From: an uncultured bacterium | GTDB taxonomy: Bacteria > Bdellovibrionota > JACOXK01 > 2-02-FULL-40-11 | Assembly: GCA_964371555.1 (NCBI GenBank) | Contig: CAYJMQ010000003.1 | Location: forward strand, 1,290 to 65,289 | Length of the DNA stretch: 64,000 nucleotides | Direction of reading: 5' to 3' | In this document: positions 1 through 64,000 of the stretch, piece after piece | Numbering within the stretch: position 1 is the stretch's first letter | Layout: each line of letters begins with the position of its first letter | The notes under the pieces: model-generated | Told to the model about the DNA's origin: nothing | Seen by the model: the letters and a program-made list of their open reading frames with translations, nothing else | The model's database searches: none | Program-made: the position numbers and the translations under genes

Positions 1-733
1 TGGCGTCATAGGTATCAATTCCTTTCGAGGCCAGCCAATTCTTTTGACCTGTGGCCATTGCTTTCAGCGGTTTTGCCCCTGTTACAAAATAGAGAATATC
101 GACATAATGGACCCCCAGATATTGAAAAATATTTGTATGAGGAATCCAGCCTGTAAAAATTTCTTCCGGTATGGTCTTGCGTTGACTGTATTCTACGATC
201 GCATAGAGGGGATCGCCGATATCGCCCCGCTGAATGACTTCTCTTAATTTGAGATTCGCTTCGTCATATCTTTTGTGGAATTCGACAGCCCCATAAACTC
301 CATAAGCTCTCTGGAGATCAATGAGGGAAAGAGCTTGCCGGATTTTGGCAGCCAGCGGTTTTACAACAAGGGCATGCAGGCGGTGTTTGAGGGCATAAGA
401 CGTGATCGGTTCGTGTAGATGGTCAGGCACAACAACGATCGCGCAGGCTGGGCGCTCCATATTTTGAATGATCTTTTCATAAGCCTTTTCGTCTTTTATT
501 TCGAGTGGCGCGTATGAAACAGCAGATGTTACCCCCATCCGTAATTTAAGCTTTTCGATTCGTTCTTTTGAAATCAAGAGACGGCTGGGATCAGTAGCCA
601 CCACCCAGATTTTATGAGCGGCGTGCGTTCTCCCCCATTCAAAAATGGCCGGCATGATGGTCCCATCACTTTCAACGCCCCGCCCGCAGACATACATTCC
701 AGAACCGATGACAACAATATTCAGGGGTTTCAT
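1..733 (-). CDS. Gfo/Idh/MocA-family NAD(P)-binding oxidoreductase. Only the N-terminal part is in the window; the C-terminus lies beyond the left edge.
   Basis: Reverse-strand translation from ATG (complement of 731-733) gives MKPLNIVVIGSGMYVCGRG..., a Rossmann GxGxxG N-terminus typical of sugar oxidoreductases. The start forms an ATGA overlap with the stop of the upstream gene. Confidence 0.55.
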   Translation of the reverse strand, partial: MKPLNIVVIGSGMYVCGRGVESDGTIMPAIFEWGRTHAAHKIWVVATDPSRLLISKERIEKLKLRMGVTSAVSYAPLEIKDEKAYEKIIQNMERPACAIVVVPDHLHEPITSYALKHRLHALVVKPLAAKIRQALSLIDLQRAYGVYGAVEFHKRYDEANLKLREVIQRGDIGDPLYAIVEYSQRKTIPEEIFTGWIPHTNIFQYLGVHYVDILYFVTGAKPLKAMATGQKNWLASKGIDTYDA

Positions 734-2076
734 GAGAAAAAATTTTTAATCAAAGGGCTTAAGAGCTTAAAATCGCTCTCTGTTCTGATTTCCAAAAGTG
801 AATAGGGATTATTCACTTCATAAATACCGACCCTGTCTCCAAAAATATGCCCCCCTCTTAAGAATTCGGGGCGGGTAACAGCCCCGAGCCCTCTTAATTC
901 CAGGTAAATGGGATCCTTAAATTTTCTGGGGGTAAGCCCTTCCTCAAGTTGCTTTATCTCGCCGTTCATTTTTTTCCAAATCGCTTTATTTTCGGGTCTT
1001 GCCGCAATCACGCTATCCAGGCCATGTCGAACTACTTCTTCAATCAGCCGGTCTATTAAATCGGGCGCGCGGAATGGAAATGTAATTTCTAAAGAGACAA
1101 TCCAGTCCGGAATCGAAGCGCCCTCTTCAATCTTTTCCAATGAGTATTGTAAAACGGAAGAAAGATCAACGTAATCTCTTGAAAAAGAGGGATCGCGCAG
1201 AAAGGGGACATCCGCCCCCATTTTTTTTGCGGTTTCGGCGATTTCAACATCATCGGTAGATACGATAACCCTTTTAATATATTTCGATTCGAGGGCGCGA
1301 TGAATGGTATAAGACATGAGAGGGGTATTATCTGAGACGATAATGGGTCCTCGAATTGGAATAATCGCAAGGATGTTAAATGAATTCATGTCGATCGGCG
1401 CATATTCAGTTGATTTAATTTTTTCGAGAATCCGGACCACGTTTTTACATCGCTCCAGATTCCCCTTATGATGAATCCCATGATAATGATAAACACTCGC
1501 GGCCGGGTCATAGATAATTTTGAAATTTTTTTCTAAAATTTTTTGCGCCCAGACGCGGTCTTCAATATTGGTTACGGTTTCATCGAACGGAATTTGCCGC
1601 CAAAGATCTTTTCGAACCATGCTGTTCGCATTGTGGAAAAAACTATCTTTTATTTGCACTTTGCGATCGAGTCCGAAGATCAGTGTCATATCGCGCTTGT
1701 CGAGATCAGGGGTAAACGAAAAAGGCTGCTGTCTTCCATAGACTCCCGCAACATCGGGATCTTCGAAATTTTTTAACAAACTTTCAAGCCAGATATCATT
1801 CACAGGAACACAGTGCCCGGATAAGCAGACAATATAGTCTCCCTGAGATGCCGCAATTCCGATATTGAGCGCTCTTCCCGGCAAATAGTCGATACAGGAA
1901 AGGATTTTTGAGACAGGAAAGGATTTTATTTTTTCCAATGTTTTATCGCTGCTTTCATTGTCGACGACAATGACTTCAAAATTTTTATAGCCCTGAGCAA
2001 AAACAGACGACAAACATTGGGCTATCCATCTTTCTTCGTTTTTTGTTCGGATGATGATCGATACCTTTTTAAACAT
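730..2076 (-). CDS. Fusion protein: N-terminal family-2 glycosyltransferase plus C-terminal NeuA/KdsB-like sugar-nucleotide cytidylyltransferase domain.
   Basis: N-terminus SIIIRTKNEERWIAQCLSSV...VIVVDNESSDKT is a GT2 signature. C-terminal half ILAIIPIRG...RVIVSTDDVEIAETAKKMGADVPFLR resembles acylneuraminate/CMP-sugar cytidylyltransferases. Confidence 0.65.
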   Translation of the reverse strand: MFKKVSIIIRTKNEERWIAQCLSSVFAQGYKNFEVIVVDNESSDKTLEKIKSFPVSKILSCIDYLPGRALNIGIAASQGDYIVCLSGHCVPVNDIWLESLLKNFEDPDVAGVYGRQQPFSFTPDLDKRDMTLIFGLDRKVQIKDSFFHNANSMVRKDLWRQIPFDETVTNIEDRVWAQKILEKNFKIIYDPAASVYHYHGIHHKGNLERCKNVVRILEKIKSTEYAPIDMNSFNILAIIPIRGPIIVSDNTPLMSYTIHRALESKYIKRVIVSTDDVEIAETAKKMGADVPFLRDPSFSRDYVDLSSVLQYSLEKIEEGASIPDWIVSLEITFPFRAPDLIDRLIEEVVRHGLDSVIAARPENKAIWKKMNGEIKQLEEGLTPRKFKDPIYLELRGLGAVTRPEFLRGGHIFGDRVGIYEVNNPYSLLEIRTESDFKLLSPLIKNFFS

Positions 2077-2102
2077 TATTTTCTCCGAAAATGGCTTACT
2101 AC

Positions 2103-2960
2103 TTAAGACATAATAATCCTTTTAAATCTAAAGGGATCGGTTGTCATGTCATTGATTCCATCGATATTAAGAAGGCCGCAAAGGTACCCTGCCTGTTCAA
2201 TATGTTTCATAAGACAGTCGGAGATATCTCTACTGCTCCCAAAGGGGAAAGAAAAGTAATTACAGGATATTCCCATTTTTTTTTCAAGAACGCGCTTGCT
2301 TTCCCCGATTTCATGTATGGCTTCTTCAAGTGGGAGGCGGCTGAGTGAGCGATGTGAAAGACTGTGCGAGGCGATTTCCATGCCATTGAGACTCATGGTT
2401 TTAAGTTCATCCCATTCAAGACAACGATCTGTCAGATGAGAATTGCCAGATGAGGCGCCATTTTTTAATTGGCGCAATACGAACTCAATATCAGCTGTTG
2501 AAGCTGTCTTCAACAGTTTAAGAACCCGACGGCCAAAAGAAGCTTTGTTTTCGAAAAAGCGGCGTTTAAGTTTTTTTCCGCCGATATTTACGGATTCCGG
2601 ACAGTTCCCCCTTTTGAGAGACGACAAAAACTCCCAATCCCACAAAGGCCGCCCGCTGCCGATGTAGTTTGTGACGACGGAAAAAAGCGCTGGGATCCCT
2701 TTTTTCTTTAAAATCGGGAAAATAATTTCGTAATTGTCACAATAGCCATCGTCAAATGTTAAAACGGCGTGATTTTTAAATAATGACTGTTCCTTTATTT
2801 TTTTCAGCGCCTCTGCCATCGAAATAATTGAATAGTGAGAGGCCAGCGCGTCCACCTGTTTTTCAAATTCTTTGACTGTCATCATAGTGTTGAGAGGGTT
2901 AAATCTGACTTCAGGCAGAACGCGATGGTATAAAAAAATGAAAAGATTTCCGGCGTTCAT
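2103..2960 (-). CDS. Polysaccharide deacetylase (NodB/CE4 family).
   Basis: The VLTFDDGYCDNYEIIFPILKKKGIPALFSV motif is typical of NodB-type deacetylases. Confidence 0.7.
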   Translation of the reverse strand: MNAGNLFIFLYHRVLPEVRFNPLNTMMTVKEFEKQVDALASHYSIISMAEALKKIKEQSLFKNHAVLTFDDGYCDNYEIIFPILKKKGIPALFSVVTNYIGSGRPLWDWEFLSSLKRGNCPESVNIGGKKLKRRFFENKASFGRRVLKLLKTASTADIEFVLRQLKNGASSGNSHLTDRCLEWDELKTMSLNGMEIASHSLSHRSLSRLPLEEAIHEIGESKRVLEKKMGISCNYFSFPFGSSRDISDCLMKHIEQAGYLCGLLNIDGINDMTTDPFRFKRIIMS

Positions 2961-3877
2961 CTTAAAGCGTCTCTAAAAAGGAGAAGCCCTTCAGTTAAAT
3001 TGTGTAAACGGGTCGCACAGCGGTTTCTAAACTTTTCAGTATTTAATCTGACACCTTGAGGTCTCATTGCGATTGGAACGGCGGGTGAAACGGCGGGCTC
3101 CCTCATATGGTCCTGTTCTTTGATCAGAGAATCCTCTAAATTCAACTGTTTTGCCGCTCGCATTGCCCATGAGTGTCTATCTATGTAATCGCCGCCAACG
3201 ACATGAAAGACACCGGTTATTTTTTTTTCAAAAAGCTCAGTCATCGCAGAAGCCAAATCCGGCGCGTATGTTGGGGAGCCGGATAAATATGAAGGGGCAT
3301 GGAATGTTTTTCCTTCTTTGAGACACCGATAAAGATTCATAACATAATTGGGGGTCGTCGTTTCAGGATCCCACCCGTAGACATTCGTTGTCCGAAGGAT
3401 GACATAACGGTCCAGATTTTTTTGAATCCATTTCTCCGCTTCGAGTTTCACCATTCCATAGACATTTAAAGGGCGGGGACTGTCAACTTCCCGATAATCG
3501 TCTTTGCCGCCGTCAAAAATATAATCGGTAGAAATAAAAAAGAAAGTCGCCCCCGTTCTTTGGGCATGGCGTCCCAACATTTGGGTTGCTTTAAAATGAA
3601 AGTCTTCGGCAAGCCCCGGCTGCCGCTCGCATAAATCGACGCCGCCCGAAAGATTTGCGCAGTGAAAAATGGCGGCCGGAGATACCTCTGAAAACAGATG
3701 GTCGATCTCCGATTCGTTTACGATGTTTAATTTTCTTAAATTTTTATTTTCTCTCTTACAGGAAGTTCCCAACCAGCGATAACCGGTCGTTCCTGGGGAA
3801 AGTTTTTTCGCAAGCGCGCCCCCCACGAGGCCGTTGGCTCCGATGATCAGCGCGTCTATCTTTCGGGATGATTCCAT
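2957..3877 (-). CDS. RmlD-family NAD(P)H-dependent 6-deoxy-sugar reductase (paralog 1). Start taken at the internal Met (MESSRKIDALIIGANG).
   Basis: IIGANGLVGGALAKKL Rossmann motif, and FFISTDYIFDGGKDDYREVDSPRPLNVYGMVKLEAEKW matching the RmlD substrate-binding region. Confidence 0.65.
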   Translation of the reverse strand: MESSRKIDALIIGANGLVGGALAKKLSPGTTGYRWLGTSCKRENKNLRKLNIVNESEIDHLFSEVSPAAIFHCANLSGGVDLCERQPGLAEDFHFKATQMLGRHAQRTGATFFFISTDYIFDGGKDDYREVDSPRPLNVYGMVKLEAEKWIQKNLDRYVILRTTNVYGWDPETTTPNYVMNLYRCLKEGKTFHAPSYLSGSPTYAPDLASAMTELFEKKITGVFHVVGGDYIDRHSWAMRAAKQLNLEDSLIKEQDHMREPAVSPAVPIAMRPQGVRLNTEKFRNRCATRLHNLTEGLLLFRDALR

Positions 3878-4737
3878 TTTTTCCAGGGGGGGGTTCCCGT
3901 TTGCCAAAGACGATTCAGATATTCGACATCTCTTGCAGTGTCCATACACTGCCAATATCCATCATGCTTATAGGTCATTAACTCACGATCCTGGCAGAGT
4001 TTTTGAAGAACCCCAAATTCCAGATCGCATCTGTCATCCGGCGTGAGACAGTCCAGGAATTTTTTATTAAAAACAAAAAAACCACCGTTGATATAGCCTG
4101 TTTTAATCTGCGGCTTTTCCTCAAACTCACAAACCAGATGACCCTCTATCCGCATCTCTCCGAAACGGGAAGGGGGGTGCACAGAAGTGACTGTCCCAAG
4201 CCGTTTGTGGTTTCTGTGAAACTCTTCCAGCATATTCAGATCGACATCGCTTAAACCGTCCCCATAAGTCAGATGAAAAAAATCGGTTTGAATATAGGGT
4301 TCCAATCGTTTAATCCGCGCCCCTTTCAATGCGTTGAGACCCGTGTTGATGCAAACGATTTCCCAATTTTTTTCGTCTGAAAGGGTGTGTGGCTTTGGAT
4401 GGACTGTCGGGGAAGGGGCTTTAGGATCAAGATAAATCGTAAAATCGTTTGCGATATAACGATAATCGTAAAAATATTTTTTGATGTATTCCCCCCGATA
4501 GCCAAGCGCGATAAGGAACCGATTGAATCCGAATGAAGAATAATATTTCATGATATGCCAAAGAATCGGTTTTCCGCCGATCTCAACCATCGGCTTTGGC
4601 TTGAGTTCGGTCTCTTCCCGCAATCTCGTCCCCATGCCGCCGCAAAGAATGATCACATCCGCTCTTGCGCTGTTTTCTTTCACAATGCCTTCATCATCAG
4701 ACGGAGACCTTCTTCGATGGGGACCCGGGGTTTCCAT
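3856..4737 (-). CDS. rfbF: Glucose-1-phosphate cytidylyltransferase (CDP-glucose pyrophosphorylase, RfbF-like). The exact start is uncertain.
   Basis: VIILCGGMGTRLREETELKPKPMVEIGGKPILWHIMKYYSSFGFNRFLIALGYRG closely matches RfbF/DdhA proteins. Confidence 0.7.
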   Translation of the reverse strand: METPGPHRRRSPSDDEGIVKENSARADVIILCGGMGTRLREETELKPKPMVEIGGKPILWHIMKYYSSFGFNRFLIALGYRGEYIKKYFYDYRYIANDFTIYLDPKAPSPTVHPKPHTLSDEKNWEIVCINTGLNALKGARIKRLEPYIQTDFFHLTYGDGLSDVDLNMLEEFHRNHKRLGTVTSVHPPSRFGEMRIEGHLVCEFEEKPQIKTGYINGGFFVFNKKFLDCLTPDDRCDLEFGVLQKLCQDRELMTYKHDGYWQCMDTARDVEYLNRLWQTGTPPWKKWNHPER

Positions 4738-5546
4738 GAGAATGCCTCTTTAAATTTTTGAACATCGGCAATCACGAAATTTTTTTCTGAATTTTCCGAG
4801 ACGTTGATTTGAGATTTCGCCAGATCTTGATGATCGATTTCCTCAATTTCCAAAATCTTATGAAGAACCTGAAGCACGGAGATTCCACGGCCGGTTCCAA
4901 CATTGAAACAGCGCCAGCCGGAATGTGTGTCTCTTAATGAATAAAGAATTGCGGAAACGACATCGCGAACATGAATAAAATCACGCACCAAAAAGGGTGT
5001 GTTTAATGTAAGTGATTTTTCCCCGGATATATGATGTCGAACAGAATAAATCAGGGAAGGAATTAAAAAGGGATTTCTTTGCCCTTCCCCGTACAGATTA
5101 AAAATCCGCAATGCGGTGACAGCAACATTTAAATAGGTTGAATAATATTCACAGATTTCTTCGCAGACGCTTTTTGACGCCCCATAAATCGTTTTTGCAG
5201 ATCGCGGCGCTTTTTCCGAAAGGGGGATCTCTTCATCTGACGGTAAATAGACAGCAGATGATGAAATCAATACGCAAGAGGCTTTGTATCGATAACAATA
5301 GCGCATGACGGATAACGTTCCTCCCACATTCACATCAAAAAGGGAATCATATTCATCTTGAGTGGTCGCCTTTGTCACAGCGGCAAGATGACAGACGACA
5401 TCTGAAGCTGTCTCACTCTGTTCAATGGTCCGCACATCCGCCCGGTAAGGCTCGACCGAGCTAAAGTATTTGGGGAGCTCCGCCATCAGATGACGTCCCA
5501 AAAAACCGTTGGCTCCTGTCACCAAAATTCTTTTATTGGATAGCAT
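4680..5546 (-). CDS. NAD-dependent epimerase/dehydratase (extended SDR). Probable nucleotide-sugar epimerase or reductase.
   Basis: N-terminal RILVTGANGFLGRHLMAEL Rossmann motif and a YxxxK-type region (YGASKSVCEE). Confidence 0.7.
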   Translation of the reverse strand: MLSNKRILVTGANGFLGRHLMAELPKYFSSVEPYRADVRTIEQSETASDVVCHLAAVTKATTQDEYDSLFDVNVGGTLSVMRYCYRYKASCVLISSSAVYLPSDEEIPLSEKAPRSAKTIYGASKSVCEEICEYYSTYLNVAVTALRIFNLYGEGQRNPFLIPSLIYSVRHHISGEKSLTLNTPFLVRDFIHVRDVVSAILYSLRDTHSGWRCFNVGTGRGISVLQVLHKILEIEEIDHQDLAKSQINVSENSEKNFVIADVQKFKEAFSWKPRVPIEEGLRLMMKAL

Positions 5547-6532
5547 TAGTAACTCAAAATGGATATCAGACTTATCGCCCCTGTGATAAAAGTACAAGCG
5601 TACAAAATCATGACTGCGGTGGTAGCTGAGAGGCCGGCACGCACAAGTTGATGAGAGAGATGATTTGTGTCACCCACATAGATAGGCTGTCGGTTCTTAA
5701 TTCGAATGATAACAACAGTCAGTGTGTCTAAAATAGGGATACTGGCCAAAAGCAAAAGGCAGCTCGAGGCCGTTAAGATATGCACCTGATGCCGGATCAG
5801 ATGTTCGAAAAGCCAAATAGATGATGTCGCAAGAGAAAATCCAAGAAAAAGACTCCCCCCGTCGCCCAGAAAAATCTTTGCTTTTGGAAAATTATACGGA
5901 AGGAAACCGAGCAGACTGCCGATTGGGATTGCAAGAAAGAGGGCCAGCAGCGCATGATCTGTAAAATAGGCGAGCACCGCAAAAAAACCAAGAATAATGA
6001 CTGTTAAGCCGCAGGCGAGGCCATTCATATTATCGAGAAGGTTCAGGGAATTTGTAAGACCCACGATCCAAAAAACGGATAAGAGGATATTGAGAACTTC
6101 ATGAGAAAAAAAATGAAATCGCGCGCTGGAGAGAACAATAATCAGTGCCGATAAAATCTGGGAAATCAATTTCAGGCGATAGTCGATCATTTTAATATCG
6201 TCCAGAGTACCTACTATCAGCATGATCAAGGCTCCAATAAAATAAAAAGCAAGCTGAAGCAGGAATGTTTCGGATTCCAAAAACATAAAGGGGGACTTAT
6301 TAAAATGCCATTGGTAGCTTACGATGAAATAAAAACATAAACTCAGGCAAAAACTCAAAAAAATCGCAATTCCGCCAAGCCTCGGCGTTGGAAGGGTATG
6401 AACTTTGCGCGAGGAGGGGTAGTCAAAAATATTCATTTTAATCGAGAATCTTCTTGCCAAGGGAGTCAACAAATAAGATAGAAAAAAAGAGATGAGAAGC
6501 AACAACCACAACACCTTGAAAAATAAAAACAT
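5546..6532 (-). CDS. Polyprenyl-phosphate sugar-1-phosphate transferase (MraY/WecA family).
   Basis: Multi-pass membrane protein carrying the DDxxD-like DDIKMIDYRL and NSLNLLDNMNGLA motifs of the WecA/MraY family. Confidence 0.75.
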   Translation of the reverse strand: MFLFFKVLWLLLLISFFLSYLLTPLARRFSIKMNIFDYPSSRKVHTLPTPRLGGIAIFLSFCLSLCFYFIVSYQWHFNKSPFMFLESETFLLQLAFYFIGALIMLIVGTLDDIKMIDYRLKLISQILSALIIVLSSARFHFFSHEVLNILLSVFWIVGLTNSLNLLDNMNGLACGLTVIILGFFAVLAYFTDHALLALFLAIPIGSLLGFLPYNFPKAKIFLGDGGSLFLGFSLATSSIWLFEHLIRHQVHILTASSCLLLLASIPILDTLTVVIIRIKNRQPIYVGDTNHLSHQLVRAGLSATTAVMILYACTFITGAISLISILSY

Positions 6533-6570
6533 AGGGGACTTTTACAAAGTTAACAAATTAAAGATTACAG

Positions 6571-7764
6571 ATGGGTGAAGAGAAAGTCAAGCCGCGAGTC
6601 CGAGTGGCGCCTAAAATCGTTAGAATCTTTTCGCGTCTGAATATTGGAGGTCCCGCGATTCATGTTATTCTTCTGAGTGAAAAACTGTCTCCGAAATATG
6701 AAACGATTCTTGCAACAGGCAAAGTCGGCGCTCTGGAAGGCGATATGTCTTATTTGCTGGAGGAAAAACGCTCTTTTCATCATGTTTTTATTCCGGAGCT
6801 TGGAAGAAACATTCGTATTTGGAATGATTGGGTTGCATTTTGGAAAATTTTCAGACTTCTTCTTCGCGAGAAACCGGCGATTGTTCATACCCATACTTCA
6901 AAAGCGGGCGTTTTGGGGCGAATAGCCTCGGTTTTGGCTCGTGTTCCGGTGCGGATTCATACCTTTCACGGGCATCTCTTTGAAGGTTATTTTGGAAAGA
7001 TAAAAACCTTTTTGATTATCATGGCAGAAAGAATTTTAGCACATTTTACCACAGCCATTGTTGCGATATCAGAGGCGCAGAAAAGGGATTTACAAAAATT
7101 TGGGATTTGCCCCCTCTTTCCAGCCGAAGAAAAGATCGTTGTCATCCGTCTCGGTTTTGATTTGACCCCTTTTCAAAAGGAGAGAGCGGATTCAGAGAGG
7201 CAAAGATTTGGACTTCCAAAGGATCGATATCTGATAGGGCTTGTTGCCAGACTCATCCCCATCAAAAATCATGCGTCTTTTTTAAGAATAGCAAAGAAGG
7301 TATTGCTGCAGAGAAAGGATGTCCATTTTGTCATTGTGGGCGATGGGGAGTTAAAAGATATTCTTAAACAACAGATTTCAGCGCTTGAGATCGATTCCCA
7401 TGTTTCACTGCTTTCCTGGCAGAAAGAAGTTAAACCGATTTATGATGCGCTGGATATTGTTTGCCTGACATCTTTCAATGAAGGGACCCCCGTTTCGCTG
7501 ATCGAAGCCCAGGCCTGCGGGAAACCGGTGGTTGCGTTTCGTGTGGGAGGCGTGGAAGATGTGATTATTTCGGGCAAAAGCGGTTATCTTGTGGAGATCG
7601 GGGATGAGTCTGCATTTTCTGAAAGGATTTTATCTCTTCTGGCTCATCCGGAGCAAAAAGCGGAAATGGGCAATATTGGAAAAAAAGTGATTTTAGAAAA
7701 TTTTCATGAGGGACGTCTCATCAAAGAAATGGATCAGCTCTATCAGGATTGTCTTTCCAGATAA
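6571..7764 (+). CDS. Glycosyltransferase, GT1 fold (CAZy GT4-like).
   Basis: C-terminal EGTPVSLIEAQACGKPVVAFRVGGVEDVI is the GT4 EX7E-region signature. Confidence 0.8.
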   Translation: MGEEKVKPRVRVAPKIVRIFSRLNIGGPAIHVILLSEKLSPKYETILATGKVGALEGDMSYLLEEKRSFHHVFIPELGRNIRIWNDWVAFWKIFRLLLREKPAIVHTHTSKAGVLGRIASVLARVPVRIHTFHGHLFEGYFGKIKTFLIIMAERILAHFTTAIVAISEAQKRDLQKFGICPLFPAEEKIVVIRLGFDLTPFQKERADSERQRFGLPKDRYLIGLVARLIPIKNHASFLRIAKKVLLQRKDVHFVIVGDGELKDILKQQISALEIDSHVSLLSWQKEVKPIYDALDIVCLTSFNEGTPVSLIEAQACGKPVVAFRVGGVEDVIISGKSGYLVEIGDESAFSERILSLLAHPEQKAEMGNIGKKVILENFHEGRLIKEMDQLYQDCLSR

Positions 7765-7822
7765 TTTACCAGATACTTTAAATGATCCACTCAAAAAATT
7801 GACAAAAATATGTGTGTAAGGC

Positions 7823-9136
7823 ATGGATATAATCATGGATCTTTCGAGCCGCATTAAAGAGAAAAGCGCCAGGGTTGCAGTCATCGGTCTTGGCTATGTG
7901 GGGCTTCCATTGTCTCTTGAATTTCTCAAGGCTGGTTTTAAAGTTGTCGGTATAGATATCAATAAAGACAGGATCAAAAAATTAGAATCGGCTGAATCTT
8001 ATATAACCGATATTTCTTGCGAACAGATTCGCAATGCCCTTCAGACAGGGCGATTTACCCCGACATCTGATTTTTCTATTCTGGCGGATACCGATGTTAT
8101 TTCTATCTGTGTCCCTACGCCGCTTAGAAAAACGAAAGAGCCTGATATTTCATTTATTGTTTCTGCTGTAAAGAAAATCAAAAATTATCTTTCGAAAGGA
8201 CAGCTTGTCATTTTAGAGAGCACCACTTATCCCGGCACGACGGAAGAAGTTGTTCTGCCAGAACTGGAGAAAACCGGTCTTCAGGCAGGGAGGGATTTTT
8301 ACCTTGCCTTTTCACCTGAGAGAATCGACCCCGGGAATAAGAAATACGCGATTGCAAACACGCCAAAAATTGTCGGTGGAATCACCCCCAATTGCACGGA
8401 GCTTGCGGTCTCTTTTTATTCAACGGTGGTGGAAAAAGTTTATCCGGTTTCGAGCTCCCGGGCGGCTGAGATGGTAAAGCTTTTGGAAAACACCTTTCGT
8501 GCTGTGAATATTGGTCTTGTGAATGAAATTGCGATTGTTGCAGACCGGTTAAAGCTCGACGTTTGGGAAATTATCGATGCCGCGGCGACGAAACCGTTTG
8601 GATTTCTCCCTTTTTACCCGGGACCCGGTTTAGGGGGGCATTGTATTCCTGTAGATCCCCATTATCTTTCCTGGAAGCTCAATGCGCAGGGCTACAACCC
8701 AAGGTTTATCGAACTTGCGAGAGAGATTAATTCAAAGATGCCAACGGTTGTTGTGGAAAAGATCGCGGATGCCCTCAATCGATTTAAACGCTCAATCAAT
8801 GGCTCGAAAATTCTTATTTTGGGGGTTGCCTATAAAAAAGATGTGGGAGATATCCGGGAATCGCCGGCGCTGGATGTGATCGAGGGATTAAAAGGGCGCG
8901 GCGCAGAGGTTTTCTATGAAGATCGCTATTGCCCGGAATTTGAACATCATGGACATTCATATCAATCGATCTCTTTAGAAACGGCCGATCTTTCCTCCTA
9001 CGATTGTGTTTCGGTCCTCACCGACCATTCGTACTATGATTGGGGCGCAATTGCGGAATCTGCCACGATAATCGTCGATTGCCGAAACGCGACGCGTGGT
9101 TTAAAGAGTTTCCGGGATAAAATCATAAAGATTTGA
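7823..9136 (+). CDS. Nucleotide-sugar dehydrogenase (UDP-glucose/UDP-N-acetyl-hexosamine dehydrogenase family).
   Basis: VAVIGLGYVGLPLSLEF NAD-binding motif and a GGHCIPVDP catalytic Cys region. Confidence 0.85.
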   Translation: MDIIMDLSSRIKEKSARVAVIGLGYVGLPLSLEFLKAGFKVVGIDINKDRIKKLESAESYITDISCEQIRNALQTGRFTPTSDFSILADTDVISICVPTPLRKTKEPDISFIVSAVKKIKNYLSKGQLVILESTTYPGTTEEVVLPELEKTGLQAGRDFYLAFSPERIDPGNKKYAIANTPKIVGGITPNCTELAVSFYSTVVEKVYPVSSSRAAEMVKLLENTFRAVNIGLVNEIAIVADRLKLDVWEIIDAAATKPFGFLPFYPGPGLGGHCIPVDPHYLSWKLNAQGYNPRFIELAREINSKMPTVVVEKIADALNRFKRSINGSKILILGVAYKKDVGDIRESPALDVIEGLKGRGAEVFYEDRYCPEFEHHGHSYQSISLETADLSSYDCVSVLTDHSYYDWGAIAESATIIVDCRNATRGLKSFRDKIIKI

Positions 9137-10248
9137 TGCGGGTTATCATCATAGGGGCTGGTGTCGTAGGCTGCGCAATTGCAAAGGAGCTCTCAGAACC
9201 CAACATAGAAGTCCATGTTCTTGAAAAGAACTCAAAAACAGGGGAGGGGGTCACAAGCCGAAATAGTGGTGTTATCCACGCGGGGCTCTATTATCCACCA
9301 CATTCTCTGAAGGCACGGCTTTGCGTTGAGGGGAGAGGGCTGCTTTATGATTGGTGTGAAAAGAAAGGCGTCCCCCATCGAAAAACAGGAAAGCTGATAG
9401 CAGCGCTTCTTCCTGCGGAAGAGGCGCTAAAAAACATTTATAAGAACGCGATAACAAGTGGAGTTTCACCATCTGGTCTGAGATGGATTTCAAAAAAAGA
9501 AATTCAAAAGATCAATCCTTATATCACAGGTGATATCGCCCTTCATTCGCTGCAATCGGGGATTGTCGATGCCGATGCCCTTTGTTTTTCATTTTATAGA
9601 GAGGCTTGTCAAAAGGGGGCAGAGTTTCATTTTTATTGTGATGTGAATGGCATCAATCGAGTATCCTCTTGCTACCTCATCCGCACCTCAAGGGGGGATC
9701 TCGAAGCTGATATCGTCATTAACGCTGCCGGTCTCTATGCCGATGTGATTTCAAAACTCGCTGGATGTGATCGTTATACAATTTATCCCTGGCGAGGCGA
9801 CTATTTTAAAGTGAATCTTCCTTACCCAATCGATATTTTGGTCTACCCTGTCCGAAAACCCGATGCGGCAGGTCTTGGAATTCATCTGACAATCGATCTG
9901 AACTCTCAAACCTTTTTGGGTCCAGATTCAGATCCGCCAAGCGCTTTTGAAATCAAAAATCACGCCGCGTTGCAAAAAATGAAAGAAGATTTTTCTGAAA
10001 GGCCGGAGAAACTCATGAAATTTTATGAGGCTGCGTCTCAACTTTTATCCGGCCTCAAACCCGAAATGCTCACCTATGAGACCTGCGGGATTCGTCCCAA
10101 ACTTCGCGCGTTTGATTCCTCCAATGAAGAAAAGGATTTTGTAATCTCCGAAGATCTCCCGGGTTTTTTCAATCTCATCGGCATCGAAAGCCCCGGCCTC
10201 ACCGCAAGCCCCGCGATTGCGCGGCATATAAAGAAGCTGCTGACATAG
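9133..10248 (+). CDS. FAD-dependent oxidoreductase of the L-2-hydroxyglutarate oxidase/dehydrogenase (LhgO) family.
   Basis: VIIIGAGVVGCAIAKEL and TSRNSGVIHAGLYYPPHSLKARLCVEG match LhgO-type flavoenzymes. ATGA start/stop overlap with the preceding dehydrogenase. Confidence 0.7.
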   Translation: MMRVIIIGAGVVGCAIAKELSEPNIEVHVLEKNSKTGEGVTSRNSGVIHAGLYYPPHSLKARLCVEGRGLLYDWCEKKGVPHRKTGKLIAALLPAEEALKNIYKNAITSGVSPSGLRWISKKEIQKINPYITGDIALHSLQSGIVDADALCFSFYREACQKGAEFHFYCDVNGINRVSSCYLIRTSRGDLEADIVINAAGLYADVISKLAGCDRYTIYPWRGDYFKVNLPYPIDILVYPVRKPDAAGLGIHLTIDLNSQTFLGPDSDPPSAFEIKNHAALQKMKEDFSERPEKLMKFYEAASQLLSGLKPEMLTYETCGIRPKLRAFDSSNEEKDFVISEDLPGFFNLIGIESPGLTASPAIARHIKKLLT

Positions 10249-10261
10249 GGGGAGGGGGAAG

Positions 10262-10705
10262 TTAAATTTTCGGTGTCGATTCAAGAGAGAATTGGGGAGT
10301 GGCGATTTCTAAGAGTGGGATTTTGACGAAGTCCCGATCTTTGATGTGGGGATGGGGGAGAGTGAGGTCAATGGTTTTCATGGTGAGGGAGTCGTAGAGC
10401 AAGAGATCGAGATCGATCGTTCGGGGGCCCCAGCGGAAGGTTTCTTCCCGCCCGATCTCTTTTTCAATCTGCTTTAGGGTTTTCAATAGCTCCACCGGTG
10501 AAAGTGAGGTTTTGATTTCGATTGCCCCGTTGATGAATTTGGGCTGATCGGTGTATCCGACAGGATCGGTTTCTATCCACGATGAGACTTTGGTTACTTT
10601 TATTTTGGGATGGTTGTCTAGTTTTGAGACGGCATCTTTGCAATTTTTAAGTCGGTCGCCGAGATTAGAGCCGATGCCGATGTAGGCGATTTGCTGCTTC
10701 ATCAA
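10262..10705 (-). CDS. folK: 2-amino-4-hydroxy-6-hydroxymethyldihydropteridine pyrophosphokinase (HPPK).
   Basis: IAYIGIGSNLGDR...RWGPRTIDLDLLLYD are canonical HPPK motifs. Confidence 0.85.
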   Translation of the reverse strand: MMKQQIAYIGIGSNLGDRLKNCKDAVSKLDNHPKIKVTKVSSWIETDPVGYTDQPKFINGAIEIKTSLSPVELLKTLKQIEKEIGREETFRWGPRTIDLDLLLYDSLTMKTIDLTLPHPHIKDRDFVKIPLLEIATPQFSLESTPKI

Positions 10706-11819
10706 TTTTTTCTTCAGAAACTGTTAACGAAAACCTGAAAAATCCTTCCCCTTCTTCACCAAACCCAATTCCCGGTGTGGTGACAATGCCATATTTCATA
10801 AGAAGCTCACTACAAAAATCGATCGATGGGGTCGATTTCGGGGTTTTTGCCCAGACATAGAAGGTTGCCTTCGGTTCAAAGTATTCGATTCCTATTTTTT
10901 GTAAAACCGAAAGTAAAAGATCTCTCCTTTTTCGCATGATTTGTCTCTGTGAGACGACAAAATCGTCCCCCTCTTTCAGCGCTACTGCAGCCGCGTGCTG
11001 AATGGCTTTGAACTGACCGGAATCGAGATTGGTTTTTAATTTTCCCAACGCCTCAATCAATTTTTCATTCCCCGCCGCGAAACCAATTCTCCAGCCGGTC
11101 ATGTTGAAGGTTTTTGAAAGGGAATGAAACTCAATTGCAACATCTTTGGCCCCTGGAATTTGAAGAATACTTGGCGAGGGCTCATGAGAGAGATAAATCT
11201 CGGAATAGGCGGCATCGTGGCAGAGAATGGTTTCTGTTTTATTTGCCCAATGGACAACTTGATCAAAGAAAGAGAGAGATGCCGTTGCCGAGGTCGGATT
11301 GTTTGGATAATTGAAATAGAAAAGTTTTGCCCCCCGCTCGAGACTTGAAAGATCGGGAAGAAAATTATTTTCCAGTTTAAGGGGAACCGGAATCGGAATT
11401 CCGGCCGCAAATTGCGTGGCTGCTTTATATACCGGGTAACCAGGGGTTGTATAAAGCACGCCATCATGAGGGTTGACAAGCGAAAGCGGGAGATGACCGA
11501 TTCCTTCTTTAGAACCGATGAGAACCAGAATTTCTTTATTCGGGTCAAGACGAACTTGAAAACGTTTGAAGAACCACTCTGCGATTTCGAATCGAAATTC
11601 TTCCGTTCCAGCATAAGGCGGATAACGATGGTATTGACTCTGTGTGAGCCCATCTTTAAGCGCGTCTAGAATGAATTGGGGTGTTGGGAGATCAGGATCC
11701 CCAACACCAAAATCAATGAGATCGACCCCCTTTTTTTTAATCTCGTTTTTCATCTGGTCGATTTTGGCAAACAGATATGGGGGAAGATTTTTAAGACGAT
11801 CTGAAAGTTCAATCTTCAT
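10665..11819 (-). CDS. dapL: Class I/II aminotransferase, most likely LL-diaminopimelate aminotransferase (DapL).
   Basis: Fold-type I PLP aminotransferase (LPPYLFAKI..., SLSKTFNMTGWRIGF with PLP-lysine context). Sits contiguous with dapB, dapA and dapF. Confidence 0.55.
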   Translation of the reverse strand: MKIELSDRLKNLPPYLFAKIDQMKNEIKKKGVDLIDFGVGDPDLPTPQFILDALKDGLTQSQYHRYPPYAGTEEFRFEIAEWFFKRFQVRLDPNKEILVLIGSKEGIGHLPLSLVNPHDGVLYTTPGYPVYKAATQFAAGIPIPVPLKLENNFLPDLSSLERGAKLFYFNYPNNPTSATASLSFFDQVVHWANKTETILCHDAAYSEIYLSHEPSPSILQIPGAKDVAIEFHSLSKTFNMTGWRIGFAAGNEKLIEALGKLKTNLDSGQFKAIQHAAAVALKEGDDFVVSQRQIMRKRRDLLLSVLQKIGIEYFEPKATFYVWAKTPKSTPSIDFCSELLMKYGIVTTPGIGFGEEGEGFFRFSLTVSEEKIDEAANRLHRHRL

Positions 11820-12553
11820 TCTTCAGGTTCCTTCAGGAAATGTTTCATCGAATAGAGTCCCGGCTTTTGAGTGATAATCCACTGAGCCGCTTCCAGCGCG
11901 CCCCGGGCAAAAATAGTTCGTGAAGCGGCCCGATGGGTCAGCTCCAGGCGCTCCCCTTCTCCGAGAAATAAAATCGTATGTTCACCAATGACATCTCCAC
12001 CGCGAATGCTTTCCACCGTCACATCACCTCTGACTGCTTTGACGGTTTCTGAAAGCTGCTTTGCCGTGCCGCTCGGGGCATCCTTTTTATCACGGTGATG
12101 AACTTCAACAATATGAGGTGTGAACGTTTTGGGGAGTAATTTTGCGGCGCTTTCCAGCAAAGAGATAAGAACATTGACCCCGATGCTTGTGTTCGGAGCC
12201 AAAAGAACAGCCTGAGATTCAGAGAGTTTTTTAATTTCTTCTTTTTGTTCTTTCGAATATCCCGTTGTTCCGATGACCGCGGGGCAACGGAATTCGCGAA
12301 GGAGGGGGAGAAACCGCATGGTGGCGCCTGGTTCTGTGAAATCGACAAATACATCGATATTTTTTAGCGAATTTTCAGAGATTGTTTCATACCTGACCGA
12401 TTCGTTCAGATGTTTTTCTCTGAGAGGATCCGCTTCCGACACAAAAGCCCTCGAGAGCTTTAAGTTCGGATAATTCCCCGCTTCAAGCAAGGAAATCATC
12501 GCTTTTCCCATTCTTCCGGCGGCCCCGGCAATGGCTAAATGAATCATAAACAT
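11816..12553 (-). CDS. dapB: 4-hydroxy-tetrahydrodipicolinate reductase.
   Basis: MIHLAIAGAAGRMGKAMISLL N-terminus and the DapB-typical EVHHRDKKDAPSGTA motif. Confidence 0.85.
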   Translation of the reverse strand: MFMIHLAIAGAAGRMGKAMISLLEAGNYPNLKLSRAFVSEADPLREKHLNESVRYETISENSLKNIDVFVDFTEPGATMRFLPLLREFRCPAVIGTTGYSKEQKEEIKKLSESQAVLLAPNTSIGVNVLISLLESAAKLLPKTFTPHIVEVHHRDKKDAPSGTAKQLSETVKAVRGDVTVESIRGGDVIGEHTILFLGEGERLELTHRAASRTIFARGALEAAQWIITQKPGLYSMKHFLKEPEE

Positions 12554-12555
12554 AC

Positions 12556-13431
12556 CTAAATGAGTTCCAATTTCCGGAGGGTATTTTCAAGTTGTTCGAA
12601 ATTTTTAGATTCCATTTCACACAGGGGGAGACGAAATTCCAAAGGTATCTTTTTCATGAGGGAAAGAGCCGTTTTTGCGGGAACAGGATTTGTTTCAATA
12701 AAAAGCGCCTGGATGAGCGGATAGAGTTTAAAGTGAATCGATTGAGCGGTAGTGAGATCGCCGGTTTTAAAAGAGGTATGGAGTTTTTTAAAGAGACGGG
12801 GTGTAATATTTGAAACGACAGAGATCACACCTTGAGCCCCAATGCCCAAAAGCGGCAAAAATGTAAAATCATCCCCGGAAATGAGGCTCATTTTTCCTTT
12901 GGTTTCCTGCACGACTTCGGACGCAAACGAGAGCGAGCCAGTCGCTTCTTTAATTGCGACAATGTTTTCAATTTTAGAAAGTCTGCCGATGGTTTGTGGA
13001 GTTAAGGAGACTGCTGTCCGTCCGGGGACATTATAAAGGATCAGGGGGAGGCCGATTTTAGAAATGGCTTCAAAGTGTCGATAGAGCCCTTCCTGGCTTG
13101 GTTTGTTGTAATAAGGGGTTACGATCAGCGCGGCAGAGGCCCCCTGTTTTTTTGCCCATGCCGTAAGTTCAAGAGTCTCTTCTGTGTTGTTTGTCCCGGA
13201 TCCTGCAATAACCGGTACCCGGTTTTTTGCCTGGTTTATTACAATTTCAATGACCTGCTTTTTTTCTTCATGAGAGAGAGTAGCCGATTCGGCGGTCGTT
13301 CCACAGGCGACAAATCCATCCACCCCTTCCTCAATTTGCCAATCGATGAGCGATCGAAGCGATGGTTCGTCGATTTCACGATTCTTAAAAGGGGTGATTA
13401 AGGCTGTATAGATTCCCCTAAACTGATTCAT
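12556..13431 (-). CDS. dapA: 4-hydroxy-tetrahydrodipicolinate synthase.
   Basis: GIYTALITPF...GVDGFVACGTTAESATLSHEEKKQVIE is a typical DapA sequence. Confidence 0.9.
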   Translation of the reverse strand: MNQFRGIYTALITPFKNREIDEPSLRSLIDWQIEEGVDGFVACGTTAESATLSHEEKKQVIEIVINQAKNRVPVIAGSGTNNTEETLELTAWAKKQGASAALIVTPYYNKPSQEGLYRHFEAISKIGLPLILYNVPGRTAVSLTPQTIGRLSKIENIVAIKEATGSLSFASEVVQETKGKMSLISGDDFTFLPLLGIGAQGVISVVSNITPRLFKKLHTSFKTGDLTTAQSIHFKLYPLIQALFIETNPVPAKTALSLMKKIPLEFRLPLCEMESKNFEQLENTLRKLELI

Positions 13432-14266
13432 CTGTTAATTCCCCGCGGAAGACCACACGCGCATCCCCCTCCAGACAAACGTTTGTGTAACTCTTTCCAT
13501 TTTCTTCAAAGTAGACAATAAGATCCCCCCCCATGGTTTTAACCAAAACAGGGGAGGCATTGATCAACTTCTTTGCGTGCGCAATCAGCGCCGATGCAAC
13601 AACGCCTGTTCCACAGGCCTGTGTAATATCTTCAACCCCCCGTTCGTATGTTTTTACCTTAAGGGTCGGTTTGTGCTCCTTGGTAAGGGCTTCAATGAAA
13701 TTAACATTGGCGCCAGTCGGCTGAAAATATTTGTGGCTCCGAATGGTTTGCCCGAGTTCTTTGAGCGTTTGAAGCGTGAAATCCTCGAGCCGTTCCATTT
13801 CAAGCACAGCATGCGGAACCCCTGTATTGATTCGGGAGAGGGTTACAGTTCCACGTTCCGTGCTCAATTGGATGTCGAGTTTTAATTGCGTCGGTTCTGT
13901 CATTTTTACTTTGACAGAGCGGCCATTGACCTCGGCGTGAATGATGCCGGCGCGGGTTTCAAAAGAGAGCTTTGGACCTGTGATGCCTTCAAGATAACTG
14001 AATCTTGCGGCACAGCGTGAACCGTTGCCGCACATTTCAGCTTCGAGGCCGTCACAGTTGAAAAACCGCCATTTAAAGTCGGCTTTATCAGAAGGCTCAA
14101 TGAGAATGAGACCATCCCCCCCCACTGAGTATTTACGGGTGCAGAGTTTTTGTACCCAGTCTCCCCAGTTCCCAAGACGATCCGCGTCCAGGTATTGTTT
14201 GCGGTTATCAATAATAATAAAATCATTCGCCGCCCCGCTCATTTTGGTGAATGGAATCTTTGTCAT
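13418..14266 (-). CDS. dapF: Diaminopimelate epimerase.
   Basis: FTKMSGAANDFIIIDNR and the CGNGSRC catalytic-Cys motif. Confidence 0.9.
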   Translation of the reverse strand: MTKIPFTKMSGAANDFIIIDNRKQYLDADRLGNWGDWVQKLCTRKYSVGGDGLILIEPSDKADFKWRFFNCDGLEAEMCGNGSRCAARFSYLEGITGPKLSFETRAGIIHAEVNGRSVKVKMTEPTQLKLDIQLSTERGTVTLSRINTGVPHAVLEMERLEDFTLQTLKELGQTIRSHKYFQPTGANVNFIEALTKEHKPTLKVKTYERGVEDITQACGTGVVASALIAHAKKLINASPVLVKTMGGDLIVYFEENGKSYTNVCLEGDARVVFRGELTDESV

Positions 14267-14314
14267 AAACGCGGAAGTTTAGCCTCAATCGTGAGGGAAG
14301 TCAATTCCTCTGGC

Positions 14315-14503
14315 TTAATATTTGGACTTCTTTTTTTTCTCTTTTTTGGATTCTTCTTTAAATGAATCTTTGGCTGATTCTTTCGATTCACTCTTTTGAA
14401 TCGCTTCTTTAAGAGGAGGGAGGGGGGGGGCTTTTACGCCACAGGCTGTCATTAAATACATAATCCCCACGATTATCCCCATGATGGTCGCCGTCATTTT
14501 CAT
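14315..14503 (-). CDS. Small lysine-rich lipoprotein (hypothetical).
   Basis: Signal peptide with lipobox (LMTAC), a PPLPPL stretch encoded by a C9 homopolymer, and a K/E-rich tail. 62 aa. Confidence 0.35.
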   Translation of the reverse strand: MKMTATIMGIIVGIMYLMTACGVKAPPLPPLKEAIQKSESKESAKDSFKEESKKEKKKKSKY

Positions 14504-14530
14504 TCGGGCACCGTAACATATTTTTTTTAC

Positions 14531-15256
14531 TTGTCGATTGGAATCTCTTCTGAGAGTAATACCGTCATGAAATCGTTATTGGCGATTTTGTTTATCATTA
14601 TTATTGGGATTGGGGGTGGGGGGGGGCTGAGGGCCTCGGATTTGGTTGAGAGACTTGAGAAAAGTTATCTTTCTATTGAGGATTTTCAGGCAAATTTTGA
14701 GCAGATCGAAACCAATGTCCTTTTAAACAGGGTAAAAAAAACAACGGGGATTATTTATTCTCTCCCCCTTGGCAAGATTTTTTGGCATACCAGGCATCCC
14801 TCCCCTCTGAAAGTGATATCCAACGGCAGGGATGTCTGGATGTTTGATCCAAAAGTCCCGCAGGTTATACACGAGCGCTGGGAAGGGTTGGACGATCAGA
14901 CAAGGCTTGCTCTTCTTTTTTTAAGAAGGGAGGGAAAGTTCAAAGACCATTTTAAAACTTTTGAAAACCTGAAACAGCAGAAACTCACGCTGATTCCAAA
15001 AAAAGCGATCGGTATTTCAAAGATTATCGTGCGGCTTTTTGCTTATCCGTCAGAGAAAGAGGGGGATACGCATTTATTTTTTAAAAAAATTACCTTTTAT
15101 TTTCAACTGGAAAGGAAAACCGATCTGATTTTGGAAGTTGTAAAGTTCAATCAAAAATTAATGCAAAAACATAGAGAGAATCCGATCGATGAAACAATCG
15201 ACCGCAACTTTGGTTTCATAAATCCCTTGAAAACATTAGAGAAAAAGTCAAAATAG
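14531..15256 (+). CDS. LolA-like outer-membrane lipoprotein carrier/chaperone family protein.
   Basis: N-terminal signal or anchor, then LVERLEKSYLSIEDFQANFEQ and later DVWMFDP, resembling the LolA/LolB fold family. The start may be the internal Met at about 14567. Confidence 0.5.
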   Translation: MSIGISSESNTVMKSLLAILFIIIIGIGGGGGLRASDLVERLEKSYLSIEDFQANFEQIETNVLLNRVKKTTGIIYSLPLGKIFWHTRHPSPLKVISNGRDVWMFDPKVPQVIHERWEGLDDQTRLALLFLRREGKFKDHFKTFENLKQQKLTLIPKKAIGISKIIVRLFAYPSEKEGDTHLFFKKITFYFQLERKTDLILEVVKFNQKLMQKHRENPIDETIDRNFGFINPLKTLEKKSK

Positions 15257-15258
15257 AG

Positions 15259-15287
15259 TTGACATTAAGCAGAGTATTTGCATAAAG
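15259..15287 (+). promoter_or_regulatory. Sigma-70-type promoter for cspA: TTGACA, 17-nt spacer, ATAAAG. It implies a 5-prime UTR of roughly 130 nt.
   Basis: TTGACA at 15259-15264, spacer 15265-15281, -10-like ATAAAG at 15282-15287. The cspA ATG is at 15427. Confidence 0.45.
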
Positions 15288-15426
15288 TGGATTTGAAGGA
15301 TGGGCTCTTTAAGGGTCCAAAGGTATCGTGTGTGGGGTGTCAAAAAGCACGGCCGCACTGTCCTGATAAAAGCAGTTGTTACAAGGTTACTGTGGTTGTT
15401 TTACAGTACAGGAGGTCATTTAAGTT

Positions 15427-15627
15427 ATGGCGAACGGATATGTGAAGTGGTTCAATGATACAAAGGGATATGGTTTCATTGAACAAGAAGGTGGTCGGGA
15501 TGTTTTTGTGCATTATTCTGCCATTCAGGGAGAAGGATATAAAACATTGTCGGAAGGACAGCTCGTTGAATTTGAAATGGTGGAGGGTCCCAAGGGTCCT
15601 CAGGCGACAAGAGTCGCTAAAAAATAA
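15427..15627 (+). CDS. cspA: Cold-shock protein (CspA family).
   Basis: [34 protein letters not shown] is a canonical cold-shock domain carrying RNP1 and RNP2 motifs. Confidence 0.95.
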
Positions 15628-15772
15628 CAAGCCCCGGTAAAAGCCTTTCTTAATTTTCTGTTGTCAAAAAGACTCCAAACAAAGAAGGGCTTTTTTTCAT
15701 CTTATTAGTCCCGATTCATTTGTGATTTTCAAATTTTTGTATTAAGAGAAGGGCTATGTCTTTGGAATTTTT

Positions 15773-16849
15773 ATGAAAGGACTCATTTTAAGCGGCGGGC
15801 ATGGCACAAGGCTCCGCCCGATTACTCACACATCGGCAAAGCAGCTTGTTCCTGTGGCGAATAAACCGATTCTCTTTTATGGCATTGAGGCGCTGAGGGA
15901 CGCGGGGATCAGGGATATCGGTATCGTTGTTGGGGAAACAAAAGATGAAATCAGGGGGGCTATTCAGCAAGGGGAAAAATTCGGGGTCAGAATCACCTAT
16001 ATTGAGCAGCCAGAACCGCTCGGTCTTGCCCATGCGGCGCTTACGGCAGAGCCTTATTTGAAAGATTCTGAATTTATCATGTATCTGGGAGATAATTTAA
16101 TTAAAGGAGGGGTCAGGGATTTTGTCGAAAAATTTAAAAGGGAACGCCCCTCCGCTCAGATCCTTCTTGTAAAAGTGCCAAACCCGCAGCAATTTGGAGT
16201 GGCAGAGATCGAACATCAAAATGGAGTGACAAGGGTGGTTCGTCTGGTTGAAAAACCAAAAGATCCCAAAAGCGATTTGGCTCTGGCCGGTGTTTATCTT
16301 TTTAATTCTGATATTTTTAAAGCTGCCCGATCGATCGATTTTTCCGGACGGGGTGAACTTGAAATTACAGACGCAATTCAATGGCTGATCGATCATCATT
16401 ACAAAGTGTACTCCGATATTATTAAGGGATGGTGGAAAGACACCGGAAAATTAGAAGATCTTCTCGAGGCAAATCGGATGATGTGCGATGATCTGGAAGC
16501 AAAGATTTTAGGTGTGGTTGATGCGCGATCCAAAATTGAATTCAGGGTTTTTATCGACGAGGGGGCAGTCATTGAAAACAGCGTCATTCGCGGTCCCTCT
16601 ATGGTTGGGAAAAATACAAAGATCGTCGATTCTTATGTGGGGCCTTTTACTTCCATAAATGATCATTGCGAAATCAGAGGGAGTGAGATAGAGCACAGTA
16701 TCATTCTACAGGGGAGCAAGATTATGAATATTCGTCATCGGATATCGGACAGTCTGATCGGAAAAAATGTTGAAATTGCCGGCAATGTCCGACGAACGAA
16801 GTGTCATCAATTTATGGTTGGCGATAGTTCGAGAATTGAACTGACATGA
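15773..16849 (+). CDS. rmlA: Glucose-1-phosphate thymidylyltransferase, long form with a C-terminal left-handed beta-helix.
   Basis: MKGLILSGGHGTRLRPITHTSAKQLVPVANKPILFYGIEAL N-terminus. Its 358-aa length matches long-form RmlA. Confidence 0.85.
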   Translation: MKGLILSGGHGTRLRPITHTSAKQLVPVANKPILFYGIEALRDAGIRDIGIVVGETKDEIRGAIQQGEKFGVRITYIEQPEPLGLAHAALTAEPYLKDSEFIMYLGDNLIKGGVRDFVEKFKRERPSAQILLVKVPNPQQFGVAEIEHQNGVTRVVRLVEKPKDPKSDLALAGVYLFNSDIFKAARSIDFSGRGELEITDAIQWLIDHHYKVYSDIIKGWWKDTGKLEDLLEANRMMCDDLEAKILGVVDARSKIEFRVFIDEGAVIENSVIRGPSMVGKNTKIVDSYVGPFTSINDHCEIRGSEIEHSIILQGSKIMNIRHRISDSLIGKNVEIAGNVRRTKCHQFMVGDSSRIELT

Positions 16850-17316
16850 TTACAAAGGAATTGATTTCAGGGGTTCAAACAAAAAAACTGACAGTGATCC
16901 CTGATGAGCGGGGGCGTTTAATGGAAATCCTTCGTTCGGATGAGGCGATTTTTAAAAAATTTGGACAGCTTTATATGACGGCTGCTTCCGACGGTGTCGT
17001 GAAAGGATGGCATTATCACAAAGTTCAGTGGGATAACTTTTCTGTGGTCAGGGGGATGATCAAGCTTGTGCTCTATGACAGCCGATCTGATTCACCGACA
17101 TATCGCAAGATCAATGAATTCTTCATCGGCGAATATAATCCGCTGCTGGTTCACATTCCCCCCTATGTCTATCATGGCTTCAAGGGGATCAGTCATCCTG
17201 AAGCAATCGTAATTAATTGTCCGACGGAGGTTTATCATTACAAAGATCCGGATGAATTTCGTGCCGACCCGCATAATAGTGAAATCCCTTATGACTGGTC
17301 ACGGCGTGATGGATAA
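16846..17316 (+). CDS. rmlC: dTDP-4-dehydrorhamnose 3,5-epimerase.
   Basis: Cupin fold with the WHYHKVQWDNFSVVRGMIKLVLYD motif. ATGA overlap with rmlA. Confidence 0.85.
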   Translation: MITKELISGVQTKKLTVIPDERGRLMEILRSDEAIFKKFGQLYMTAASDGVVKGWHYHKVQWDNFSVVRGMIKLVLYDSRSDSPTYRKINEFFIGEYNPLLVHIPPYVYHGFKGISHPEAIVINCPTEVYHYKDPDEFRADPHNSEIPYDWSRRDG

Positions 17317-17352
17317 AGGCAGGCTTTTTAAAAAGCATCAGATGATCAAAGC

Positions 17353-18327
17353 ATGAAGCTCTTGGTGACCGGGGGAGCGGGATTTATTGGCTCGGCATTC
17401 ATTCGCGCGGTTATAAGAGCGCGTCCTTCCTATAAAGCGCTCAATGTCGATAAACTGACTTACGCCGGGAATCTTAAAAATTTAGAAGAGATTGAAAAAT
17501 CTGAACAATACTCTTTTTCGAAAACAGATATTGCAAATTACGAGGCCATTCGTCACGTTGTTTCGGCATCTCCCCCTGATGCCATTGTCCATTTTGCGGC
17601 TGAATCACACGTCGATCGATCGATTCTTAATTCGAGAAATTTTGTAGACACAAACATTGTGGGGACGCACACACTTCTCGAAATTGCGCGGGAATTTAAA
17701 ATAAAGCGATTTGTCCATGTTTCTACGGATGAGGTCTATGGGGCGTTAGGGGGAGAGGGGTCTTTTACAGAATCTTCTCCGCTTGCGCCGAATAGTCCTT
17801 ATGCGGCAAGCAAAGCCTCTTCAGATCTTTTGGTTCGTTCCTATTTTAAAACGTATAGGCTGCCTGTCGTTGTCACAAGATCGGTCAATAATTATGGTCC
17901 TTACCAGTATCCTGAAAAGCTGATCCCTCTTTTTATTATCCGGGCGATGCAGGATCGCCCCTTGCCCGTTTATGGCGACGGTCTTTATGTGCGGGATTGG
18001 ATCCACGTTGAAGATCATTGTCTGGCGCTTCTTTCCGTGCTGGAAAATGGAAAGGAAGGGGAAATTTATAATATCGGCGCGCGTTGCGAAAAGAAAAATA
18101 TCGATATCGCGCTTCAGATTCTAAAGATAATGAACAAGCCTCAATCATTGGTTCAATATGTCGAGGATCGTCCGGGTCACGACAGACGATATGCGATCGA
18201 TCCTTCCAAAATTGAACGGGATCTTGGGTGGCGGGCAATGCGTCATCTTGATGATGAACTCCCGGCTCTCATTCGTTGGTATGAGGAACACGAGCTATGG
18301 TGGCAGGGCGCCGAAAAAAAATCTTAG
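17353..18327 (+). CDS. rmlB: dTDP-glucose 4,6-dehydratase.
   Basis: MKLLVTGGAGFIGSAF...DKLTYAGNLKNL and a YAASKASSD catalytic YxxxK. Confidence 0.9.
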   Translation: MKLLVTGGAGFIGSAFIRAVIRARPSYKALNVDKLTYAGNLKNLEEIEKSEQYSFSKTDIANYEAIRHVVSASPPDAIVHFAAESHVDRSILNSRNFVDTNIVGTHTLLEIAREFKIKRFVHVSTDEVYGALGGEGSFTESSPLAPNSPYAASKASSDLLVRSYFKTYRLPVVVTRSVNNYGPYQYPEKLIPLFIIRAMQDRPLPVYGDGLYVRDWIHVEDHCLALLSVLENGKEGEIYNIGARCEKKNIDIALQILKIMNKPQSLVQYVEDRPGHDRRYAIDPSKIERDLGWRAMRHLDDELPALIRWYEEHELWWQGAEKKS

Positions 18328-19169
18328 TTCTGGGGGGGGAGGGACTTTTGGGAGCCGAAGTGATTCGGCATTTTTCCAAAGGGGCGTATGACGTCAAAGG
18401 GGCGTCTCGTTCAGAACTCGATATAACGAAGGGGCAGGAAGTTGCCATTTGGATTGAGCGTCTGCATCCGGATTTTGTCATCAATTGCGCCGCGCTTTCG
18501 AATGTCGATTATTGTGAAGAACACCGGGAAGAGGCTTTTCGTGTCAATGCGGAAGGGGTCAGGAATATCTGTTGCGTGCTTTCAGAAACCGGAGGGAAGT
18601 TGGTTCATATCTCGACCGACTATGTATTCGATGGCGACAAAGGGGCCTCTTATGAGGAAACAGATTCCGTCAATCCCCGCAGTGTCTATGCGGAAAGTAA
18701 GCTAAAAGGGGAAGAGTATGTAGAACGGTTTTTGCCAGAGAGCCTTATTGTGCGGGTTCAGTGGCTTTACGGAAGCTGTGGGACAAATTTTTCAAGCCGG
18801 GTCATTCGTGAAATTTCAGAATCTTCTTATGTCTCTCCCTATCGTCTCATCGAAGATCGTGTGGGTTCTCCAACAGATGTTTCAGAAGTAGCCAAGGGAT
18901 TGGAGGCGCTGATCGCTAAAGATTGCTCGGGGCTTTTTCATCTTTCAAGCAGCGGCTGCTGTTCGTGGTTTGAATTTGGCAAGATGATATTCGAACTGTG
19001 TGGTGATGAGAAAGCTCAAAAGATGATTCAGGCTGTTCGGGAGAAAGACATCAGGCGTCCTGCCCACCGGCCACGGTTTTCAGCTTTTTCATGTCATAAA
19101 TTGCAAAAGGAGACCGGCCACACCCCCTTACATTGGAAAGAGATGCTTCGGGTTATGATAAAAGGCTAA
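18297..19169 (+). CDS. rmlD: dTDP-4-dehydrorhamnose reductase (paralog 2).
   Basis: ILVLGGEGLLGAEV and HISTDYVFDGDKGASYEETDSVNPRSVYAESKLKGE. Confidence 0.85.
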   Translation: MVAGRRKKILVLGGEGLLGAEVIRHFSKGAYDVKGASRSELDITKGQEVAIWIERLHPDFVINCAALSNVDYCEEHREEAFRVNAEGVRNICCVLSETGGKLVHISTDYVFDGDKGASYEETDSVNPRSVYAESKLKGEEYVERFLPESLIVRVQWLYGSCGTNFSSRVIREISESSYVSPYRLIEDRVGSPTDVSEVAKGLEALIAKDCSGLFHLSSSGCCSWFEFGKMIFELCGDEKAQKMIQAVREKDIRRPAHRPRFSAFSCHKLQKETGHTPLHWKEMLRVMIKG

Positions 19170-20284
19170 AAGCCCTTGAGAAATTCCTCCCGGGCAAGCT
19201 GAATCAGCGATCGACTGTAATAAGCGGTCTTTTTTAAATTCTTGGTTGTAGTCTCGAGAAAAATTTTCTTTTGTGTCGAAGTCAGGCGGGACTCTTTTTC
19301 AAGGGTCTTAATTGGGTAATGCGCCAGCGGGCTTCGCGGCAGATCAATCGAGGGATCCAAAAACTTTCTCCCAAAATAGGTATAGCAAAGGTTTCCGATT
19401 GTGGTTGAATTATGATTCGAAAAATCAGCCGCATGTTTGGCAATGAGAAACGCGCTGGAGCTTGCAAAGAAATCGGCTCCCCGGAGCGCAGGGATAAATT
19501 TTCTCTCTAATTTCCCGGAGATCTCTTCTTTAAGCCGGTAAACGGCATAATCTTCATAGAGATAATGGTAGTTGGAAATGATTTGCGTGGTTCGCGCGAC
19601 GAATTGTTTAAAATGGAAAATGTCTTCCCATGAGAGAAATCTGGGAGTCAAAATCTGACTGCTGTGATAAGGCTGCCCCAAATCCTGCACATAATGAAGT
19701 GACCAGGCCAAAAAGCGAAACGCCCAATACGGTTCGGAAACGTTATAGGCCTGCTCGGCGAGGTCATAAAAAATCTGTGCCCGTTTGAGAGCCTCCCCCA
19801 TCTCTTTCATTGGAACATGAAATGTCCGCCACGGGGCTTTGATCGACCACTTTTTAAAATAGAGATGGCGGAAACCCTGGCTTGTCGGGCCTCTGTATCC
19901 CCCCATATATTTTTGATCCGGGGAGAGATTTAAATCCTGATCCATTCCCCAATCGGGTTCATCCGCATAATTGATTAAAATCGCGCTTGCAGATGTCGTT
20001 TCACCCGGGTGTGCATACGGGACATTTTTCTTAATGTCTTTGAATCCGATGACTGTTTTGGGATTCAGTTGATATTGGTTTAAAAAATCGGATTTTGTAA
20101 AATCTTTTGAAAAAGCCTTTGCCAGGAATTGTTCAAATGAAGTGATTTTTATCGGCATCGAAAGCCAGGAGACCTCTTGAACAATAAAGGAAGTCATTAA
20201 ATCGTGACGTTTCCAGGCAAGGGTTGTGGAGGGAATATGAGTTATGAAACATATCAGGAGAGCCAAATAATGTTTTTTAGCCAT
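19166..20284 (-). CDS. Secreted protein of the zinc-dependent phospholipase C / S1-P1 nuclease superfamily (tentative).
   Basis: Signal peptide, an N-terminal W..H after the predicted cleavage site, and an SLHYVQDLGQPYHSS motif matching the HY.GD..QP.H zinc-ligand motif of PLC and P1 nucleases. Confidence 0.45.
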   Translation of the reverse strand: MAKKHYLALLICFITHIPSTTLAWKRHDLMTSFIVQEVSWLSMPIKITSFEQFLAKAFSKDFTKSDFLNQYQLNPKTVIGFKDIKKNVPYAHPGETTSASAILINYADEPDWGMDQDLNLSPDQKYMGGYRGPTSQGFRHLYFKKWSIKAPWRTFHVPMKEMGEALKRAQIFYDLAEQAYNVSEPYWAFRFLAWSLHYVQDLGQPYHSSQILTPRFLSWEDIFHFKQFVARTTQIISNYHYLYEDYAVYRLKEEISGKLERKFIPALRGADFFASSSAFLIAKHAADFSNHNSTTIGNLCYTYFGRKFLDPSIDLPRSPLAHYPIKTLEKESRLTSTQKKIFLETTTKNLKKTAYYSRSLIQLAREEFLKGF

Positions 20285-20365
20285 TATGAGAGTTATAGCG
20301 AAGGAAAATGCCCGCGTCCATGTTTTTTGAAAAAAATTGTAAAAGAAAAAACCGTTATGCTATAG

Positions 20366-21121
20366 ATGGAATCTATGGAGACCCTGGGTCAGTTTCTCAA
20401 ACGCGAAAGGGAAGCGCGAAATATTGCGATAGAAGATGTCGAAAAAATCACGAAATATCACCGCTCTAGGATTGATGCGCTGGAAGGGGATCATCACGAT
20501 CAGTTACCCTCTCCCCCCTATGTCAAGGGGATGCTGCGATCGTTTGCGAAGTATTATGGTTTGGATATCACAGATCTTTTGATCCGGTATGAAGATTTTT
20601 TAAATTCCCAAAAAAAAGAAGCGCCTCTCCCCCCGATGGAGGAAATCCGGATTCCTTTGTATAAGAAAAAATATTTTCTCGTTTCTGTCTTTTCTATCGC
20701 CTTTTTGGTTTCCGCCATGTCGGCGGTTTTTTTAATTCGTCGATCGATCCTCAGCCCCGTGTCTGTCGTGCCATCTCCGTCGACCGTAGGTGTCCCATCT
20801 CCGCCCCCTCTGATTGTTCAGCCTGTCCCTGTTTCTGACAAGAAGTATCGCGTATGGGTAAAGGCTTCCCAGGGTGTTTGGATCAAAGTTCAAATTGATG
20901 CGGCTCCCCCTTATCATTTTAATCTTAAAGAAGGGGGATCCGTTCAGTTAAATGGCAACAAGGCGGTCCGGTTTTTCGTTTCTGACGCGACTGCGCTTAA
21001 ACTTACTTATAATGATAAAGAGGTTAGCGAAATTCCATCAGGTCCTGCCACATTTGTATTTCCAGAGAGCGCTATTTCCAAAGAGGCTGGTTTGAGAAAA
21101 GAAGAAGAAGCGGATAAATGA
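20366..21121 (+). CDS. rodZ: RodZ-like cytoskeleton protein: N-terminal HTH, a single TM helix, and a C-terminal periplasmic domain.
   Basis: N-terminus LGQFLKREREARNIAIEDVEKITKYHRSRIDALE is an XRE-type HTH. A hydrophobic TM segment (YFLVSVFSIAFLVSAMSAVFLI) and a Pro-rich linker follow. Confidence 0.55.
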   Translation: MESMETLGQFLKREREARNIAIEDVEKITKYHRSRIDALEGDHHDQLPSPPYVKGMLRSFAKYYGLDITDLLIRYEDFLNSQKKEAPLPPMEEIRIPLYKKKYFLVSVFSIAFLVSAMSAVFLIRRSILSPVSVVPSPSTVGVPSPPPLIVQPVPVSDKKYRVWVKASQGVWIKVQIDAAPPYHFNLKEGGSVQLNGNKAVRFFVSDATALKLTYNDKEVSEIPSGPATFVFPESAISKEAGLRKEEEADK

Positions 21122-21812
21122 CGACAGCAGTTGCGATTGGAATTGTTAAATTGTCATCAATTTTTTTCGTTGAAAAAAGCTCCGCGAAAGTGGCTGCCAA
21201 TCCCCCCGCTACACTCATATAGGGGAGCGCGTTTGAGGTTACGCCATAAAGTGTGAGCACCACAAAGATTAAAATGGAACAGACAATGAAACAGGCAAGT
21301 GAACCCTGAAGCGATTTTCCTTTAATGATGCTTTCCGTTCCAAATCTTAAACCGATAATGCAGGCTGCCGCATCGCCAAAAGCGAGGCAAAGAATAGAAA
21401 GAATGGCAACAGGCTTTGGAAAGAGGCAGACAACAAGGAAAAAGGCGAAAACAAAATAAGTCATACTGCTGACAGTTCCAAATTCACGCTTTCGCATGAG
21501 TGGACCAAGGAGAGAGACAGCGAGCCGATTCAATGGTCGCCATTTTAGTCTTAAAATATCGAGGAGAATAACCGGTCCCCCAATCAGAGTAATTAAAAGG
21601 AGAGCCGTTTCGCGCTCGGGATAAACAAAGGCATAGAGATATGCCATAAAGAGCATCATTCCAACATGCCATAGCTTTCTCAAGGCCTGAATGTCTCCTT
21701 TGGTAGCAGGTCCGAATTGGATGAAGGCGCCTTGAGTTAAATGTTTCGATGTACGCATAGTGTCTCTATAATGAAAGCATTTTCTGTGCCAGAGGAGGAT
21801 GTCTTCATCCAA
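21072..21812 (-). CDS. Multi-pass membrane protein of the CTP_transf_1 family (dolichol/phytol kinase or CdsA-like). Function uncertain.
   Basis: Six to seven hydrophobic helices and a C-terminal GLRFGTESIIKGKSLQGSLACF, resembling the KTxEGS motif of CTP-dependent polyprenol kinases. Confidence 0.35.
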   Translation of the reverse strand: MDEDILLWHRKCFHYRDTMRTSKHLTQGAFIQFGPATKGDIQALRKLWHVGMMLFMAYLYAFVYPERETALLLITLIGGPVILLDILRLKWRPLNRLAVSLLGPLMRKREFGTVSSMTYFVFAFFLVVCLFPKPVAILSILCLAFGDAAACIIGLRFGTESIIKGKSLQGSLACFIVCSILIFVVLTLYGVTSNALPYMSVAGGLAATFAELFSTKKIDDNLTIPIATAVVIYPLLLLFSNQPLWK

Positions 21813-22010
21813 TTTTCAAAAAAGGTTAATGATTTCATACTATTATTGTAAAAGATGTCTTATGGACTATATAATGTCATGTATTGTCATTTAGGGAAGA
21901 TTATTACTCAGTTTATAGACAGGGTGAGAAAGGGGGTTCTCACTTATGTCGGAACCAGCTCACGGTTTTTGCGCTTGATTTTGTAAACATTCCTGATATC
22001 CCCATCCATT

Positions 22011-23420
22011 ATGAATGATCTTCGAAAATTGCCGTCAGTTCATGCTCTCATGAATGATCTCGTAATGAGAGAATGGACAGCATCTTTGTCTTACGAGACA
22101 GTTGTCAGAACAGTCCGCGAAATGCTTAAAACAATTCGAAAGGAAATACGGTTTTCAAAATCAAATATAGAGCCCGAAACCATACGGCTGCGAATTCTCA
22201 AAGAATTAAAAGGGCTGGAACAACCCTCTTTTGAGCGAGTGATCAATGCCACCGGAATCTTGATTCACACAAATTTGGGGAGGGCGCCTTTATCTGAAAG
22301 CGCCCTGCGAAGGGCGCTCGAGCTTGGCAAAAGTTACTGCACTGTTGAATATAATCTTTCAGAGGCTAAACGCGGTGAAAGGAATGATCCGGTTGAAAAA
22401 CTGCTTTGTCAAATCACCGGAGCGGAAGCAGGGTTGGTTGTGAACAACAATGCCGCCGCCGTTCTTCTTGGTTTAGACACGCTTGCCAAAGGCAGGCATG
22501 TGCTTGTGTCCCGGGGCGAGCTTGTTGAGATCGGAAATTCTTTCAGAATCCCGGACATTCTGGAAAAAAGCGGGGCCCATCTCAAAGGGGTTGGCACGAC
22601 GAATAAAACCAAAATAAGCGATTATGAGAAAGGAGTTGATAAAAATACAGCTCTTATTTTAAAGGTTCACAAAAGCAATTATGACATTGTCGGATTTACA
22701 GAAGAGGTTTCATTAGAGGGACTTGCCTCTTTTTGCCATCGCAAAAAGTTGCCTCTTATTTTTGACGCCGGGAGCGGTTTGTTGCTTTCATCATCCCATT
22801 CCCTCTTTAGATATTTTGAGGGAGAACCATCGATTATTTCTTCTGTCAAACAAGGTGTCGATATGATTACTTTCAGCGGTGATAAACTGATGGGGGGCCC
22901 TCAATGCGGCCTGATTGTGGGGAAACGGAAATATATCGAAAAAATAAAAAGAAATCCCCTTTATCGGGCGCTTCGCGCGGATAAGATCCTGCTTGCCATT
23001 CTTGATGAGACGCTGCGTCATTATCTATCGGCGGAGCCGGAACGGGAAATACCTTTTTTAAAACTTCTCGCAACGCCGATTGAAATATTAGAAGAGCGCG
23101 CTCTCTCTATTCAGAGCGTTCTTAAAGAGCGTGGAGTTGAAGCAGAAGTAAAACGGGATGTTTCAAAGACAGGGGGGGGGAGTTGTCCCCGGTTAGAGCT
23201 TCCGACAGTGGTTTTATCTATTCGTCTTAAAAAATTGGTAAAAGAGAAGATCCTGGATGTTGAAGAGAAGCTTCGAATGCCGAAAGATCCCTCTCTTATC
23301 CCGGTCATTGGCCGAACCCGCAAAGATTCTCTTCATTTCGATTTTCGAACCATTTTCGAGCGGGATCTTTCTAAATTTAAGAACAGTCTGATTGCGGCGC
23401 TCCACTTTACTGACAGCTAA
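22011..23420 (+). CDS. selA: L-seryl-tRNA(Sec) selenium transferase.
   Basis: SelA family. MNDLRKLPSVHALMND N-terminus, GRAPLSESAL, and SGDKLMGGPQCG with the PLP-lysine context. Confidence 0.85.
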   Translation: MNDLRKLPSVHALMNDLVMREWTASLSYETVVRTVREMLKTIRKEIRFSKSNIEPETIRLRILKELKGLEQPSFERVINATGILIHTNLGRAPLSESALRRALELGKSYCTVEYNLSEAKRGERNDPVEKLLCQITGAEAGLVVNNNAAAVLLGLDTLAKGRHVLVSRGELVEIGNSFRIPDILEKSGAHLKGVGTTNKTKISDYEKGVDKNTALILKVHKSNYDIVGFTEEVSLEGLASFCHRKKLPLIFDAGSGLLLSSSHSLFRYFEGEPSIISSVKQGVDMITFSGDKLMGGPQCGLIVGKRKYIEKIKRNPLYRALRADKILLAILDETLRHYLSAEPEREIPFLKLLATPIEILEERALSIQSVLKERGVEAEVKRDVSKTGGGSCPRLELPTVVLSIRLKKLVKEKILDVEEKLRMPKDPSLIPVIGRTRKDSLHFDFRTIFERDLSKFKNSLIAALHFTDS

Positions 23421-24387
23421 AATACTTATGAAATTTTTCTTCACCGAGTGATTTTCGTATAAATGCGAGCTGAATCACACCGGCCGTATAAGTGGTATAG
23501 TTTTCATAGCTGATCGTTTGATCGGGGATAAGTCCCTGAACCAGAAGCCCGATTAACTCGGAGCGATCGTTAATGACCGGTGAACCGCTGTTCCCCCCCT
23601 GAACATCTGAATCGGTGACGATATATTCACCGCGATCGATCAGAACCTTCCAGAAATCGAGCGAGATTTTGCGATTCGATTCTTCAAGGGTTTTATAAAA
23701 GCCGCTTTGTTCGGCTGAGTAAGCAATTTTTCCATAGCTTACGAGCTTTCTCCAGTTATTGGTAACCTCGCCGATTTTTCTTTTTGTAAATCCGGGGTAT
23801 CCAATGACCCAACTATATTCATTTTCCGCCGGCGTTTGAGCGGCAGTTTTCAGACAGGCGTGATTGGAGGCGCCATCCATTTTAAGAATTGCCCAATCGG
23901 CGCCAATGACATCCTGCACTTTTTTAATTACGGAAGGGTCGTATGTGTTGACCTTTCGTTCGTCGAATTGGCTAAAACCCAGACCTGCCGCGATCACCGT
24001 TGCGTTGAATTCACCAAAAAAAGTCGAATATTTTTTCCCTATAACCTCTTCCTGTGGAACAAGATACATCTCTGCCCCATCGGCAAGTTTCTGTCGATAT
24101 GACTCAAGCCCCATCCCACTGGCAAGACAATGAAAAGCGGTCAGAATGTATCCATCTTTTGAAATATAAGAAGACGAGCAGTTTGAAAAATCAACGGGGA
24201 ATGCGGCTGCAGCGTCATAAGCATTTTTAATCCCCTGGGGTTTTTTGTCCAGATTATCCGGCCAGAAAAATCCCTCTTCAAAAGAGGGGTTAAATGATGG
24301 AAATTGTGATGCGCCTGCCTGAAAGGTAAAGCCAACGACGGAAAAAAGAAACACGATTAGCGTACGAATAAACAAGGATTGGAACAT
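23407..24387 (-). CDS. Secreted trypsin-like (S1 family) serine protease.
   Basis: Signal peptide, ILTAFHC (His of the triad) and GGNSGSPVIN (Ser of the triad). Confidence 0.7.
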   Translation of the reverse strand: MFQSLFIRTLIVFLFSVVGFTFQAGASQFPSFNPSFEEGFFWPDNLDKKPQGIKNAYDAAAAFPVDFSNCSSSYISKDGYILTAFHCLASGMGLESYRQKLADGAEMYLVPQEEVIGKKYSTFFGEFNATVIAAGLGFSQFDERKVNTYDPSVIKKVQDVIGADWAILKMDGASNHACLKTAAQTPAENEYSWVIGYPGFTKRKIGEVTNNWRKLVSYGKIAYSAEQSGFYKTLEESNRKISLDFWKVLIDRGEYIVTDSDVQGGNSGSPVINDRSELIGLLVQGLIPDQTISYENYTTYTAGVIQLAFIRKSLGEEKFHKYFSCQ

Positions 24388-24488
24388 CGGAAGACCTCCT
24401 TTTCAAGTTGATAAGGAAAGGCATAAACGATAATTGAACGGTACAAAGTCTTTCGATTTATGTCAAGTTTTGTTATGCTGTCTTCATT

Positions 24489-25934
24489 ATGTCAGAAGCC
24501 AGACGAGCCAAGATTGTCTGCACACTCGGGCCTGCCACCTTCTCTCCCGCCATGATTGAAAAACTCATTCGGGCAGGGATGGATGTTGCGCGTCTTAATT
24601 TTTCACATGGAGATCATGCGGCCTATCAACGTGTGATCCGCACGGTGCGTGAGAAATCCAAAAAATTTGGGAAGAGTATCACGATCATTCAGGATCTTCA
24701 GGGACCCAAGATCAGAACCGGAAAACTGAGTTATGACAAAATTGTGCTTCGCCCCCGACAACGAATAACGCTGACCACCCGAAATGTGGTCGGAAATGAA
24801 AAAGTGATTTCGGTTCCTTACCGGCCTTTGCCCAGACTTTTAAAGAAAGGGAATTGCATTTTGATTGATGACGGTTTGATTGAACTAAAAGTCCTTCGTA
24901 CTTTTTCAGATTCCATTGAATGTGTTGTGATCAATGGCGGCAATTTGCGCGAGAATAAAGGGGTCAATCTTCCCTATATTAAGACGGTTCATTCTTCACT
25001 GACGGCAAAGGATCAACGGGATCTTGCGTTTGGAATCCGCCAGGGGGTCGATTTTATCGCCATGTCATTTGTCTGTCGCGCGCATGACATCCTGGAATTG
25101 AAAAAACGAATACCAAAATCATCCCAAATCGGCGTTATTGCAAAAATTGAAAAGCGCGAAGCGATTGATCATTTTGATGAAATTCTCATGGTGACAGACG
25201 CGGTGATGGTTGCGCGGGGGGATTTGGCTGTTGAATGTTCGAGTGAGGTTGTTCCCTGTCTTCAGAAAGAAATCATTGGCAAATGCAACCGCGCGTTAAG
25301 ACCGGTCATTACGGCGACGCAGATGCTTGAGTCGATGGTCAAAAATCCAAGGCCAAGCCGCGCGGAGGCCTCTGATGTTGCCAATGCCGTTCTTGACGGA
25401 TCGGACGCGTTGATGCTCTCTTCCGAAACGGCTTTTGGACTTCATCCGGTCGAGAGTGTGAACATGATGGACAAGATTATTCGCGAGGTTGAGCATCATC
25501 ACTATTTTGTTGAGCGAAAATTTTTTGATGAACCGCATTTGGAATTGAAAAAAACAGAAAAAGCGAAAAAAGAGATTTTTGGGGGGGCGATTGAGCGCGC
25601 GGCCTGCCAGATCGCGCAGGGGATTCAGGCGAAACTGATCTGTTGTCTCACAGAGCGGGGACGCTCCGCGATGCTGATTTCCCGCTCTCGTCCCAAACAG
25701 CCGATTGTGGCGTTAACAAACCACGGGTCAACGATGAGAAAGCTCTCTTTGGTCTGGGGGGTGCGTTGTTATTTTATCAAGAGGCTGATGAATAATCTGA
25801 ATTTATTCGGGATTATACGAAAACGCCTTTTGGAATTAAAACTTGCAAAGAGGGGGGATTCTGTAATTGTGACTACCGGTGTCTTTACTCATGCCCCTGA
25901 TACAGAGCGAATTACGAAAGTGCATAGAATTTGA
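24489..25934 (+). CDS. pyk: Pyruvate kinase.
   Basis: RRAKIVCTLGPATFSPAMIEKLIRAGMDVARLNFSHGDHA and MVARGDLAVE motifs. Confidence 0.9.
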   Translation: MSEARRAKIVCTLGPATFSPAMIEKLIRAGMDVARLNFSHGDHAAYQRVIRTVREKSKKFGKSITIIQDLQGPKIRTGKLSYDKIVLRPRQRITLTTRNVVGNEKVISVPYRPLPRLLKKGNCILIDDGLIELKVLRTFSDSIECVVINGGNLRENKGVNLPYIKTVHSSLTAKDQRDLAFGIRQGVDFIAMSFVCRAHDILELKKRIPKSSQIGVIAKIEKREAIDHFDEILMVTDAVMVARGDLAVECSSEVVPCLQKEIIGKCNRALRPVITATQMLESMVKNPRPSRAEASDVANAVLDGSDALMLSSETAFGLHPVESVNMMDKIIREVEHHHYFVERKFFDEPHLELKKTEKAKKEIFGGAIERAACQIAQGIQAKLICCLTERGRSAMLISRSRPKQPIVALTNHGSTMRKLSLVWGVRCYFIKRLMNNLNLFGIIRKRLLELKLAKRGDSVIVTTGVFTHAPDTERITKVHRI

Positions 25935-25970
25935 CACGCTATTTGCCACCTGTGGCAAATAGCGTGTCGG
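25935..25970. terminator. Perfect 16-bp inverted-repeat hairpin between the convergent genes pyk and gdh. Probable bidirectional terminator.
   Basis: ACACGCTATTTGCCAC-CTG-GTGGCAAATAGCGTGT. Confidence 0.55.
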
Positions 25971-27257
25971 CTAAGGAAAAAATCCCCGGATAAGCATCGC
26001 CTTTGAGAGATGACGCAAAGCTGCAATTAAAGCCGCTGTTCGCATCGTTGTTTTACATTCTTTTTTAACTTCCACAACGCGTCGGAAGGAATCAGACATA
26101 ATATTCCACAGTCGGTTTGAAACCTCCTTTTCATCCCAGAAAAACTTTTGAAGCCCCTGGACCCATTCAAAATAAGAGACGGTTACTCCTCCGGCGTTTG
26201 CCAGAATATCGGGGATGATAAAGACTCCTTTGTCAGATAAGATCTGATCGGCCTCAGGGGTGGTTGGGCTATTGGCGCCTTCGGCGATAATTTTACATTT
26301 AATGCGATCTGCGTTTTCTTTTGTAATTTGAGATTCAATGGCAGCCGGAATCAGAATATCGCATTTAAGTTCAAGAAGTTCTGCATTTGTAATTGAATCA
26401 GCTTCTTCAAAGTCGGCGAGGGGTTTCTTTTCTTCCAGGTGTTTGTGCAATTTATCAAGATTTAACCCGTTTTTATTGTAGATCCCCCCCAATTCATCGC
26501 TGACCGCAATGATACGGCATCCAATTTTATGCATTTTGCGCGCTACCTCAGACCCCACTTTTCCAAAACCCTGAACCACCACAGAAATATTTTCATCAAG
26601 CGTTATGTTCAGGTGATTGGCTGCTTCCATCACCGCATAAACAACCCCTTTTCCAGTCGCATCCGTTCTTCCCAAGCTCCCCCCAATTTCTAGCGGTTTT
26701 CCTGTCACAGATCCGGGAATCGCAAAACCGACGTTTTGGCTATAGGTATCCATCATCCAGGCCATCACCTGTTCATCCGTGCCGATATCAGGGGCGGGGA
26801 TGTCTTTGTCTGGTCCAATCAGATTAAAAATTTCCATGGTATAGCGGCGTGTCATACGCTGTATTTCACCGCGGGACATCTGATTTGGATTACATCGAAT
26901 CCCCCCTTTAGCCCCACCCAGCGGCAAACCAAAGAGAGCGCATTTGAGCGTCATCAGCATTGCGAGCGCCGCTGTTTCAGATAAATTCACGCTCGGATGA
27001 TAACGAACGCCCCCTTTACCGGGTCCCAACGTCATGTTGTGTTGAACCCGATACCCCATGAAAACGTTGATATGTCCGTCATCCATTCTGACAGGCACTG
27101 AAACAACCAGCGCGCGTTTTGGATATTTCAGGCGGATCAGAATATTTGGATCGAGTTTCATGATCTCGCCTGCAATATCGAGCTGTCTCAAGGCATCCTG
27201 GTAGAGTTGACTCTTGAATAATTTGCTTTCCATAATGTTATTTTGTTTTTTTTCCAT
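25971..27257 (-). CDS. gdhA: Glutamate dehydrogenase (Glu/Leu/Phe/Val dehydrogenase family).
   Basis: LPLGGAKGGIRCNP catalytic motif, and GFGKVGSEVARKM NAD(P)-binding motif. Confidence 0.9.
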   Translation of the reverse strand: MEKKQNNIMESKLFKSQLYQDALRQLDIAGEIMKLDPNILIRLKYPKRALVVSVPVRMDDGHINVFMGYRVQHNMTLGPGKGGVRYHPSVNLSETAALAMLMTLKCALFGLPLGGAKGGIRCNPNQMSRGEIQRMTRRYTMEIFNLIGPDKDIPAPDIGTDEQVMAWMMDTYSQNVGFAIPGSVTGKPLEIGGSLGRTDATGKGVVYAVMEAANHLNITLDENISVVVQGFGKVGSEVARKMHKIGCRIIAVSDELGGIYNKNGLNLDKLHKHLEEKKPLADFEEADSITNAELLELKCDILIPAAIESQITKENADRIKCKIIAEGANSPTTPEADQILSDKGVFIIPDILANAGGVTVSYFEWVQGLQKFFWDEKEVSNRLWNIMSDSFRRVVEVKKECKTTMRTAALIAALRHLSKAMLIRGFFP

Positions 27258-28614
27258 ATTGATAATCCTTTATCTTATTCTGAAGACTTTTTCTACTAAT
27301 TCCAAGCTTTTTTGCGGCCCGTGTGACATTGCCATGTGTTTCTTCCAGGGCTTTGAGAATCAGGTCTTTTTCGATTTTCTGTGTGGTTTCCTTGACGATT
27401 TTCTTAAATGAAGAAGAAGGGGATGGCATTGAGACCGCCAGAGGGGTATCTCCCGATATTTCTTTAGGGATGCTTTTTAGCGTTAATCGATCCCCTTCAT
27501 TAAGCAGAATCATTCTTTCAATGACATTTTCAAGTTGTCGAATATTTCCAGGCCACTCAAACTGGCTTAGAATTCTCATTGCCTGTTCGTCCATTCCCTG
27601 AATCTTTTTTCCCAGTTTTTTATTGTATTTTTCAATAAAAAAGTCAACCAGTGTCGGGAAATCTTCCAATCTTTCCCTAAGCGGCGGCAAATAAATGGGG
27701 ACCACATTTAACCGGTAGTAAAGATCTTCACGAAAGTTCCCCTTTTTGACCTCCTCCATGAGATCTTTGTTTGTTGCGGAGATGAGACGGATGTCGATTT
27801 TTATAGTGTGAATCCCCCCCACCCGCTCGATTTCACTATTCTGAAGAATCCTCAGAAGCTTTGCCTGCATTTCTTGGGAGATTTCGCCGATTTCATCGAG
27901 AAAAAGGGTTCCATGGTTGGCAAGTTCGAATCGTCCGGGCTTTGAAGTGACAGCGCCGGTAAATGCCCCTCTCTCATATCCAAAAAGTTCGCTCTCAATG
28001 AGCGTTGAGGGAATTGCCGAACAATTGATGGCGATAAAAGAGTTTTGAGACCGGGAGCTCCGGTTATGAAGCGCGCGCGCGACGAGTTCTTTGCCGGTTC
28101 CGCTTTCGCCGGTGATGAGCACTGTCGAAGGGCTATCTGAAACTTTTTGGATGATTTTTAAAACCTCCTTCATTTTGGGACTCTGACTGATGAGATCCGA
28201 ATGAATTTCAAGATCAGAGGGGGAACGCGATTTCGATTGATAGGTATTGATCGCCTTCTCGATCACCTGAACCATTTCCTGCTTCTCAAATGGCTTGGAA
28301 ATGTAATCAAATGCCCCGAGCTTTAATGCGCTTACCGCGGAGTCGACCGTTTCATGCGCGGTAATAATGATAACAGGGATATCCGGGTATTGATCGGAGA
28401 CCCTTTTTAAGAACCCCATCCCATCCAGATGAGGCATCCTGAGATCTGTGATAATTGTGTGAATTTCTTCTTTTTTCAGACAGGAGATTGCCTCCATGCC
28501 ATCGCGCGCTTCTGATGCCAAATACCCCTGTTGTTCAACAAGGGCTTTCAAAACCTTTCGGATATTCGTTTCGTCATCTACAATCAGAACACGGTCGCTC
28601 ATGATTTTTTGCAT
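27238..28614 (-). CDS. Sigma-54-dependent response regulator (NtrC family): receiver, AAA+ and Fis-type HTH domains.
   Basis: RVLIVDDETNIR receiver domain, ESGTGKELVARALH Walker A, a GAFTGA-like segment (RGAFTGAV), and a C-terminal HTH. Confidence 0.9.
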   Translation of the reverse strand: MQKIMSDRVLIVDDETNIRKVLKALVEQQGYLASEARDGMEAISCLKKEEIHTIITDLRMPHLDGMGFLKRVSDQYPDIPVIIITAHETVDSAVSALKLGAFDYISKPFEKQEMVQVIEKAINTYQSKSRSPSDLEIHSDLISQSPKMKEVLKIIQKVSDSPSTVLITGESGTGKELVARALHNRSSRSQNSFIAINCSAIPSTLIESELFGYERGAFTGAVTSKPGRFELANHGTLFLDEIGEISQEMQAKLLRILQNSEIERVGGIHTIKIDIRLISATNKDLMEEVKKGNFREDLYYRLNVVPIYLPPLRERLEDFPTLVDFFIEKYNKKLGKKIQGMDEQAMRILSQFEWPGNIRQLENVIERMILLNEGDRLTLKSIPKEISGDTPLAVSMPSPSSSFKKIVKETTQKIEKDLILKALEETHGNVTRAAKKLGISRKSLQNKIKDYQYGKKTK

Positions 28615-30620
28615 GGAAGTGTCATAATCAATTTTGTTCCTTTGCGCAATTCGCTTTCCATGCGAAAACCACCCTGATGCGCGCGAACAATTTTATGAGA
28701 AATCGCAAGCCCCAGTCCTGTCCCCCCCTCGCGCGTCGTAAAGAAAGGGATGAAAATCTTTTTTAGGTTTTCCTCCGAAATACCGATGCCTGTGTCTTCA
28801 AAGGTAATTTCAACATTATTTTTTATATTGCGCATTGAAATTTTAAGCTCCCCGCCATCCGGCATTGCCTGAATGGCATTTAGAATAATGTTCAAAAATA
28901 CCTGCTGAATCAGTGAAGGATCGACCACGGCAAAATAAGAATTGCCCAAATGTTGATACATGAGGTGAATGTTGGGCGGAAAGTCTCTTGAAATCATCTG
29001 GAGGGTGCTTCGCAGGAGTTCAGATAGATCTGTTTCCGCAAGGTTTTGTGACAGCGGTTTTGCGTAGTTTAAAAACCGGGACACAATTTTATTTAAGCGG
29101 TCGACTTCATTCACAATAATTTTTAAAAACTCGTTTTGAGTCGTATTTTCCTGTGTCGGCATCAAATATTGCGCCGCCCCTTTGATCGCGCCAAGCGGAT
29201 TTCTGATTTCATGCGCGAGGCCGGCGGCCATTTCCCCGACCGTTGCCAGCCGGTCGCGTTCACGGATTCTTTCGTAAATTTCCAGATTTTTCAGCGACAG
29301 CGCGATCTGACCCGAATGGGGGATCAAGAGTTCAAGATCTTTGGAGGGATAGGGTTCGTCCGATCGTTCATTGATAAAAGTGCAAAAGCCTATTATTTTT
29401 CCGTCAAGCACAAACGGAAAGGCCACCTCCGCGTTGAGAGACTGAAATATGGAGAGCGTGTTTTCAAGACGCTCCCGGTAGATGCCGGCCCCTTCCGCGA
29501 TTTCCCGATGGATAAAATAGGCGCTGCTCGGTTTGACGTTTCTTCCCGTGAGGTATTTGACAAAATCATGACTGATCATGACCTCGGATATTTTTGTTTT
29601 TGTAGGATCAATTTCAAGGGATTGAATGAGATTGAATTTAATCTCTTCGCGGTCGATCAGGAAAAAATGCGCCTGTGTCGCCTGAAGGATGTTTTTCAGA
29701 CCGACAAGGACATGGTGAGCGAGGTCCCGAAGGTCGCTGGTCTCTAAAAGCGAACGCTTGAGGCCCCCCAGCTGATTTTCGATTTTAAGCCGCCCTTTGA
29801 GGAAAAACTTTGATATGCCCCGTTCAATGAGCTGTTTGATCGGCTCAAAAAGAATAAGAATGACAAACGATGCCACAAACGTATTGAAAAAAAACAACGC
29901 GATTCCTTCAACCCATGCGACGAGGATGGCATAAATCAGGGTCAGCATGGCCGTGAGAACAAAGAAAAGAAACGCCTTGGCCGTCAGGTCTTCAAGGTCG
30001 AGAACTTTCTGTTTCGTGATGGTTTGATAGATGAAGTAGATGTAGAAAACGAGAAATAGATTTCCAACGGCAGGGAGCGGGAGCCCCATTTCAGAGAGGC
30101 GGTCCGAGATGAGCATCGTAAGCGTTACCAGTCCCGATGCGATGAAAGAGATTCTCTTTCGTCTTCCCTGGCGTCCCAGCTGGGAAAGTGTCAGCGTGCG
30201 GCTCAATAGATAAAACGCGTATAAGACGGATGCCACGGCATAGAGATTGGCGGCATGCATCGACCAATCAAGTCTATTCGATGGAAGCAGAAGTGTTGTG
30301 GAAAGAACGCAGCCTGACAAGATAAAAACAGTGAGTCTTTTTTCAATTTTTATCGGGATTTTTTCTTTTTCGATGTACTGCCAAAAGAAATAGATGGTGG
30401 CAGGTCCAAGAGTCATCGTTACGAAAAGATGAAACCGTTCGATCAATTCTGAGTAAAGAATCCGGGAAAAGAAGAATGAAAGATTCCAAATGGCCAATGC
30501 TGAACAAAGAATGGCAAACCAGCGATAATGCCTGTCCCTGAGTGACTTTGCGGAAATCACAATCGCAAACGCGAGCGCGGTGAACGAGCAGAGCAGCGAG
30601 CTGATGGTTAAGGTATTCAT
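28599..30620 (-). CDS. Membrane sensor histidine kinase (multi-TM sensor, HisKA, HATPase_c). Start placed at MNTLTISS.
   Basis: H-box LAHEIRNPLGAIKGA and G-box GTGLGLAISHKIV. The N-terminus has about seven hydrophobic helices. The six-frame ORF extends further upstream only because it reads through the 32-bp direct repeats. Confidence 0.8.
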   Translation of the reverse strand: MNTLTISSLLCSFTALAFAIVISAKSLRDRHYRWFAILCSALAIWNLSFFFSRILYSELIERFHLFVTMTLGPATIYFFWQYIEKEKIPIKIEKRLTVFILSGCVLSTTLLLPSNRLDWSMHAANLYAVASVLYAFYLLSRTLTLSQLGRQGRRKRISFIASGLVTLTMLISDRLSEMGLPLPAVGNLFLVFYIYFIYQTITKQKVLDLEDLTAKAFLFFVLTAMLTLIYAILVAWVEGIALFFFNTFVASFVILILFEPIKQLIERGISKFFLKGRLKIENQLGGLKRSLLETSDLRDLAHHVLVGLKNILQATQAHFFLIDREEIKFNLIQSLEIDPTKTKISEVMISHDFVKYLTGRNVKPSSAYFIHREIAEGAGIYRERLENTLSIFQSLNAEVAFPFVLDGKIIGFCTFINERSDEPYPSKDLELLIPHSGQIALSLKNLEIYERIRERDRLATVGEMAAGLAHEIRNPLGAIKGAAQYLMPTQENTTQNEFLKIIVNEVDRLNKIVSRFLNYAKPLSQNLAETDLSELLRSTLQMISRDFPPNIHLMYQHLGNSYFAVVDPSLIQQVFLNIILNAIQAMPDGGELKISMRNIKNNVEITFEDTGIGISEENLKKIFIPFFTTREGGTGLGLAISHKIVRAHQGGFRMESELRKGTKLIMTLPCKKS

Positions 30621-30710
30621 ATGCCCCCCTCTGTCCCAAGAGCGAGTGTGTCGGGTATTATAGAGCGGGGCATTTTGATGGCAATAGCTAGTTTTTGTGC
30701 TTTTCGCGAC

Positions 30711-30786
30711 AAAAACTATCCTGAGCGCAGCGAAGGATCGTGTGATGTTTGCCGAAACTATCCTGAGCGCAGCGAAGGATCGTGTG
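30711..30786. repeat. Two direct copies (period 42) of an internally palindromic element of about 32 bp (AAACTATCCTGAGCGCAGCGAAGGATCGTGTG).
   Basis: Identical copies at 30713-30744 and 30755-30786. Each contains an ATCCT...AGGAT inverted repeat. Confidence 0.7.
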
Positions 30787-30927
30787 CCCGGCATGGCACA
30801 AATACTTGGAGGTGAAAGTCCTCTGTGGATCTGATAGGAGGAACCACTAGCAGATATGATCGCACCATGATAATTGCCCCCATGGATGCCTCTCTGCACT
30901 CGGCTATCACAACACCAAAATTAGCAC

Positions 30928-30955
30928 TTGACATATGTATCCTATAGGATACAAT
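30928..30955 (+). promoter_or_regulatory. Sigma-70 promoter (TTGACA, 16-nt spacer, TACAAT) with a perfect 14-bp palindromic operator (TATCCTATAGGATA) overlapping the -10 element. Probable autoregulation site of the toxin-antitoxin operon.
   Basis: TTGACA 30928-30933, palindrome 30938-30951, TACAAT 30950-30955. The ATG is at 30965. Confidence 0.55.
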
Positions 30956-30964
30956 GGATATTAG

Positions 30965-31291
30965 ATGGATGTTAGGCCTCGAGAGCTTGTTGAATATGAA
31001 ACTGAGTCGGGTAACAGCCCCTTTTCTGAGTGGTTAAATTCTCTTAAGGACATAAATGCACGAGCAATCATCCGTAAACGCTTAAACAGGGTTCGCAATG
31101 GAAACTTCGGTAATACAAGGCATGTTGAAGATCAGGTTTATGAACTGAAGGTCTATTATGGGCCTGGATATCGGGTTTATTATGGCTTAGATGGTGACAC
31201 ACTTGTTGTTTTACTCTGTGGAGGAAGTAAAGGCTCTCAGGACAGAGACATCCAAAAAGCAAAGGAGTATTGGAAAGATTATTGGAGGTAA
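30965..31291 (+). CDS. Type II toxin of the addiction-module killer family (RelE/HigB-like; TIGR02683-type).
   Basis: FSEWLNSLKD...RLNRVRNGNFGNTRHV...VYELKVYYGPGYRVYYGLDGDTLVVLLCGGSKGSQDRDIQKAKEYW matches the addiction-module killer signature. Confidence 0.8.
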   Translation: MDVRPRELVEYETESGNSPFSEWLNSLKDINARAIIRKRLNRVRNGNFGNTRHVEDQVYELKVYYGPGYRVYYGLDGDTLVVLLCGGSKGSQDRDIQKAKEYWKDYWR

Positions 31292-31296
31292 AACCT

Positions 31297-31617
31297 ATGC
31301 CTAAAAGAACGAGAAAATATGAAGAGTCTTTAATTGAATCTTTAAAAGACTCTAAAGAAGCCTCAGCCTACTTAAATGCTCATCTTGAAGAGGCAGAAGA
31401 GGAAGATGCAGAAGAGCTTTTTTTGATGGCACTCCGAGATGTGGCAAAGGCCTATGGAATGACAGAGATTTCTGAGAGAACAGATCTAGGGCGTGAGAGT
31501 CTTTATAAAGCGTTATCTGAGTCTGGGAATCCTAAAATTAAAACTCTCTGGGTATTGCTCAATGCCATAGGTCTTCGTTTAATGGTTGAGCCAAAAAAGA
31601 AAACGGCAAAGCGATAA
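31297..31617 (+). CDS. Cognate antitoxin (HigA-like HTH; addiction-module antidote family, TIGR02684-type).
   Basis: LMALRDVAKAYGMTEISERTDLGRESLYKALSESGNPKIKTLWVLLNAIGLRL matches the antidote HTH family. ATG at 31297 preceded by GGAGG. Confidence 0.8.
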   Translation: MPKRTRKYEESLIESLKDSKEASAYLNAHLEEAEEEDAEELFLMALRDVAKAYGMTEISERTDLGRESLYKALSESGNPKIKTLWVLLNAIGLRLMVEPKKKTAKR

Positions 31618-31638
31618 ATTCGTGTTACTATAAATTCA

Positions 31639-32010
31639 ATGAAAAATTTATTTTCGACTGGCATTAGACATATCGCAATTCAGGTATCAGATTTAAATAA
31701 ATCAACAGATTTTTATATCAAACTGTTGGGTGCCAAGTACTGTGGTAAGGCAACTAACATGGTCTTTTTAATGCTTGGAGAAACTGACTTAACCCTTGAA
31801 CAAGCGAATAACTCAATAATTCAACCTTCTGGAATTGATCATTTTGGTTTTATTGTTGATAGAAAGACGGATGTTGATAAAGCAACTTCTTATTTGTCTG
31901 AGAATAATGTTGAAGTAATTTCTGGTCCTGCCGATCGTCCTGATGCTCGATTTATGATGTTTAAAGATCCTGATGGATATAAATTTGAATTGTTTTGTCC
32001 AAATAAATAA
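31639..32010 (+). CDS. VOC-family protein (glyoxalase/bleomycin-resistance/dioxygenase fold).
   Basis: IRHIAIQVSDLNKSTDFYIKLLGA N-terminal beta-alpha-beta-beta-beta module; 123 aa. Confidence 0.7.
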   Translation: MKNLFSTGIRHIAIQVSDLNKSTDFYIKLLGAKYCGKATNMVFLMLGETDLTLEQANNSIIQPSGIDHFGFIVDRKTDVDKATSYLSENNVEVISGPADRPDARFMMFKDPDGYKFELFCPNK

Positions 32011-32276
32011 CACATCTATTTCAAATTCATAATATTTTCTCTAAATGCTCTTACGTTGCCTGGATCCCGGGTCTCGCTACGCTCGCCCGGGATGACATAC
32101 TGACGACTACAACCTACAAGTGGTATCGGCATCTTTCCTGTCGCGAAGAGATCCCTCACTTCGTTCGGGATGACGACGGTCATTGTTACCTTATGAGCCG
32201 CGAACGGATCTGAAATGGATGGTGTCTGCATTTACTTTCCGTTGACGCGAACCTGTAATTTGATACAAGAAATCTT

Positions 32277-33164
32277 ATGGCAAAAAAGGTTGTCGGCATC
32301 ATCGGCGGTTCGGGTCTCTACGAAATCGAGGGGCTTAAAAACATCAGGCGAAAAAAACTTAAAACTCCTTTTGGAAATCCATCTGATGAATATGTGATCG
32401 GCGACGCTCAAGGAACAACGCTTGTTTTTTTACCCCGGCATGCCCGTGGCCATCTGATTCCCCCATCTCAAATTAATTACCGGGCAAACATTTTTGGAAT
32501 GAAACTTCTTGGGGTTCAATATCTGGTATCAATCAGCGCTGTCGGGAGTATGAAAGAGGAGATTTCCCCCGGCGATATTGTGATTGTCGATCAGTTTTTT
32601 GATCACACCAAAGGGATCAGAAAGCATACGTTTTTTGAATCTGGAATTGTCTCTCACGTCTCCTTTGGCGATCCTATCTGTCCCCAGTGGTCTGACAGCG
32701 TTTATGAGGCCGCGCAAAAGGTTTCCCAAGAGGTTTCCCAAAAGATTCCAAAGTCTGTTCATAAAGGGGGGACATATATCTGTATTGAAGGACCCCAGTT
32801 TTCAACACGGGCCGAATCAAAAATTTATCGATCATGGGGGGTAGATGTAATTGGGATGACCAATATCCCGGAAGCCAAGCTGGCCAGAGAGGCAGAGCTC
32901 TGTTATGCGGCGGTCGCTTTCTCAACTGATTACGATTCCTGGCGGGAAGGGGAGGAGGCGGTAACAGCCGATGTCGTATTGGCCACACTCAAAAAAAATG
33001 TCGATATGGCTAAAAAAATTGTCCAAAAGCTTCCTGAAGTTATTCCCTCTGCAGTGCACTGCTCTTGTGGTTCCGCTCTCAAATATGCCCTTGTGACCGA
33101 GCGGATTAAAATTTCAAAGAAGGTCAAAGATCAGCTGAAACCTTTGATAGGGAGATATTTATAA
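32277..33164 (+). CDS. mtnP: S-methyl-5-prime-thioadenosine phosphorylase (purine nucleoside phosphorylase family).
   Basis: VVGIIGGSGLYEIEG...PFGNPSDEYVIG...LPRHARGH..IPPSQINYRANIFGMKLLGV is the typical MTAP sequence. Confidence 0.85.
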   Translation: MAKKVVGIIGGSGLYEIEGLKNIRRKKLKTPFGNPSDEYVIGDAQGTTLVFLPRHARGHLIPPSQINYRANIFGMKLLGVQYLVSISAVGSMKEEISPGDIVIVDQFFDHTKGIRKHTFFESGIVSHVSFGDPICPQWSDSVYEAAQKVSQEVSQKIPKSVHKGGTYICIEGPQFSTRAESKIYRSWGVDVIGMTNIPEAKLAREAELCYAAVAFSTDYDSWREGEEAVTADVVLATLKKNVDMAKKIVQKLPEVIPSAVHCSCGSALKYALVTERIKISKKVKDQLKPLIGRYL

Positions 33165-33192
33165 ATAGGGTTTTTAAAAAAAAGGCTTATCT

Positions 33193-34104
33193 ATGAGCAT
33201 ACTTGTCGTTGGTTCAGTCGCGTTTGATTCCGTAAAAACCCCCTCTGGCGAAGTTGAAAATGTATTGGGGGGGGCGGCAAACTATTTTTCGATGGCGGCG
33301 CACTTTTTCTCTCCGGTTCGTCTTGTGGGAGTGGTTGGAGATGATTTTCCAAAAAGTCATATTGAATATTTGGAATCAAAAAAAATTTGCACCAAAGGGC
33401 TCAGTTGCGCCCCTGGGAAAACATTTCATTGGCGCGGGGAATATGGAGACGATCTATCCCAGGCGAAGACGCTTTCAACACACCTGAATGTTTTTGAGCA
33501 TTTTAATCCGGAGCTGCCGAAAGATTATCGGAAGACGGAATATCTGTTTCTCGCCAATATAGATCCCGATTTGCAGCTTCGTGTTTTGCAACAGATGGAA
33601 AAACCAAAACTCGTCATCTCAGATACGATGAATTTTTGGATTGATCGGAAACGGCCGGAGCTTGAACGGGTTTTGAGATCCGTTCATATCCTCTTGATCA
33701 ATGAGGGTGAGGCAAGACAGCTCACATCCCAAAACCATCTGATCGATGCCGCAAAAAAAATTCACGAACTGGGTCCATGGGGGGTTGTGATTAAGAGGGG
33801 GGAATACGGCTCCTTTCTCTATTTTGACGGAAAGATTTTTGCCCTCCCTGCCTACCCGGTCAAAGAGGTTCGTGATCCGACGGGGGCGGGGGATACCTTC
33901 GCGGGCGGATTTATTGGCTATTTGGCGAGAGAAAGGCGTCCGCTGGATGAAATGCTTTTAAAACGCGCCATGGCTTTCGGAACCATTCTTGCTTCTTTCA
34001 ATATCGAAGATTTCAGCTTCAACCGGCTCATGGAAATCAGCTGGTCTGACATCGAATCACGCTATCATCAACTTCTTTCGTCAGTTAATGACCAATCGGA
34101 TTAG
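33193..34104 (+). CDS. PfkB-family carbohydrate/nucleoside kinase (ribokinase fold).
   Basis: ILVVGSVAFDSV...LGGAANYF, and a C-terminal DPTGAGDTFAGGFIGYL anion-hole motif. Confidence 0.75.
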   Translation: MSILVVGSVAFDSVKTPSGEVENVLGGAANYFSMAAHFFSPVRLVGVVGDDFPKSHIEYLESKKICTKGLSCAPGKTFHWRGEYGDDLSQAKTLSTHLNVFEHFNPELPKDYRKTEYLFLANIDPDLQLRVLQQMEKPKLVISDTMNFWIDRKRPELERVLRSVHILLINEGEARQLTSQNHLIDAAKKIHELGPWGVVIKRGEYGSFLYFDGKIFALPAYPVKEVRDPTGAGDTFAGGFIGYLARERRPLDEMLLKRAMAFGTILASFNIEDFSFNRLMEISWSDIESRYHQLLSSVNDQSD

Positions 34105-35249
34105 AAATAAAGCATATACTCCAGATTCACCGTCGTCGCTTTTGCGACATTTTTTCCGGCGACGGGGAGTTGAAGATTGACGCCAAGCTCCATCGGAAGG
34201 GCAAATGTTCCTTGTCTGACCCAGGGGAGGGTCGAGAATCCCAGTCCCACATCAGCAATATGTCTTTGTTGGGCTGAGTTTTCCGAGAGGCGGGTTGTCG
34301 AGAGCCCCTCCGCGCTTTGATAACTGTCCTTTTGTTTGAAAAAATAGGCATAAGAGGTATTTACATTGAAAAGGGTTAAAAAAGTATATTGGGCATAAAT
34401 CGCGGCATCTAAAACATCCCCGAGATTTCTTTTTATATTTTCTTTGTTTGATGCAAACAGTTCGCCTTGTCCCGGCAGGCGCAGGAGCTCCTTATCAGGA
34501 AGCTGCACCGTATATTTTAAAAGCCCATTAACGAGAGTGTTGGGGAGTCCCGTATAGTCGGCAAGAAGCGTTGTGCCGAGATCCGTCTGTCCATCCCCGA
34601 ATGCGAGATCTGTGAGATTATCAGGATCGTCTGCGCGGCCTGTCGGAAGCCGAAAGCCGCTTTTCACCGCCAAAGAAAAGAGATCATTTCGCAGGAAAGA
34701 ATATTTCAGCCCCAGTTCCAGATCTCCCAAGCCAAATGCCTCCCAATTTCCAGGCCTTTGGTATCCTTTTTCAACTGCCAGATCTTCTGCAGCTTTGACA
34801 AAATCGACTGGCCCCAAAAGAGGATTGGCCTGTACCGCGTCCGGTTTATTGAATTTGAGCTCATAGATCGAATTCGCGGAAACAATCGGCGCAATAAGCC
34901 CCAGTGTCAGCCGATCTGACAAGCCATATTCCAAAGCGGTGCCCAAAACGAGGCTTGAAATTTTAAGCGATGGGGCAAATGATCCCAGACTATCCATGCC
35001 AAACGCAGCCATCGCGGCAGCCAGCTGGGGATTGAGTTTCGAAGCAAGATCGATATCAAGTGTAACTTCCAAATCCTTCACAAGATTGACCGCATTTCCC
35101 GTTTCATCAAATTTGGAACCAAACTCAAACGCGTAAATCGGCTTCATACGCGCGCGAAATCTCCCTTGAGGGAGCGTAATTGAATTTTCAGCGCTGGCGA
35201 TCACACTTATAAAAAGCCCTGAAATTAAAAAAAGATTTTTCATTTTCAT
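34101..35249 (-). CDS. Outer-membrane beta-barrel protein (hypothetical).
   Basis: Signal peptide MKMKNLFLISGLFISVIASA, alternating amphipathic beta-strands, and a C-terminal LEYMLYF with terminal Phe. Confidence 0.5.
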   Translation of the reverse strand: MKMKNLFLISGLFISVIASAENSITLPQGRFRARMKPIYAFEFGSKFDETGNAVNLVKDLEVTLDIDLASKLNPQLAAAMAAFGMDSLGSFAPSLKISSLVLGTALEYGLSDRLTLGLIAPIVSANSIYELKFNKPDAVQANPLLGPVDFVKAAEDLAVEKGYQRPGNWEAFGLGDLELGLKYSFLRNDLFSLAVKSGFRLPTGRADDPDNLTDLAFGDGQTDLGTTLLADYTGLPNTLVNGLLKYTVQLPDKELLRLPGQGELFASNKENIKRNLGDVLDAAIYAQYTFLTLFNVNTSYAYFFKQKDSYQSAEGLSTTRLSENSAQQRHIADVGLGFSTLPWVRQGTFALPMELGVNLQLPVAGKNVAKATTVNLEYMLYF

Positions 35250-35301
35250 CGATACCTCCTGTTTTTTTCAGCCTCTCCTAAGCTGTTGCACTTCTTGATC
35301 C

Positions 35302-35802
35302 TCACCCCGGTTTAAATTCAGGAACCCCTTCTTCGGCCTTAAAAAGAGCGAAGGGGGGTTCTTTGGTCAAAGATGCGATCCGGCGTGAAAGTTCAACCAG
35401 TTCGTTTTTGACAAATCCAATCGTCACAAAATCAATTTTTTGACTACCGAGAATTAAAAAAGCTGTTGGAACCGTTGTGAGATGGTATTTTTTGGAAACC
35501 AGATATGGAGCGGGATCCGGAATCATTGGAAAGGTAATTCCATATTGAGTCGCAAATTCTTTTGTCTCCGGATCCTGACCGATGCCAAAAATCCTAAATT
35601 TTTTCCCATACTGTTTATGAAGCCTTTCAAAAAAGGGATATGCCAGTTGACACGTTGGGCAGGTTTTTTTGTAAAACGTAAGAAGAAGCGGCCCTGCGGG
35701 CGGCGACCCTGCGGGGTGCGGCCCTTCTTTGAGCGCTTTTGAAAGCGTAAATGATGAGAGCGTAAAATCCGGGGCTTTGCTTCCTGCTTTAAAATCTGTC
35801 AT
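35302..35802 (-). CDS. Thioredoxin-fold protein (redoxin/TlpA-like) with a CPTC active site.
   Basis: LLLTFYKKTCPTCQLAYPFFERL in a thioredoxin-like context. Confidence 0.6.
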   Translation of the reverse strand: MTDFKAGSKAPDFTLSSFTLSKALKEGPHPAGSPPAGPLLLTFYKKTCPTCQLAYPFFERLHKQYGKKFRIFGIGQDPETKEFATQYGITFPMIPDPAPYLVSKKYHLTTVPTAFLILGSQKIDFVTIGFVKNELVELSRRIASLTKEPPFALFKAEEGVPEFKPG

Positions 35803-35872
35803 TTGCGTTTAGAGACTATAAGGAACATTTTTTGAGAAGACAAGATTTTTTTGTTTTGCTATAAAAATAACA

Positions 35873-36895
35873 ATGAAAGCAGTTGTATTTCATGAATTTG
35901 GCGGGGCTGAGAAATTAAAGTTTGAAGATGTTTCTGATCCCACGCTTGGGGCGTACGATGTTCTTGTGCGGGTGAAAGCATGCGCAATGAATCATCTCGA
36001 TATTTGGGTTCGGGAAGGGATGTCGCCGCTCCCTATGCCTCATGTGTTGGGCTCAGATGTTTCCGGCGTGATCGCCGATGTCGGTCACGAGGTCAAAGAT
36101 TGGGAAGTGGGGGATTCGGTTCTCATTTCTCCCGGGATCAGCTGCGGTTGCTGCGAGATGTGTCTCAAGGGAGAAGATAATCTCTGCCCCGAATATACGA
36201 TTTTGGGAAAAAAACCGTGGGGCGGTTATGCGGAATTTGTAAAAATTCCGCATCAAAACCTCCTCCCTTACCCGCAAGGGCTGAATTTTCAGGAGGCCGC
36301 CGCCATTCCGTTAACCTTTTTGACGGTGTGGCAAATGCTTGTCAAAAAGGCGAAAATAAAACCGGGGGATTTCATTCTTGTGTTGGCCGCGGGGAGTGGG
36401 ATTGGTGTTGCCGCAATACAAGTGGCCAAGCTTTTTCAAGCCACAGTCATTGCGACGGCATCCACAGATGAAAAATTAGAGAAAGCAAGAGGGCTTGGCG
36501 CCGATTATCTTATTAATTATACGAAGGGCGATTTTTCAGAAGAGGTTAAAAAAATTACAAACAAGAGGGGGGTCGACATTGTTGTTGAGCATACCGGGGC
36601 CGCCACATGGGAGAAATCACTTTTAAGCGCAAAATGGGGGGGGACTATTGTGACCTGCGGGGCCACCTCAGGGCATGAGGGAAAAACAGATTTGCGTCAC
36701 GTTTATTTCAGACAACTTAAGATATTGGGATCGACGATGGGGAGCAAGGGGGATCTCTTTGAAATCATCAGGTGGGTTGAGAGGGGGAAACTGAAACCTG
36801 TCGTCGATCAGGCGATTCCCCTTAAAGATGCCGCTTTCGGCCATCAGAAAATGGCCGAAAGGAAGCAATTTGGAAAGATTGTGTTGGTTCCGTAG
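35873..36895 (+). CDS. Zinc-binding alcohol dehydrogenase / quinone oxidoreductase (MDR superfamily).
   Basis: MKAVVFHEFGGAEKLKFEDV..., a GHE region (SGVIADVGHEV) and the nucleotide-binding LVLAAGSGIGVAAIQVAK. Confidence 0.8.
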   Translation: MKAVVFHEFGGAEKLKFEDVSDPTLGAYDVLVRVKACAMNHLDIWVREGMSPLPMPHVLGSDVSGVIADVGHEVKDWEVGDSVLISPGISCGCCEMCLKGEDNLCPEYTILGKKPWGGYAEFVKIPHQNLLPYPQGLNFQEAAAIPLTFLTVWQMLVKKAKIKPGDFILVLAAGSGIGVAAIQVAKLFQATVIATASTDEKLEKARGLGADYLINYTKGDFSEEVKKITNKRGVDIVVEHTGAATWEKSLLSAKWGGTIVTCGATSGHEGKTDLRHVYFRQLKILGSTMGSKGDLFEIIRWVERGKLKPVVDQAIPLKDAAFGHQKMAERKQFGKIVLVP

Positions 36896-36948
36896 TTCAA
36901 AATCCGACTTGACTATTGGGGGAGTTTGGATAGACTGGGCTCCCGTGA

Positions 36949-39460
<2,512 letters not shown>

Positions 39461-39470
39461 AGGAAATTAA

Positions 39471-40439
39471 ATGTCATCATCGATTGAGCAGGCCAAACGC
39501 GTTCTTCGGATTGAGGCGGAAGCCATTTTAAGTCTGCTGGATAAAGTGGGAGAGAATTTCGATAAGGCAATCGACCTTCTTCTCCACTGCCGCGGCAAAG
39601 TGATTGTGACAGGGATGGGAAAATCAGGGCAGATTTGCAGAAAAATTGCGGCAACGCTTGCCAGCACAGGAACCCCTGCTTTTTTTCTTCATCCGGCAGA
39701 GGGGATTCATGGCGATTTGGGGATGGTTGCTAAAGATGATGTGGCCCTTGCAATTTCCTACAGCGGTGAAACAGATGAGCTGATCGGGATTCTTCCGATG
39801 GTAAAAAGGCTTGGCGTTCCGATTATTTCAATGACAGGGAATATGCAGTCGACACTGGCGCGGGCATCAGATGTTGTTTTGGATTTGAATGTTCCTGAAG
39901 AAGCGTGTCCTTTGGGGCTTGCCCCCACAGCCAGTACGACCGCAACCCTTGCGATGGGGGATGCCGTGGCGGTCGCCCTTCTTGAAAAAAGGGGATTTAG
40001 AGAATCTGATTTTGCGCTTCTTCACCCCGGTGGAACCCTGGGGCGAAAACTTCTCTTTAAAGTCAAAGATCTGATGAAGGTGAAAGATGAGATTCCGCTG
40101 ACAAATATCCGCTCTGACATGCGCCAGACGCTCATGGAGATTACTTCCAAACATTTGGGAACGACCGGTGTTGTAGACGATTCGGGAAAACTGGTTGGGA
40201 TTATTACTGATGGAGACTTGAGGCGCCATCTTAGAAAAAAAACAACAGATTTCTTTAACCAGACGGCCTTCGATCTTATGACAAAAAATCCCAAAACGAT
40301 CGATCAGGAGGAGCTCGCCTCCAAAGCCCTTCATATTATGGAGAAACATACGATTACCTGCCTATTCGTTGTTGGCGGCGACACCCACCCCACCGGCATC
40401 CTTCATCTTCACGATCTGATTCGGGTGAAGGTGGTCTGA
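39471..40439 (+). CDS. kdsD: Arabinose-5-phosphate isomerase (SIS plus tandem CBS domains).
   Basis: GKVIVTGMGKSGQICRKIAATLASTGTPAFFLHPAE SIS motif and a C-terminal CBS pair. Confidence 0.85.
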   Translation: MSSSIEQAKRVLRIEAEAILSLLDKVGENFDKAIDLLLHCRGKVIVTGMGKSGQICRKIAATLASTGTPAFFLHPAEGIHGDLGMVAKDDVALAISYSGETDELIGILPMVKRLGVPIISMTGNMQSTLARASDVVLDLNVPEEACPLGLAPTASTTATLAMGDAVAVALLEKRGFRESDFALLHPGGTLGRKLLFKVKDLMKVKDEIPLTNIRSDMRQTLMEITSKHLGTTGVVDDSGKLVGIITDGDLRRHLRKKTTDFFNQTAFDLMTKNPKTIDQEELASKALHIMEKHTITCLFVVGGDTHPTGILHLHDLIRVKVV

Positions 40440-40561
40440 TTTCCCCATTTGACTTCTATTGCCCAAAGTTTGTTCACCATCCTTAAAAATGGGAACGAAT
40501 CCTTACGCTTTGTGCTCGAAATGACACTTTTTCAACATCCTCGCGCGCGTATTGTCGGTTT

Positions 40562-40589
40562 TTGACAAGATCAGATATCTGGGTAGAAT
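40562..40589 (+). promoter_or_regulatory. Sigma-70-like promoter (TTGACA, 16-nt spacer, TAGAAT) upstream of the first tandem paralog. The spacer contains an 8-bp palindrome AGATATCT.
   Basis: TTGACA 40562-40567 and TAGAAT 40584-40589. The ATG is at 40613. Confidence 0.4.
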
Positions 40590-40612
40590 AAGAATTATCC
40601 GGTGTAGAACGT

Positions 40613-41878
40613 ATGCGATTGCAGGATATTATTTTTTCTCTTTTATTTCTTCTCATTATCTCATTTTACGGTTGCGGGAAGGGTGAGAGGCTGCCACTGC
40701 CCGTAGGGTCAGAGATTCAACAAGAAGCAGGAGGCGGTTTTTTAGATGCGGCGCCTGCGATTTCTGGCGCTGGCATTTTCTTTTCTGATGAAACGGCAAA
40801 AGCCCTCGATGCGCAAGGAAGAGCCATTTCTACGGAGCTTGCTCCATTCTTAAGAAAGCTTACCATAGGCCATGTCAATGTTGGAAACATAGATATTGTC
40901 GCAGCCGCAACATCTGTGGATAAAAAAAAGGTTTTTCTACTGGTCGTGATCGATCACACGACATTGGAGAGCAGACGTGAAGAAAAAGTGGAATCGCTGG
41001 TTTTGTCCGCTCCGATTGAAGATGGAAGAATCCTTTATCGGCAAATGCAATATCATGAGCTGGTTGGCATTCCATTTGGGGTTCTCTTCTGCGCAATGAC
41101 GAGGATAGGCGAAGCAGGGCTCTTATTATCTACCGGAGAGGATTTATTGCAGTTCGAAAGGGGGGAAGGGCTTTCCGCTGAGAGGGGCTTTTCGATTTTA
41201 GCCGGCGATGTATTTCAGTTGAAAAAAATGTATACAAGATCATCGAATCCGCAATCTCAGGTTGTGGGGGGGCCAGGGCCAGGGCCAGGGCCAGGGCCAG
41301 GGATCGTTGAGCTTTTTCCCGGAAAAAATCAAACGATTTTTGCAGTGTCAGGAAGTCGTATCTTTGATTTCATTCTGGATGATGTGGAAGGGACGTTTAG
41401 CTCTGGAACGGTTCAAATAGATTTTGGGGAACCTCTGGGAGGGGGGGAATTCGATTTTTCTCAATCGCGAATCATCGCTGCCAGTCGTTCTGGAAATAAA
41501 GTCTTCTTTACGTCGTCGCAAGAAGTAACCGAAATTCAAAATATATTTGAGATGCCTTTGAGAGGTGTCAGAGATCTTTCAGATATTCTTTTGATTGAGA
41601 ATAAGCTTATTCCAACTTATGGAAATTGTGGCTTTAAAAAATGTCCATCACCGTTAAAAGGGGGTTCTTTATTGGAATTGCGTTGTCTGAATAAACGTGA
41701 ACCACTGGGAGAGACAACGTTTGTGGATATTTTTTTACAATCTGCGCCCCTCCATTCTATTTGGGTTTTTGACTGTCCGGTTGCCTGCTGCCCACTGGAG
41801 TCAGGTTCCGATGGTGATGCGGAGTCAGGTGGTCCTCAAGGTGGCGGAGGGGGAGGTATCCATGTTCCTCCAAATTAA
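40613..41878 (+). CDS. Hypothetical lipoprotein, paralog A of a tandem pair. Carries a (Gly-Pro)5 linker encoded by a GGGCCA microsatellite.
   Basis: Signal peptide with lipobox (LIISFYGC). No recognisable family. Clear paralogy to the downstream ORF, including shared N-terminal domain blocks (VFLLVVIDH / LFLLAIDDV) and a GNCGFKKCPSP motif. Confidence 0.6.
   Translation: MRLQDIIFSLLFLLIISFYGCGKGERLPLPVGSEIQQEAGGGFLDAAPAISGAGIFFSDETAKALDAQGRAISTELAPFLRKLTIGHVNVGNIDIVAAATSVDKKKVFLLVVIDHTTLESRREEKVESLVLSAPIEDGRILYRQMQYHELVGIPFGVLFCAMTRIGEAGLLLSTGEDLLQFERGEGLSAERGFSILAGDVFQLKKMYTRSSNPQSQVVGGPGPGPGPGPGIVELFPGKNQTIFAVSGSRIFDFILDDVEGTFSSGTVQIDFGEPLGGGEFDFSQSRIIAASRSGNKVFFTSSQEVTEIQNIFEMPLRGVRDLSDILLIENKLIPTYGNCGFKKCPSPLKGGSLLELRCLNKREPLGETTFVDIFLQSAPLHSIWVFDCPVACCPLESGSDGDAESGGPQGGGGGGIHVPPN
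41270..41302 (+). repeat. (GGGCCA)x5 hexanucleotide microsatellite inside paralog A, encoding PGPGPGPGPG.
   Basis: Direct reading of 41270-41302. It is preceded by a G7 run. Confidence 0.9.
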
Positions 41879-43703
41879 CCGTACGCTTCTTTTTTTGGTC
41901 ATCGTCATGATGAGTTTTGGCGGTAAAACAGCTGCCACTGACAGTGTTTCTTCCCTTATCATCGCAAATCCTTCGAATCTCAATATTGTGGCTGCGGGAG
42001 TGACCTTTGATCACGCGCGCTTATTTTTGCTTGCTATCGATGATGTAAATGTTCAAGAATCAGCAACGGGAAAGCAGCGAATTCCCTTCCTTCTTTCTGT
42101 CCCTATAGTCAATGGAAATGTCCTCTATCAGCTGATGAAACAACACCGTCTGGTTGGAATGGAAGAGGGGTTGATTCCATGTGCCCTGACGCCGCTCACA
42201 TCCGATGGCCGGGAACTCTTACTTTCCAATGGGTCCCAACTTTTTCGGTTTGAAATCACAAGAATAGAAACAGTGGGGATAGATGCCTCTATTGCCCCAG
42301 CCGGTTTTGATTTTCGTTTTGTCAAAAAATATGAGCCATCCCCTCAGACGACAGGTATTGAGGAGCTCTTTTCTGATGAAGAACGACCGGGAACTTTTTA
42401 CGCTATTTCTGAAAAAAGGGTTTTTGAGTTTACACTGGATGATACGAGGAATTTATTTTTGAAAGGGGGATTTGAACGGGAGTTTCCCGAACTTTTAGGG
42501 GGTGGGGCAAAGCTTGGGGACCGATTCTATCTGGGAGGCAAGGGGGGACGCCTTTATGTTACAGATCTTTTAAACTTGGTAAATTTAGAGATAGAGACTC
42601 GGGATTTGTCTCCTTCCCGGTTTTCGGAATTGGGGGGGGTCTCTGAACTTTCTGATATGATATTTTTGAAAAAGGAATCAGAAAAACTGGCGATTACGGT
42701 TGGAAACTGCTCTGGACAATTCAAAGGATGTCCTTCTCCACCGAACATTGAGGAGGGAGATACAACGTTTGCCTGTATAAACAAGCGCGCCCCTGGCATT
42801 AGCTTTTTTACAGATCCCTTATTTGCGTCTCCGACAAATCCACAAGGCTTGATTACATTTAAAACTTTGGGTCCGCCACGAACCGGACTTATCTCTATAA
42901 CAAATTTGAAATGTTGCCCTTTCTTTGCGCCTGCAGAATCGCCGTTTGCAAGTGGCGGCCCTGCTGGTGGCGACTCTGCAGGCGGCGATTCTGCAGGTGG
43001 CGGCCCTGCTGGTGGCGACTCTGCTGGTGGCGACTCTGCGGAACCACTGCCCGCAGGGCCAACACTTACAGAGATTCCTTCAACTGGGGTAACTGGGGTT
43101 TCATGTCCGGTTATTACCTCAAGCGACACCTCATTCCCCCCCACCATTCAGCCGCTTCTTAATCTGGGCTTAAGTCTTTCAGCCGGAAAACTTTTTTTTA
43201 ATGCTTCAGGGGGGACAAGAATGCTCTCTCAATCCACCTTCGTGAAAATACCTTCTGTCGAGATAATACCCTCCATTCCCATAAAGGTGTTGCGGTTTCA
43301 GTTCCTCTTGACAAATCTTCAGGGGCCCGAAACCCGGACAGACGCGGCGGGGAGAAAGACGGCGACGCCGGGAACCGCAAATGTGACTCTGAATGTTGCG
43401 GCTCTGGATGTGGCGGGGAAGAACATAGCGTTTGCCCAGCAGACGAGGTCAACGATATTTTTTGATTCCCTGGGGAACCGATTAAGTAAACCGATATTAA
43501 CATCTGGCACGAGATTATTTATTCCTGAATCAACAATGAAAGGGTTTACCGCGGTTCAAAGTGACGGCAAAACGATCGATTTTACCGTCGATCTTCCACT
43601 TACTACAAAGACAGTGACGATCACCTTCACGGAAGACTCTTCATTTACGGCAAAAGAATTTTCTGCCGGAGTTTGTGAACTTCCTGTCATACAAACTCCA
43701 TAA
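41862..43703 (+). CDS. Hypothetical secreted protein, paralog B of the tandem pair. Carries GG(D/P)SA pentapeptide repeats and a C-terminal beta-rich extension.
   Basis: ATG at 41862 preceded by GGAGG. Signal peptide MFLQINRTLLFLVIVMMSFGG. Homologous to paralog A over about 400 aa (GNCSGQFKGCPSP motif). The six-frame ORF starting at 41697 overlaps paralog A and is probably not translated. Confidence 0.6.
   Translation: MFLQINRTLLFLVIVMMSFGGKTAATDSVSSLIIANPSNLNIVAAGVTFDHARLFLLAIDDVNVQESATGKQRIPFLLSVPIVNGNVLYQLMKQHRLVGMEEGLIPCALTPLTSDGRELLLSNGSQLFRFEITRIETVGIDASIAPAGFDFRFVKKYEPSPQTTGIEELFSDEERPGTFYAISEKRVFEFTLDDTRNLFLKGGFEREFPELLGGGAKLGDRFYLGGKGGRLYVTDLLNLVNLEIETRDLSPSRFSELGGVSELSDMIFLKKESEKLAITVGNCSGQFKGCPSPPNIEEGDTTFACINKRAPGISFFTDPLFASPTNPQGLITFKTLGPPRTGLISITNLKCCPFFAPAESPFASGGPAGGDSAGGDSAGGGPAGGDSAGGDSAEPLPAGPTLTEIPSTGVTGVSCPVITSSDTSFPPTIQPLLNLGLSLSAGKLFFNASGGTRMLSQSTFVKIPSVEIIPSIPIKVLRFQFLLTNLQGPETRTDAAGRKTATPGTANVTLNVAALDVAGKNIAFAQQTRSTIFFDSLGNRLSKPILTSGTRLFIPESTMKGFTAVQSDGKTIDFTVDLPLTTKTVTITFTEDSSFTAKEFSAGVCELPVIQTP
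42954..43043 (+). repeat. Six tandem 15-nt units (GGCGRCBCTGCWGGY) encoding GGPAG/GDSAG repeats in paralog B.
   Basis: Direct reading of 42954-43043. Confidence 0.85.
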
Positions 43704-43745
43704 GCGGCGACGGCCTCCAATAAGTTGGCACAGATTTTGCTTGCG

Positions 43746-43761
43746 GTTTTGACACCCTGCC
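43746..43761 (+). promoter_or_regulatory. Candidate sigma-54 (-24/-12) promoter TGGCAC-N5-TTGCT upstream of the lptC/A-like-lptB-rpoN operon.
   Basis: TGGCACAGATTTTGCT has GG and GC exactly 12 nt apart, as in the TGGCACG-N4-TTGCW consensus. It sits about 105 nt upstream of the GTG start at 43866. Confidence 0.4.
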
Positions 43762-43865
43762 TCATTGGTGCTAGCATAAAATTGTATTACATCATTACAT
43801 TACATCTGGGAAGTTTACCTCGATACAAGTACAGGGGTTAAACCCAATCAGAAGGGTGGATAAGA

Positions 43866-44843
43866 GTGTTAACGGTTAGACGCACATCGCCGCTTGCTTT
43901 TTTGGTTTTGGCGGTTGTTGTCGCGGAATTGCTGGTTTTTATGCCGACAAGCATTAAAAAAGAGGCGACAATGAATGAAATTGTGATTCCGCCCGAAGGG
44001 GCGAATCTGAGCATTAAAGGTTTTCGGGCTGTCCATTTCAATCAGGAAGGTCAAAAGGAAATTATTAAAGCAGATGAGGCGGAGCTCTATCGCAAAGAGG
44101 GGTTTTCTTATCTTAAAAATGTCGATGTGACGATTTTTTCAAAGGGAGGTCAGACCCTCCTCATCCATGGCTTGGCCGGAAAACATTTTTTGGAAACGAA
44201 AGATGTGGAGCTCTCCGATCAGGTTACGGCGACTTCGGAAAATCTCGGCTATGAATTAAAAACAAATTATTTAAAATATGAAGAGACGAGAAATCTTCTT
44301 TCAAGCTGGGACAAAATAGAACTTCTTGGCCCGAACCCCAAAGAACCGTCGCTTATTGTTTTGGGAGAGGGGCTGGAAGGGAACACCAAAACGCAGGAAT
44401 TTAAAATTTTAAAGGATGTTCGGTGCCAAAAATTTGATGTCAAAGCGGATGCTATTGACATCACTTCTCTGCAGGCGCAATTCTTTCTTGCCAGAAATGA
44501 AGGGCTTTTTCAGAATAATGTTGTTGTAAAACAGAAAGACATGACTATTTATGCGGATAATTTTCTCGTTAATTTTAACAATCAAAACCGGGGCATCGAT
44601 AAAGCCAAGGCATACCCCGATGTGAAGATTGTTCAGGGGGATCGTGTGGCAACCTGCGAGCGGGCATATCTTTTGAATCGCGAGCAAAAGATAGTGCTTG
44701 TGGGGCGTCCCAAAGTAACGCAGGGGAACGACATCGTTGAAGCAAAGGTTGTCATATTCTATACGGCTCAAAATAAGATTGTGTTTGACGATGCGATTGG
44801 CGAAGTTGATGTCAAAAAGGTTCAGAAGCTCGAAGGGGAATAG
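43866..44843 (+). CDS. LPS-transport periplasmic protein. LptC-like N-terminal half (TM anchor) fused to an LptA/OstA-like C-terminal half.
   Basis: N-terminal TM helix. First half resembles LptC (IKGFRAVHFNQEGQKEIIKADEAELYRKEGFSYLKNVDVTIF). Second half resembles LptA (ADAIDITS...GNDIVEAKVVIFY). Located immediately upstream of lptB. GTG start. Confidence 0.55.
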   Translation: MLTVRRTSPLAFLVLAVVVAELLVFMPTSIKKEATMNEIVIPPEGANLSIKGFRAVHFNQEGQKEIIKADEAELYRKEGFSYLKNVDVTIFSKGGQTLLIHGLAGKHFLETKDVELSDQVTATSENLGYELKTNYLKYEETRNLLSSWDKIELLGPNPKEPSLIVLGEGLEGNTKTQEFKILKDVRCQKFDVKADAIDITSLQAQFFLARNEGLFQNNVVVKQKDMTIYADNFLVNFNNQNRGIDKAKAYPDVKIVQGDRVATCERAYLLNREQKIVLVGRPKVTQGNDIVEAKVVIFYTAQNKIVFDDAIGEVDVKKVQKLEGE

Positions 44844-44848
44844 ACGGT

Positions 44849-45571
44849 ATGCATGTTTTAAAGGCCGAGAGAATTTGTAAAAGTTTTAAAGACCGGAAAG
44901 TGGTTGACGAAGTCTCGTTTGAAGTTCGGTCGGGGCAGATTGTCGGTCTTTTGGGACCGAATGGGGCTGGCAAGACGACAAGCTTTTACACCGTTGTCGG
45001 AATTTTAAAGCCGGATTCCGGCGTTATTCTTTTCGACGATACGCCGATTACGCGTCTTCCCATGTATCAGCGGGCGCGGATTGGGATCAGCTATCTGGCG
45101 CAAGAGCCTTCGATTTTCCGGAAAATGACCGTCCGGTCGAATATTATGGCTGTGCTTGAAAACAGGGATTTGAATCTGTCGGAACGGGAGGCCAGGCTTG
45201 AAAAACTTCTCGAAGATCTCAATATTGCGCATATTTCAGACGCAAAAGCGTTTCAGCTTTCGGGGGGGGAACGGCGGCGGGTTGAAATTGCGCGCGCGCT
45301 TGCAACAAACCCGCATTTTATACTTTTAGATGAGCCGTTTGCGGGGATCGACCCGATTGCGGTGATTGAGCTTCAAAAAATTATTGAGCAGCTCAGACAA
45401 AAAGGGATTGGGGTTCTTATTACCGACCACAACGTGCGTGAAACTTTGGGAATTTGCGATCTCAGTTATCTTTTGAAAGATGGCCGCGTGCGGGAGGTAG
45501 GGACTGCGGAGCAGCTCATCAACAGCAAAATTGCGCGTGAAAGTTATCTGGGAGAGGGATTCAGGCTCTGA
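44849..45571 (+). CDS. lptB: LPS export ABC transporter ATP-binding protein.
   Basis: GLLGPNGAGKTTSFY Walker A and LSGGERRRVEIARAL signature. Position upstream of rpoN. Confidence 0.9.
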   Translation: MHVLKAERICKSFKDRKVVDEVSFEVRSGQIVGLLGPNGAGKTTSFYTVVGILKPDSGVILFDDTPITRLPMYQRARIGISYLAQEPSIFRKMTVRSNIMAVLENRDLNLSEREARLEKLLEDLNIAHISDAKAFQLSGGERRRVEIARALATNPHFILLDEPFAGIDPIAVIELQKIIEQLRQKGIGVLITDHNVRETLGICDLSYLLKDGRVREVGTAEQLINSKIARESYLGEGFRL

Positions 45572-45579
45572 GGTAAAAC

Positions 45580-47010
45580 ATGGCGATTGGAATGAAGCAA
45601 CAAATGAGAATGACACAGTCGCTGGTTATGACACCCCAGCTGCAGCAGGCGATTAAGCTTTTGCAGCTTTCACGTCTCGAGCTTGAGAATCTCATTACCC
45701 AGGAAATGGTTGAGAATCCCATTCTTGAAGAAACCCATGATGTTGACGAGGATGAAGCGGCGAAGAGCACAAAAATGGAAGAGGAGACGCGTGCCGCCAA
45801 AGAAGAACAGGAGAAAGGGGTGGAAGGGGGGGATACTTTTGACTGGGAATCTTATGTGGAGAGTTATAATCCATCGATGCCGGCGACGGGTCCTTTGAAA
45901 ACGGACGAGACGCAGCAGTTTGAAAATGTGACAACGAAGACGACGGATCTGAATGGTCATCTCATGTGGCAGCTTCAGATGACCCGCATGAGTGAAGATG
46001 AAGAGAGAATCGCAACCCTGATTATCGGGAATCTCAATGAAGATGGATTTTTAAAAATTCCCCTTGAAGAATTGGCGGCGAAAGAAGGGGTGTCCCTCGA
46101 TCTTTGTGAGAACGTTTTAAAACGCGTTCAGGGGTTTGATCCGGTCGGGGTGGCGAGTCGCGATTTAAAAGAGTGCCTTCTGGTTCAGGCGAGACAGCTT
46201 CCCGTCCGCGATCCAAATCTGGAAACCCTCATTGAGAATCACCTGGTCGACCTGGAAAAGAGAAATTATCCGGTCATTGCAAAGGCGATGAATCTTGCGC
46301 TTGAGAAGGTTCTTCAACTGACACAGGTTATATCTCAAATGGAACCGAGACCGGGTCGTTCATTTTCGAGCGCCGATACGCACTACATTACCCCGGATGT
46401 CTATGTCTATAAAAGAGGGGGGGAATATATTGTTTCACTCAATGAGGATGGCTTGCCGCGGCTGAGGATCAGCAATTTTTATAAAAGCGCGCTTCAGGGA
46501 AAACAGGCGTCGCAACTGACGAAAGAATATATTCAGGACAAGTTGAGATCCGCCGTGTGGCTCATTCGGTCTATCCATCAGCGTCAGCGGACGATTTATA
46601 AGGTGACGGAAAGCATCGTAAAGCATCAGACGGAATTTTTAGACAATGGAATCACCCATTTAAAACCGTTGGTTTTGAGAGATGTCGCTGATGACATCGG
46701 CATGCATGAATCGACGGTCTCCCGTGTGACAACCAATAAATACGTTCATACGCCGCAGGGGATTTTTGAGTTAAAGTATTTTTTCAATACCAGCATTGGA
46801 AAACCGGGCGAACAGCAGGTGGCGAGCCAGAGTGTTAAAGAAAGAATCAGGAGCCTTGTTGCCGGTGAGGATCCGAAGCATCCCGTTTCCGATCAAGGGA
46901 TTGTCGAGATGCTTCAGGCGGAAGGGATTGCCATCGCAAGAAGAACCGTTGCAAAATACCGGGAGATTCTGGGAATTTTGCCTTCTTCAAGACGGAAAAA
47001 ATATTTTTAG
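45580..47010 (+). CDS. rpoN: RNA polymerase sigma-54 factor.
   Basis: N-terminal region I MKQQMRMTQSLVMTPQLQQAIKLLQLSRLEL and a C-terminal RpoN box ARRTVAKYRE. Confidence 0.9.
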   Translation: MAIGMKQQMRMTQSLVMTPQLQQAIKLLQLSRLELENLITQEMVENPILEETHDVDEDEAAKSTKMEEETRAAKEEQEKGVEGGDTFDWESYVESYNPSMPATGPLKTDETQQFENVTTKTTDLNGHLMWQLQMTRMSEDEERIATLIIGNLNEDGFLKIPLEELAAKEGVSLDLCENVLKRVQGFDPVGVASRDLKECLLVQARQLPVRDPNLETLIENHLVDLEKRNYPVIAKAMNLALEKVLQLTQVISQMEPRPGRSFSSADTHYITPDVYVYKRGGEYIVSLNEDGLPRLRISNFYKSALQGKQASQLTKEYIQDKLRSAVWLIRSIHQRQRTIYKVTESIVKHQTEFLDNGITHLKPLVLRDVADDIGMHESTVSRVTTNKYVHTPQGIFELKYFFNTSIGKPGEQQVASQSVKERIRSLVAGEDPKHPVSDQGIVEMLQAEGIAIARRTVAKYREILGILPSSRRKKYF

Positions 47011-47020
47011 GAGGTGACTT

Positions 47021-47362
47021 ATGGATGTTTTTATCACATTCAGGCATCTTGAAGGGACGGAGGGTATCAGGCAGTATACGGAACAAAAGGCCGGGAAGCT
47101 TGTGAAGTATCTTCTTGAGCCGGCGAATCTGCATGTGACCTTTTCGCTTGAAAGATATCGGCATCGTGTCGACATCATGCTTTCTGAAAAGCGACATCTG
47201 CTCAAAGCCCAGGGGATTACGAATGATATGTACGCTTCGATAGACGCAGCGATGCATAATCTTGAGGAACAGCTTAAAAAACACAAAGAAAAGATCAAGA
47301 GGCATCATTTTTTAAGGACTTTTTTGGAGAAAATCAGAAGTTATAAAAAAAGAGCGGCTTAA
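47021..47362 (+). CDS. hpf: Ribosome hibernation-promoting factor (HPF/RaiA family).
   Basis: MDVFITFRHLEGTEGIRQYTEQKAGKLVKYL. Position downstream of rpoN. Confidence 0.85.
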   Translation: MDVFITFRHLEGTEGIRQYTEQKAGKLVKYLLEPANLHVTFSLERYRHRVDIMLSEKRHLLKAQGITNDMYASIDAAMHNLEEQLKKHKEKIKRHHFLRTFLEKIRSYKKRAA

Positions 47363-47376
47363 CAAATCGGAAGCTT

Positions 47377-48234
47377 ATGAGAATTGTCGTCATTACCGGA
47401 ATGTCGGGCGCGGGGAAAAGCACGGCGCTTAAAGCCATGGAAGATATCGGCTATTTTTGCGTCGATAACCTCCCCTTTGCGGTGCTTCCCAAATTTTTGG
47501 AACTGACCCGGAGTTCTCAACAGGAGGTTTCAAAAATCGCGTTGATGATCGATGTCAGGTCGAAAGATCTGAAAGAAAGTCATTTTTCGGATCTAAAATT
47601 ACGCGCCTCCCAGGGGGACGAGGTTGAAATTGTGTTTCTCGAAGCCTCTGATGAAATCATTCTTCGCCGCTTCCAGATGACAAGGCGCAGGCATCCGTGG
47701 CCGGGCAATCTTTCCGTGACCGAGGCGGTGCAGCAGGAGAGAAGGCTCTTTGCCCCGCTTAAAAAATTTGCCGATCTTGTGCTGGATACCTCTGATATCC
47801 ATGTTCATCAGTTAAGGGGGTTGATTCAGGAGCGGTTTTCAAAAGTCCCTGGAAAATCGCTTGAACTTCAGGTGGCTCTCTACTCTTTTGGGTACAGTTT
47901 TGGGATTCCCCCCGACGCCGATCTTGTGATCGATGTTCGTTTTTTGCCAAATCCCTTCTTTATAGAGGGGCTTAAAGATCATACGGGAGACTCCCCGCAG
48001 GTTGTTGAATATCTTCTGACTCAGGAGAAGACGCTTTCATTTCTTAAAAAATTTTATGATCTTCTCGACTATCTGATCCCCTTATATAAAGATGAAGGAA
48101 AGTCATATTTCACGATTGCGATCGGCTGCACCGGCGGCCGCCATCGTTCAGTCATGATCGCGAATCAAATCGGCGATTATCTTTTGAAAAAGGATATTCC
48201 GGTTCAGATGAAGCATCGGGATATTTCGAAATAA
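47377..48234 (+). CDS. rapZ: RNase adapter protein RapZ (YhbJ).
   Basis: MRIVVITGMSGAGKSTALKAMEDIGYFCVDNLP is the canonical RapZ N-terminus. Confidence 0.85.
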   Translation: MRIVVITGMSGAGKSTALKAMEDIGYFCVDNLPFAVLPKFLELTRSSQQEVSKIALMIDVRSKDLKESHFSDLKLRASQGDEVEIVFLEASDEIILRRFQMTRRRHPWPGNLSVTEAVQQERRLFAPLKKFADLVLDTSDIHVHQLRGLIQERFSKVPGKSLELQVALYSFGYSFGIPPDADLVIDVRFLPNPFFIEGLKDHTGDSPQVVEYLLTQEKTLSFLKKFYDLLDYLIPLYKDEGKSYFTIAIGCTGGRHRSVMIANQIGDYLLKKDIPVQMKHRDISK

Positions 48235-48286
48235 CTTGACATAACCCGTATCCGAAATTACGGTCTATTTTTAAAGGAGACACTCT

Positions 48287-49483
48287 ATGAGTCGTGAACG
48301 GGTTTTATTTACTTCGGAATCTGTGACAGAAGGGCATCCGGATAAAATGTGCGATCAAATTTCTGACGCGGTTTTGGATGCGTATCTTGAAAAAGACAAA
48401 CATGCGCGTGTGGCGTGCGAGGTGCTGGCCTCCAAAGATGTGGTGATGGTTGCCGGAGAAGTGACGTCAAAAGCCTTTGTCGATATTCCACAGCTTGTGA
48501 GAGAAACTGTTAAAGAGATTGGCTACGATGATCCCGCCATCGGATTTGATTATAAAACCTGTTCAGTGTTGACCTCTCTTGGCAAACAATCCCCTGATAT
48601 CTCTCAGGGGGTGACCGAAGGCGAAGGGCTTTTTAAAGAGCAGGGGGCGGGTGATCAGGGACTGATGTTCGGTTACGCGTGCAATGAGACCGATGTATTG
48701 ATGCCGATGTCGATTCTTTACGCCCATTATTTAACAAAGGCGTTGTCGGATGCGCGTCGAACCCGAAAGCTCCCTTTTTTGAGACCCGATGGAAAATCAC
48801 AGGTGACCGTTGAATATCGGGAGGGGGTTCCTGTCCGGATAGATACCGTTGTTATCTCAGCGCAGCACGATGAAAAAGTTTCCCGTAAAGATCTGAAAGA
48901 GGGGATTATGGATGAGGTTATTAAAAAATCGATTCCAGAGAGATATTTGGATTCGCAAACCAAATATTTCATAAATCCGACCGGGCGATTTGTGGTTGGG
49001 GGTCCGACGGGCGATGCCGGTCTTACGGGACGAAAAATTATTGTCGACAGCTATGGCGGACATGGAAGTCATGGCGGAGGATGTTTCTCAGGGAAAGATC
49101 CGACAAAAGTCGATCGTTCGGCCTGTTACATGGGGCGCTACATTGCAAAAAATATTGTGGCGGCAAAGCTGGCAGATCGCTGCCTGGTTCAGCTTGCTTA
49201 CGCAATCGGTATTGCTGATCCGATTTCGGTTTATATCAACGATTTTGGAATAGCAACGGCGCCAGGTCAAAAATTGCCAGGTCAAAAATTGCCAGATCAA
49301 AAATTGGAAGAAGCAGTCCGGGAGATTTTTCCTTTAAAACCGAAGGAAATCATTCGAACCTTAAATCTCTCCCGGCCGATCTATAAGAAAACCGCTTCAT
49401 TTGGGCATTTCGGACGCACAGAACCTGAGTTTACATGGGAAAAAACAGACAGGGTCAAAGATCTTCAGCGGCTTGTTCCGTAA
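48287..49483 (+). CDS. metK: S-adenosylmethionine synthetase, with an in-frame tandem-repeat insertion near the C-terminus.
   Basis: [24 protein letters not shown] and [16 protein letters not shown](A) motifs. An extra [16 protein letters not shown] segment is present. Confidence 0.9.
49262..49306 (+). repeat. Three tandem 15-nt units (CCAGGTCAAAAATTG x2, CCAGATCAAAAATTG) in frame within metK.
   Basis: Direct reading of the sequence. Encodes [15 protein letters not shown]. Confidence 0.9.
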
Positions 49484-49488
49484 ACGCC

Positions 49489-50745
49489 ATGCATTATGAC
49501 GTGAAAGATCTTGAGCTGGCTGATGGGGGACGCCAGCGGATTGATTGGGCGGGCAAAGATATGCCTGTGCTTCTTTCTGTTCGCGAGCGTTTTCTAAAAG
49601 AGCGGCCTCTGGAAGGATTGCGCCTTGCGGCCTGTTTACATGTGACGGCTGAAACGGCGAATTTGATGAGGGTTCTGAAAGTTGGAGGGGCAGAGGTTGT
49701 GCTCTGCGCTTCGAATCCGTTAAGTACGCAGGATGATGTTTCAGCCTCTCTTGTAAAACACGATGAGATTTCGGTTTTTGCCATCAAAGGGGAAGATCAG
49801 AAAACTTACTATCAGCATATTGAAACAACGCTCGATCAACGACCGATGCTTACGATGGATGATGGGGCTGATCTCGTTTCAACACTCCACACAAAGAAAA
49901 AAGGGCTCATTGAGGGGGTAGTGGGAGGGACAGAAGAAACGACAACCGGGGTCATTCGCTTAAAAAGCATGGCCCGAACGGGGGTGCTCAGATATCCGAT
50001 TATCGCCGTGAATGACGCTATGACAAAGCATCTCTTTGATAACCGCTACGGCACAGGCCAGAGCACAATCGACGGAATTATTCGCGCGACGAATAAACTA
50101 ATTGCCGGATCCACATTTGTCGTAAGCGGCTACGGCATGTGTGGTCGTGGGCTTGCCCAGCGTGCCAGAGGGATGGGTGCCCGTGTGATTGTGACGGAAG
50201 TGAACCCCCTGATCGCGCTCGAAGCTGTGATGGATGGATATGGTGTGATGCCGATGACTGAAGCGATCCCATTGGGCGATTTTTTCTGTACGGTGACGGG
50301 CGATATTCATGTCATTCGGCGCGAACATTTTGAAAAAATGAAAGACGGCGTGATTGTCTGCAACTCCGGTCATTTCAATGTGGAGCTCGATCTTCACGAT
50401 TTGGCAAAGATTTCCAAAAACAGAAAGAAGGTCCGTGAGTTTGTGGAAGAGTTTACGCTTTCAAATGGAAAAAGAATTTATGTGCTTGCCGAAGGGCGTC
50501 TTGTGAATCTCAGCGCCGCAGAAGGGCATCCCGCAAGCGTCATGGATATGAGTTTTTCAAACCAGGCGCTCTGTAGTGAATATATTGCCAAACATCGCGG
50601 AGATCTTAAACCCCAGGTCTACCAGGTTCCCGAAGAGATCGACCGGAATATTGCCAAATTAAAGCTTCGATCGATGGGGATCCGGATCGACGAACTCACC
50701 TCCGAGCAAACGAAGTATTTACATTCGTGGGAGCTGGGGACTTGA
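49489..50745 (+). CDS. ahcY: Adenosylhomocysteinase.
   Basis: [22 protein letters not shown]-terminus and the NAD-binding [24 protein letters not shown]. The ATG lies 5 nt after the metK stop. Confidence 0.9.
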
Positions 50746-50760
50746 AGGCACTATAAATAG

Positions 50761-50789
50761 TTGAAAGCCTTGTTTATTTGCCCTATACT
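50761..50789 (+). promoter_or_regulatory. Promoter upstream of clpP. TTGAAA-N17-TATACT (sigma-70-like), also readable as a sigma-32-like TTGAAA-N14-CCCTATAC.
   Basis: TTGAAA 50761-50766, CCCTATACT 50781-50789. The clpP ATG is at 50799. Confidence 0.4.
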
Positions 50790-50798
50790 AAAACCACA

Positions 50799-51398
50799 AT
50801 GTCACTCATTCCGATCGTAGTAGAACAGACAGCCAGAGGGGAACGAGCCTTCGATATCTTTTCCCGATTGCTGAAGGATCGCATTGTTTTCATCGGTTCC
50901 CCGATCGATGATGAAATTTCAAATCTCATCATAGCTCAAATGCTTTTCCTCGAAGCCGACGATCCCGATAAAGAGATCAGCCTCTATATCAATTCACCGG
51001 GGGGATCTGTGACGGCCGGTCTTGCGATTTATGATGTTATGCAATACATCAAATCCGATGTGTCAACCTACTGTATAGGAATGGCCGCGAGCATGGGGGC
51101 GCTCCTTCTGGGGGCTGGCCAGAAGAAAAAGCGATTTGCAATGCCGCATTCGCGCATTATGATCCATCAGCCGATGGGGGGGTTTCGGGGGCAAGCCACT
51201 GATATCGATATTCAGGCAAAAGAGATCCTGCTTCTTCGTAAAAAGATCAATGAAATTCTGATGGCACATACGGGACAGACTTATGAAACAATTGAAAAGG
51301 ATACTGAGCGCGACTATTATATGTCCGCTGATGAAGCCGTGAAGTATGGTTTGATTGATCAAATTGTGCGGCATCGTGTGACGGCGCCGAAGAAATAA
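50799..51398 (+). CDS. clpP: ATP-dependent Clp protease proteolytic subunit.
   Basis: [51 protein letters not shown] and [11 protein letters not shown] (catalytic Ser). Confidence 0.9.
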
Positions 51399-51412
51399 AC
51401 AGGAGATTTATT

Positions 51413-52726
51413 ATGACAAACAATCGAAAACGCGGCGATGAGTTTGGGAATCTCTATTGTTCTTTTTGTGGAAAAAGTCAAAAAGAGGTCAAGAAGCTGA
51501 TTGCAGGGCCGACGGTTTACATCTGTGATGAATGTATTGACCTCTGTAACGATATCATTTCGGAAGAGGGGGCGCGTGAACAGGGGCGTATTGGCGAGAT
51601 AGCGCTCCCAAAACCCGCCGAAATCAAAGCGTCGCTCGATGAATATGTGATCGGCCAGGAGCGCGCCAAAAAAATACTTTCTGTCGCTGTTTATAATCAC
51701 TACAAAAGAATCAATGAAAAAAAAATGGGGGGGGATGTCGAGCTTCAAAAGAGCAATATTTTGCTGGTTGGCCCCACCGGCAGCGGAAAGACACTGCTTG
51801 CGCAGACACTTGCCCGGATCTTAAAAGTTCCTTTTACCATTGTCGATGCCACGACCCTTACGGAGGCGGGTTATGTTGGAGAAGATGTGGAGAACATCAT
51901 TCTTTATCTGCTCCAGAATGCGGAATTCGATATTGAGAAGGCAAGCAAGGGGATTGTTTATGTCGATGAGGTCGACAAACTTGCCCGAAAAGGCGAAAAT
52001 CCGTCGATTACGCGGGATGTTTCCGGCGAAGGGGTTCAGCAGGCGCTCTTGAAGCTCATGGAGGGGACAATCGCAAATGTCCCTCCAAAGGGGGGGAGAA
52101 AACATCCGCAGCAGGATTTTTTGCAGGTCAATACGACAAACATTTTATTTGTTTTTGGCGGGGCATTTGTGGGGCTTGAAAATATTATTGACGCGCGGAT
52201 TGAAAAGCGACGGATGGGAATCGGCGCCCAGATTAAACCGAAATCACAGAGATCTATGACTGAATCTCTCGAAAAAATTCAAACTGAGGATCTTTTAAGA
52301 TATGGGATGATCCCTGAATTTGTCGGTCGGGTTCCGATTTTGGCCACACTTCATGAACTGAGTGAAGAGGCTTTGATAGAAATTCTGGTAAAGCCCAGAA
52401 ATTCGCTGACCAAGCAATATATGCGCCTCTTTGAGATGGAAAATGTGAAGCTGAGATTTACGCAGGAAGCGCTGGTGGCCGTCGCTGGGGAAGCGGTGAA
52501 AAGAAAAACCGGCGCCCGGGGTCTCAGGGCAATTTTGGAACAGACGATGCTTGATGTCATGTATGAGCTCCCCTCCCTTAAAAATGTCCGGGAATGTGTG
52601 GTAAATGAGGATGTTATTCTAAAGACGGAAAAACCGCTGCTTATTTTTGGCGCTGACAAGGTAAAGGCGGGGATCGATATCAAAGTGACAAAACCGGATG
52701 AAGACAAGGAGGTCGAAAGCGCCTGA
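51413..52726 (+). CDS. clpX: ATP-dependent Clp protease ATP-binding subunit ClpX.
   Basis: Zinc-finger [27 protein letters not shown] and [16 protein letters not shown] Walker A. Confidence 0.9.
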
Positions 52727-55266
52727 TGGTCGACGAAGAAAAAAAAGAGAAAGAAACCCCCGGAAAAGAAATCCCGGAGACCCTGGGGAAAGAGACCCCG
52801 AATCTTTTAAAAGAAAAAGAGGGTCGGCGTTTTGTTGTATCGCTTCTTCCTATCAGGGATATTATTGTATTTCCGCATATGGTTGTGCCGCTCTTTGTTG
52901 GGCGGGAAAAATCGATTCAGGCGCTGGAAGATGCCTTGGCTAAAAAGAAGGATATTCTTCTTGTTGCCCAGAAAAAAGCGAAGACAAATGATCCGACACC
53001 GGAAGAGATTTACAAGGTTGGAACGCTTGGCGCCATTATTCAGCTTTTAAAGCTTCCGGATGGCACGGTAAAGGTTCTCATCGAGGGGCGGAGCCGGGTG
53101 AGGGTCGTTCGATATCTTCATTCTGAAAAATTCTTTGAAGTCGAAGTTGAGCCGATCATTGAGAAGGATCAAAAGGGGGAAAAGGATCAAAAAGGGGCCG
53201 AGATTGAGGCGCTGGTCAGAAGTATCAAAGAGTCTTTTGAAACCTACATTAAACTCAACCGCAAAATTCCGCCCGAGATGCTCATGACAATTTCTGCGAT
53301 CGATAACCCGGGAAAACTCGCGGATACGGTTGTTTCTCATCTCAATCTGAAACTTGAGGATAAACAAGAGATCCTGGAAATTGAATCGCCAGCTCCGCGT
53401 CTTGAAAAATTGGCGGGGTTCATGCAGGGGGAGATCGAGATTCTTCAAATCGAAAGAAGGATCCGAAACCGCGTTAAAAAGCAGATGGAGCGGTCCCAGA
53501 AAGAATATTATCTGAATGAGCAGATGCAGGCGATCCAGAAGGAACTTGGCGAGAGAGATGAATTCAAATCAGAGATCATGGAAATTGAGAAGGCGCTCAG
53601 GCAAAAGAAGCTCTCACAGGAGGCCGGGAAACGCATCAGGAAGGAGCTTAAAAAACTAAAGATGATGTCTCCGATGTCGGCCGAGGCGACCGTGGTGCGG
53701 AATTATATCGATTGGGTCATCTCTTTGCCGTGGGAGAGTTATACGAAAGATAAGACAGACTTGAAAGACGCGAAGAAGATTCTCGATGAAGATCATTATG
53801 GACTTCAGGAGATGAAATCACGGATTTTAGAGCACCTGGCGGTACAGACGCTTTCGAATAAAATCCGGGGCCCTATTTTGTGTCTGGTTGGGCCGCCCGG
53901 GGTTGGAAAGACATCTCTGGCCCGTTCGATTGCGCGAACACTTGGAAGAAAATTTATCCGATGCTCGCTGGGAGGGGTGCGCGATGAGGCTGAAATCCGG
54001 GGACACCGAAAAACTTATATCGGCGCCCTGCCGGGAAAAATTATTCAGTCGATGAAAAAGGCGGGTTCGAATAACCCGGTTTTTCTTCTCGATGAGATTG
54101 ATAAGATGTCGATGGATTTTCGGGGGGATCCGGCATCAGCCCTTCTCGAAGCTCTCGATCCTGAACAGAATGTCGCGTTTGGCGATCATTACCTTGAAAT
54201 CGATTATGATCTGTCGAAGGTTTTGTTTATCCTGACAGCCAATTCCCTTCATAATATTCAGCGCCCTCTCCTTGACCGGATGGAGGTGGTTGCGATTTCA
54301 GGGTATACGGATGAGGAAAAACTCCATATCGCAAAGAATTTTTTAATTACAAAACAGAAAGAACTGAATGGATTGAAAAACCGTGAGATTCATTTTGAAG
54401 ATGAAGCGATTTTAAAGATTATTCACAAATATACGAAAGAGGCGGGGGTACGGAATTTAGAGCGCGAAATTGCCAATATTTTCAGAAAGCTCGCGAAAGA
54501 TATTGTTGAGAAAGGCCATGAGAAGAAGTCAAAACTGGTTATAAAAGAAAAGTTGATCGGAGAGTTTTTGGGGATTGAAAAATACCGATCGATTGGAACG
54601 GAAGCAAGAGACGAAGTAGGCCTTACGAATGGCCTTGCGTGGACCGAGATGGGGGGGGATCTCCTTTCCATTGAATGTACGATCATGCCGGGGAAGGGGA
54701 AATTAACCATTACAGGGAAGCTGGGTGAGGTCATGCAGGAGTCGGCGCGCGCGGCGCTGAGCTATGTGAGGTCCCGCGCCGAACAGTTGGGGCTTGTCAC
54801 CGGTTTTTATCATGAGGTCGATATTCATATCCATGTTCCGGAAGGGGCGATCCCAAAAGACGGGCCTTCTGCCGGAATTACAATGGCGACTTCTCTGACA
54901 TCGGCTTTGCTTCGTGTGCCGGTTAGAAAAGAAATTGCGATGACGGGTGAGATTACCCTTCGGGGGCGTCTGCTCCCGATCGGGGGGTTGAAAGAGAAGC
55001 TTTTGGCGGCTTATCGGGCTGGCATTAAAACGGTATTAATTCCGAAAGATAATTTAAAAGACTTGAAAGATGTGCCGGCTGTTGTGACAAAATCAGTCGA
55101 AATTGCGGCTCTAGAACATATGGATGAGGTTTTAAAGCGCGCCCTTCTTGTAAAAGATCCGGATCAGCTTTTTAAATCCTCTCTCAAGCGTAAGGGGAAG
55201 ACAGACATTTTGCAGCGCCCCAGCTATATTTCACGCCCCATTGTTACAAGCTCATTTCCGCAGTAG
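52726..55266 (+). CDS. lon: Lon protease (LonA).
   Basis: N-domain [16 protein letters not shown]+ [10 protein letters not shown], and a C-terminal protease domain with [15 protein letters not shown] (catalytic Ser). Confidence 0.9.
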
Positions 55267-55288
55267 AAGCCAGTACTCCGACAGACTC

Positions 55289-55636
55289 CTAGATCCGCTG
55301 ATTGCGACTATCTACGCGAATGACGATAGGCCCTAATCCCCGCGCCTCTTCTTCTGAAACGATCTTGTAACTTGCAATGATAATCAGATCTCCCCGTTTT
55401 GCCTTGTGTGCGGCGGCGCCATTGATGCAGATCATTTTGCTATTCGGCGGGGCTTCAATCGCGTAGGTCGAAAAGCGTTCACCATTTGTGATGTTATAGA
55501 TATCTATTTTTTCATAAAGGAGAATATTTGCCATCTCCATGAGGCTTGCATCTATTGAAATAGAGCCTTCATAGTCGAGATTGGCATCGGTAACTGTTGC
55601 CCTGTGAATTTTGGACTTCAAGACGATCCTAAACAT
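55289..55636 (-). CDS. panD: Aspartate 1-decarboxylase.
   Basis: [29 protein letters not shown] is the PanD pro-enzyme N-terminus, including the G-S cleavage site. Confidence 0.85.
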
Positions 55637-55725
55637 GGGGATTCGTATATCATCCCCAAAAATTCTTGGCAAGATCGCTCTCTTATAATGGTTGTATTGA
55701 TAAATAAAAAAGAGCTATCCTGATT

Positions 55726-57975
55726 TTGATGCTCAAAACAACACTGGCCATTTTCTTTGTCTCCGCCTCGGCGCTGATGTTTGAAGTTTCACTTTCGCGG
55801 ATGCTTTCAATAGCGCACGGTCAGGAGCTTTCGTATATGGTGATCAGCCTTGCCTTGCTCGGTTATGGCATTGCAACCCCGCTTCTCTCCCGTCTGCGGC
55901 GGGTCAGGGAAGGAGATGCGTCAAAATGGCCGCTCGCATTGTCGATTTCGATTCCGCTGATTCTTGCGATTGCTCATTTTATTTCAGTCGATTCTCAGCG
56001 GTTGGTCTGGGAGTGGGGCCCCTGGTTAAAAGTTTCAGTATTTTATTTTTTATTTACGATTCCATTCCTTTTTGCGGGACTGACTATTGCCTCTCTTCTT
56101 TCAAAAATGCCCGAAAAATCTTTTCTTCTATATTCGGGGGATCTTCTTGGCGCTGGCGTTGGAGCGCTTCTCCCTTTTTTCTTTCTTCCGCTTTCTTCAT
56201 GTTGGATCGCCATCCTTTTGTCATCGGCCGGGGGCGCTCTTCTTTCCAAAAACATGAGAGAAAAAGGGGTGAGTCTCGCCCTCATCGGTGTGGCTTTCTT
56301 TCTCATGGCGCAAAAAAGCGATCGGTTTTTCGAACTGAAGTTTTCTCCGTCGCGCGGTCTGCCGACGGCGCTGCTTGAACCGGGGGCAAAGCTCAAAGAA
56401 ACGCATTGGTCGCCCTGGACGAGAATAGATATTTTCTCCGCCGCGGCGGCGCGCGTTGCGCCAGGGCTTAGCCTCAATTATTTATCAGACATCCCAAAAT
56501 TTGATGGGATCGCTGTCGATGGCGATCAGATTTTTCCAAGAATAAATGACGATCCCAAATATTATGATCTCTCTTTTTTAGACGATCTTCCCCAAGCGCT
56601 TCCTTATGTTCTGATTCCACAACATCCCTCGGTTCTGCTTATTCACACGCAGGGGGGGGTTGAACTCTTTGAAGCGGTCTTTCATCGCGCTTTTGTGGAG
56701 CTGATTGAAAAGGATAAACTCTTTCGGCGCGCGCAATTTCCAACCTATTCCGGATGGCATTTGGTTCCTGTCAGCGGCTATTTAAAGCGGAAAAGACAGC
56801 TCTACGATTTCATTATCATCGGTCATTTGGGAGGGGGCGGGGCGCTCTCTACCGGCATGTCTGCAATGCGTCAGGATTTTAATCTAACGGTTGAGACGCT
56901 AGGGCTTGCGTATCAAAATCTGGCTGATCGCGGTTTTGTTGTGGTTCATCTCTTTCGTCTTCCTCCGGAAAGATTGGAATATCGTCTGCTCAATACAATG
57001 ATTGCAAGTCTAAAAGGGGAAAAAAGAGATCCCTCGAAACATATTGCTATCGTGAGATCCCTTCAGACCTATACGTTTTTGATGAGCCGCAATCCGATAT
57101 CGCCCGAAATTTTTTCGAAAATAAAAGATTTTTGCGATGGGAAGGGATTCGAACTGGTTTATCCCTTAAATGGCAATCTTTTTTCAGATCTCATTGCCGG
57201 AAAAGAAATCGGGACGCCATTTTCTCTGGATCCGATCACCGATGATCGCCCCTTTCCGGAACAATCGCTTCGATTGAGAAACATAAAAAAAATTGTCGCC
57301 GCCGCCAAAGGGCATTGGCAGATCGTATTGGAAGGGGGGGGATGGAGTTTTGCAGTCTTTCTTCAAACGATTCTTGCCTCCATTTTAATTCTGGGTCTTT
57401 CAGGAGCCGCCAGAGGGAGAAGGCATTTGAATCTTTATTTCCTTGCGATCGGCTTCGGTTTTATTTTTGTTGAGATTGGATGGATGCAGAGATTATCCAT
57501 TCTGCTTACGCATCCGGCCCAGGCGGTACCCATTGTTTTGGGAGGGATGCTTCTTGGAAGTGGATTAGGGGCGAAATTAGGGGAATTTATAAAAATAAAA
57601 TCACTTTCGACCATTGCGTGTGTTGTTTCAGCTTTTGTGTCTTTCAACTCGGTATTCTTTTTAAAATACGCGATTGAATTCATTTCAGCTCATCCAGTTA
57701 TATTGGCCCCTTCGTCTCTCATGTTATTTTTTGCGGTGGCATTTTTTGCGGTTCCTCTGGGAATTCCATTTCCAGCTATGCTTTCAACATTAAAGGATCC
57801 GCAAAAAATTGCGTGGTTGTGGGGCGTCAACGCCTGTGCCTCTGTTTGCGGCGCTGTGTTGGCCGCGGCTCTCGCGCCGATGGTCGGTTTTACTTCGATT
57901 TTTTTAATTTCTTTGGGTTTTTATCTTTTGGCGGCGCTTGCATCCGTGCTTTCCCGATCATCGGCACAAATCTGA
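55726..57975 (+). CDS. Large polytopic membrane protein with a central spermidine-synthase-like (class I methyltransferase-fold) domain flanked by TM bundles (tentative).
   Basis: About eight N-terminal and six C-terminal hydrophobic helices. The central soluble region [17 protein letters not shown]...ELIE...YDFIIIG resembles the VLIIGGGDG/EID/DvIivD motifs of aminopropyltransferases. Confidence 0.4.
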
Positions 57976-58663
57976 CATCGGTGAGAACTTTTGAATCAAA
58001 CTGATGCTCGCTTCTTCTTGTCACAAGGACAAGGGATTGATAGTAGACTGTGCTTCCCAATGGCAGAATAAGTTTTCCACCGATTTTAAGCTGTTTCTTT
58101 AAAGGGGGGGGGATATGATTGGCGGCCGCGGTAATCATGATCGCATCAAAAGGGGCATGTTCAGTCCAGCCGTCGTATCCATCGGCCGTCTTTACTTTCA
58201 CATTCGTATAACCCGCTTTTTTGAGATTTGTCTTTGCAAATTGAGAAAGAGAGGCGCGAATTTCAATTGAGTAGACCTCTTTTGTGATTTCGCTCAGGAT
58301 GGCAGCCTGATAGCCGCTTCCTGTTCCGATTTCCAAAACTTTGTCGCTCTCTTTAAGTTTGAGGGCTTCCGTCATCAGCGCGACGACGTAGGGTTGAGAA
58401 ATAGTCTGTCCCTCTCCGATCGGCAGTGGATTATCATCGTACGCGGCGCTCTTCGATTCCTGGAGGGTTGTTACAAATAATTCACGGGGGACTTTTAAAA
58501 AGGCTTTTAATACTTTTTCATTTTGGATATCTCTCCCCCGCAATTGATCTTCGACCATATGCCTGCGGGCTTTTTCATATAATAATTTTTGTGGGATATG
58601 CACTTTCGATTCGGCAAAAGCAGGTATTACAAGAAGGAAAGAGACAAATAGCCAATAAGCCAT
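57890..58663 (-). CDS. pcm: Protein-L-isoaspartate O-methyltransferase with an N-terminal signal peptide.
   Basis: [21 protein letters not shown]-binding motif I and [18 protein letters not shown]-terminus [17 protein letters not shown]. Lys-rich C-terminal tail. Confidence 0.85.
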
Positions 58664-58753
58664 GATATTTTTCGTAAGAATATGTTTATTTTATAGATAT
58701 TCGTAATGAAAGTCCATTGACGTTTCCTTTTTCTTATTCTTATATACAGATCA

Positions 58754-59683
58754 ATGTCTGCTATTTTGACCGTTCGCGATCTCAGTCATCAGTTTGGGAA
58801 GAGGGAGGCGCTGTTACAGATTGGGTTCAATATTGAGGAGGGGGAAATTTTCGGTTTCCTTGGCCCCAATGGGGGGGGGAAGACGACGCTCTTTCGGATT
58901 TTATCCACCTATTTATATCCGACCGGAACACAATCGAATATTGATCTTTGCGGCATCGATCTTTTAAAAAAACCAAATGAGATTCGAAAAATATTGGGTG
59001 TGGTTTTCCAGTCACCGAGCCTCGATCCAAAACTCACTGTTGAAGAAAACCTCATTCACCAGGGGCATCTTTATCAGCTCTCCGGAAACAAGTTAAAAGA
59101 GCAAATTAAAAAAAATCTCAAAAAATTTGACATCGATGATAGAAAAAAAGATCGGGTGGAGACGCTTTCAGGAGGGTTGAAAAGGCGCGTTGAGATTGCC
59201 AAAGCCCTTCTTCATGAACCGAGGCTGCTTCTCTTTGATGAGCCGACGGCAGGTTTAGACCCTGGCGCGCGGCGGGCATTTTGGGATGATCTTAAAAAAT
59301 TACAAAAAGAAGGAGCAAGCATTCTTGTGACAACGCATTTTATCGAAGAGGCCGAGCGATGCGACCGTGTTGCGATTTTAGATCAGGGGAGATGTGTGGC
59401 TGTCGGCGCCCCTGACTTGCTGAAAAAAGATATAAGAGGGGATGTGATCAGCGTGAAGACCCAAGATACGGCTTTTTTGAAACAGGCGATTGAAGAAAAA
59501 TTTGGAGTCGATGTAAAAATTGTCGATGGGATGCTTCATATTGAAAAACAGGAGGGGTCGGATTTTATGATACTCCTTGTGAAATCTTTTCCTCAAGAGA
59601 TCATTGCTGTTACGATTTCAAAACCATCGCTTGAAGATGTCTTCATTCAAAAAACCGGGCATCGCTTTTTGGAACAGACATGA
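58754..59683 (+). CDS. ABC transporter ATP-binding protein (ABC-2 type).
   Basis: GFLGPNGGGKTTLF Walker A, and LSGGLKRRVEIAKAL. Confidence 0.85.
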   Translation: MSAILTVRDLSHQFGKREALLQIGFNIEEGEIFGFLGPNGGGKTTLFRILSTYLYPTGTQSNIDLCGIDLLKKPNEIRKILGVVFQSPSLDPKLTVEENLIHQGHLYQLSGNKLKEQIKKNLKKFDIDDRKKDRVETLSGGLKRRVEIAKALLHEPRLLLFDEPTAGLDPGARRAFWDDLKKLQKEGASILVTTHFIEEAERCDRVAILDQGRCVAVGAPDLLKKDIRGDVISVKTQDTAFLKQAIEEKFGVDVKIVDGMLHIEKQEGSDFMILLVKSFPQEIIAVTISKPSLEDVFIQKTGHRFLEQT

Positions 59684-60450
59684 AATCATTTTTTCTTTCA
59701 TCTTACACGCTCTGGAAACGGGAACTCGTCTGTTTTTTAAGACAGCCCTCCCGTTTGGCCTCGGCGCTGCTTCAGCCGCTGATTTTTTGGCTTTTTGTAG
59801 GGGGGGGGTTGAGTCCCTCCTTTAAGCCGACAGGGATGAATATCAGCTATCTGGAATATTTTTATCCGGGGATTCTTCTCATGACCCTTCTTTTTACTTC
59901 GATGTTTTCCATGTTTTCCATTATTGAAGATCGGGAGCGGGGATTTCTTCAGGCGGTTTTGGTCTCCCCGGCGCCGAGACTGAGTCTCGTTTTGGGAAAG
60001 ATTTTAGGTGGAGCGGCGATTGGGCTTTTTCAGGTGACTATTTTTTTGTTTCTTGCGCCGTTGATCGGGATTAAACTTTCCATATTTTCAATTCTCTCAA
60101 CGCTTGCGATTTTATTTCTCATTGCCGCCGTCATAACAAGTTTCGGATTTTCTATCGCATGGCAGATGGATTCGTTTCAGGCCTTTCACGCGATCATGAT
60201 GCTGATTCTCTTTCCGCTCTGGTTTTTATCCGGGGCTTTTTTTCCGTTGGATCATCTGCCGAAATTATTGGAATGGCTGACAAGGATCAATCCATTGACT
60301 TATGCGTTGTCTTCTCTCAGGGGGGCGCTTTATGAGAAAGGAACTTTCGAACTCCCCCCCTTTTGTATTTCTTTGTTGGTAACGATCTCTTTTGGTTTGG
60401 TCACATTTCTTATCTCGTGGTATTCAACGTGCAGGAAAAGATTAAGATGA
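59680..60450 (+). CDS. ABC-2 family transporter permease.
   Basis: Six TM helices. ATGA-type overlap with the upstream ATPase gene. Confidence 0.75.
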   Translation: MKSFFLSSYTLWKRELVCFLRQPSRLASALLQPLIFWLFVGGGLSPSFKPTGMNISYLEYFYPGILLMTLLFTSMFSMFSIIEDRERGFLQAVLVSPAPRLSLVLGKILGGAAIGLFQVTIFLFLAPLIGIKLSIFSILSTLAILFLIAAVITSFGFSIAWQMDSFQAFHAIMMLILFPLWFLSGAFFPLDHLPKLLEWLTRINPLTYALSSLRGALYEKGTFELPPFCISLLVTISFGLVTFLISWYSTCRKRLR

Positions 60451-61451
60451 TCAATCCCGTCTCTTTGACAAAAGCGCTTGTTCGGATTTCATCCCTCTCC
60501 GGCTCTGAAGAAAAGATTTCAAAATTTCTGGGCAAGCTTTTGAAAGAGAACGGTTTTGCCGTCAAGTATATTTATTCCGGACCTCGCCGCCCCAATCTTT
60601 TTGCATTCATCGGGAAACCCAAAATTCTCTTTTGTTCCCATCTGGATACGGTTCCCCCTTATTTTCCCCTAAGGGAAAACAAGGAGGAGATATATGGACG
60701 CGGAGCTTGTGACGCCAAAGGGGTTATTGCGGCGCAGATTGCGGCAGGTTTGAAATTAAAAGGAGAGGGTTATCCCATAGGCTTTCTTTATCTCGTCGGT
60801 GAAGAGGTCGATCATCGCGGCGCGATCGATGTTTCAAAAAAAATTCCAAACGTAGATGCGATCATTGTGGGGGAGCCGACAGAGAATCGAATGGCTGTGG
60901 CAACCAAAGGGATTGTGAAGATTAAACTCATTTCAAAAGGAAAAGCGGCCCATAGCGCTTATCCCAGCCGTGGCAAATCCGCTATCGATGCGCTGCTGAC
61001 AACCCTTGTCCGCATAAAAAAAAGGAAACTTTCCAAGACCAAAGAAATGGGGGCTTCCACATTGAATATTGGTGTTATTCATGGCGGATTTGCCGCGAAT
61101 ATTATTCCAGATGAGGCATCGGCAGAGATTCTTGTCAGGACAGTGACGAAGAGTCATCCTATTTTTGAAAAAATAAAACAAAGTTGTGAAAAAGGGGTAA
61201 GGATCATCCTTCAGAGTATCAATGATCCCGTTCAGCTAAATACAGCAGCGCGCTTTAAAACCACTGTAGTATCGTTCAACACAGATATTCCCTACTTAAA
61301 AACCAAAGCCAAAAAAATCTTCCTTCTCGGTCCGGGCTCTATTCTTGACGCGCATGGACCAGATGAGAAAATCGCAAAAAAAGAAATACTCAAAGCGGTT
61401 CGGCTTTATGAACAACTTGCCTTATTCAATACTTCCCGAAATCTTCGCTGA
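60447..61451 (+). CDS. M20-family metallopeptidase (ArgE/DapE-type deacylase).
   Basis: MINPVSLTKALVRISSLSGSEE...LFCSHLDTVPP...GACDAKG...GEEVDHRGA metal-ligand pattern. ATGA overlap with the permease gene. Confidence 0.7.
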   Translation: MINPVSLTKALVRISSLSGSEEKISKFLGKLLKENGFAVKYIYSGPRRPNLFAFIGKPKILFCSHLDTVPPYFPLRENKEEIYGRGACDAKGVIAAQIAAGLKLKGEGYPIGFLYLVGEEVDHRGAIDVSKKIPNVDAIIVGEPTENRMAVATKGIVKIKLISKGKAAHSAYPSRGKSAIDALLTTLVRIKKRKLSKTKEMGASTLNIGVIHGGFAANIIPDEASAEILVRTVTKSHPIFEKIKQSCEKGVRIILQSINDPVQLNTAARFKTTVVSFNTDIPYLKTKAKKIFLLGPGSILDAHGPDEKIAKKEILKAVRLYEQLALFNTSRNLR

Positions 61452-62546
61452 CGGATGATAAGGATGATCGAGGCCGAATTCGAGGCCGGCCTTGTTTTGA
61501 GTGGAAAGAATGGCGATGGCGCGGAAATTAAACGGGAAAAATATCCGGCGTTCGTAGAGCTCGACAGAGAGTTTTCCATTTAAGGTTTCATAGTCATGGA
61601 AAATATTTCCATCTGGCGTGGGGAACTCAAGATCCATCATCTGTTTCGGATCTGCGGCCGCGTGGACGAGGAGTTTATACCGTAAATTTTGGGCTCTAAT
61701 CGACCATGAGCCGAGATCCATCTCATATTCAAAAAGATATTTTGGCTCATTGGAACGAAATTCGTAAAGTTTCCCTTCATGATGGAGCGCCAGAAGTATT
61801 GCTGTAATTGGAATTTTTATTCCATTAGACATGGTTACCTCTCCCCCGCCGCCGACAAATGAGCTCTCGCTGTTTTCGTCAAAAGAATTTGCATTGAGCC
61901 AGAACCACCATTGTGGGAACGCGCGCCCCCAGTTGTGATCCTGATAGCCATCTGCTTTGTCAAAATGATAAGTTCTGCTATCTATGGTCAATATTCCAGA
62001 ATATAGGGCATCCATCTGGGCAGGGTACCAGTAGATATTAAAAAGGGAGGGGAAAAGAAATGTCCATCCGAGCGCATGCCAGCCTTTCTTTTTATCAATA
62101 GAAAAAGAAAAGCTGACCGAATGGCCTTTGTCTTCAAAGGAGGCCGAAATCATCTTTTCTGTGGCAGAATGAGCGCCAATGCGTGTTGAGAGGAGATCAT
62201 ACCGGGATTCAAATTCGGTGACGGGGTAGGAGGCATTGAGGATCATTTTTTGATGGAAGTCGCCAAAACTGATAAAAGCCCTTGAGTTTTCGGATACCCC
62301 TTCTTTATCCCAGGGGTTTACGATTCCATAGCAGAAATAAAAGCTTTGGTTTGTCTCAGGGTGAATGACCTTGTAGTACCACCATTCGTACCAATTACCT
62401 TTGTCGGTTTTGTTTGTGTTGCGATTCTGTCGGTTCCACTGATAGCTGTTGTAAAGGTCAATGTTATCCAACAGAGAAGAGGGGAGAGACGCGGCATTCA
62501 GAGGAGTAAACGATAGCGCGAGCAAAGACATTCCGATCAGTCTCAT
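61422..62546 (-). CDS. Secreted hypothetical protein, Trp/Tyr-rich. May have a lipocalin-like or hydratase-like fold.
   Basis: Signal peptide MRLIGMSLLALSFTPLNAAS, then WYEWWYYKV... No confident family assignment. Confidence 0.4.
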   Translation of the reverse strand: MRLIGMSLLALSFTPLNAASLPSSLLDNIDLYNSYQWNRQNRNTNKTDKGNWYEWWYYKVIHPETNQSFYFCYGIVNPWDKEGVSENSRAFISFGDFHQKMILNASYPVTEFESRYDLLSTRIGAHSATEKMISASFEDKGHSVSFSFSIDKKKGWHALGWTFLFPSLFNIYWYPAQMDALYSGILTIDSRTYHFDKADGYQDHNWGRAFPQWWFWLNANSFDENSESSFVGGGGEVTMSNGIKIPITAILLALHHEGKLYEFRSNEPKYLFEYEMDLGSWSIRAQNLRYKLLVHAAADPKQMMDLEFPTPDGNIFHDYETLNGKLSVELYERRIFFPFNFRAIAILSTQNKAGLEFGLDHPYHPSAKISGSIE

Positions 62547-62565
62547 TAAAAAGAGAGTAGCATAA

Positions 62566-63600
62566 TTAAAAAACTTCCAGAATGCAAAAATAGACGATCA
62601 TCATGAAAAGCCCCACGGGAACGCCGATTCTCGCCCACTCCCTGCTTGTGATTTTGAGTTTGTTTGCGGCAATAATGTTTGGAATATTGCCGGGGATGAG
62701 CATTCCACCGCTGATTAAAAGCGCCATAAGAATCGATTTCATTTGTTCAGCGGAAAGAGAGGGGCTGATTTCCGCGGCGGCGAGTGTCGCGTTATCCAAA
62801 ATCGCAGAAAGCATATTTATCCAAAATAAAATTCCGCTTGAAAGGGTAATCAAATAGGTATCGATGAGCGGCTTAAACCCTCCCCCCAGAAAAATGAGGG
62901 CCATCACGAAGAAATAGACTTTCAAAGCCCGTATAAACACCTCTTTGGCTGAATCTTCGCTTTTCCACAAAACCCTCTCCTCTTTGGCGCTTTTTCTTTT
63001 ATGAAACCAAACGGCGAATAGCCCAAGAGCGAAGACCGCGGGAATGATGAGGTATGAAAAATTTCTAAGAAGATACCAGAAATCAGCATCCCTTTTTGCG
63101 ACAACAATCGTACTTAGCGGTTCCCCGATGGGTGTCAGGGCCGCGCCGAAGCCGATTGAAAAACAGGCAATGACGGTAATCTGAATCATCTGTTGTCTGG
63201 GCACTTTTAAAAGAAGAATAAATTCGACGAGAATTAAAGAGGCGATAATCGCCGTGATGGCGCTTGAAACAAGACCCAAAAGCACAATGAGGAAAAAAAC
63301 AAAAAGATTGGCCGGCATGATCGTTAAAATGTGGGAGACCCCCGTTTCTAATTTTTTTCTCCCCCATTTGAAAGCCAATCCCGCCAAAAACACGGTAATG
63401 GTGATTGGAATTGGCTCCGTCAGCGCTTCGTGAATAATCTCTTTGCTCCAGAGCTTTGAAATCGTCAGAGCCAATATCCCCATCACAAAAAGAAAGAGCT
63501 CCAGATTATGTTCGATTTTTTTAGATGATAAAGGGAGAATAAAAACGAGAAGTAAAATAAGAATGAGCCCCCACTCAAAGATTTTTAAAGAGAGGAACAT
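62566..63600 (-). CDS. Polytopic inner-membrane protein (DUF-type, putative transporter).
   Basis: About ten hydrophobic helices and no soluble catalytic motifs. Confidence 0.4.
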   Translation of the reverse strand: MFLSLKIFEWGLILILLLVFILPLSSKKIEHNLELFLFVMGILALTISKLWSKEIIHEALTEPIPITITVFLAGLAFKWGRKKLETGVSHILTIMPANLFVFFLIVLLGLVSSAITAIIASLILVEFILLLKVPRQQMIQITVIACFSIGFGAALTPIGEPLSTIVVAKRDADFWYLLRNFSYLIIPAVFALGLFAVWFHKRKSAKEERVLWKSEDSAKEVFIRALKVYFFVMALIFLGGGFKPLIDTYLITLSSGILFWINMLSAILDNATLAAAEISPSLSAEQMKSILMALLISGGMLIPGNIPNIIAANKLKITSREWARIGVPVGLFMMIVYFCILEVF

Positions 63601-63765
63601 GTCTTATTTATAGAGATCGCTTCATGAAAATGCAAGCCGAAAGCCCCTTTTCTTCGGTATTGGGCGTGCGGTGTAAAAAATTCTTGAAGTGTATTTTTTA
63701 AAGTGTTTAAAGGAATATGTCGATAGAAAATAAGAGGAGACCTGTTTTTTTAAGGATGTAAGTCT

Positions 63766-64000
63766 GTGGTTCAAAATAATGTTTTACTCAATATTATCCT
63801 AAAACTTCTTCGCGTGGGGGCTTCGGATAAGCTCGAGAAGATTCTTAAAACCTCTTCCCCTGAAGAAATTCGATTGATCCTTCGCGAGCTCGATTTGAGA
63901 CAGAAGAGTATTTTTTTGAGTCTCTTATTCGATGCCAAGATGGCAGTTCATACCATTCGCGATTTTTCAACAGATCTGATCAGAGAAATTTTTAGCGATA
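63766..64000 (+). CDS. Partial ORF resembling an MgtE N-terminal domain. The C-terminus lies beyond the window.
   Basis: Open frame from a GTG at 63766, reading ...SPEEIRLILRELDLRQKSIFLSLLFDAKMAVHTIRDFSTDLIREIFSD, similar to the MgtE_N helical domain. Confidence 0.3.
   Translation, partial: MVQNNVLLNIILKLLRVGASDKLEKILKTSSPEEIRLILRELDLRQKSIFLSLLFDAKMAVHTIRDFSTDLIREIFSD

Follow-up and report, generated by a model that had tools for sequence, protein, structure and literature searches.

Several described systems resemble parts of the locus reported here. The CMP-nonulosonate and CMP-Kdo synthetases of the CTP_transf_3 family (NeuA; PseF, 9FTB/9FTC; VcCMAS, 6IFD; NmCNS, 1EYR; KdsB) have been dissected by mutation: K21A abolishes activity (PMC6580227), D211A and Q104E reduce kcat 15,000-fold and 800- to 20,000-fold, respectively, and the activity left in D209A was below what could be measured (PMC2901514). 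GT2 enzymes of GT-A fold are represented by SpsA of B. subtilis (1QGQ/1H7Q), WrtF (9OMH), GalT1/CgT (5HEA) and PcManGT (6YV7), and two-domain GT-A polymerases by the K4 chondroitin polymerase (2Z86) and PmHS2 (8VH7). In the ElaABC cassette for C8-epimerisation of CMP-legionaminic acid (A. baumannii KL49, V. vulnificus), a CTP_transf_3 enzyme is combined with ElaA, a Gfo/Idh/MocA dehydrogenase that oxidises a CMP-sugar, and then with a separate reductase (PMC13656337). Finally, the CDP-3,6-dideoxyhexose pathway of Salmonella and Yersinia employs RfbF/DdhA, RfbG/DdhB, RfbH and RfbI.

The stretch of DNA analysed, 64,000 nucleotides in length (the window), contains two compact divergent operons with 10 genes in approximately 11.5 kb (Table 1). 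A sequence-only reading had described a polysaccharide-type locus of ten genes; all ten were found where it had placed them, and HMM searches upheld its domain calls and enzyme families. Some of the model scores fall short of their cut-offs: the WecA/MraY-family gene scored 103 bits with TIGR02380, under the model cut-off, the top equivalog models for the 6-dehydrogenase (UDP-ManNAc and UDP-GlcNAc dehydrogenases) were every one under cut-off, and the LhgO-like flavoprotein reached 217 bits with NF008726 (cut-off 299). The gene of this flavoprotein overlaps that of the dehydrogenase by 4 nt, and its family (30-34% identity) occurs in 12-14 further loci that contain the fusion gene described below. 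The NodB-type deacetylase has no obvious signal peptide, and no Wzx, Wzy or ABC exporter genes were found within the cluster.

Table 1. Features of the glycan locus and of the nearby rml operon, in window coordinates.
Feature	Coordinates	Strand	Evidence
Gfo/Idh/MocA oxidoreductase	2..733	-	PF01408 + PF22725; N-terminal 244 aa, remainder past window start
GT2-CTP_transf_3 fusion	730..2076	-	single unbroken 448-aa ORF; PF00535 + PF02348
Fusion N-terminal GT-A (GT2) domain, aa 1-220	1417..2076	-	PF00535 4e-29
Fusion C-terminal CMP-nonulosonate-synthetase-like domain, aa 235-448	733..1374	-	PF02348 37 bits
NodB-type polysaccharide deacetylase (Polysacc_deac_1)	2103..2960	-	PF01522 2.7e-23
RmlD-family NAD(P)-dependent reductase paralog (RmlD_sub_bind)	2957..3955	-	PF04321 168 bits
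RfbF-type glucose-1-phosphate cytidylyltransferase	3856..4737	-	TIGR02623 291 bits, full model length, cut-off 300
Extended SDR, epimerase/4-ketoreductase type	4680..5597	-	PF01370
WecA/MraY-family polyprenyl-phosphate sugar-1-phosphate transferase (Glycos_transf_4), initiating enzyme	5546..6532	-	PF00953 112 bits
GT4-family (GT-B fold) glycosyltransferase (Glycos_transf_1), first gene of the divergent operon	6571..7764	+	PF00534 + PF13439
Nucleotide-sugar 6-dehydrogenase, UDP-HexNAc type (WecC/TviB-like)	7823..9136	+	TIGR03026 444 bits, cut-off 190
FAD-dependent oxidoreductase (DAO), LhgO-/type-2 glycerol-3-P oxidase-like	9133..10248	+	PF01266 204 bits
rmlA(long)-rmlC-rmlB-rmlD, dTDP-L-rhamnose operon	15773..19169	+	TIGR01208 471, TIGR01181 461, TIGR01214 268 bits, all above cut-offs

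Both Pfam domains of the fusion lie in one ORF, PF00535 at aa 6-158 (102 bits) and PF02348 at aa 250-375, where the C-terminal half matches the cytidylyltransferase HMM with 37.1 bits (cut-off 22.6). A frameshift or stop between the halves, which the sequence-only reading had named as one outcome that would overturn it, was not present; the ORF is unbroken, and a frameshift artefact is excluded by the hundreds of independent assemblies in which proteins of ~450 aa combine the two domains in this way. Nor is it uncommon, as had been supposed: homologues at 47-64% identity were found in more than 200 species genomes from more than 10 phyla, and 496 clusters (50% identity) match it at E<=1e-30. 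In Foldseek searches with an AF2 model (pLDDT 82) the top whole-chain matches were 2Z86 and 8VH7, since these polymerases also consist of two tandem domains of the nucleotide-diphospho-sugar-transferase fold. The superposition is poor, however (rmsd ~20 A; TM-score normalised to query 0.31-0.38), and whereas both polymerase domains are active GT2 enzymes with DXD, the second domain of the fusion is cytidylyltransferase-like and degenerate.

Conservation is concentrated in the N-terminal domain, predicted to be the catalytic part of the protein. In the family alignment all 53 positions conserved at 90% or more lie in residues 6-209, and family members share 50.5% identity with the window protein in this domain versus 20.6% in the C-terminal one. 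Residues 1-220 have the fold of the GT2 enzymes (WrtF, SpsA and PcManGT were matched by Foldseek), along with their N-terminal nucleotide-binding signature (VDNxSxD, Asp39/Asp44) and central acidic pair (E172-D173). Unlike these enzymes, the fusion has S86-G87-H88-C89 where DXD is expected, its SGH aligning with the DSD of GalT1, as well as H197-x-H199 and, at the usual P-x-Y-N site, R-T-x-N-E; the pseudo-cytidylyltransferase domain of ~215 aa is a further addition. All 121 aligned sequences (the window protein and 120 representatives of the family) have S-x-H-C, and both this motif and the x-H-x-H-G motif ~110 residues downstream are essentially universal across the family. The histidines of H-x-H could aid in metal binding, and without DXD the domain may not be a classical Leloir transferase; no NCBIfam equivalog model came near its cut-off for this domain.

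The C-terminal domain has the fold of CMP-Pse and CMP-Neu5Ac synthetases (TM-score normalised to target 0.70-0.76 against 9ftc and 6ifd). In common with the CTP_transf_3 synthetases it has a strand LEITFPFR corresponding to their 'LQPTSPLR', an Arg-containing 'PRQ' segment and the equivalent (R294) of the cytosine-selecting Arg71. In contrast to them, it lacks the P-loop (GS-K-R/G-x-P-x-K): an 8-residue deletion, seen both in the HMMER alignment to NeuA 9ftb and in a MAFFT alignment with 16 canonical stand-alone enzymes, removes the site of Gly14, Ser15, Lys16 and the essential Lys21. The catalytic Gln104 is replaced by E330, and the Mg-binding Asp209-x-Asp211 by E429-x-R431 when aligned to mouse CMAS and to canonical neighbours. 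TIGR03584 (PseF) gave 65 bits (cut-off 206). From the residues lost we predict a domain without cytidylyltransferase activity.

These losses bear on the proposal that the fusion couples CMP-sugar activation directly to transfer, the C-terminal domain using CTP to make a CMP-sugar that the GT2 domain transfers at once by substrate channelling. Such a bifunctional enzyme would account for two Pfam domains above their gathering thresholds in a single ORF, for the synthetase fold with its retained Arg71 equivalent and PFLR, TFPFR and TPRxFK motifs, and for purifying selection on the C-terminal domain (dN/dS 0.067 against the related locus L006; the N-terminal domain, at 0.086, is likewise under such selection); a GT domain without DXD would also suit a monophosphate (CMP) donor. 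Within the close subfamily of the window protein (at least 58% identity) many C-terminal residues are invariant, which is compatible with a genuine but non-canonical catalytic activity. Yet every one of the changes listed above cripples characterised enzymes on its own (PMC2901514, PMC6580227), no C-terminal residue is conserved family-wide, and the locus has no ulosonic-acid synthase, the only gene of the DAHP-synthase family being the housekeeping kdsA ~30 kb away. The gene neighbourhood points the same way: of the related loci that are flanked on each side by 5 kb or more, 48 of 52 (92%) carry a separate canonical CTP_transf_3 gene within a search radius of 8 kb. Because of the motif losses and this separate enzyme, self-contained activation and transfer is unlikely, and we regard the bifunctional enzyme as highly improbable.

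The same neighbour suggests a different role for the degenerate domain. CTP_transf_3 enzymes are domain-swapped dimers, and for that reason the dead domain might heterodimerise with the canonical enzyme and so dock the glycosyltransferase onto the enzyme that activates its sugar; the window lineage would have lost this partner and kept only homodimerisation or CDP-sugar binding. In 48 of 82 loci the stand-alone gene lies directly upstream of the fusion (-1 or -2), and the fusion has, at aa ~355-400, a region matching the dimerisation insert. CMP-sialate synthetases are, moreover, dimeric, with an Arg donated across the interface (PMC2901514). On the other hand, strong purifying selection on the domain persists in the partner-less lineage, and the insert region is the part of the model with the lowest confidence (pLDDT <50 at residues 368-392). 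We consider a tether of this kind unlikely.

The window also has the Gfo/Idh/MocA oxidoreductase, the conserved partner of the N-terminal GT-A domain. Its start codon overlaps the stop codon of the fusion by 4 nt (ATGA), a full-length orthologue of 394 aa is present in L006, and it shares 53% identity with the Gfo family that adjoins the fusion in 45-48 of ~80 loci; an enzyme of this type lies within 8 kb of the fusion in 44 of the 52 well-flanked loci. The best PDB matches of the window-type enzyme include 3EZY, also a close PDB neighbour of ElaA. The usual neighbourhood of the fusion (CTP_transf_3, Gfo/Idh/MocA and Ldh_2) follows the same logic as ElaABC, except that its candidate reductase is Ldh_2 rather than an SDR, and that ElaABC has no glycosyltransferase fusion. 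The window has the Gfo member alone; CTP_transf_3, Ldh_2 and NeuB are absent, and inference from other loci may therefore not carry over.

The constant neighbours of the fusion (CTP_transf_3, Gfo/Idh/MocA and Ldh_2) are precursor enzymes, and it could be that the 'GT2' domain glycosylates or hydrolyses a CMP- or CDP-sugar that the C-terminal domain holds, in precursor biosynthesis and not in polymer assembly. The S-x-H-C domain (45-54% identity) is also fused to the nonulosonate-synthase domains NeuB and SAF (P0266, P0225), and ElaABC is a precedent for modification at the nucleotide-sugar level (PMC13656337). The NeuB loci, however, carry PseG-PseH or LegG-type enzymes of their own, so the fusion would be no replacement for the known hydrolase step; WrtF, SpsA and TarP, which are GT2 enzymes of the same fold class, are ordinary transferases. 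This explanation, which is further weakened in that we know of no nucleotide-linked disaccharide pathway of the kind, is unlikely.

The sugar supply of the locus was also reconsidered. The RfbF-type enzyme is its only cytidylyltransferase with an intact signature, and 11 other fusion loci encode homologues at 45-61% identity. This enzyme is in common with the Salmonella/Yersinia pathway, but the locus has no RfbH-type (E1) or RfbI-type (E3) enzyme and no CDP-glucose 4,6-dehydratase. The adjoining SDR was rejected as a 4,6-dehydratase: it scored 54 bits with TIGR02622 (cut-off 278), has SSSAVY at the site of the dehydratase TDE, and its nearest solved relatives are the epimerase/reductase enzymes GDP-6-deoxy-D-mannose reductase, GalE and MoeE5. 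Since the dehydratase is missing, the gene content does not predict the CDP-activated 6-deoxyhexose that had been proposed. The rml operon, with a 156-aa RmlC cupin ORF (PF00908, 59 bits), was indeed found nearby, ~5.5 kb away beyond folK, an aminotransferase gene, dapB, dapA, dapF and lolA. The cluster reductase is a real second RmlD-family paralog, 30% identical to the RmlD of that operon and below cut-off for TIGR01214 (156 bits, cut-off 224); its true start is probably internal, at Met27 (about 3877).

The sequence-only reading had also raised O-antigen-like hypervariability; at the depth of comparison available there is no sign of it, and a relative with ~90% nucleotide identity is fully collinear. 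Around an 82%-identical homologue the order is again 290-aa ORF, NodB, fusion and downstream ORF, the two unannotated ORFs occupying the RmlD-like and Gfo positions; there, and in the 96% relative too, the deacetylase stands in the same place. Housekeeping genes flank the locus: folK and the dap genes on one side and, as seen in the 96% relative, cobalamin adenosyltransferase, Rieske, pantothenate kinase and birA genes on the other. The envelope genes kdsA, kdsD and lptC/A, an ABC ATPase gene placed by position as putative lptB (44849..45571), and downstream ORFs that we take to be rpoN-hpf-rapZ mark the host, an uncultured groundwater bacterium, as a diderm.

The explanation that we favour, with moderate confidence, is that the divergent operons serve a lipid-linked cell-envelope glycan, the fusion being a glycosyltransferase that has a non-catalytic C-terminal module and works with the Gfo enzyme. 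The WecA-family enzyme would begin the glycan on polyprenyl phosphate, and the GT4 enzyme and the fusion would lengthen it. Nucleotide-sugar tailoring would fall to the RfbF-type CDP-glucose synthase, the GalE/reductase-type SDR, the RmlD-like reductase, the Gfo/Idh/MocA enzyme, the UDP-HexNAc 6-dehydrogenase, the LhgO-like flavoenzyme and NodB. The fusion would act as a GT-A transferase and not as a bifunctional activator-transferase, its C-terminal module binding a cytidine nucleotide or nucleotide-sugar, or dimerising, and would cooperate with the translationally coupled oxidoreductase, which by analogy with ElaA probably oxidises a cytidine-nucleotide-linked sugar. In the window lineage RfbF would be the source of this sugar, because the stand-alone CTP_transf_3 partner of most other genomes is absent. 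Gene content, domain folds, motif losses, family distribution and neighbour counts are observed; the identities of donor and acceptor, the role of the C-terminal domain and the Gfo substrate are what we infer. Taken together, this is an ordinary cell-surface glycan locus, one of whose enzymes represents an uncharacterised family of glycosyltransferases that carry a pseudoenzyme domain.

The ten open reading frames named in the sequence-only reading were all present, and profile searches (Pfam and NCBIfam) upheld the family calls made for them. Seven genes run head to tail with small overlaps on the minus strand, and folK, an aminotransferase gene, dapB, dapA, dapF and lolA lie between this locus and the rml operon. 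All four enzymes of the dTDP-L-rhamnose pathway (rmlABCD) are present in the window, with scores of 470.9 bits for RmlA-long (cut-off 320), 460.7 for RmlB (cut-off 365), 267.8 for RmlD (cut-off 224) and, for RmlC, a PF00908 match of 59.3 bits (cut-off 27). The second RmlD-family paralog also proved real, the two proteins being 30% identical.

Features of the window, with strand and profile scores where available
Feature	Position	Strand	Remarks
Gfo/Idh/MocA oxidoreductase	2..733	-	cut by window edge; ATG overlaps fusion stop codon
GT2–CTP_transf_3 fusion	730..2076	-	448 aa
NodB deacetylase	2103..2960	-	
RmlD-family reductase	2957..3955	-	156 bits, below cut-off 224
RfbF-like glucose-1-P cytidylyltransferase	3856..4737	-	TIGR02623 291.0 bits over full model, cut-off 300.25
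SDR	4680..5597	-	
WecA/MraY-family initiating transferase	5546..6532	-	
GT4 glycosyltransferase, NDP-sugar 6-dehydrogenase and LhgO-like flavoprotein	6571..10248	+	divergent from minus-strand genes
rmlA(long)-rmlC-rmlB-rmlD	15773..19169		all four above curated cut-offs
ORF without Pfam match (E<=1e-4)	19166..20284	-	372 aa
Two small overlapping ORFs	30965..31617	+	108 and 115 aa
ORF without Pfam match (E<=1e-5)	34101..35249	-	382 aa
ORF without Pfam match (E<=1e-4)	40613..41878	+	421 aa
ORF without Pfam match (E<=1e-4)	41697..43703	+	668 aa
LptC/LptA ORF	43866..44843	+	325 aa; LptC domain aa 30-187, LptA/LptD_N domain aa 199-303
Putative ABC ATPase ORF in lptB position	44849..45571		
ORF without Pfam match (E<=1e-4)	55726..57975	+	749 aa
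Tocopherol-cyclase-family protein and adjoining DUF1646 membrane protein	61422..62546 and 62566..63600	-	PF14249, 3e-39 (tocopherol-cyclase-family protein)

The closest public relative, GCA_964392415.1 from Hainich groundwater, shares about 90% nucleotide identity with the window and 96% amino-acid identity in the fusion. Its gene order is the same and its far flank is housekeeping (cobalamin adenosyltransferase, Rieske, pantothenate kinase, birA); the cluster therefore forms an island of its own, with 10 genes in about 11.5 kb. Pfam and NCBIfam profiles found no Wzx, Wzy, Wzz or ABC exporter gene among these ten, and the island, with housekeeping flanks and neither a flippase plus polymerase nor a Wzm/Wzt exporter, does not have the composition of a Wzx/Wzy- or ABC-dependent O-antigen or capsule cluster. 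An ABC-2 pair is located about 48 kb away, and nothing ties it to the cluster. A short contig with an 82%-identical homologue shows this arrangement too; domain calls were obtained there only for NodB and the fusion, a 290-aa ORF in the RmlD-like position and a downstream ORF in the Gfo position having no family call. Variability of the O-antigen kind, which the sequence-only reading had raised, was not visible at the depth afforded by these two comparisons. As a cluster for an envelope glycan, the locus is ordinary. In the approximately 90% relative, a frameshift near 'LDPEAPP/PTVH' interrupts the orthologue of the RfbF-like gene (L006:7420-8261, the same as L001), which is called there as two ORFs, one of 123 aa and one of 125 aa; the first ORF is also just 123 aa long in an ENA assembly from the Hainich site. 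Either the gene is truly a pseudogene or the assembly has a homopolymer error.

The host is predicted to be a diderm making Kdo and LPS, because the window elsewhere encodes kdsA, kdsD, the LptC/LptA ORF and a putative lptB-position ABC ATPase, together with ORFs that, from the first 40 residues of each, we take to be pyrG, rpoN, hpf, rapZ, metK, ahcY, clpP, clpX and lon. The LptC/LptA ORF, a single reading frame directly upstream of the ABC ATPase ORF, looks like an LptC-LptA fusion. Two of the five large ORFs without a Pfam match lie between kdsD and this gene, where LPS-related genes are expected. The two small overlapping ORFs, downstream of a histidine kinase/response regulator pair, resemble, by eye, a toxin-antitoxin pair of the RelE/HigB type. 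The tocopherol-cyclase family is unusual in a non-photosynthetic bacterium. An Rfam scan of the window gave no match.

The N-terminal half of the fusion matched PF00535 at 102.1 bits (cut-off 23.3) over aa 6-158. In an AF2 model built from 121 homologues (pLDDT 82, pTM 0.77; pLDDT about 84-97 across residues 1-120), Foldseek assigned this half a probability of 1.0 to the GT-A GT2 enzymes WrtF, SpsA, PcManGT and TarP. The DXD motif, which holds the divalent metal and the donor diphosphate, was not found in this domain: the DSD of GalT1 (5hea) aligns to S86-G87-H88. In its place (L/I)-S-(A/G/S)-H-C was observed in all 121 aligned sequences, comprising 120 family representatives and the window protein, and an x-H-x-H-G motif (H197, H199) is almost universal in the family. 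The motif of the glycosyltransferase half, S-x-H-C / H-x-H, is non-canonical.

The C-terminal half is recognisable as a cytidylyltransferase fold. PF02348 scored 37.1 bits (cut-off 22.6), covering just model positions 23-130 of 217, and in the AF2 model this half matched CMP-Pse5Ac7Ac and CMP-Neu5Ac synthetases (9FTC, 6IFD) with a target-normalised TM-score of 0.70-0.76. Equivalog assignments to PseF or KdsB were not obtained (TIGR03584, PseF, 65.1 bits vs a cut-off of 205.7; KdsB models about 19 bits). The P-loop that binds the CTP phosphates (Arg12, Gly14, Ser15, Lys16 and Lys21 of characterised enzymes) is absent from the fusion: an Arg or Lys is retained at position 242, and the next 8 residues, including both lysines, are deleted. 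Two alignments, one of them a profile alignment to NeuA 9FTB and the other made with MAFFT against 16 canonical neighbours, place the deletion after the IP-x-R-G strand, and none of the 120 family representatives has a full-length P-loop. The Mg-binding Asp209-x-Asp211 of NmCNS is replaced by E429-x-R431, and the catalytic Gln104 by E330; these three residues are invariant in a close subfamily of 121 sequences, as is R294, the equivalent of Arg71, which selects cytosine in characterised enzymes (PMC6580227). In these, K21A abolishes activity (PMC6580227); kcat falls 15,000-fold with D211A and 800 to 20,000-fold with Q104E, and the activity of D209A is below what could be measured (PMC2901514). 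To judge from these residues, nothing of the catalytic signature is left intact in the cytidylyltransferase half. The earlier proposal that the protein couples CMP-sugar activation to transfer is not supported, given the loss of the P-loop, the Mg-binding Asp pair and Gln104 from the fused domain.

The architecture had also been regarded as uncommon, which was not borne out by searches that returned hundreds of members across phyla. A search of 5.8 billion proteins yielded more than 3,500 matches, the best 120 of which are 444-471 aa long and share 58-96% identity with the window fusion, each having both Pfam domains. An exhaustive HMMER scan of 1.84 billion cluster representatives gave 496 at E<=1e-30, most of them full length, with identity down to about 31%, and in a one-genome-per-species scan 213 genomes carried the family at 47-64% identity. 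These carriers include Omnitrophota, Planctomycetota, Nitrospirota, Desulfobacterota, Bdellovibrionota, Acidobacteriota, Elusimicrobia, CPR lineages, Cyanobacteria (including Prochlorococcus), Pelagibacteraceae, Legionellaceae and cultured Roseibium; marine SAR11 and Prochlorococcus and groundwater Omnitrophota, Planctomycetota and CPR bacteria are among the hosts. A plasmid search returned only stand-alone N-domain homologues (31-40% identity) annotated 'glycosyltransferase'. Family members are publicly annotated as 'glycosyltransferase', 'rhamnosyltransferase' or 'CMP-N-acetylneuraminic acid synthetase', and no description of the family was found in the literature on the domain pair and on bifunctional GT/cytidylyltransferase enzymes.

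Conservation differs between the two halves. Median identity to the window fusion among 120 full-length representatives was 50.5% for the N-domain vs 20.6% for the C-domain; all 53 positions conserved at 90% or more fall within residues 6-209, and more divergent members lack even the Arg in the IP-x-R-G strand. Comparison with the approximately 90% relative gave dN/dS values of 0.086 and 0.067 for the two halves, both of which are under strong purifying selection in the window's lineage. Because of this selection the C-domain is regarded as functional, but, with no family-wide conserved positions in it, not as a conserved catalyst. Taken together, these results indicate that the fusion is an uncharacterised GT2 glycosyltransferase with a pseudo-cytidylyltransferase domain, and that it is widespread rather than rare.

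To place the family in its genomic context, the neighbours of 82 members were clustered, 52 of the loci having at least 5 kb on both sides. A separate CTP_transf_3 gene was found within 8 kb in 48 of these 52, a Gfo/Idh/MocA gene in 44 and an Ldh_2 gene in 30; in 48 of all 82 loci the CTP_transf_3 gene stands at position -1 or -2 to the fusion. The stand-alone CTP_transf_3 members that were aligned have an intact 'IPARMGSTRLxxKN' P-loop. Such a near-constant separate cytidylyltransferase is expected if the fused domain does not catalyse that reaction, and this redundant partner, together with the motif losses, makes it very improbable that the fusion is a truly bifunctional activator-transferase. 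A tether, by which the fusion would heterodimerise with the neighbouring synthetase, is less improbable, though still unlikely. Directly upstream of the fusion in L003, L008-L010, L015, L017, L023, L035, L063 and other loci, the CTP_transf_3 protein has an intact P-loop, but '(I/V)-K-(R/T)-x-E-D-L' at the site of the Mg-binding D-x-D of NeuA/PseF-type enzymes; because of this replacement, it may represent a distinct, uncharacterised cytidylyltransferase subfamily.

Several gene orders recur: Gfo, Ldh_2, CTP_transf_3, fusion, 641-aa unknown, ABC in Omnitrophota and Planctomycetota; Ldh_2, CTP_transf_3, Gfo, fusion, methyltransferase, TPR, FAD in Desulfobacterota; and CTP_transf_3, fusion, Gfo, DAHP-synthase-like, shikimate-DH-like in Alphaproteobacteria, Prochlorococcus and Acidobacteriota. 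The surroundings frequently contain complete pathways for pseudaminic or legionaminic acid, as well as KdsB-like genes, aldolases, B12-radical-SAM enzymes and methyltransferases. In two proteins of the representative library, P0266 (503 aa) and P0225 (337 aa), an S-x-H-C GT-A domain about 50% identical to that of the window is joined to nonulosonate-synthase domains (NeuB and/or SAF) in place of the cytidylyltransferase-like one. From these fusions and the nearby nonulosonate pathways we conclude that the family belongs to loci making heavily modified acidic (ulosonic) sugars. The GT-A domain was also considered as a stand-in for the NDP-sugar hydrolase step (PseG or LegG), and this was rejected because NeuB-containing loci have their own PseG-PseH or Epimerase_2 genes. 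Two families of about 640 aa without a Pfam match recur beside the fusion in Omnitrophota and Planctomycetota (L005, L009, L011, L013-L018 and others), cluster 5 being found in 32 loci and cluster 7 in 18, and an ABC exporter frequently comes next; they are candidate polymerases or transferases.

The window retains just the fusion-Gfo pair of this module. Searches of the 64 kb with family representatives (tblastn) detected neither a stand-alone CTP_transf_3 nor an Ldh_2 or NeuB gene, and the only DAHP-synthase-family match is the housekeeping kdsA beside kdsD. When neighbours were reassigned by best hit, only Gfo, RfbF (in 11 other fusion loci), the FAD enzyme (in 12) and an RmlC-like cupin recurred with the fusion; the other genes around the pair, for NodB, the SDR, the RmlD-like reductase, WecA, GT4 and the UDP-HexNAc dehydrogenase, are additions specific to the lineage. 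A CDP-activated 6-deoxyhexose, predicted earlier for this glycan, is not supported. Its synthesis requires a CDP-glucose 4,6-dehydratase, and none was found: the best TIGR02622 scores, 53.8 bits for the locus SDR and 101.9 for RmlB, are far from the cut-off of 278, and RmlB, which belongs to the dTDP pathway, is the window's sole 4,6-dehydratase. The locus SDR has SSSAVY in place of the T-D-E acid/base motif of dehydratases, and the solved structures nearest to it are reductases and epimerases (GDP-6-deoxy-D-mannose reductase, GalE, MoeE5). For this window, neither a CDP-6-deoxyhexose nor a self-contained activation-transfer enzyme is any longer predicted.

ElaABC is a mechanistic precedent for the module: CMP-legionaminic acid, the product of its CTP_transf_3 enzyme, is proposed to be oxidised at C8 by a Gfo/Idh/MocA enzyme, after which a reductase finishes the epimerisation (PMC13656337). 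Most other fusion loci have the full ElaABC-like set (canonical CTP_transf_3, Gfo/Idh/MocA and reductase), whereas the window has the Gfo member alone; 3EZY is among the closest PDB neighbours of the window-type Gfo, as reported for ElaA (PMC13656337). In our preferred reading of the window, the cytidine-linked sugar would come from RfbF, a CDP-glucose synthase by type, and be tailored by Gfo together with one of the reductases; the fusion would be a glycosyltransferase, and its dead synthetase domain would bind a cytidine nucleotide or dimerise the enzyme. We tentatively suggest, as an idea with a low chance of being correct, that the S-x-H-C GT-A and degenerate synthetase domains form a new class of glycosyltransferase on cytidine-linked sugars: the C-domain would be a receptor for the CMP- or CDP-sugar, the GT-A domain would use the bound sugar as donor or glycosylate it while nucleotide-linked, and the Gfo/Idh/MocA enzyme would oxidise the same nucleotide sugar. 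We know of no GT2 enzyme that uses a CMP- or CDP-sugar bound in that way as donor. That the GT domain acts on the nucleotide sugar itself is rather doubtful, to about the same degree as the tether.

The value of these findings lies in the fusion protein, the locus itself being routine, and is chiefly family-level insight and the correction of an annotation: the lost C-domain signature and the non-canonical GT motif correct a mis-annotation that is likely propagating. Since its members are located in hypervariable surface-glycan islands of abundant environmental bacteria, the family is a tractable target for glycoenzymology. If the receptor-type glycosyltransferase proposed here is real, it would define a cross-phylum module for modified acidic sugars in surface glycans, with hosts including SAR11, Prochlorococcus, Omnitrophota, Planctomycetota and CPR bacteria.

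What the first reader, a model, noticed from the sequence alone, without database searches (positions are those of the whole stretch)
40562..43703. Tandem paralogous secreted repeat proteins sitting in the kdsC slot of the kdsD-lpt-rpoN envelope cluster
Paralog A is a 421-aa lipoprotein and paralog B a 613-aa secreted protein. They share about 400 aa of collinear similarity, including GNCxxxKxCPSP Cys motifs, yet neither matches a family I recognise. Both carry microsatellite-encoded low-complexity linkers: (GGGCCA)5 encoding PGPGPGPGPG, and six 15-nt units encoding GGPAG/GDSAG. The pair has its own sigma-70-like promoter with an AGATATCT palindrome. It lies where kdsC normally sits, between kdsD and lptC/lptA/lptB/rpoN, so a role in LPS or outer-membrane biogenesis, or as a variable surface protein, is plausible. 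The repeat tracts predict length polymorphism between strains.
Basis: partly seen in the sequence, partly recalled or inferred. Interest (0 to 1): 0.8.

Follow-up and report, generated by a model that had tools for sequence, protein, structure and literature searches.

The report
Swappable secreted beta-propeller protein pair
Two real, related secreted proteins of an uncultured groundwater bacterium, one lipid-anchored and one soluble, are each probably built on a five-bladed beta-propeller, and because unrelated secreted-protein genes fill the same spot in very close relatives they look like variable envelope proteins rather than lipopolysaccharide machinery.

Summary
Gene A (40613-41878, 421 aa) has a lipoprotein signal peptide. 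Gene B (41862-43703, 613 aa) has an ordinary signal peptide. They are paralogs (30% identity, E=6e-33) with a shared Cys motif and in-frame tandem repeats. They have a strong sigma-70-like promoter and lie between kdsD and a fused lptC-lptA gene.

No curated library matches either protein. An exhaustive profile search of 1.84 billion representative proteins found only one ortholog pair and one distant fragment.

In a sister genome the flanks are 89-93% identical, but different secreted-protein genes fill the slot. Only the promoter, the leader, the signal peptide and B's C-terminal domain are kept. The ortholog pair elsewhere is not next to kdsD.

I read this as a small replacement island of variable envelope proteins, not LPS machinery and not a KdsC substitute. 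Biochemical function is unknown. It is a new orphan family of a known kind, of moderate interest.

The parts
40562..40589 (+). Sigma-70-like promoter of the A-B pair (TTGACA-16-TAGAAT)
   Evidence: It matches 11 of 12 consensus positions. The -35 hexamer is invariant and the -10 is TA(G/C)AAT in L002 and L001. The AGATATCT palindrome in the spacer is not conserved.
40590..40612 (+). Short conserved leader (…TATCCGGTGTAGAACGT) ahead of the A start codon
   Evidence: It is nearly invariant in L002 and L001, although L001 is only 71% identical overall.
40613..41878 (+). Gene A: 421-aa lipoprotein. Order: signal peptide, conserved ~65-aa N-terminal segment, propeller-type domain, Cys-rich module, Gly-rich tail.
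   Evidence: The ORF is and there are no family hits. The ortholog P0006 is 68% identical with dN/dS 0.20. It is a paralog of B, E=6e-33.
40613..40675 (+). Lipoprotein signal peptide of A, ending in lipobox SFYG-C (Cys21)
   Evidence: It matches the PROSITE PS51257 pattern. It is 88% identical at nucleotide level to the first slot gene of L002, which is otherwise unrelated. The +2 residue is Gly.
40862..41617 (+). A residues ~84-335: domain homologous to B's predicted five-bladed beta-propeller
   Evidence: The fold is transferred from B by the 30% identity alignment. A's own model failed (pLDDT 38), though it was all-beta hairpins.
41270..41302 (+). (GGGCCA)5.5 microsatellite encoding (PG)5, inserted in a loop of A's propeller domain
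   Evidence: TRF gives 100% matches. The tract is absent from the ortholog P0006 and from B. It aligns between B strands 149-160 and 166-171.
41618..41794 (+). A residues ~336-394: Cys-rich module (GNC-x4-C-P-x-P … C-x2-KR … CCP)
   Evidence: It holds five of the six invariant Cys of the family.
41862..43703 (+). Gene B: 613-aa Sec-secreted paralog, overlapping A's end by 17 nt
   Evidence: The ORF and the SD GGAGG 5 nt upstream of ATG 41862 are. NCBI's version starts at 41817 (628 aa). The ortholog P0002 is 63% identical with dN/dS 0.26.
41862..41936 (+). Predicted type-I signal peptide of B (MFLQINRTLLFLVIVMMSFGGKTAA|T)
   Evidence: Read from the sequence: the hydrophobic core has KD 2.99 and there is no lipobox. 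The cleavage site is inferred, not computed with SignalP.
41952..42704 (+). B residues ~31-281: predicted five-bladed beta-propeller
42705..42917 (+). B residues ~282-352: Cys-rich module ending in CCP
   Evidence: The Cys residues are conserved. The model confidence here is low. The last part (C305…CC351/352) aligns weakly with P0003.
42947..43039 (+). Tandem repeat (15 nt x5.9, also read as 45 nt x2.1) encoding the GGPAG/GDSAG linker
   Evidence: TRF scores are 120 and 158, the highest in the window. The unit is a multiple of 3. The ortholog P0002 has a different Pro-rich linker here.
43059..43700 (+). B residues ~400-613: C-terminal beta-rich domain with Cys415 and Cys605 near its two ends
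   Evidence: It is shared with P0003 and P0004, whose N-domains differ; BLASTP over B residues 300-613 gives 50% identity (58-66% within this domain), E=2e-74. Conservation is mosaic: 43324-43440 is about 90% identical and 43624-43684 is 93%. dS is 0.81 against 0.12-0.29 in the adjacent lptCA.
39471..40439 (+). kdsD (left conserved flank)
   Evidence: NCBIfam KdsD/KpsF hit at 1e-102 or better. It is 92% identical at nucleotide level to L002.
43866..44843 (+). lptC-lptA fusion gene (right conserved flank)
   Evidence: Pfam finds LptC at residues 30-187 and LptD_N/LptA at 199-303. It is 94% identical at protein level to L002 and 83% to L007.

Best explanation
A and B are a co-transcribed pair of extracytoplasmic proteins, probably translationally coupled. 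They belong to an orphan family confined, as far as public data show, to a few uncultured groundwater bacteria that NCBI labels 'Deltaproteobacteria bacterium'.

Each protein carries an N-terminal export signal, a ~250-aa five-bladed beta-propeller and a ~70-90-aa module with five conserved cysteines ending in CCP. The cysteines are presumably disulfide-bonded. A flexible Gly/Pro tract follows. A is lipidated at Cys21. With Gly at +2, it is probably sent by the Lol pathway to the outer membrane. B is released into the periplasm or beyond and carries an extra ~215-aa C-terminal beta-rich domain.

The locus is a small replacement island. A conserved promoter, leader and lipoprotein signal peptide lie on the left. 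B's C-terminal domain and lptCA lie on the right. Together they frame a body that differs completely between very close relatives. The most likely role is therefore a variable, exposed ligand-binding or adhesive envelope component. Diversity would be maintained by homologous recombination through the conserved ends, with in-frame slippage of the linker repeats adding length variation.

Shown: the genes, paralogy, export signals, repeats, promoter conservation, cassette replacement and purifying selection.
Supported by a model: the propeller fold.
Inferred: outer-membrane or surface location, disulfides, A-B interaction, the binding role, and the selective agent (phage or predator avoidance, or niche-specific ligands).
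For: Genes and signals:
- ORFs, overlap and SD.
- Lipobox pattern match, conserved in relatives.
- A LolA homolog lies in the window at 14531-15256.

Paralogy and conserved Cys.

Orphan status:
- No hit in Pfam, NCBIfam, PHROGs, PADLOC or the PDB sequence search.
- The word-indexed search found only the proteins themselves, the orthologs P0002 and P0006, and the C-domain sharers P0003 and P0004.
- An exhaustive hmmsearch of 1.84e9 representatives added only P0012, at E=5e-4.

Fold:
- The AF2 model of B has pLDDT 70-90 for residues ~35-281.
- Foldseek returns 525 hits at E<=1e-3, and almost all of the 50 top hits listed are WD40-type propellers.

Replacement:
- L002 has the order kdsA-kdsD-[211 aa lipoprotein][P0003][403 aa lipoprotein]-lptCA-lptB-rpoN…, with flanks 89-93% identical at nucleotide level.
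- Inside its slot only window 40558-40690 and 43290-43704 are alignable.
- L005 carries P0004 directly upstream of an lptCA that is 96% identical.
- dS of the shared C-domain is 0.81, against 0.12-0.29 for the adjacent lptCA.
- All slot genes in all versions start with signal peptides, and three are lipoproteins.

Selection: A and B's N-domain have dN/dS 0.20-0.26. The alternative cassette's N-domain (P0003 against P0004) has 0.90.

Not tied to the kds-lpt cluster: L001 contains no KdsD or LptCA homology (tblastn E<=10), so A' is not preceded by kdsD there; the 129 nt after B' are too short to exclude lptCA downstream. P0012 sits next to mutL-miaA.

Repeat lability: both tracts are missing from the orthologs. 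The 15-nt metK repeat differs by two units between the window and L002.

The concept of replacement islands for exposed structures exchanged by homologous recombination comes from PMC4033161.
Against: - No localisation, expression or binding data exist. Surface exposure is pure inference.
- The fold rests on one moderate-confidence model built from a 7-row alignment. A's own model failed (pLDDT 38). No internal repeat signal was detectable.
- The comparison set is tiny: four independent versions of the slot or cassette, all from metagenome contigs.
- Flank identity of ~90% means different species, so 'strain-level' variation is shown only by the short L005 contig.
- GC content of the cassette equals the flanks, so there is no compositional sign of recent import.
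- Propellers of this type are as often enzymes as binders.
- The gene pair does sit in an envelope-biogenesis cluster in two or three lineages, which could still reflect co-regulation.
Confidence: 0.5

Rival explanations
1. A and B are lineage-specific accessory factors of LPS transport or outer-membrane assembly. This would resemble BamB, a beta-propeller lipoprotein of the BAM complex. On this view they are co-located with kdsA/kdsD and lptCA/lptB because they work with them.
For: - They sit between kdsD and lptCA in the window, and the slot is also occupied by lipoproteins in L002.
- A is a predicted propeller lipoprotein.
- There is a faint, non-significant BamB match in the PDB profile search, E=1.6.
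- LptC and LptA are unusually fused here, so the Lpt bridge may be atypical.
Against: - The slot content is non-homologous in genomes with 89-96% identical flanks. That is unlike an essential-machine component.
- The ortholog pair in L001 is not preceded by kdsD, and the short contig shows no KdsD or LptCA homology. P0012 lies next to mutL.
- The pair has its own promoter, and a separate promoter-like site precedes lptCA.
- The model has five blades, not BamB's eight.
- There is no Lpt or Bam family signal.
Confidence: 0.12
2. A and B are secreted enzymes with a five-bladed-propeller active site. They would be distant analogues of type I glutaminyl cyclase, YjiK-like proteins or lactonase/NHL-type hydrolases, acting on periplasmic or extracellular substrates.
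For: - Several invariant polar residues (N89, N92, D103, D114, E119, H148, D256, D257, E273 in A numbering) could line a pocket.
Against: - Identity to these structures is 9-13%.
- Neither Pfam nor NCBIfam reports any family for A or B, even at E<=1.
- Catalytic residues could not be checked.
- Duplication into a lipoprotein plus a soluble pair, stalk-like repeat linkers and cassette replacement are more typical of binding or exposed proteins than of housekeeping enzymes.
Confidence: 0.2
3. The pair is cargo of a phage or other mobile element, for example a receptor-binding or superinfection-exclusion protein inserted between kdsD and lptCA.
For: - Content at the site is variable.
Against: - There are no PHROG or PADLOC hits.
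- No relative was found in 2.9 million viral contigs. BFVD hits are generic propellers only.
- The slot has no integrase, transposase or tRNA.
- GC content and skew match the flanks.
Confidence: 0.04
4. The ORFs are not functional genes. They would be decaying pseudogenes or chance ORFs stabilised by repeat-rich sequence.
For: The proteins are orphans with low-complexity tracts. A 197-aa shadow ORF exists on the opposite strand at 42554-43147.
Against: - Both frames are intact in a ~29% nucleotide-diverged ortholog pair, with dN/dS 0.20-0.26.
- The promoter, SD and signal peptides are conserved, and six Cys are invariant.
- The model gives a confident beta-propeller core.
Confidence: 0.02

Closest known systems
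Five-bladed beta-propellers of the type I (plant/bacterial) glutaminyl cyclase and YjiK (SdiA-regulated) kind (PDB 3mbr, 3nok, 3qqz)
   Different: - Identity is only 9-13%.
- There is no Pfam or NCBIfam membership.
- A and B add a Cys-rich module, repeat linkers and, in B, a C-terminal domain.
- Catalytic residues are untested.
BamB (beta-propeller outer-membrane lipoprotein of the BAM complex)
   Same: It is a lipoprotein with a beta-propeller body encoded among envelope-biogenesis genes. It gives a faint profile match (E=1.6).
   Different: - BamB has eight blades and is conserved across Proteobacteria. This statement rests on established knowledge.
- A and B are predicted to have five blades, are confined to about three genomes, and are replaced in sister genomes.
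Replacement flexible genomic islands (Lopez-Perez, Martin-Cuadrado and Rodriguez-Valera 2014, PMC4033161)
   Same: - They occupy the same chromosomal position between conserved syntenic core genes.
- Close relatives carry non-homologous content of the same general class (exported or exposed proteins).
- No mobility genes are present.
- Divergence is elevated at the retained edge: dS 0.81 against 0.12-0.29.
   Different: - Classical examples are 10-100-kb glycosylation, O-chain, pilus or flagellum clusters. This one is a 2-3-gene, ~3-kb protein cassette.
- It has its own conserved promoter, leader and signal-peptide 'handle'.
- Only four versions have been sampled, and exposure is not shown.
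Variable lipoprotein loci with a conserved 5' leader and signal peptide and a repeat-rich variable body (e.g. Mycoplasma Vlp/Vsa; recalled from the literature, not tested here)
   Same: - The promoter, 5'UTR and lipoprotein signal peptide are conserved.
- The mature part is divergent or swapped.
- In-frame tandem repeats give size variation.
   Different: - There is no evidence of multiple silent copies, invertible promoters or homopolymer switches. The window has only this one copy.
- Variation is seen between genomes, not shown within a clone.
- The repeat units are multiples of 3, so no on/off switching is possible.

Membership tests
Bacterial lipoprotein (Lgt/LspA substrate) | N-terminal signal peptide ending in a lipobox [LIVMFWSTAG]2-[LIVMFYSTAGCQ]-[AGS]-C with a preceding uncharged stretch (PROSITE PS51257) | tested here: met
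   A residues 1-21 match the pattern. The lipobox is conserved in P0006 and in the L002 211-aa protein. B does not match, so it is an SPase I-type candidate only. Lipidation itself cannot be tested with these tools.
KdsC (KDO-8-phosphate phosphatase, HAD superfamily) | Sequence membership in the HAD/KdsC families, and cytoplasmic location | tested here: not met
   Neither Pfam nor NCBIfam reports any family for A or B at E<=1. Both proteins carry export signals. No KdsC was found among 20 other window ORFs scanned. The rest of the genome is unavailable.
Lpt proteins (LptC/LptA/OstA jellyroll) | Match to PF06835, PF03968 or the TIGR models | tested here: not met
   Only the neighbouring gene at 43866-44843 matches. 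A and B do not.
BamB | Eight-bladed PQQ-like propeller lipoprotein with a significant sequence match | tested here: not met
   The PDB profile match has E=1.6 over 40 residues. The best structural matches are five-bladed.
Type I glutaminyl cyclase (PF05096) | Five-bladed propeller fold | tested here: met
Type I glutaminyl cyclase (PF05096) | Sequence family membership and catalytic/metal-site residues | tested here: not met
   There is no Pfam hit at E<=1 and identity is 9-10%. Active-site residues could not be compared.
YjiK / SdiA-regulated domain | Sequence family membership | tested here: not met
Replacement flexible genomic island | Same site between syntenic conserved genes in close relatives, with non-homologous content | tested here: met
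   Comparing the window with L002, L003 and L005: flanks are 89-96% identical at nucleotide level and the body is not alignable.
Replacement flexible genomic island | Content encodes exposed cell structures | not testable with these tools
   All slot proteins have signal peptides or lipoboxes. Surface exposure needs an experiment.
Replacement flexible genomic island | Peak of mostly synonymous substitutions at the island boundaries | tested here: inconclusive
   The retained C-domain has dS 0.81, against 0.12-0.29 for the adjacent lptCA. Its dN is also raised, and only two or three sequences are available.
Phase-variable contingency gene (SSR-mediated frameshift) | Repeat unit not divisible by 3, or a homopolymer in the ORF or promoter that switches expression | tested here: not met
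   The units are 6, 15 and 45 nt, all in frame. They can give length variation only.
Phage or defence-system protein | Match to PHROGs, PADLOC or viral contigs | tested here: not met

The most novel reading that the evidence does not exclude
The kdsD|lptCA gap in this uncultured lineage may be a dedicated 'expression site' for interchangeable envelope proteins. A fixed promoter, leader and lipoprotein signal peptide on one side, and a fixed C-terminal anchoring or partner-binding domain on the other, would frame module bodies that are swapped by recombination. A-B would be one such body: an otherwise unknown Cys-stapled five-bladed-propeller family. The conserved C-terminal domain, with its near-invariant patches LQGPETRxDAAGRKTATPGTANV and FTEDSSFTAKEFSAGVCELP, would then be a new docking or sorting domain, possibly docking onto the neighbouring Lpt machinery or LPS.
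Probability: 0.15. Interest if true: 0.65.

Novelty: new member of a known kind. Interest (0 to 1): 0.38.

Why it matters
If the reading is right, three things follow.
- The locus adds a sequence-orphan family of exported five-bladed propellers with a distinctive cysteine module.
- It gives a compact example of a protein-only replacement island inside one of the most conserved envelope gene clusters of Gram-negative bacteria (kdsD-lpt-rpoN).
- It warns against inferring function from position in that cluster.

It also offers testable handles, namely the conserved leader and the conserved C-terminal domain, for studying how uncultured groundwater bacteria diversify their envelope. It does not open a long-standing question, and the biochemical function stays unknown.

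Tried and rejected
- **Curated libraries:** Pfam, NCBIfam, PHROGs and PADLOC gave nothing for A, B or the alternative slot proteins. The only matches were a sub-threshold Big_6 hit in the L002 211-aa protein and a sub-threshold CBM60 hit in B's C-domain.
- **PDB sequence-profile search:** nothing significant.
- **Rfam and tRNA scans of the window:** nothing.
- **AF2 of A with 4 sequences:** pLDDT 38, unusable.
- **hhalign between putative blades:** no significant internal repeat.
- **P0011:** this 4120-aa Ig-repeat giant scored E=2e-27 in the exhaustive search. The score is the sum of 30 weak ~46-residue matches, so I treat it as a repeat artefact.
- **Profile search with B's C-domain:** returned no hit at all, not even the input proteins. 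This looks like a tool quirk and is uninformative.
- **afdb50 fold library:** unavailable.
- **Anchor searches with LptCA:** these gave only one genome (the same contig as L002) and one short metagenome contig, so the lineage is very thinly sampled.
- **C-terminal domains of P0002 and of the L002 403-aa protein:** they share only the layout of B's C-domain (CCP, Pro/Gly linker, ~180 aa with a Cys at each end). There is no significant sequence similarity.
- **AGATATCT palindrome as an operator:** rejected, because it is not conserved.
- **Literature:** searches on kdsD/lptC hypervariability and on LptC-LptA fusion found nothing.

Full report
**1. What is there**

On the + strand the window reads:
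- pyrG (36949-38649)
- kdsA (38621-39460)
- kdsD (39471-40439)
- gene A (40613-41878)
- gene B (41862-43703)
- a single gene with both LptC and LptA/OstA domains (43866-44843)
- lptB, rpoN, hpf, rapZ, metK and ahcY

A is 421 aa. B is 613 aa if it starts at ATG 41862. That start lies 5 nt after a GGAGG and leads straight into a signal peptide. The NCBI record used an ATG 45 nt upstream, giving 628 aa. B's start overlaps A's end by 17 nt, which suggests translational coupling.

A's first 21 residues fit the PROSITE lipobox rule (…IISFYG-C21), with Gly at +2. B has a positively charged n-region, a hydrophobic core and T-A-A before residue 26, and no lipobox. No dedicated signal-peptide predictor was available.

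TRF finds (GGGCCA)5.5 at 41270-41302. It also finds a 15-nt x5.9 array, equivalently 45-nt x2.1, at 42947-43039. These are the highest-, second- and fourth-scoring arrays of the whole window.

The promoter TTGACA-16-TAGAAT at 40562-40589 matches 11 of 12 consensus positions. BLASTP of A against B gives 30% identity over 362 columns, E=6e-33. This covers about 320-330 residues of each protein, somewhat less than the 400 claimed.

**2. Are they real genes?**

A Logan contig (L001, SRR22387935) carries an ortholog pair in the same order, with the same overlap and the same promoter. A' (P0006) is 68% identical and B' (P0002) is 63% identical; nucleotide identity is 71%. dN/dS is 0.20 for A and 0.26 for B's N-domain, over 352-406 codons.

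Six cysteines are invariant among the four sequences (A C160, C339, C344, C358, C392, C393). The motifs GNC…C-P-x-P, C-x2-KR and CCP are also invariant. These are functional genes under purifying selection.

**3. How isolated is the family?**

Pfam, NCBIfam, PHROGs, PADLOC and a PDB profile search give nothing.

The word-indexed search of 5.8 billion clusters found four kinds of hit:
- the proteins themselves
- the L001 pair
- two proteins (P0003 and P0004) that share only B's C-terminal part
- nothing else

An exhaustive hmmsearch of 1.84 billion representatives with the 4-sequence N-domain profile added a single distant fragment. This is P0012, at E=5e-4, and it has recognisable NIVGAA…FLLVL, ELF, SDIIF and G-x-C motifs. 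It also added a giant Ig-repeat protein whose score is the sum of 30 weak hits, which I discount. P0012 lies at a contig end next to mutL and miaA, not near kds or lpt genes. No relative exists in 2.9 million viral contigs.

**4. Fold**

AlphaFold2 on A with a 4-row alignment failed (pLDDT 38), although it predicted only beta hairpins.

B with a 7-row alignment gave mean pLDDT 51. Residues ~35-281 reached 70-90 and contain 19 strands. Residues 282-613 are unreliable.

Foldseek's 50 best PDB hits are almost all WD40-type propeller chains. BFVD gives only generic propellers. Type I glutaminyl cyclases are indeed five-bladed propellers (PMC7948796).

Identity to all of these is 9-13%, and no sequence family matches. 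This is fold-level similarity only, and A inherits the fold by homology. A's (PG)5 tract aligns to a gap between two strands of B (149-160 and 166-171). It is therefore a loop insertion, and it is absent from the ortholog.

The domain order is:
- A: lipoprotein signal, conserved ~65-aa segment, propeller, Cys module, Gly-rich tail.
- B: signal, propeller, Cys module, repeat-encoded GGPAG/GDSAG linker, ~215-aa beta-rich C-domain with a Cys near each end.

**5. The surroundings change the interpretation**

P0003 led to a 12.6-kb contig of a sister MAG, L002 (the same contig as L006), with two shorter Hainich groundwater contigs. NCBI labels the P0003 source MAG 'Deltaproteobacteria bacterium'; the GTDB record for this contig (L006) is titled only 'uncultured bacterium'.

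Its gene order is kdsA-kdsD-[slot]-lptCA-lptB-rpoN-hpf-rapZ-metK-ahcY. The flanks are 89-93% identical at nucleotide level to the window (dS 0.22-0.44, dN/dS 0.10-0.17).

Its slot holds three different genes:
- a 211-aa lipoprotein
- P0003, with a different and partly helical-looking N-domain ending in CCC
- a 403-aa lipoprotein with its own FCCP-linker-domain layout

Only two pieces of the slot are alignable:
- Window 40558-40690, which is the promoter, leader and lipoprotein signal peptide (88% identical).
- Window 43290-43704, which is the end of B's C-domain (75% identical).

A JGI contig (L005) carries P0004 directly upstream of an lptCA whose first 120 codons are 96% identical to the window's (dS 0.118). 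Yet the C-domain next to it has dS 0.81.

Identity along that C-domain is mosaic:
- ~90% at 43324-43440
- 93% at 43624-43684
- 45-60% elsewhere
- 95-100% from the lptCA start onward

The N-domains of P0003 and P0004 differ with dN/dS 0.90.

In L001 the A'-B' pair, promoter included, is preceded by a divergently transcribed signal-peptide ORF instead of kdsD. tblastn finds no KdsD or LptCA on that contig. Only 129 nt follow B' there, so the downstream neighbour is undetermined.

**6. Explanation**

The slot is a small replacement island. It keeps the same position between conserved core genes and holds unrelated exported-protein genes in close relatives. It has no mobility genes, and its composition equals the flanks. 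This is the pattern described for replacement flexible genomic islands, which encode exposed structures and are exchanged by homologous recombination (PMC4033161).

The conserved promoter, leader and signal peptide, together with the conserved C-domain and lptCA, are the natural recombination handles.

A and B are one cassette. It consists of an outer-membrane-directed lipoprotein and a secreted paralog. Outer-membrane targeting is inferred from Gly at +2 and from a LolA homolog in the window. Each paralog is a cysteine-stapled five-bladed propeller on a flexible stalk. I therefore favour a variable binding or adhesive envelope function over any role in KDO or LPS synthesis or transport.

- Shown: genes, signals, paralogy, repeats, promoter conservation, replacement and selection regime.
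- Model-based: the propeller fold.
- Inferred: location, disulfides, A-B contact, ligand binding and the selective agent.

**7. Rivals**

- **Lpt/Bam accessory role.** BamB is also a propeller lipoprotein, so this cannot be excluded. It is disfavoured by the replacement, the different context in L001 and for P0012, the pair's own promoter and the blade number.
- **Phage or mobile origin, or non-genes.** contradict both.

**8. Repeat polymorphism**

The prediction could not be tested directly. The only other assembly of this sequence (L009) is 100% identical over 2539 nt and probably derives from the same data.

Indirect evidence favours lability:
- Both tracts are absent or different in the orthologs.
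- A 15-nt repeat in metK (49261-49306) has three units in the window and one in L002.

The metK case also shows that in-frame 15-nt duplications are a property of this genome, not of surface proteins alone. All the units are multiples of three, so they change length, not phase.

**9. Verdict**

The 'kdsC slot means LPS function' idea is not supported. The 'variable envelope protein' idea is supported and can be sharpened to a cassette in a replacement island.

This is a new orphan family with a known fold and a known kind of genomic behaviour. Interest is moderate.

Noticed in passing
window 43866-44843: LptC and LptA are encoded as one 325-aa protein. It has a TM helix, an LptC domain at residues 30-187 and an LptA/OstA_N domain at 199-303. 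lptB starts 6 nt later and there is no separate lptA. The fusion is conserved in L002 (94% identical) and L007 (83%). A literature search for such a fusion found nothing.
   Followed up: partly
window 49261-49306 (metK): A 15-nt tandem repeat (GCCAGGTCAAAAATT x3.1) inside the housekeeping gene metK encodes PGQKL repeats. The sister genome L002 has a single unit, so the window carries a 30-nt in-frame expansion. In-frame 15-nt duplications are therefore not restricted to A and B in this genome.
   Followed up: yes
window 43749-43777: A second strong promoter-like site (TTGACA-17-TAGCAT with an upstream TG) lies in the B-lptCA intergenic region. This suggests that lptCA-lptB-rpoN are transcribed independently of A-B. 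The region from 43713 onward is ~92% identical in L002.
   Followed up: partly
window 41817 vs 41862: The public annotation starts B at ATG 41817 (628 aa). ATG 41862 has a GGAGG 5 nt upstream and gives an immediate signal peptide, so it is the more plausible start.
   Followed up: partly
window 42554-43147 (- strand): A 197-aa ORF lies antisense to B across the repeat tract and would encode AESPP/AGPPP repeats. It is a shadow ORF of the GC-rich repeat, not a gene.
   Followed up: no
L002 2974-3700 vs L005 136-870 (N-domains of P0003 and P0004): The alternative cassette's N-domain has dN/dS of about 0.90 (dN 0.27, dS 0.30) between two close relatives. Housekeeping flanks give 0.10-0.17. This indicates relaxed or diversifying selection.
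   Followed up: partly
window 43324-43440 and 43624-43684: Two patches of B's C-terminal domain are 90-93% identical at nucleotide level to L005, while the rest of the domain is 45-60% identical. They encode LQGPETRTDAAGRKTATPGTANV and ITFTEDSSFTAKEFSAGVCELP. They could be functional motifs or recombination footholds.
   Followed up: partly
window 14531-15256 and 35302-35802 (-): A LolA homolog (lipoprotein chaperone) and a ResA/TlpA-like periplasmic thiol-disulfide oxidoreductase are encoded in the window. Both are relevant to sorting and oxidising Cys-rich lipoproteins. The oxidoreductase ORF also contains a 15-nt x2.5 repeat at 35688-35725.
   Followed up: no
window 55726-57975 and 34101-35249 (-): Two further sizeable ORFs (749 aa and 381 aa) have no NCBIfam match at E<=1e-5.
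   Followed up: no
P0011 (4120 aa): A giant Ig-like-repeat protein scored E=2e-27 against the A/B profile through 30 weak ~46-residue matches. This is almost certainly additive noise from a repeat protein.
   Followed up: partly
(profile of B's C-domain): The word-indexed profile search returned no hit at all, not even P0001, P0003 or P0004, from which the profile was built. The null result is uninformative.
   Followed up: no
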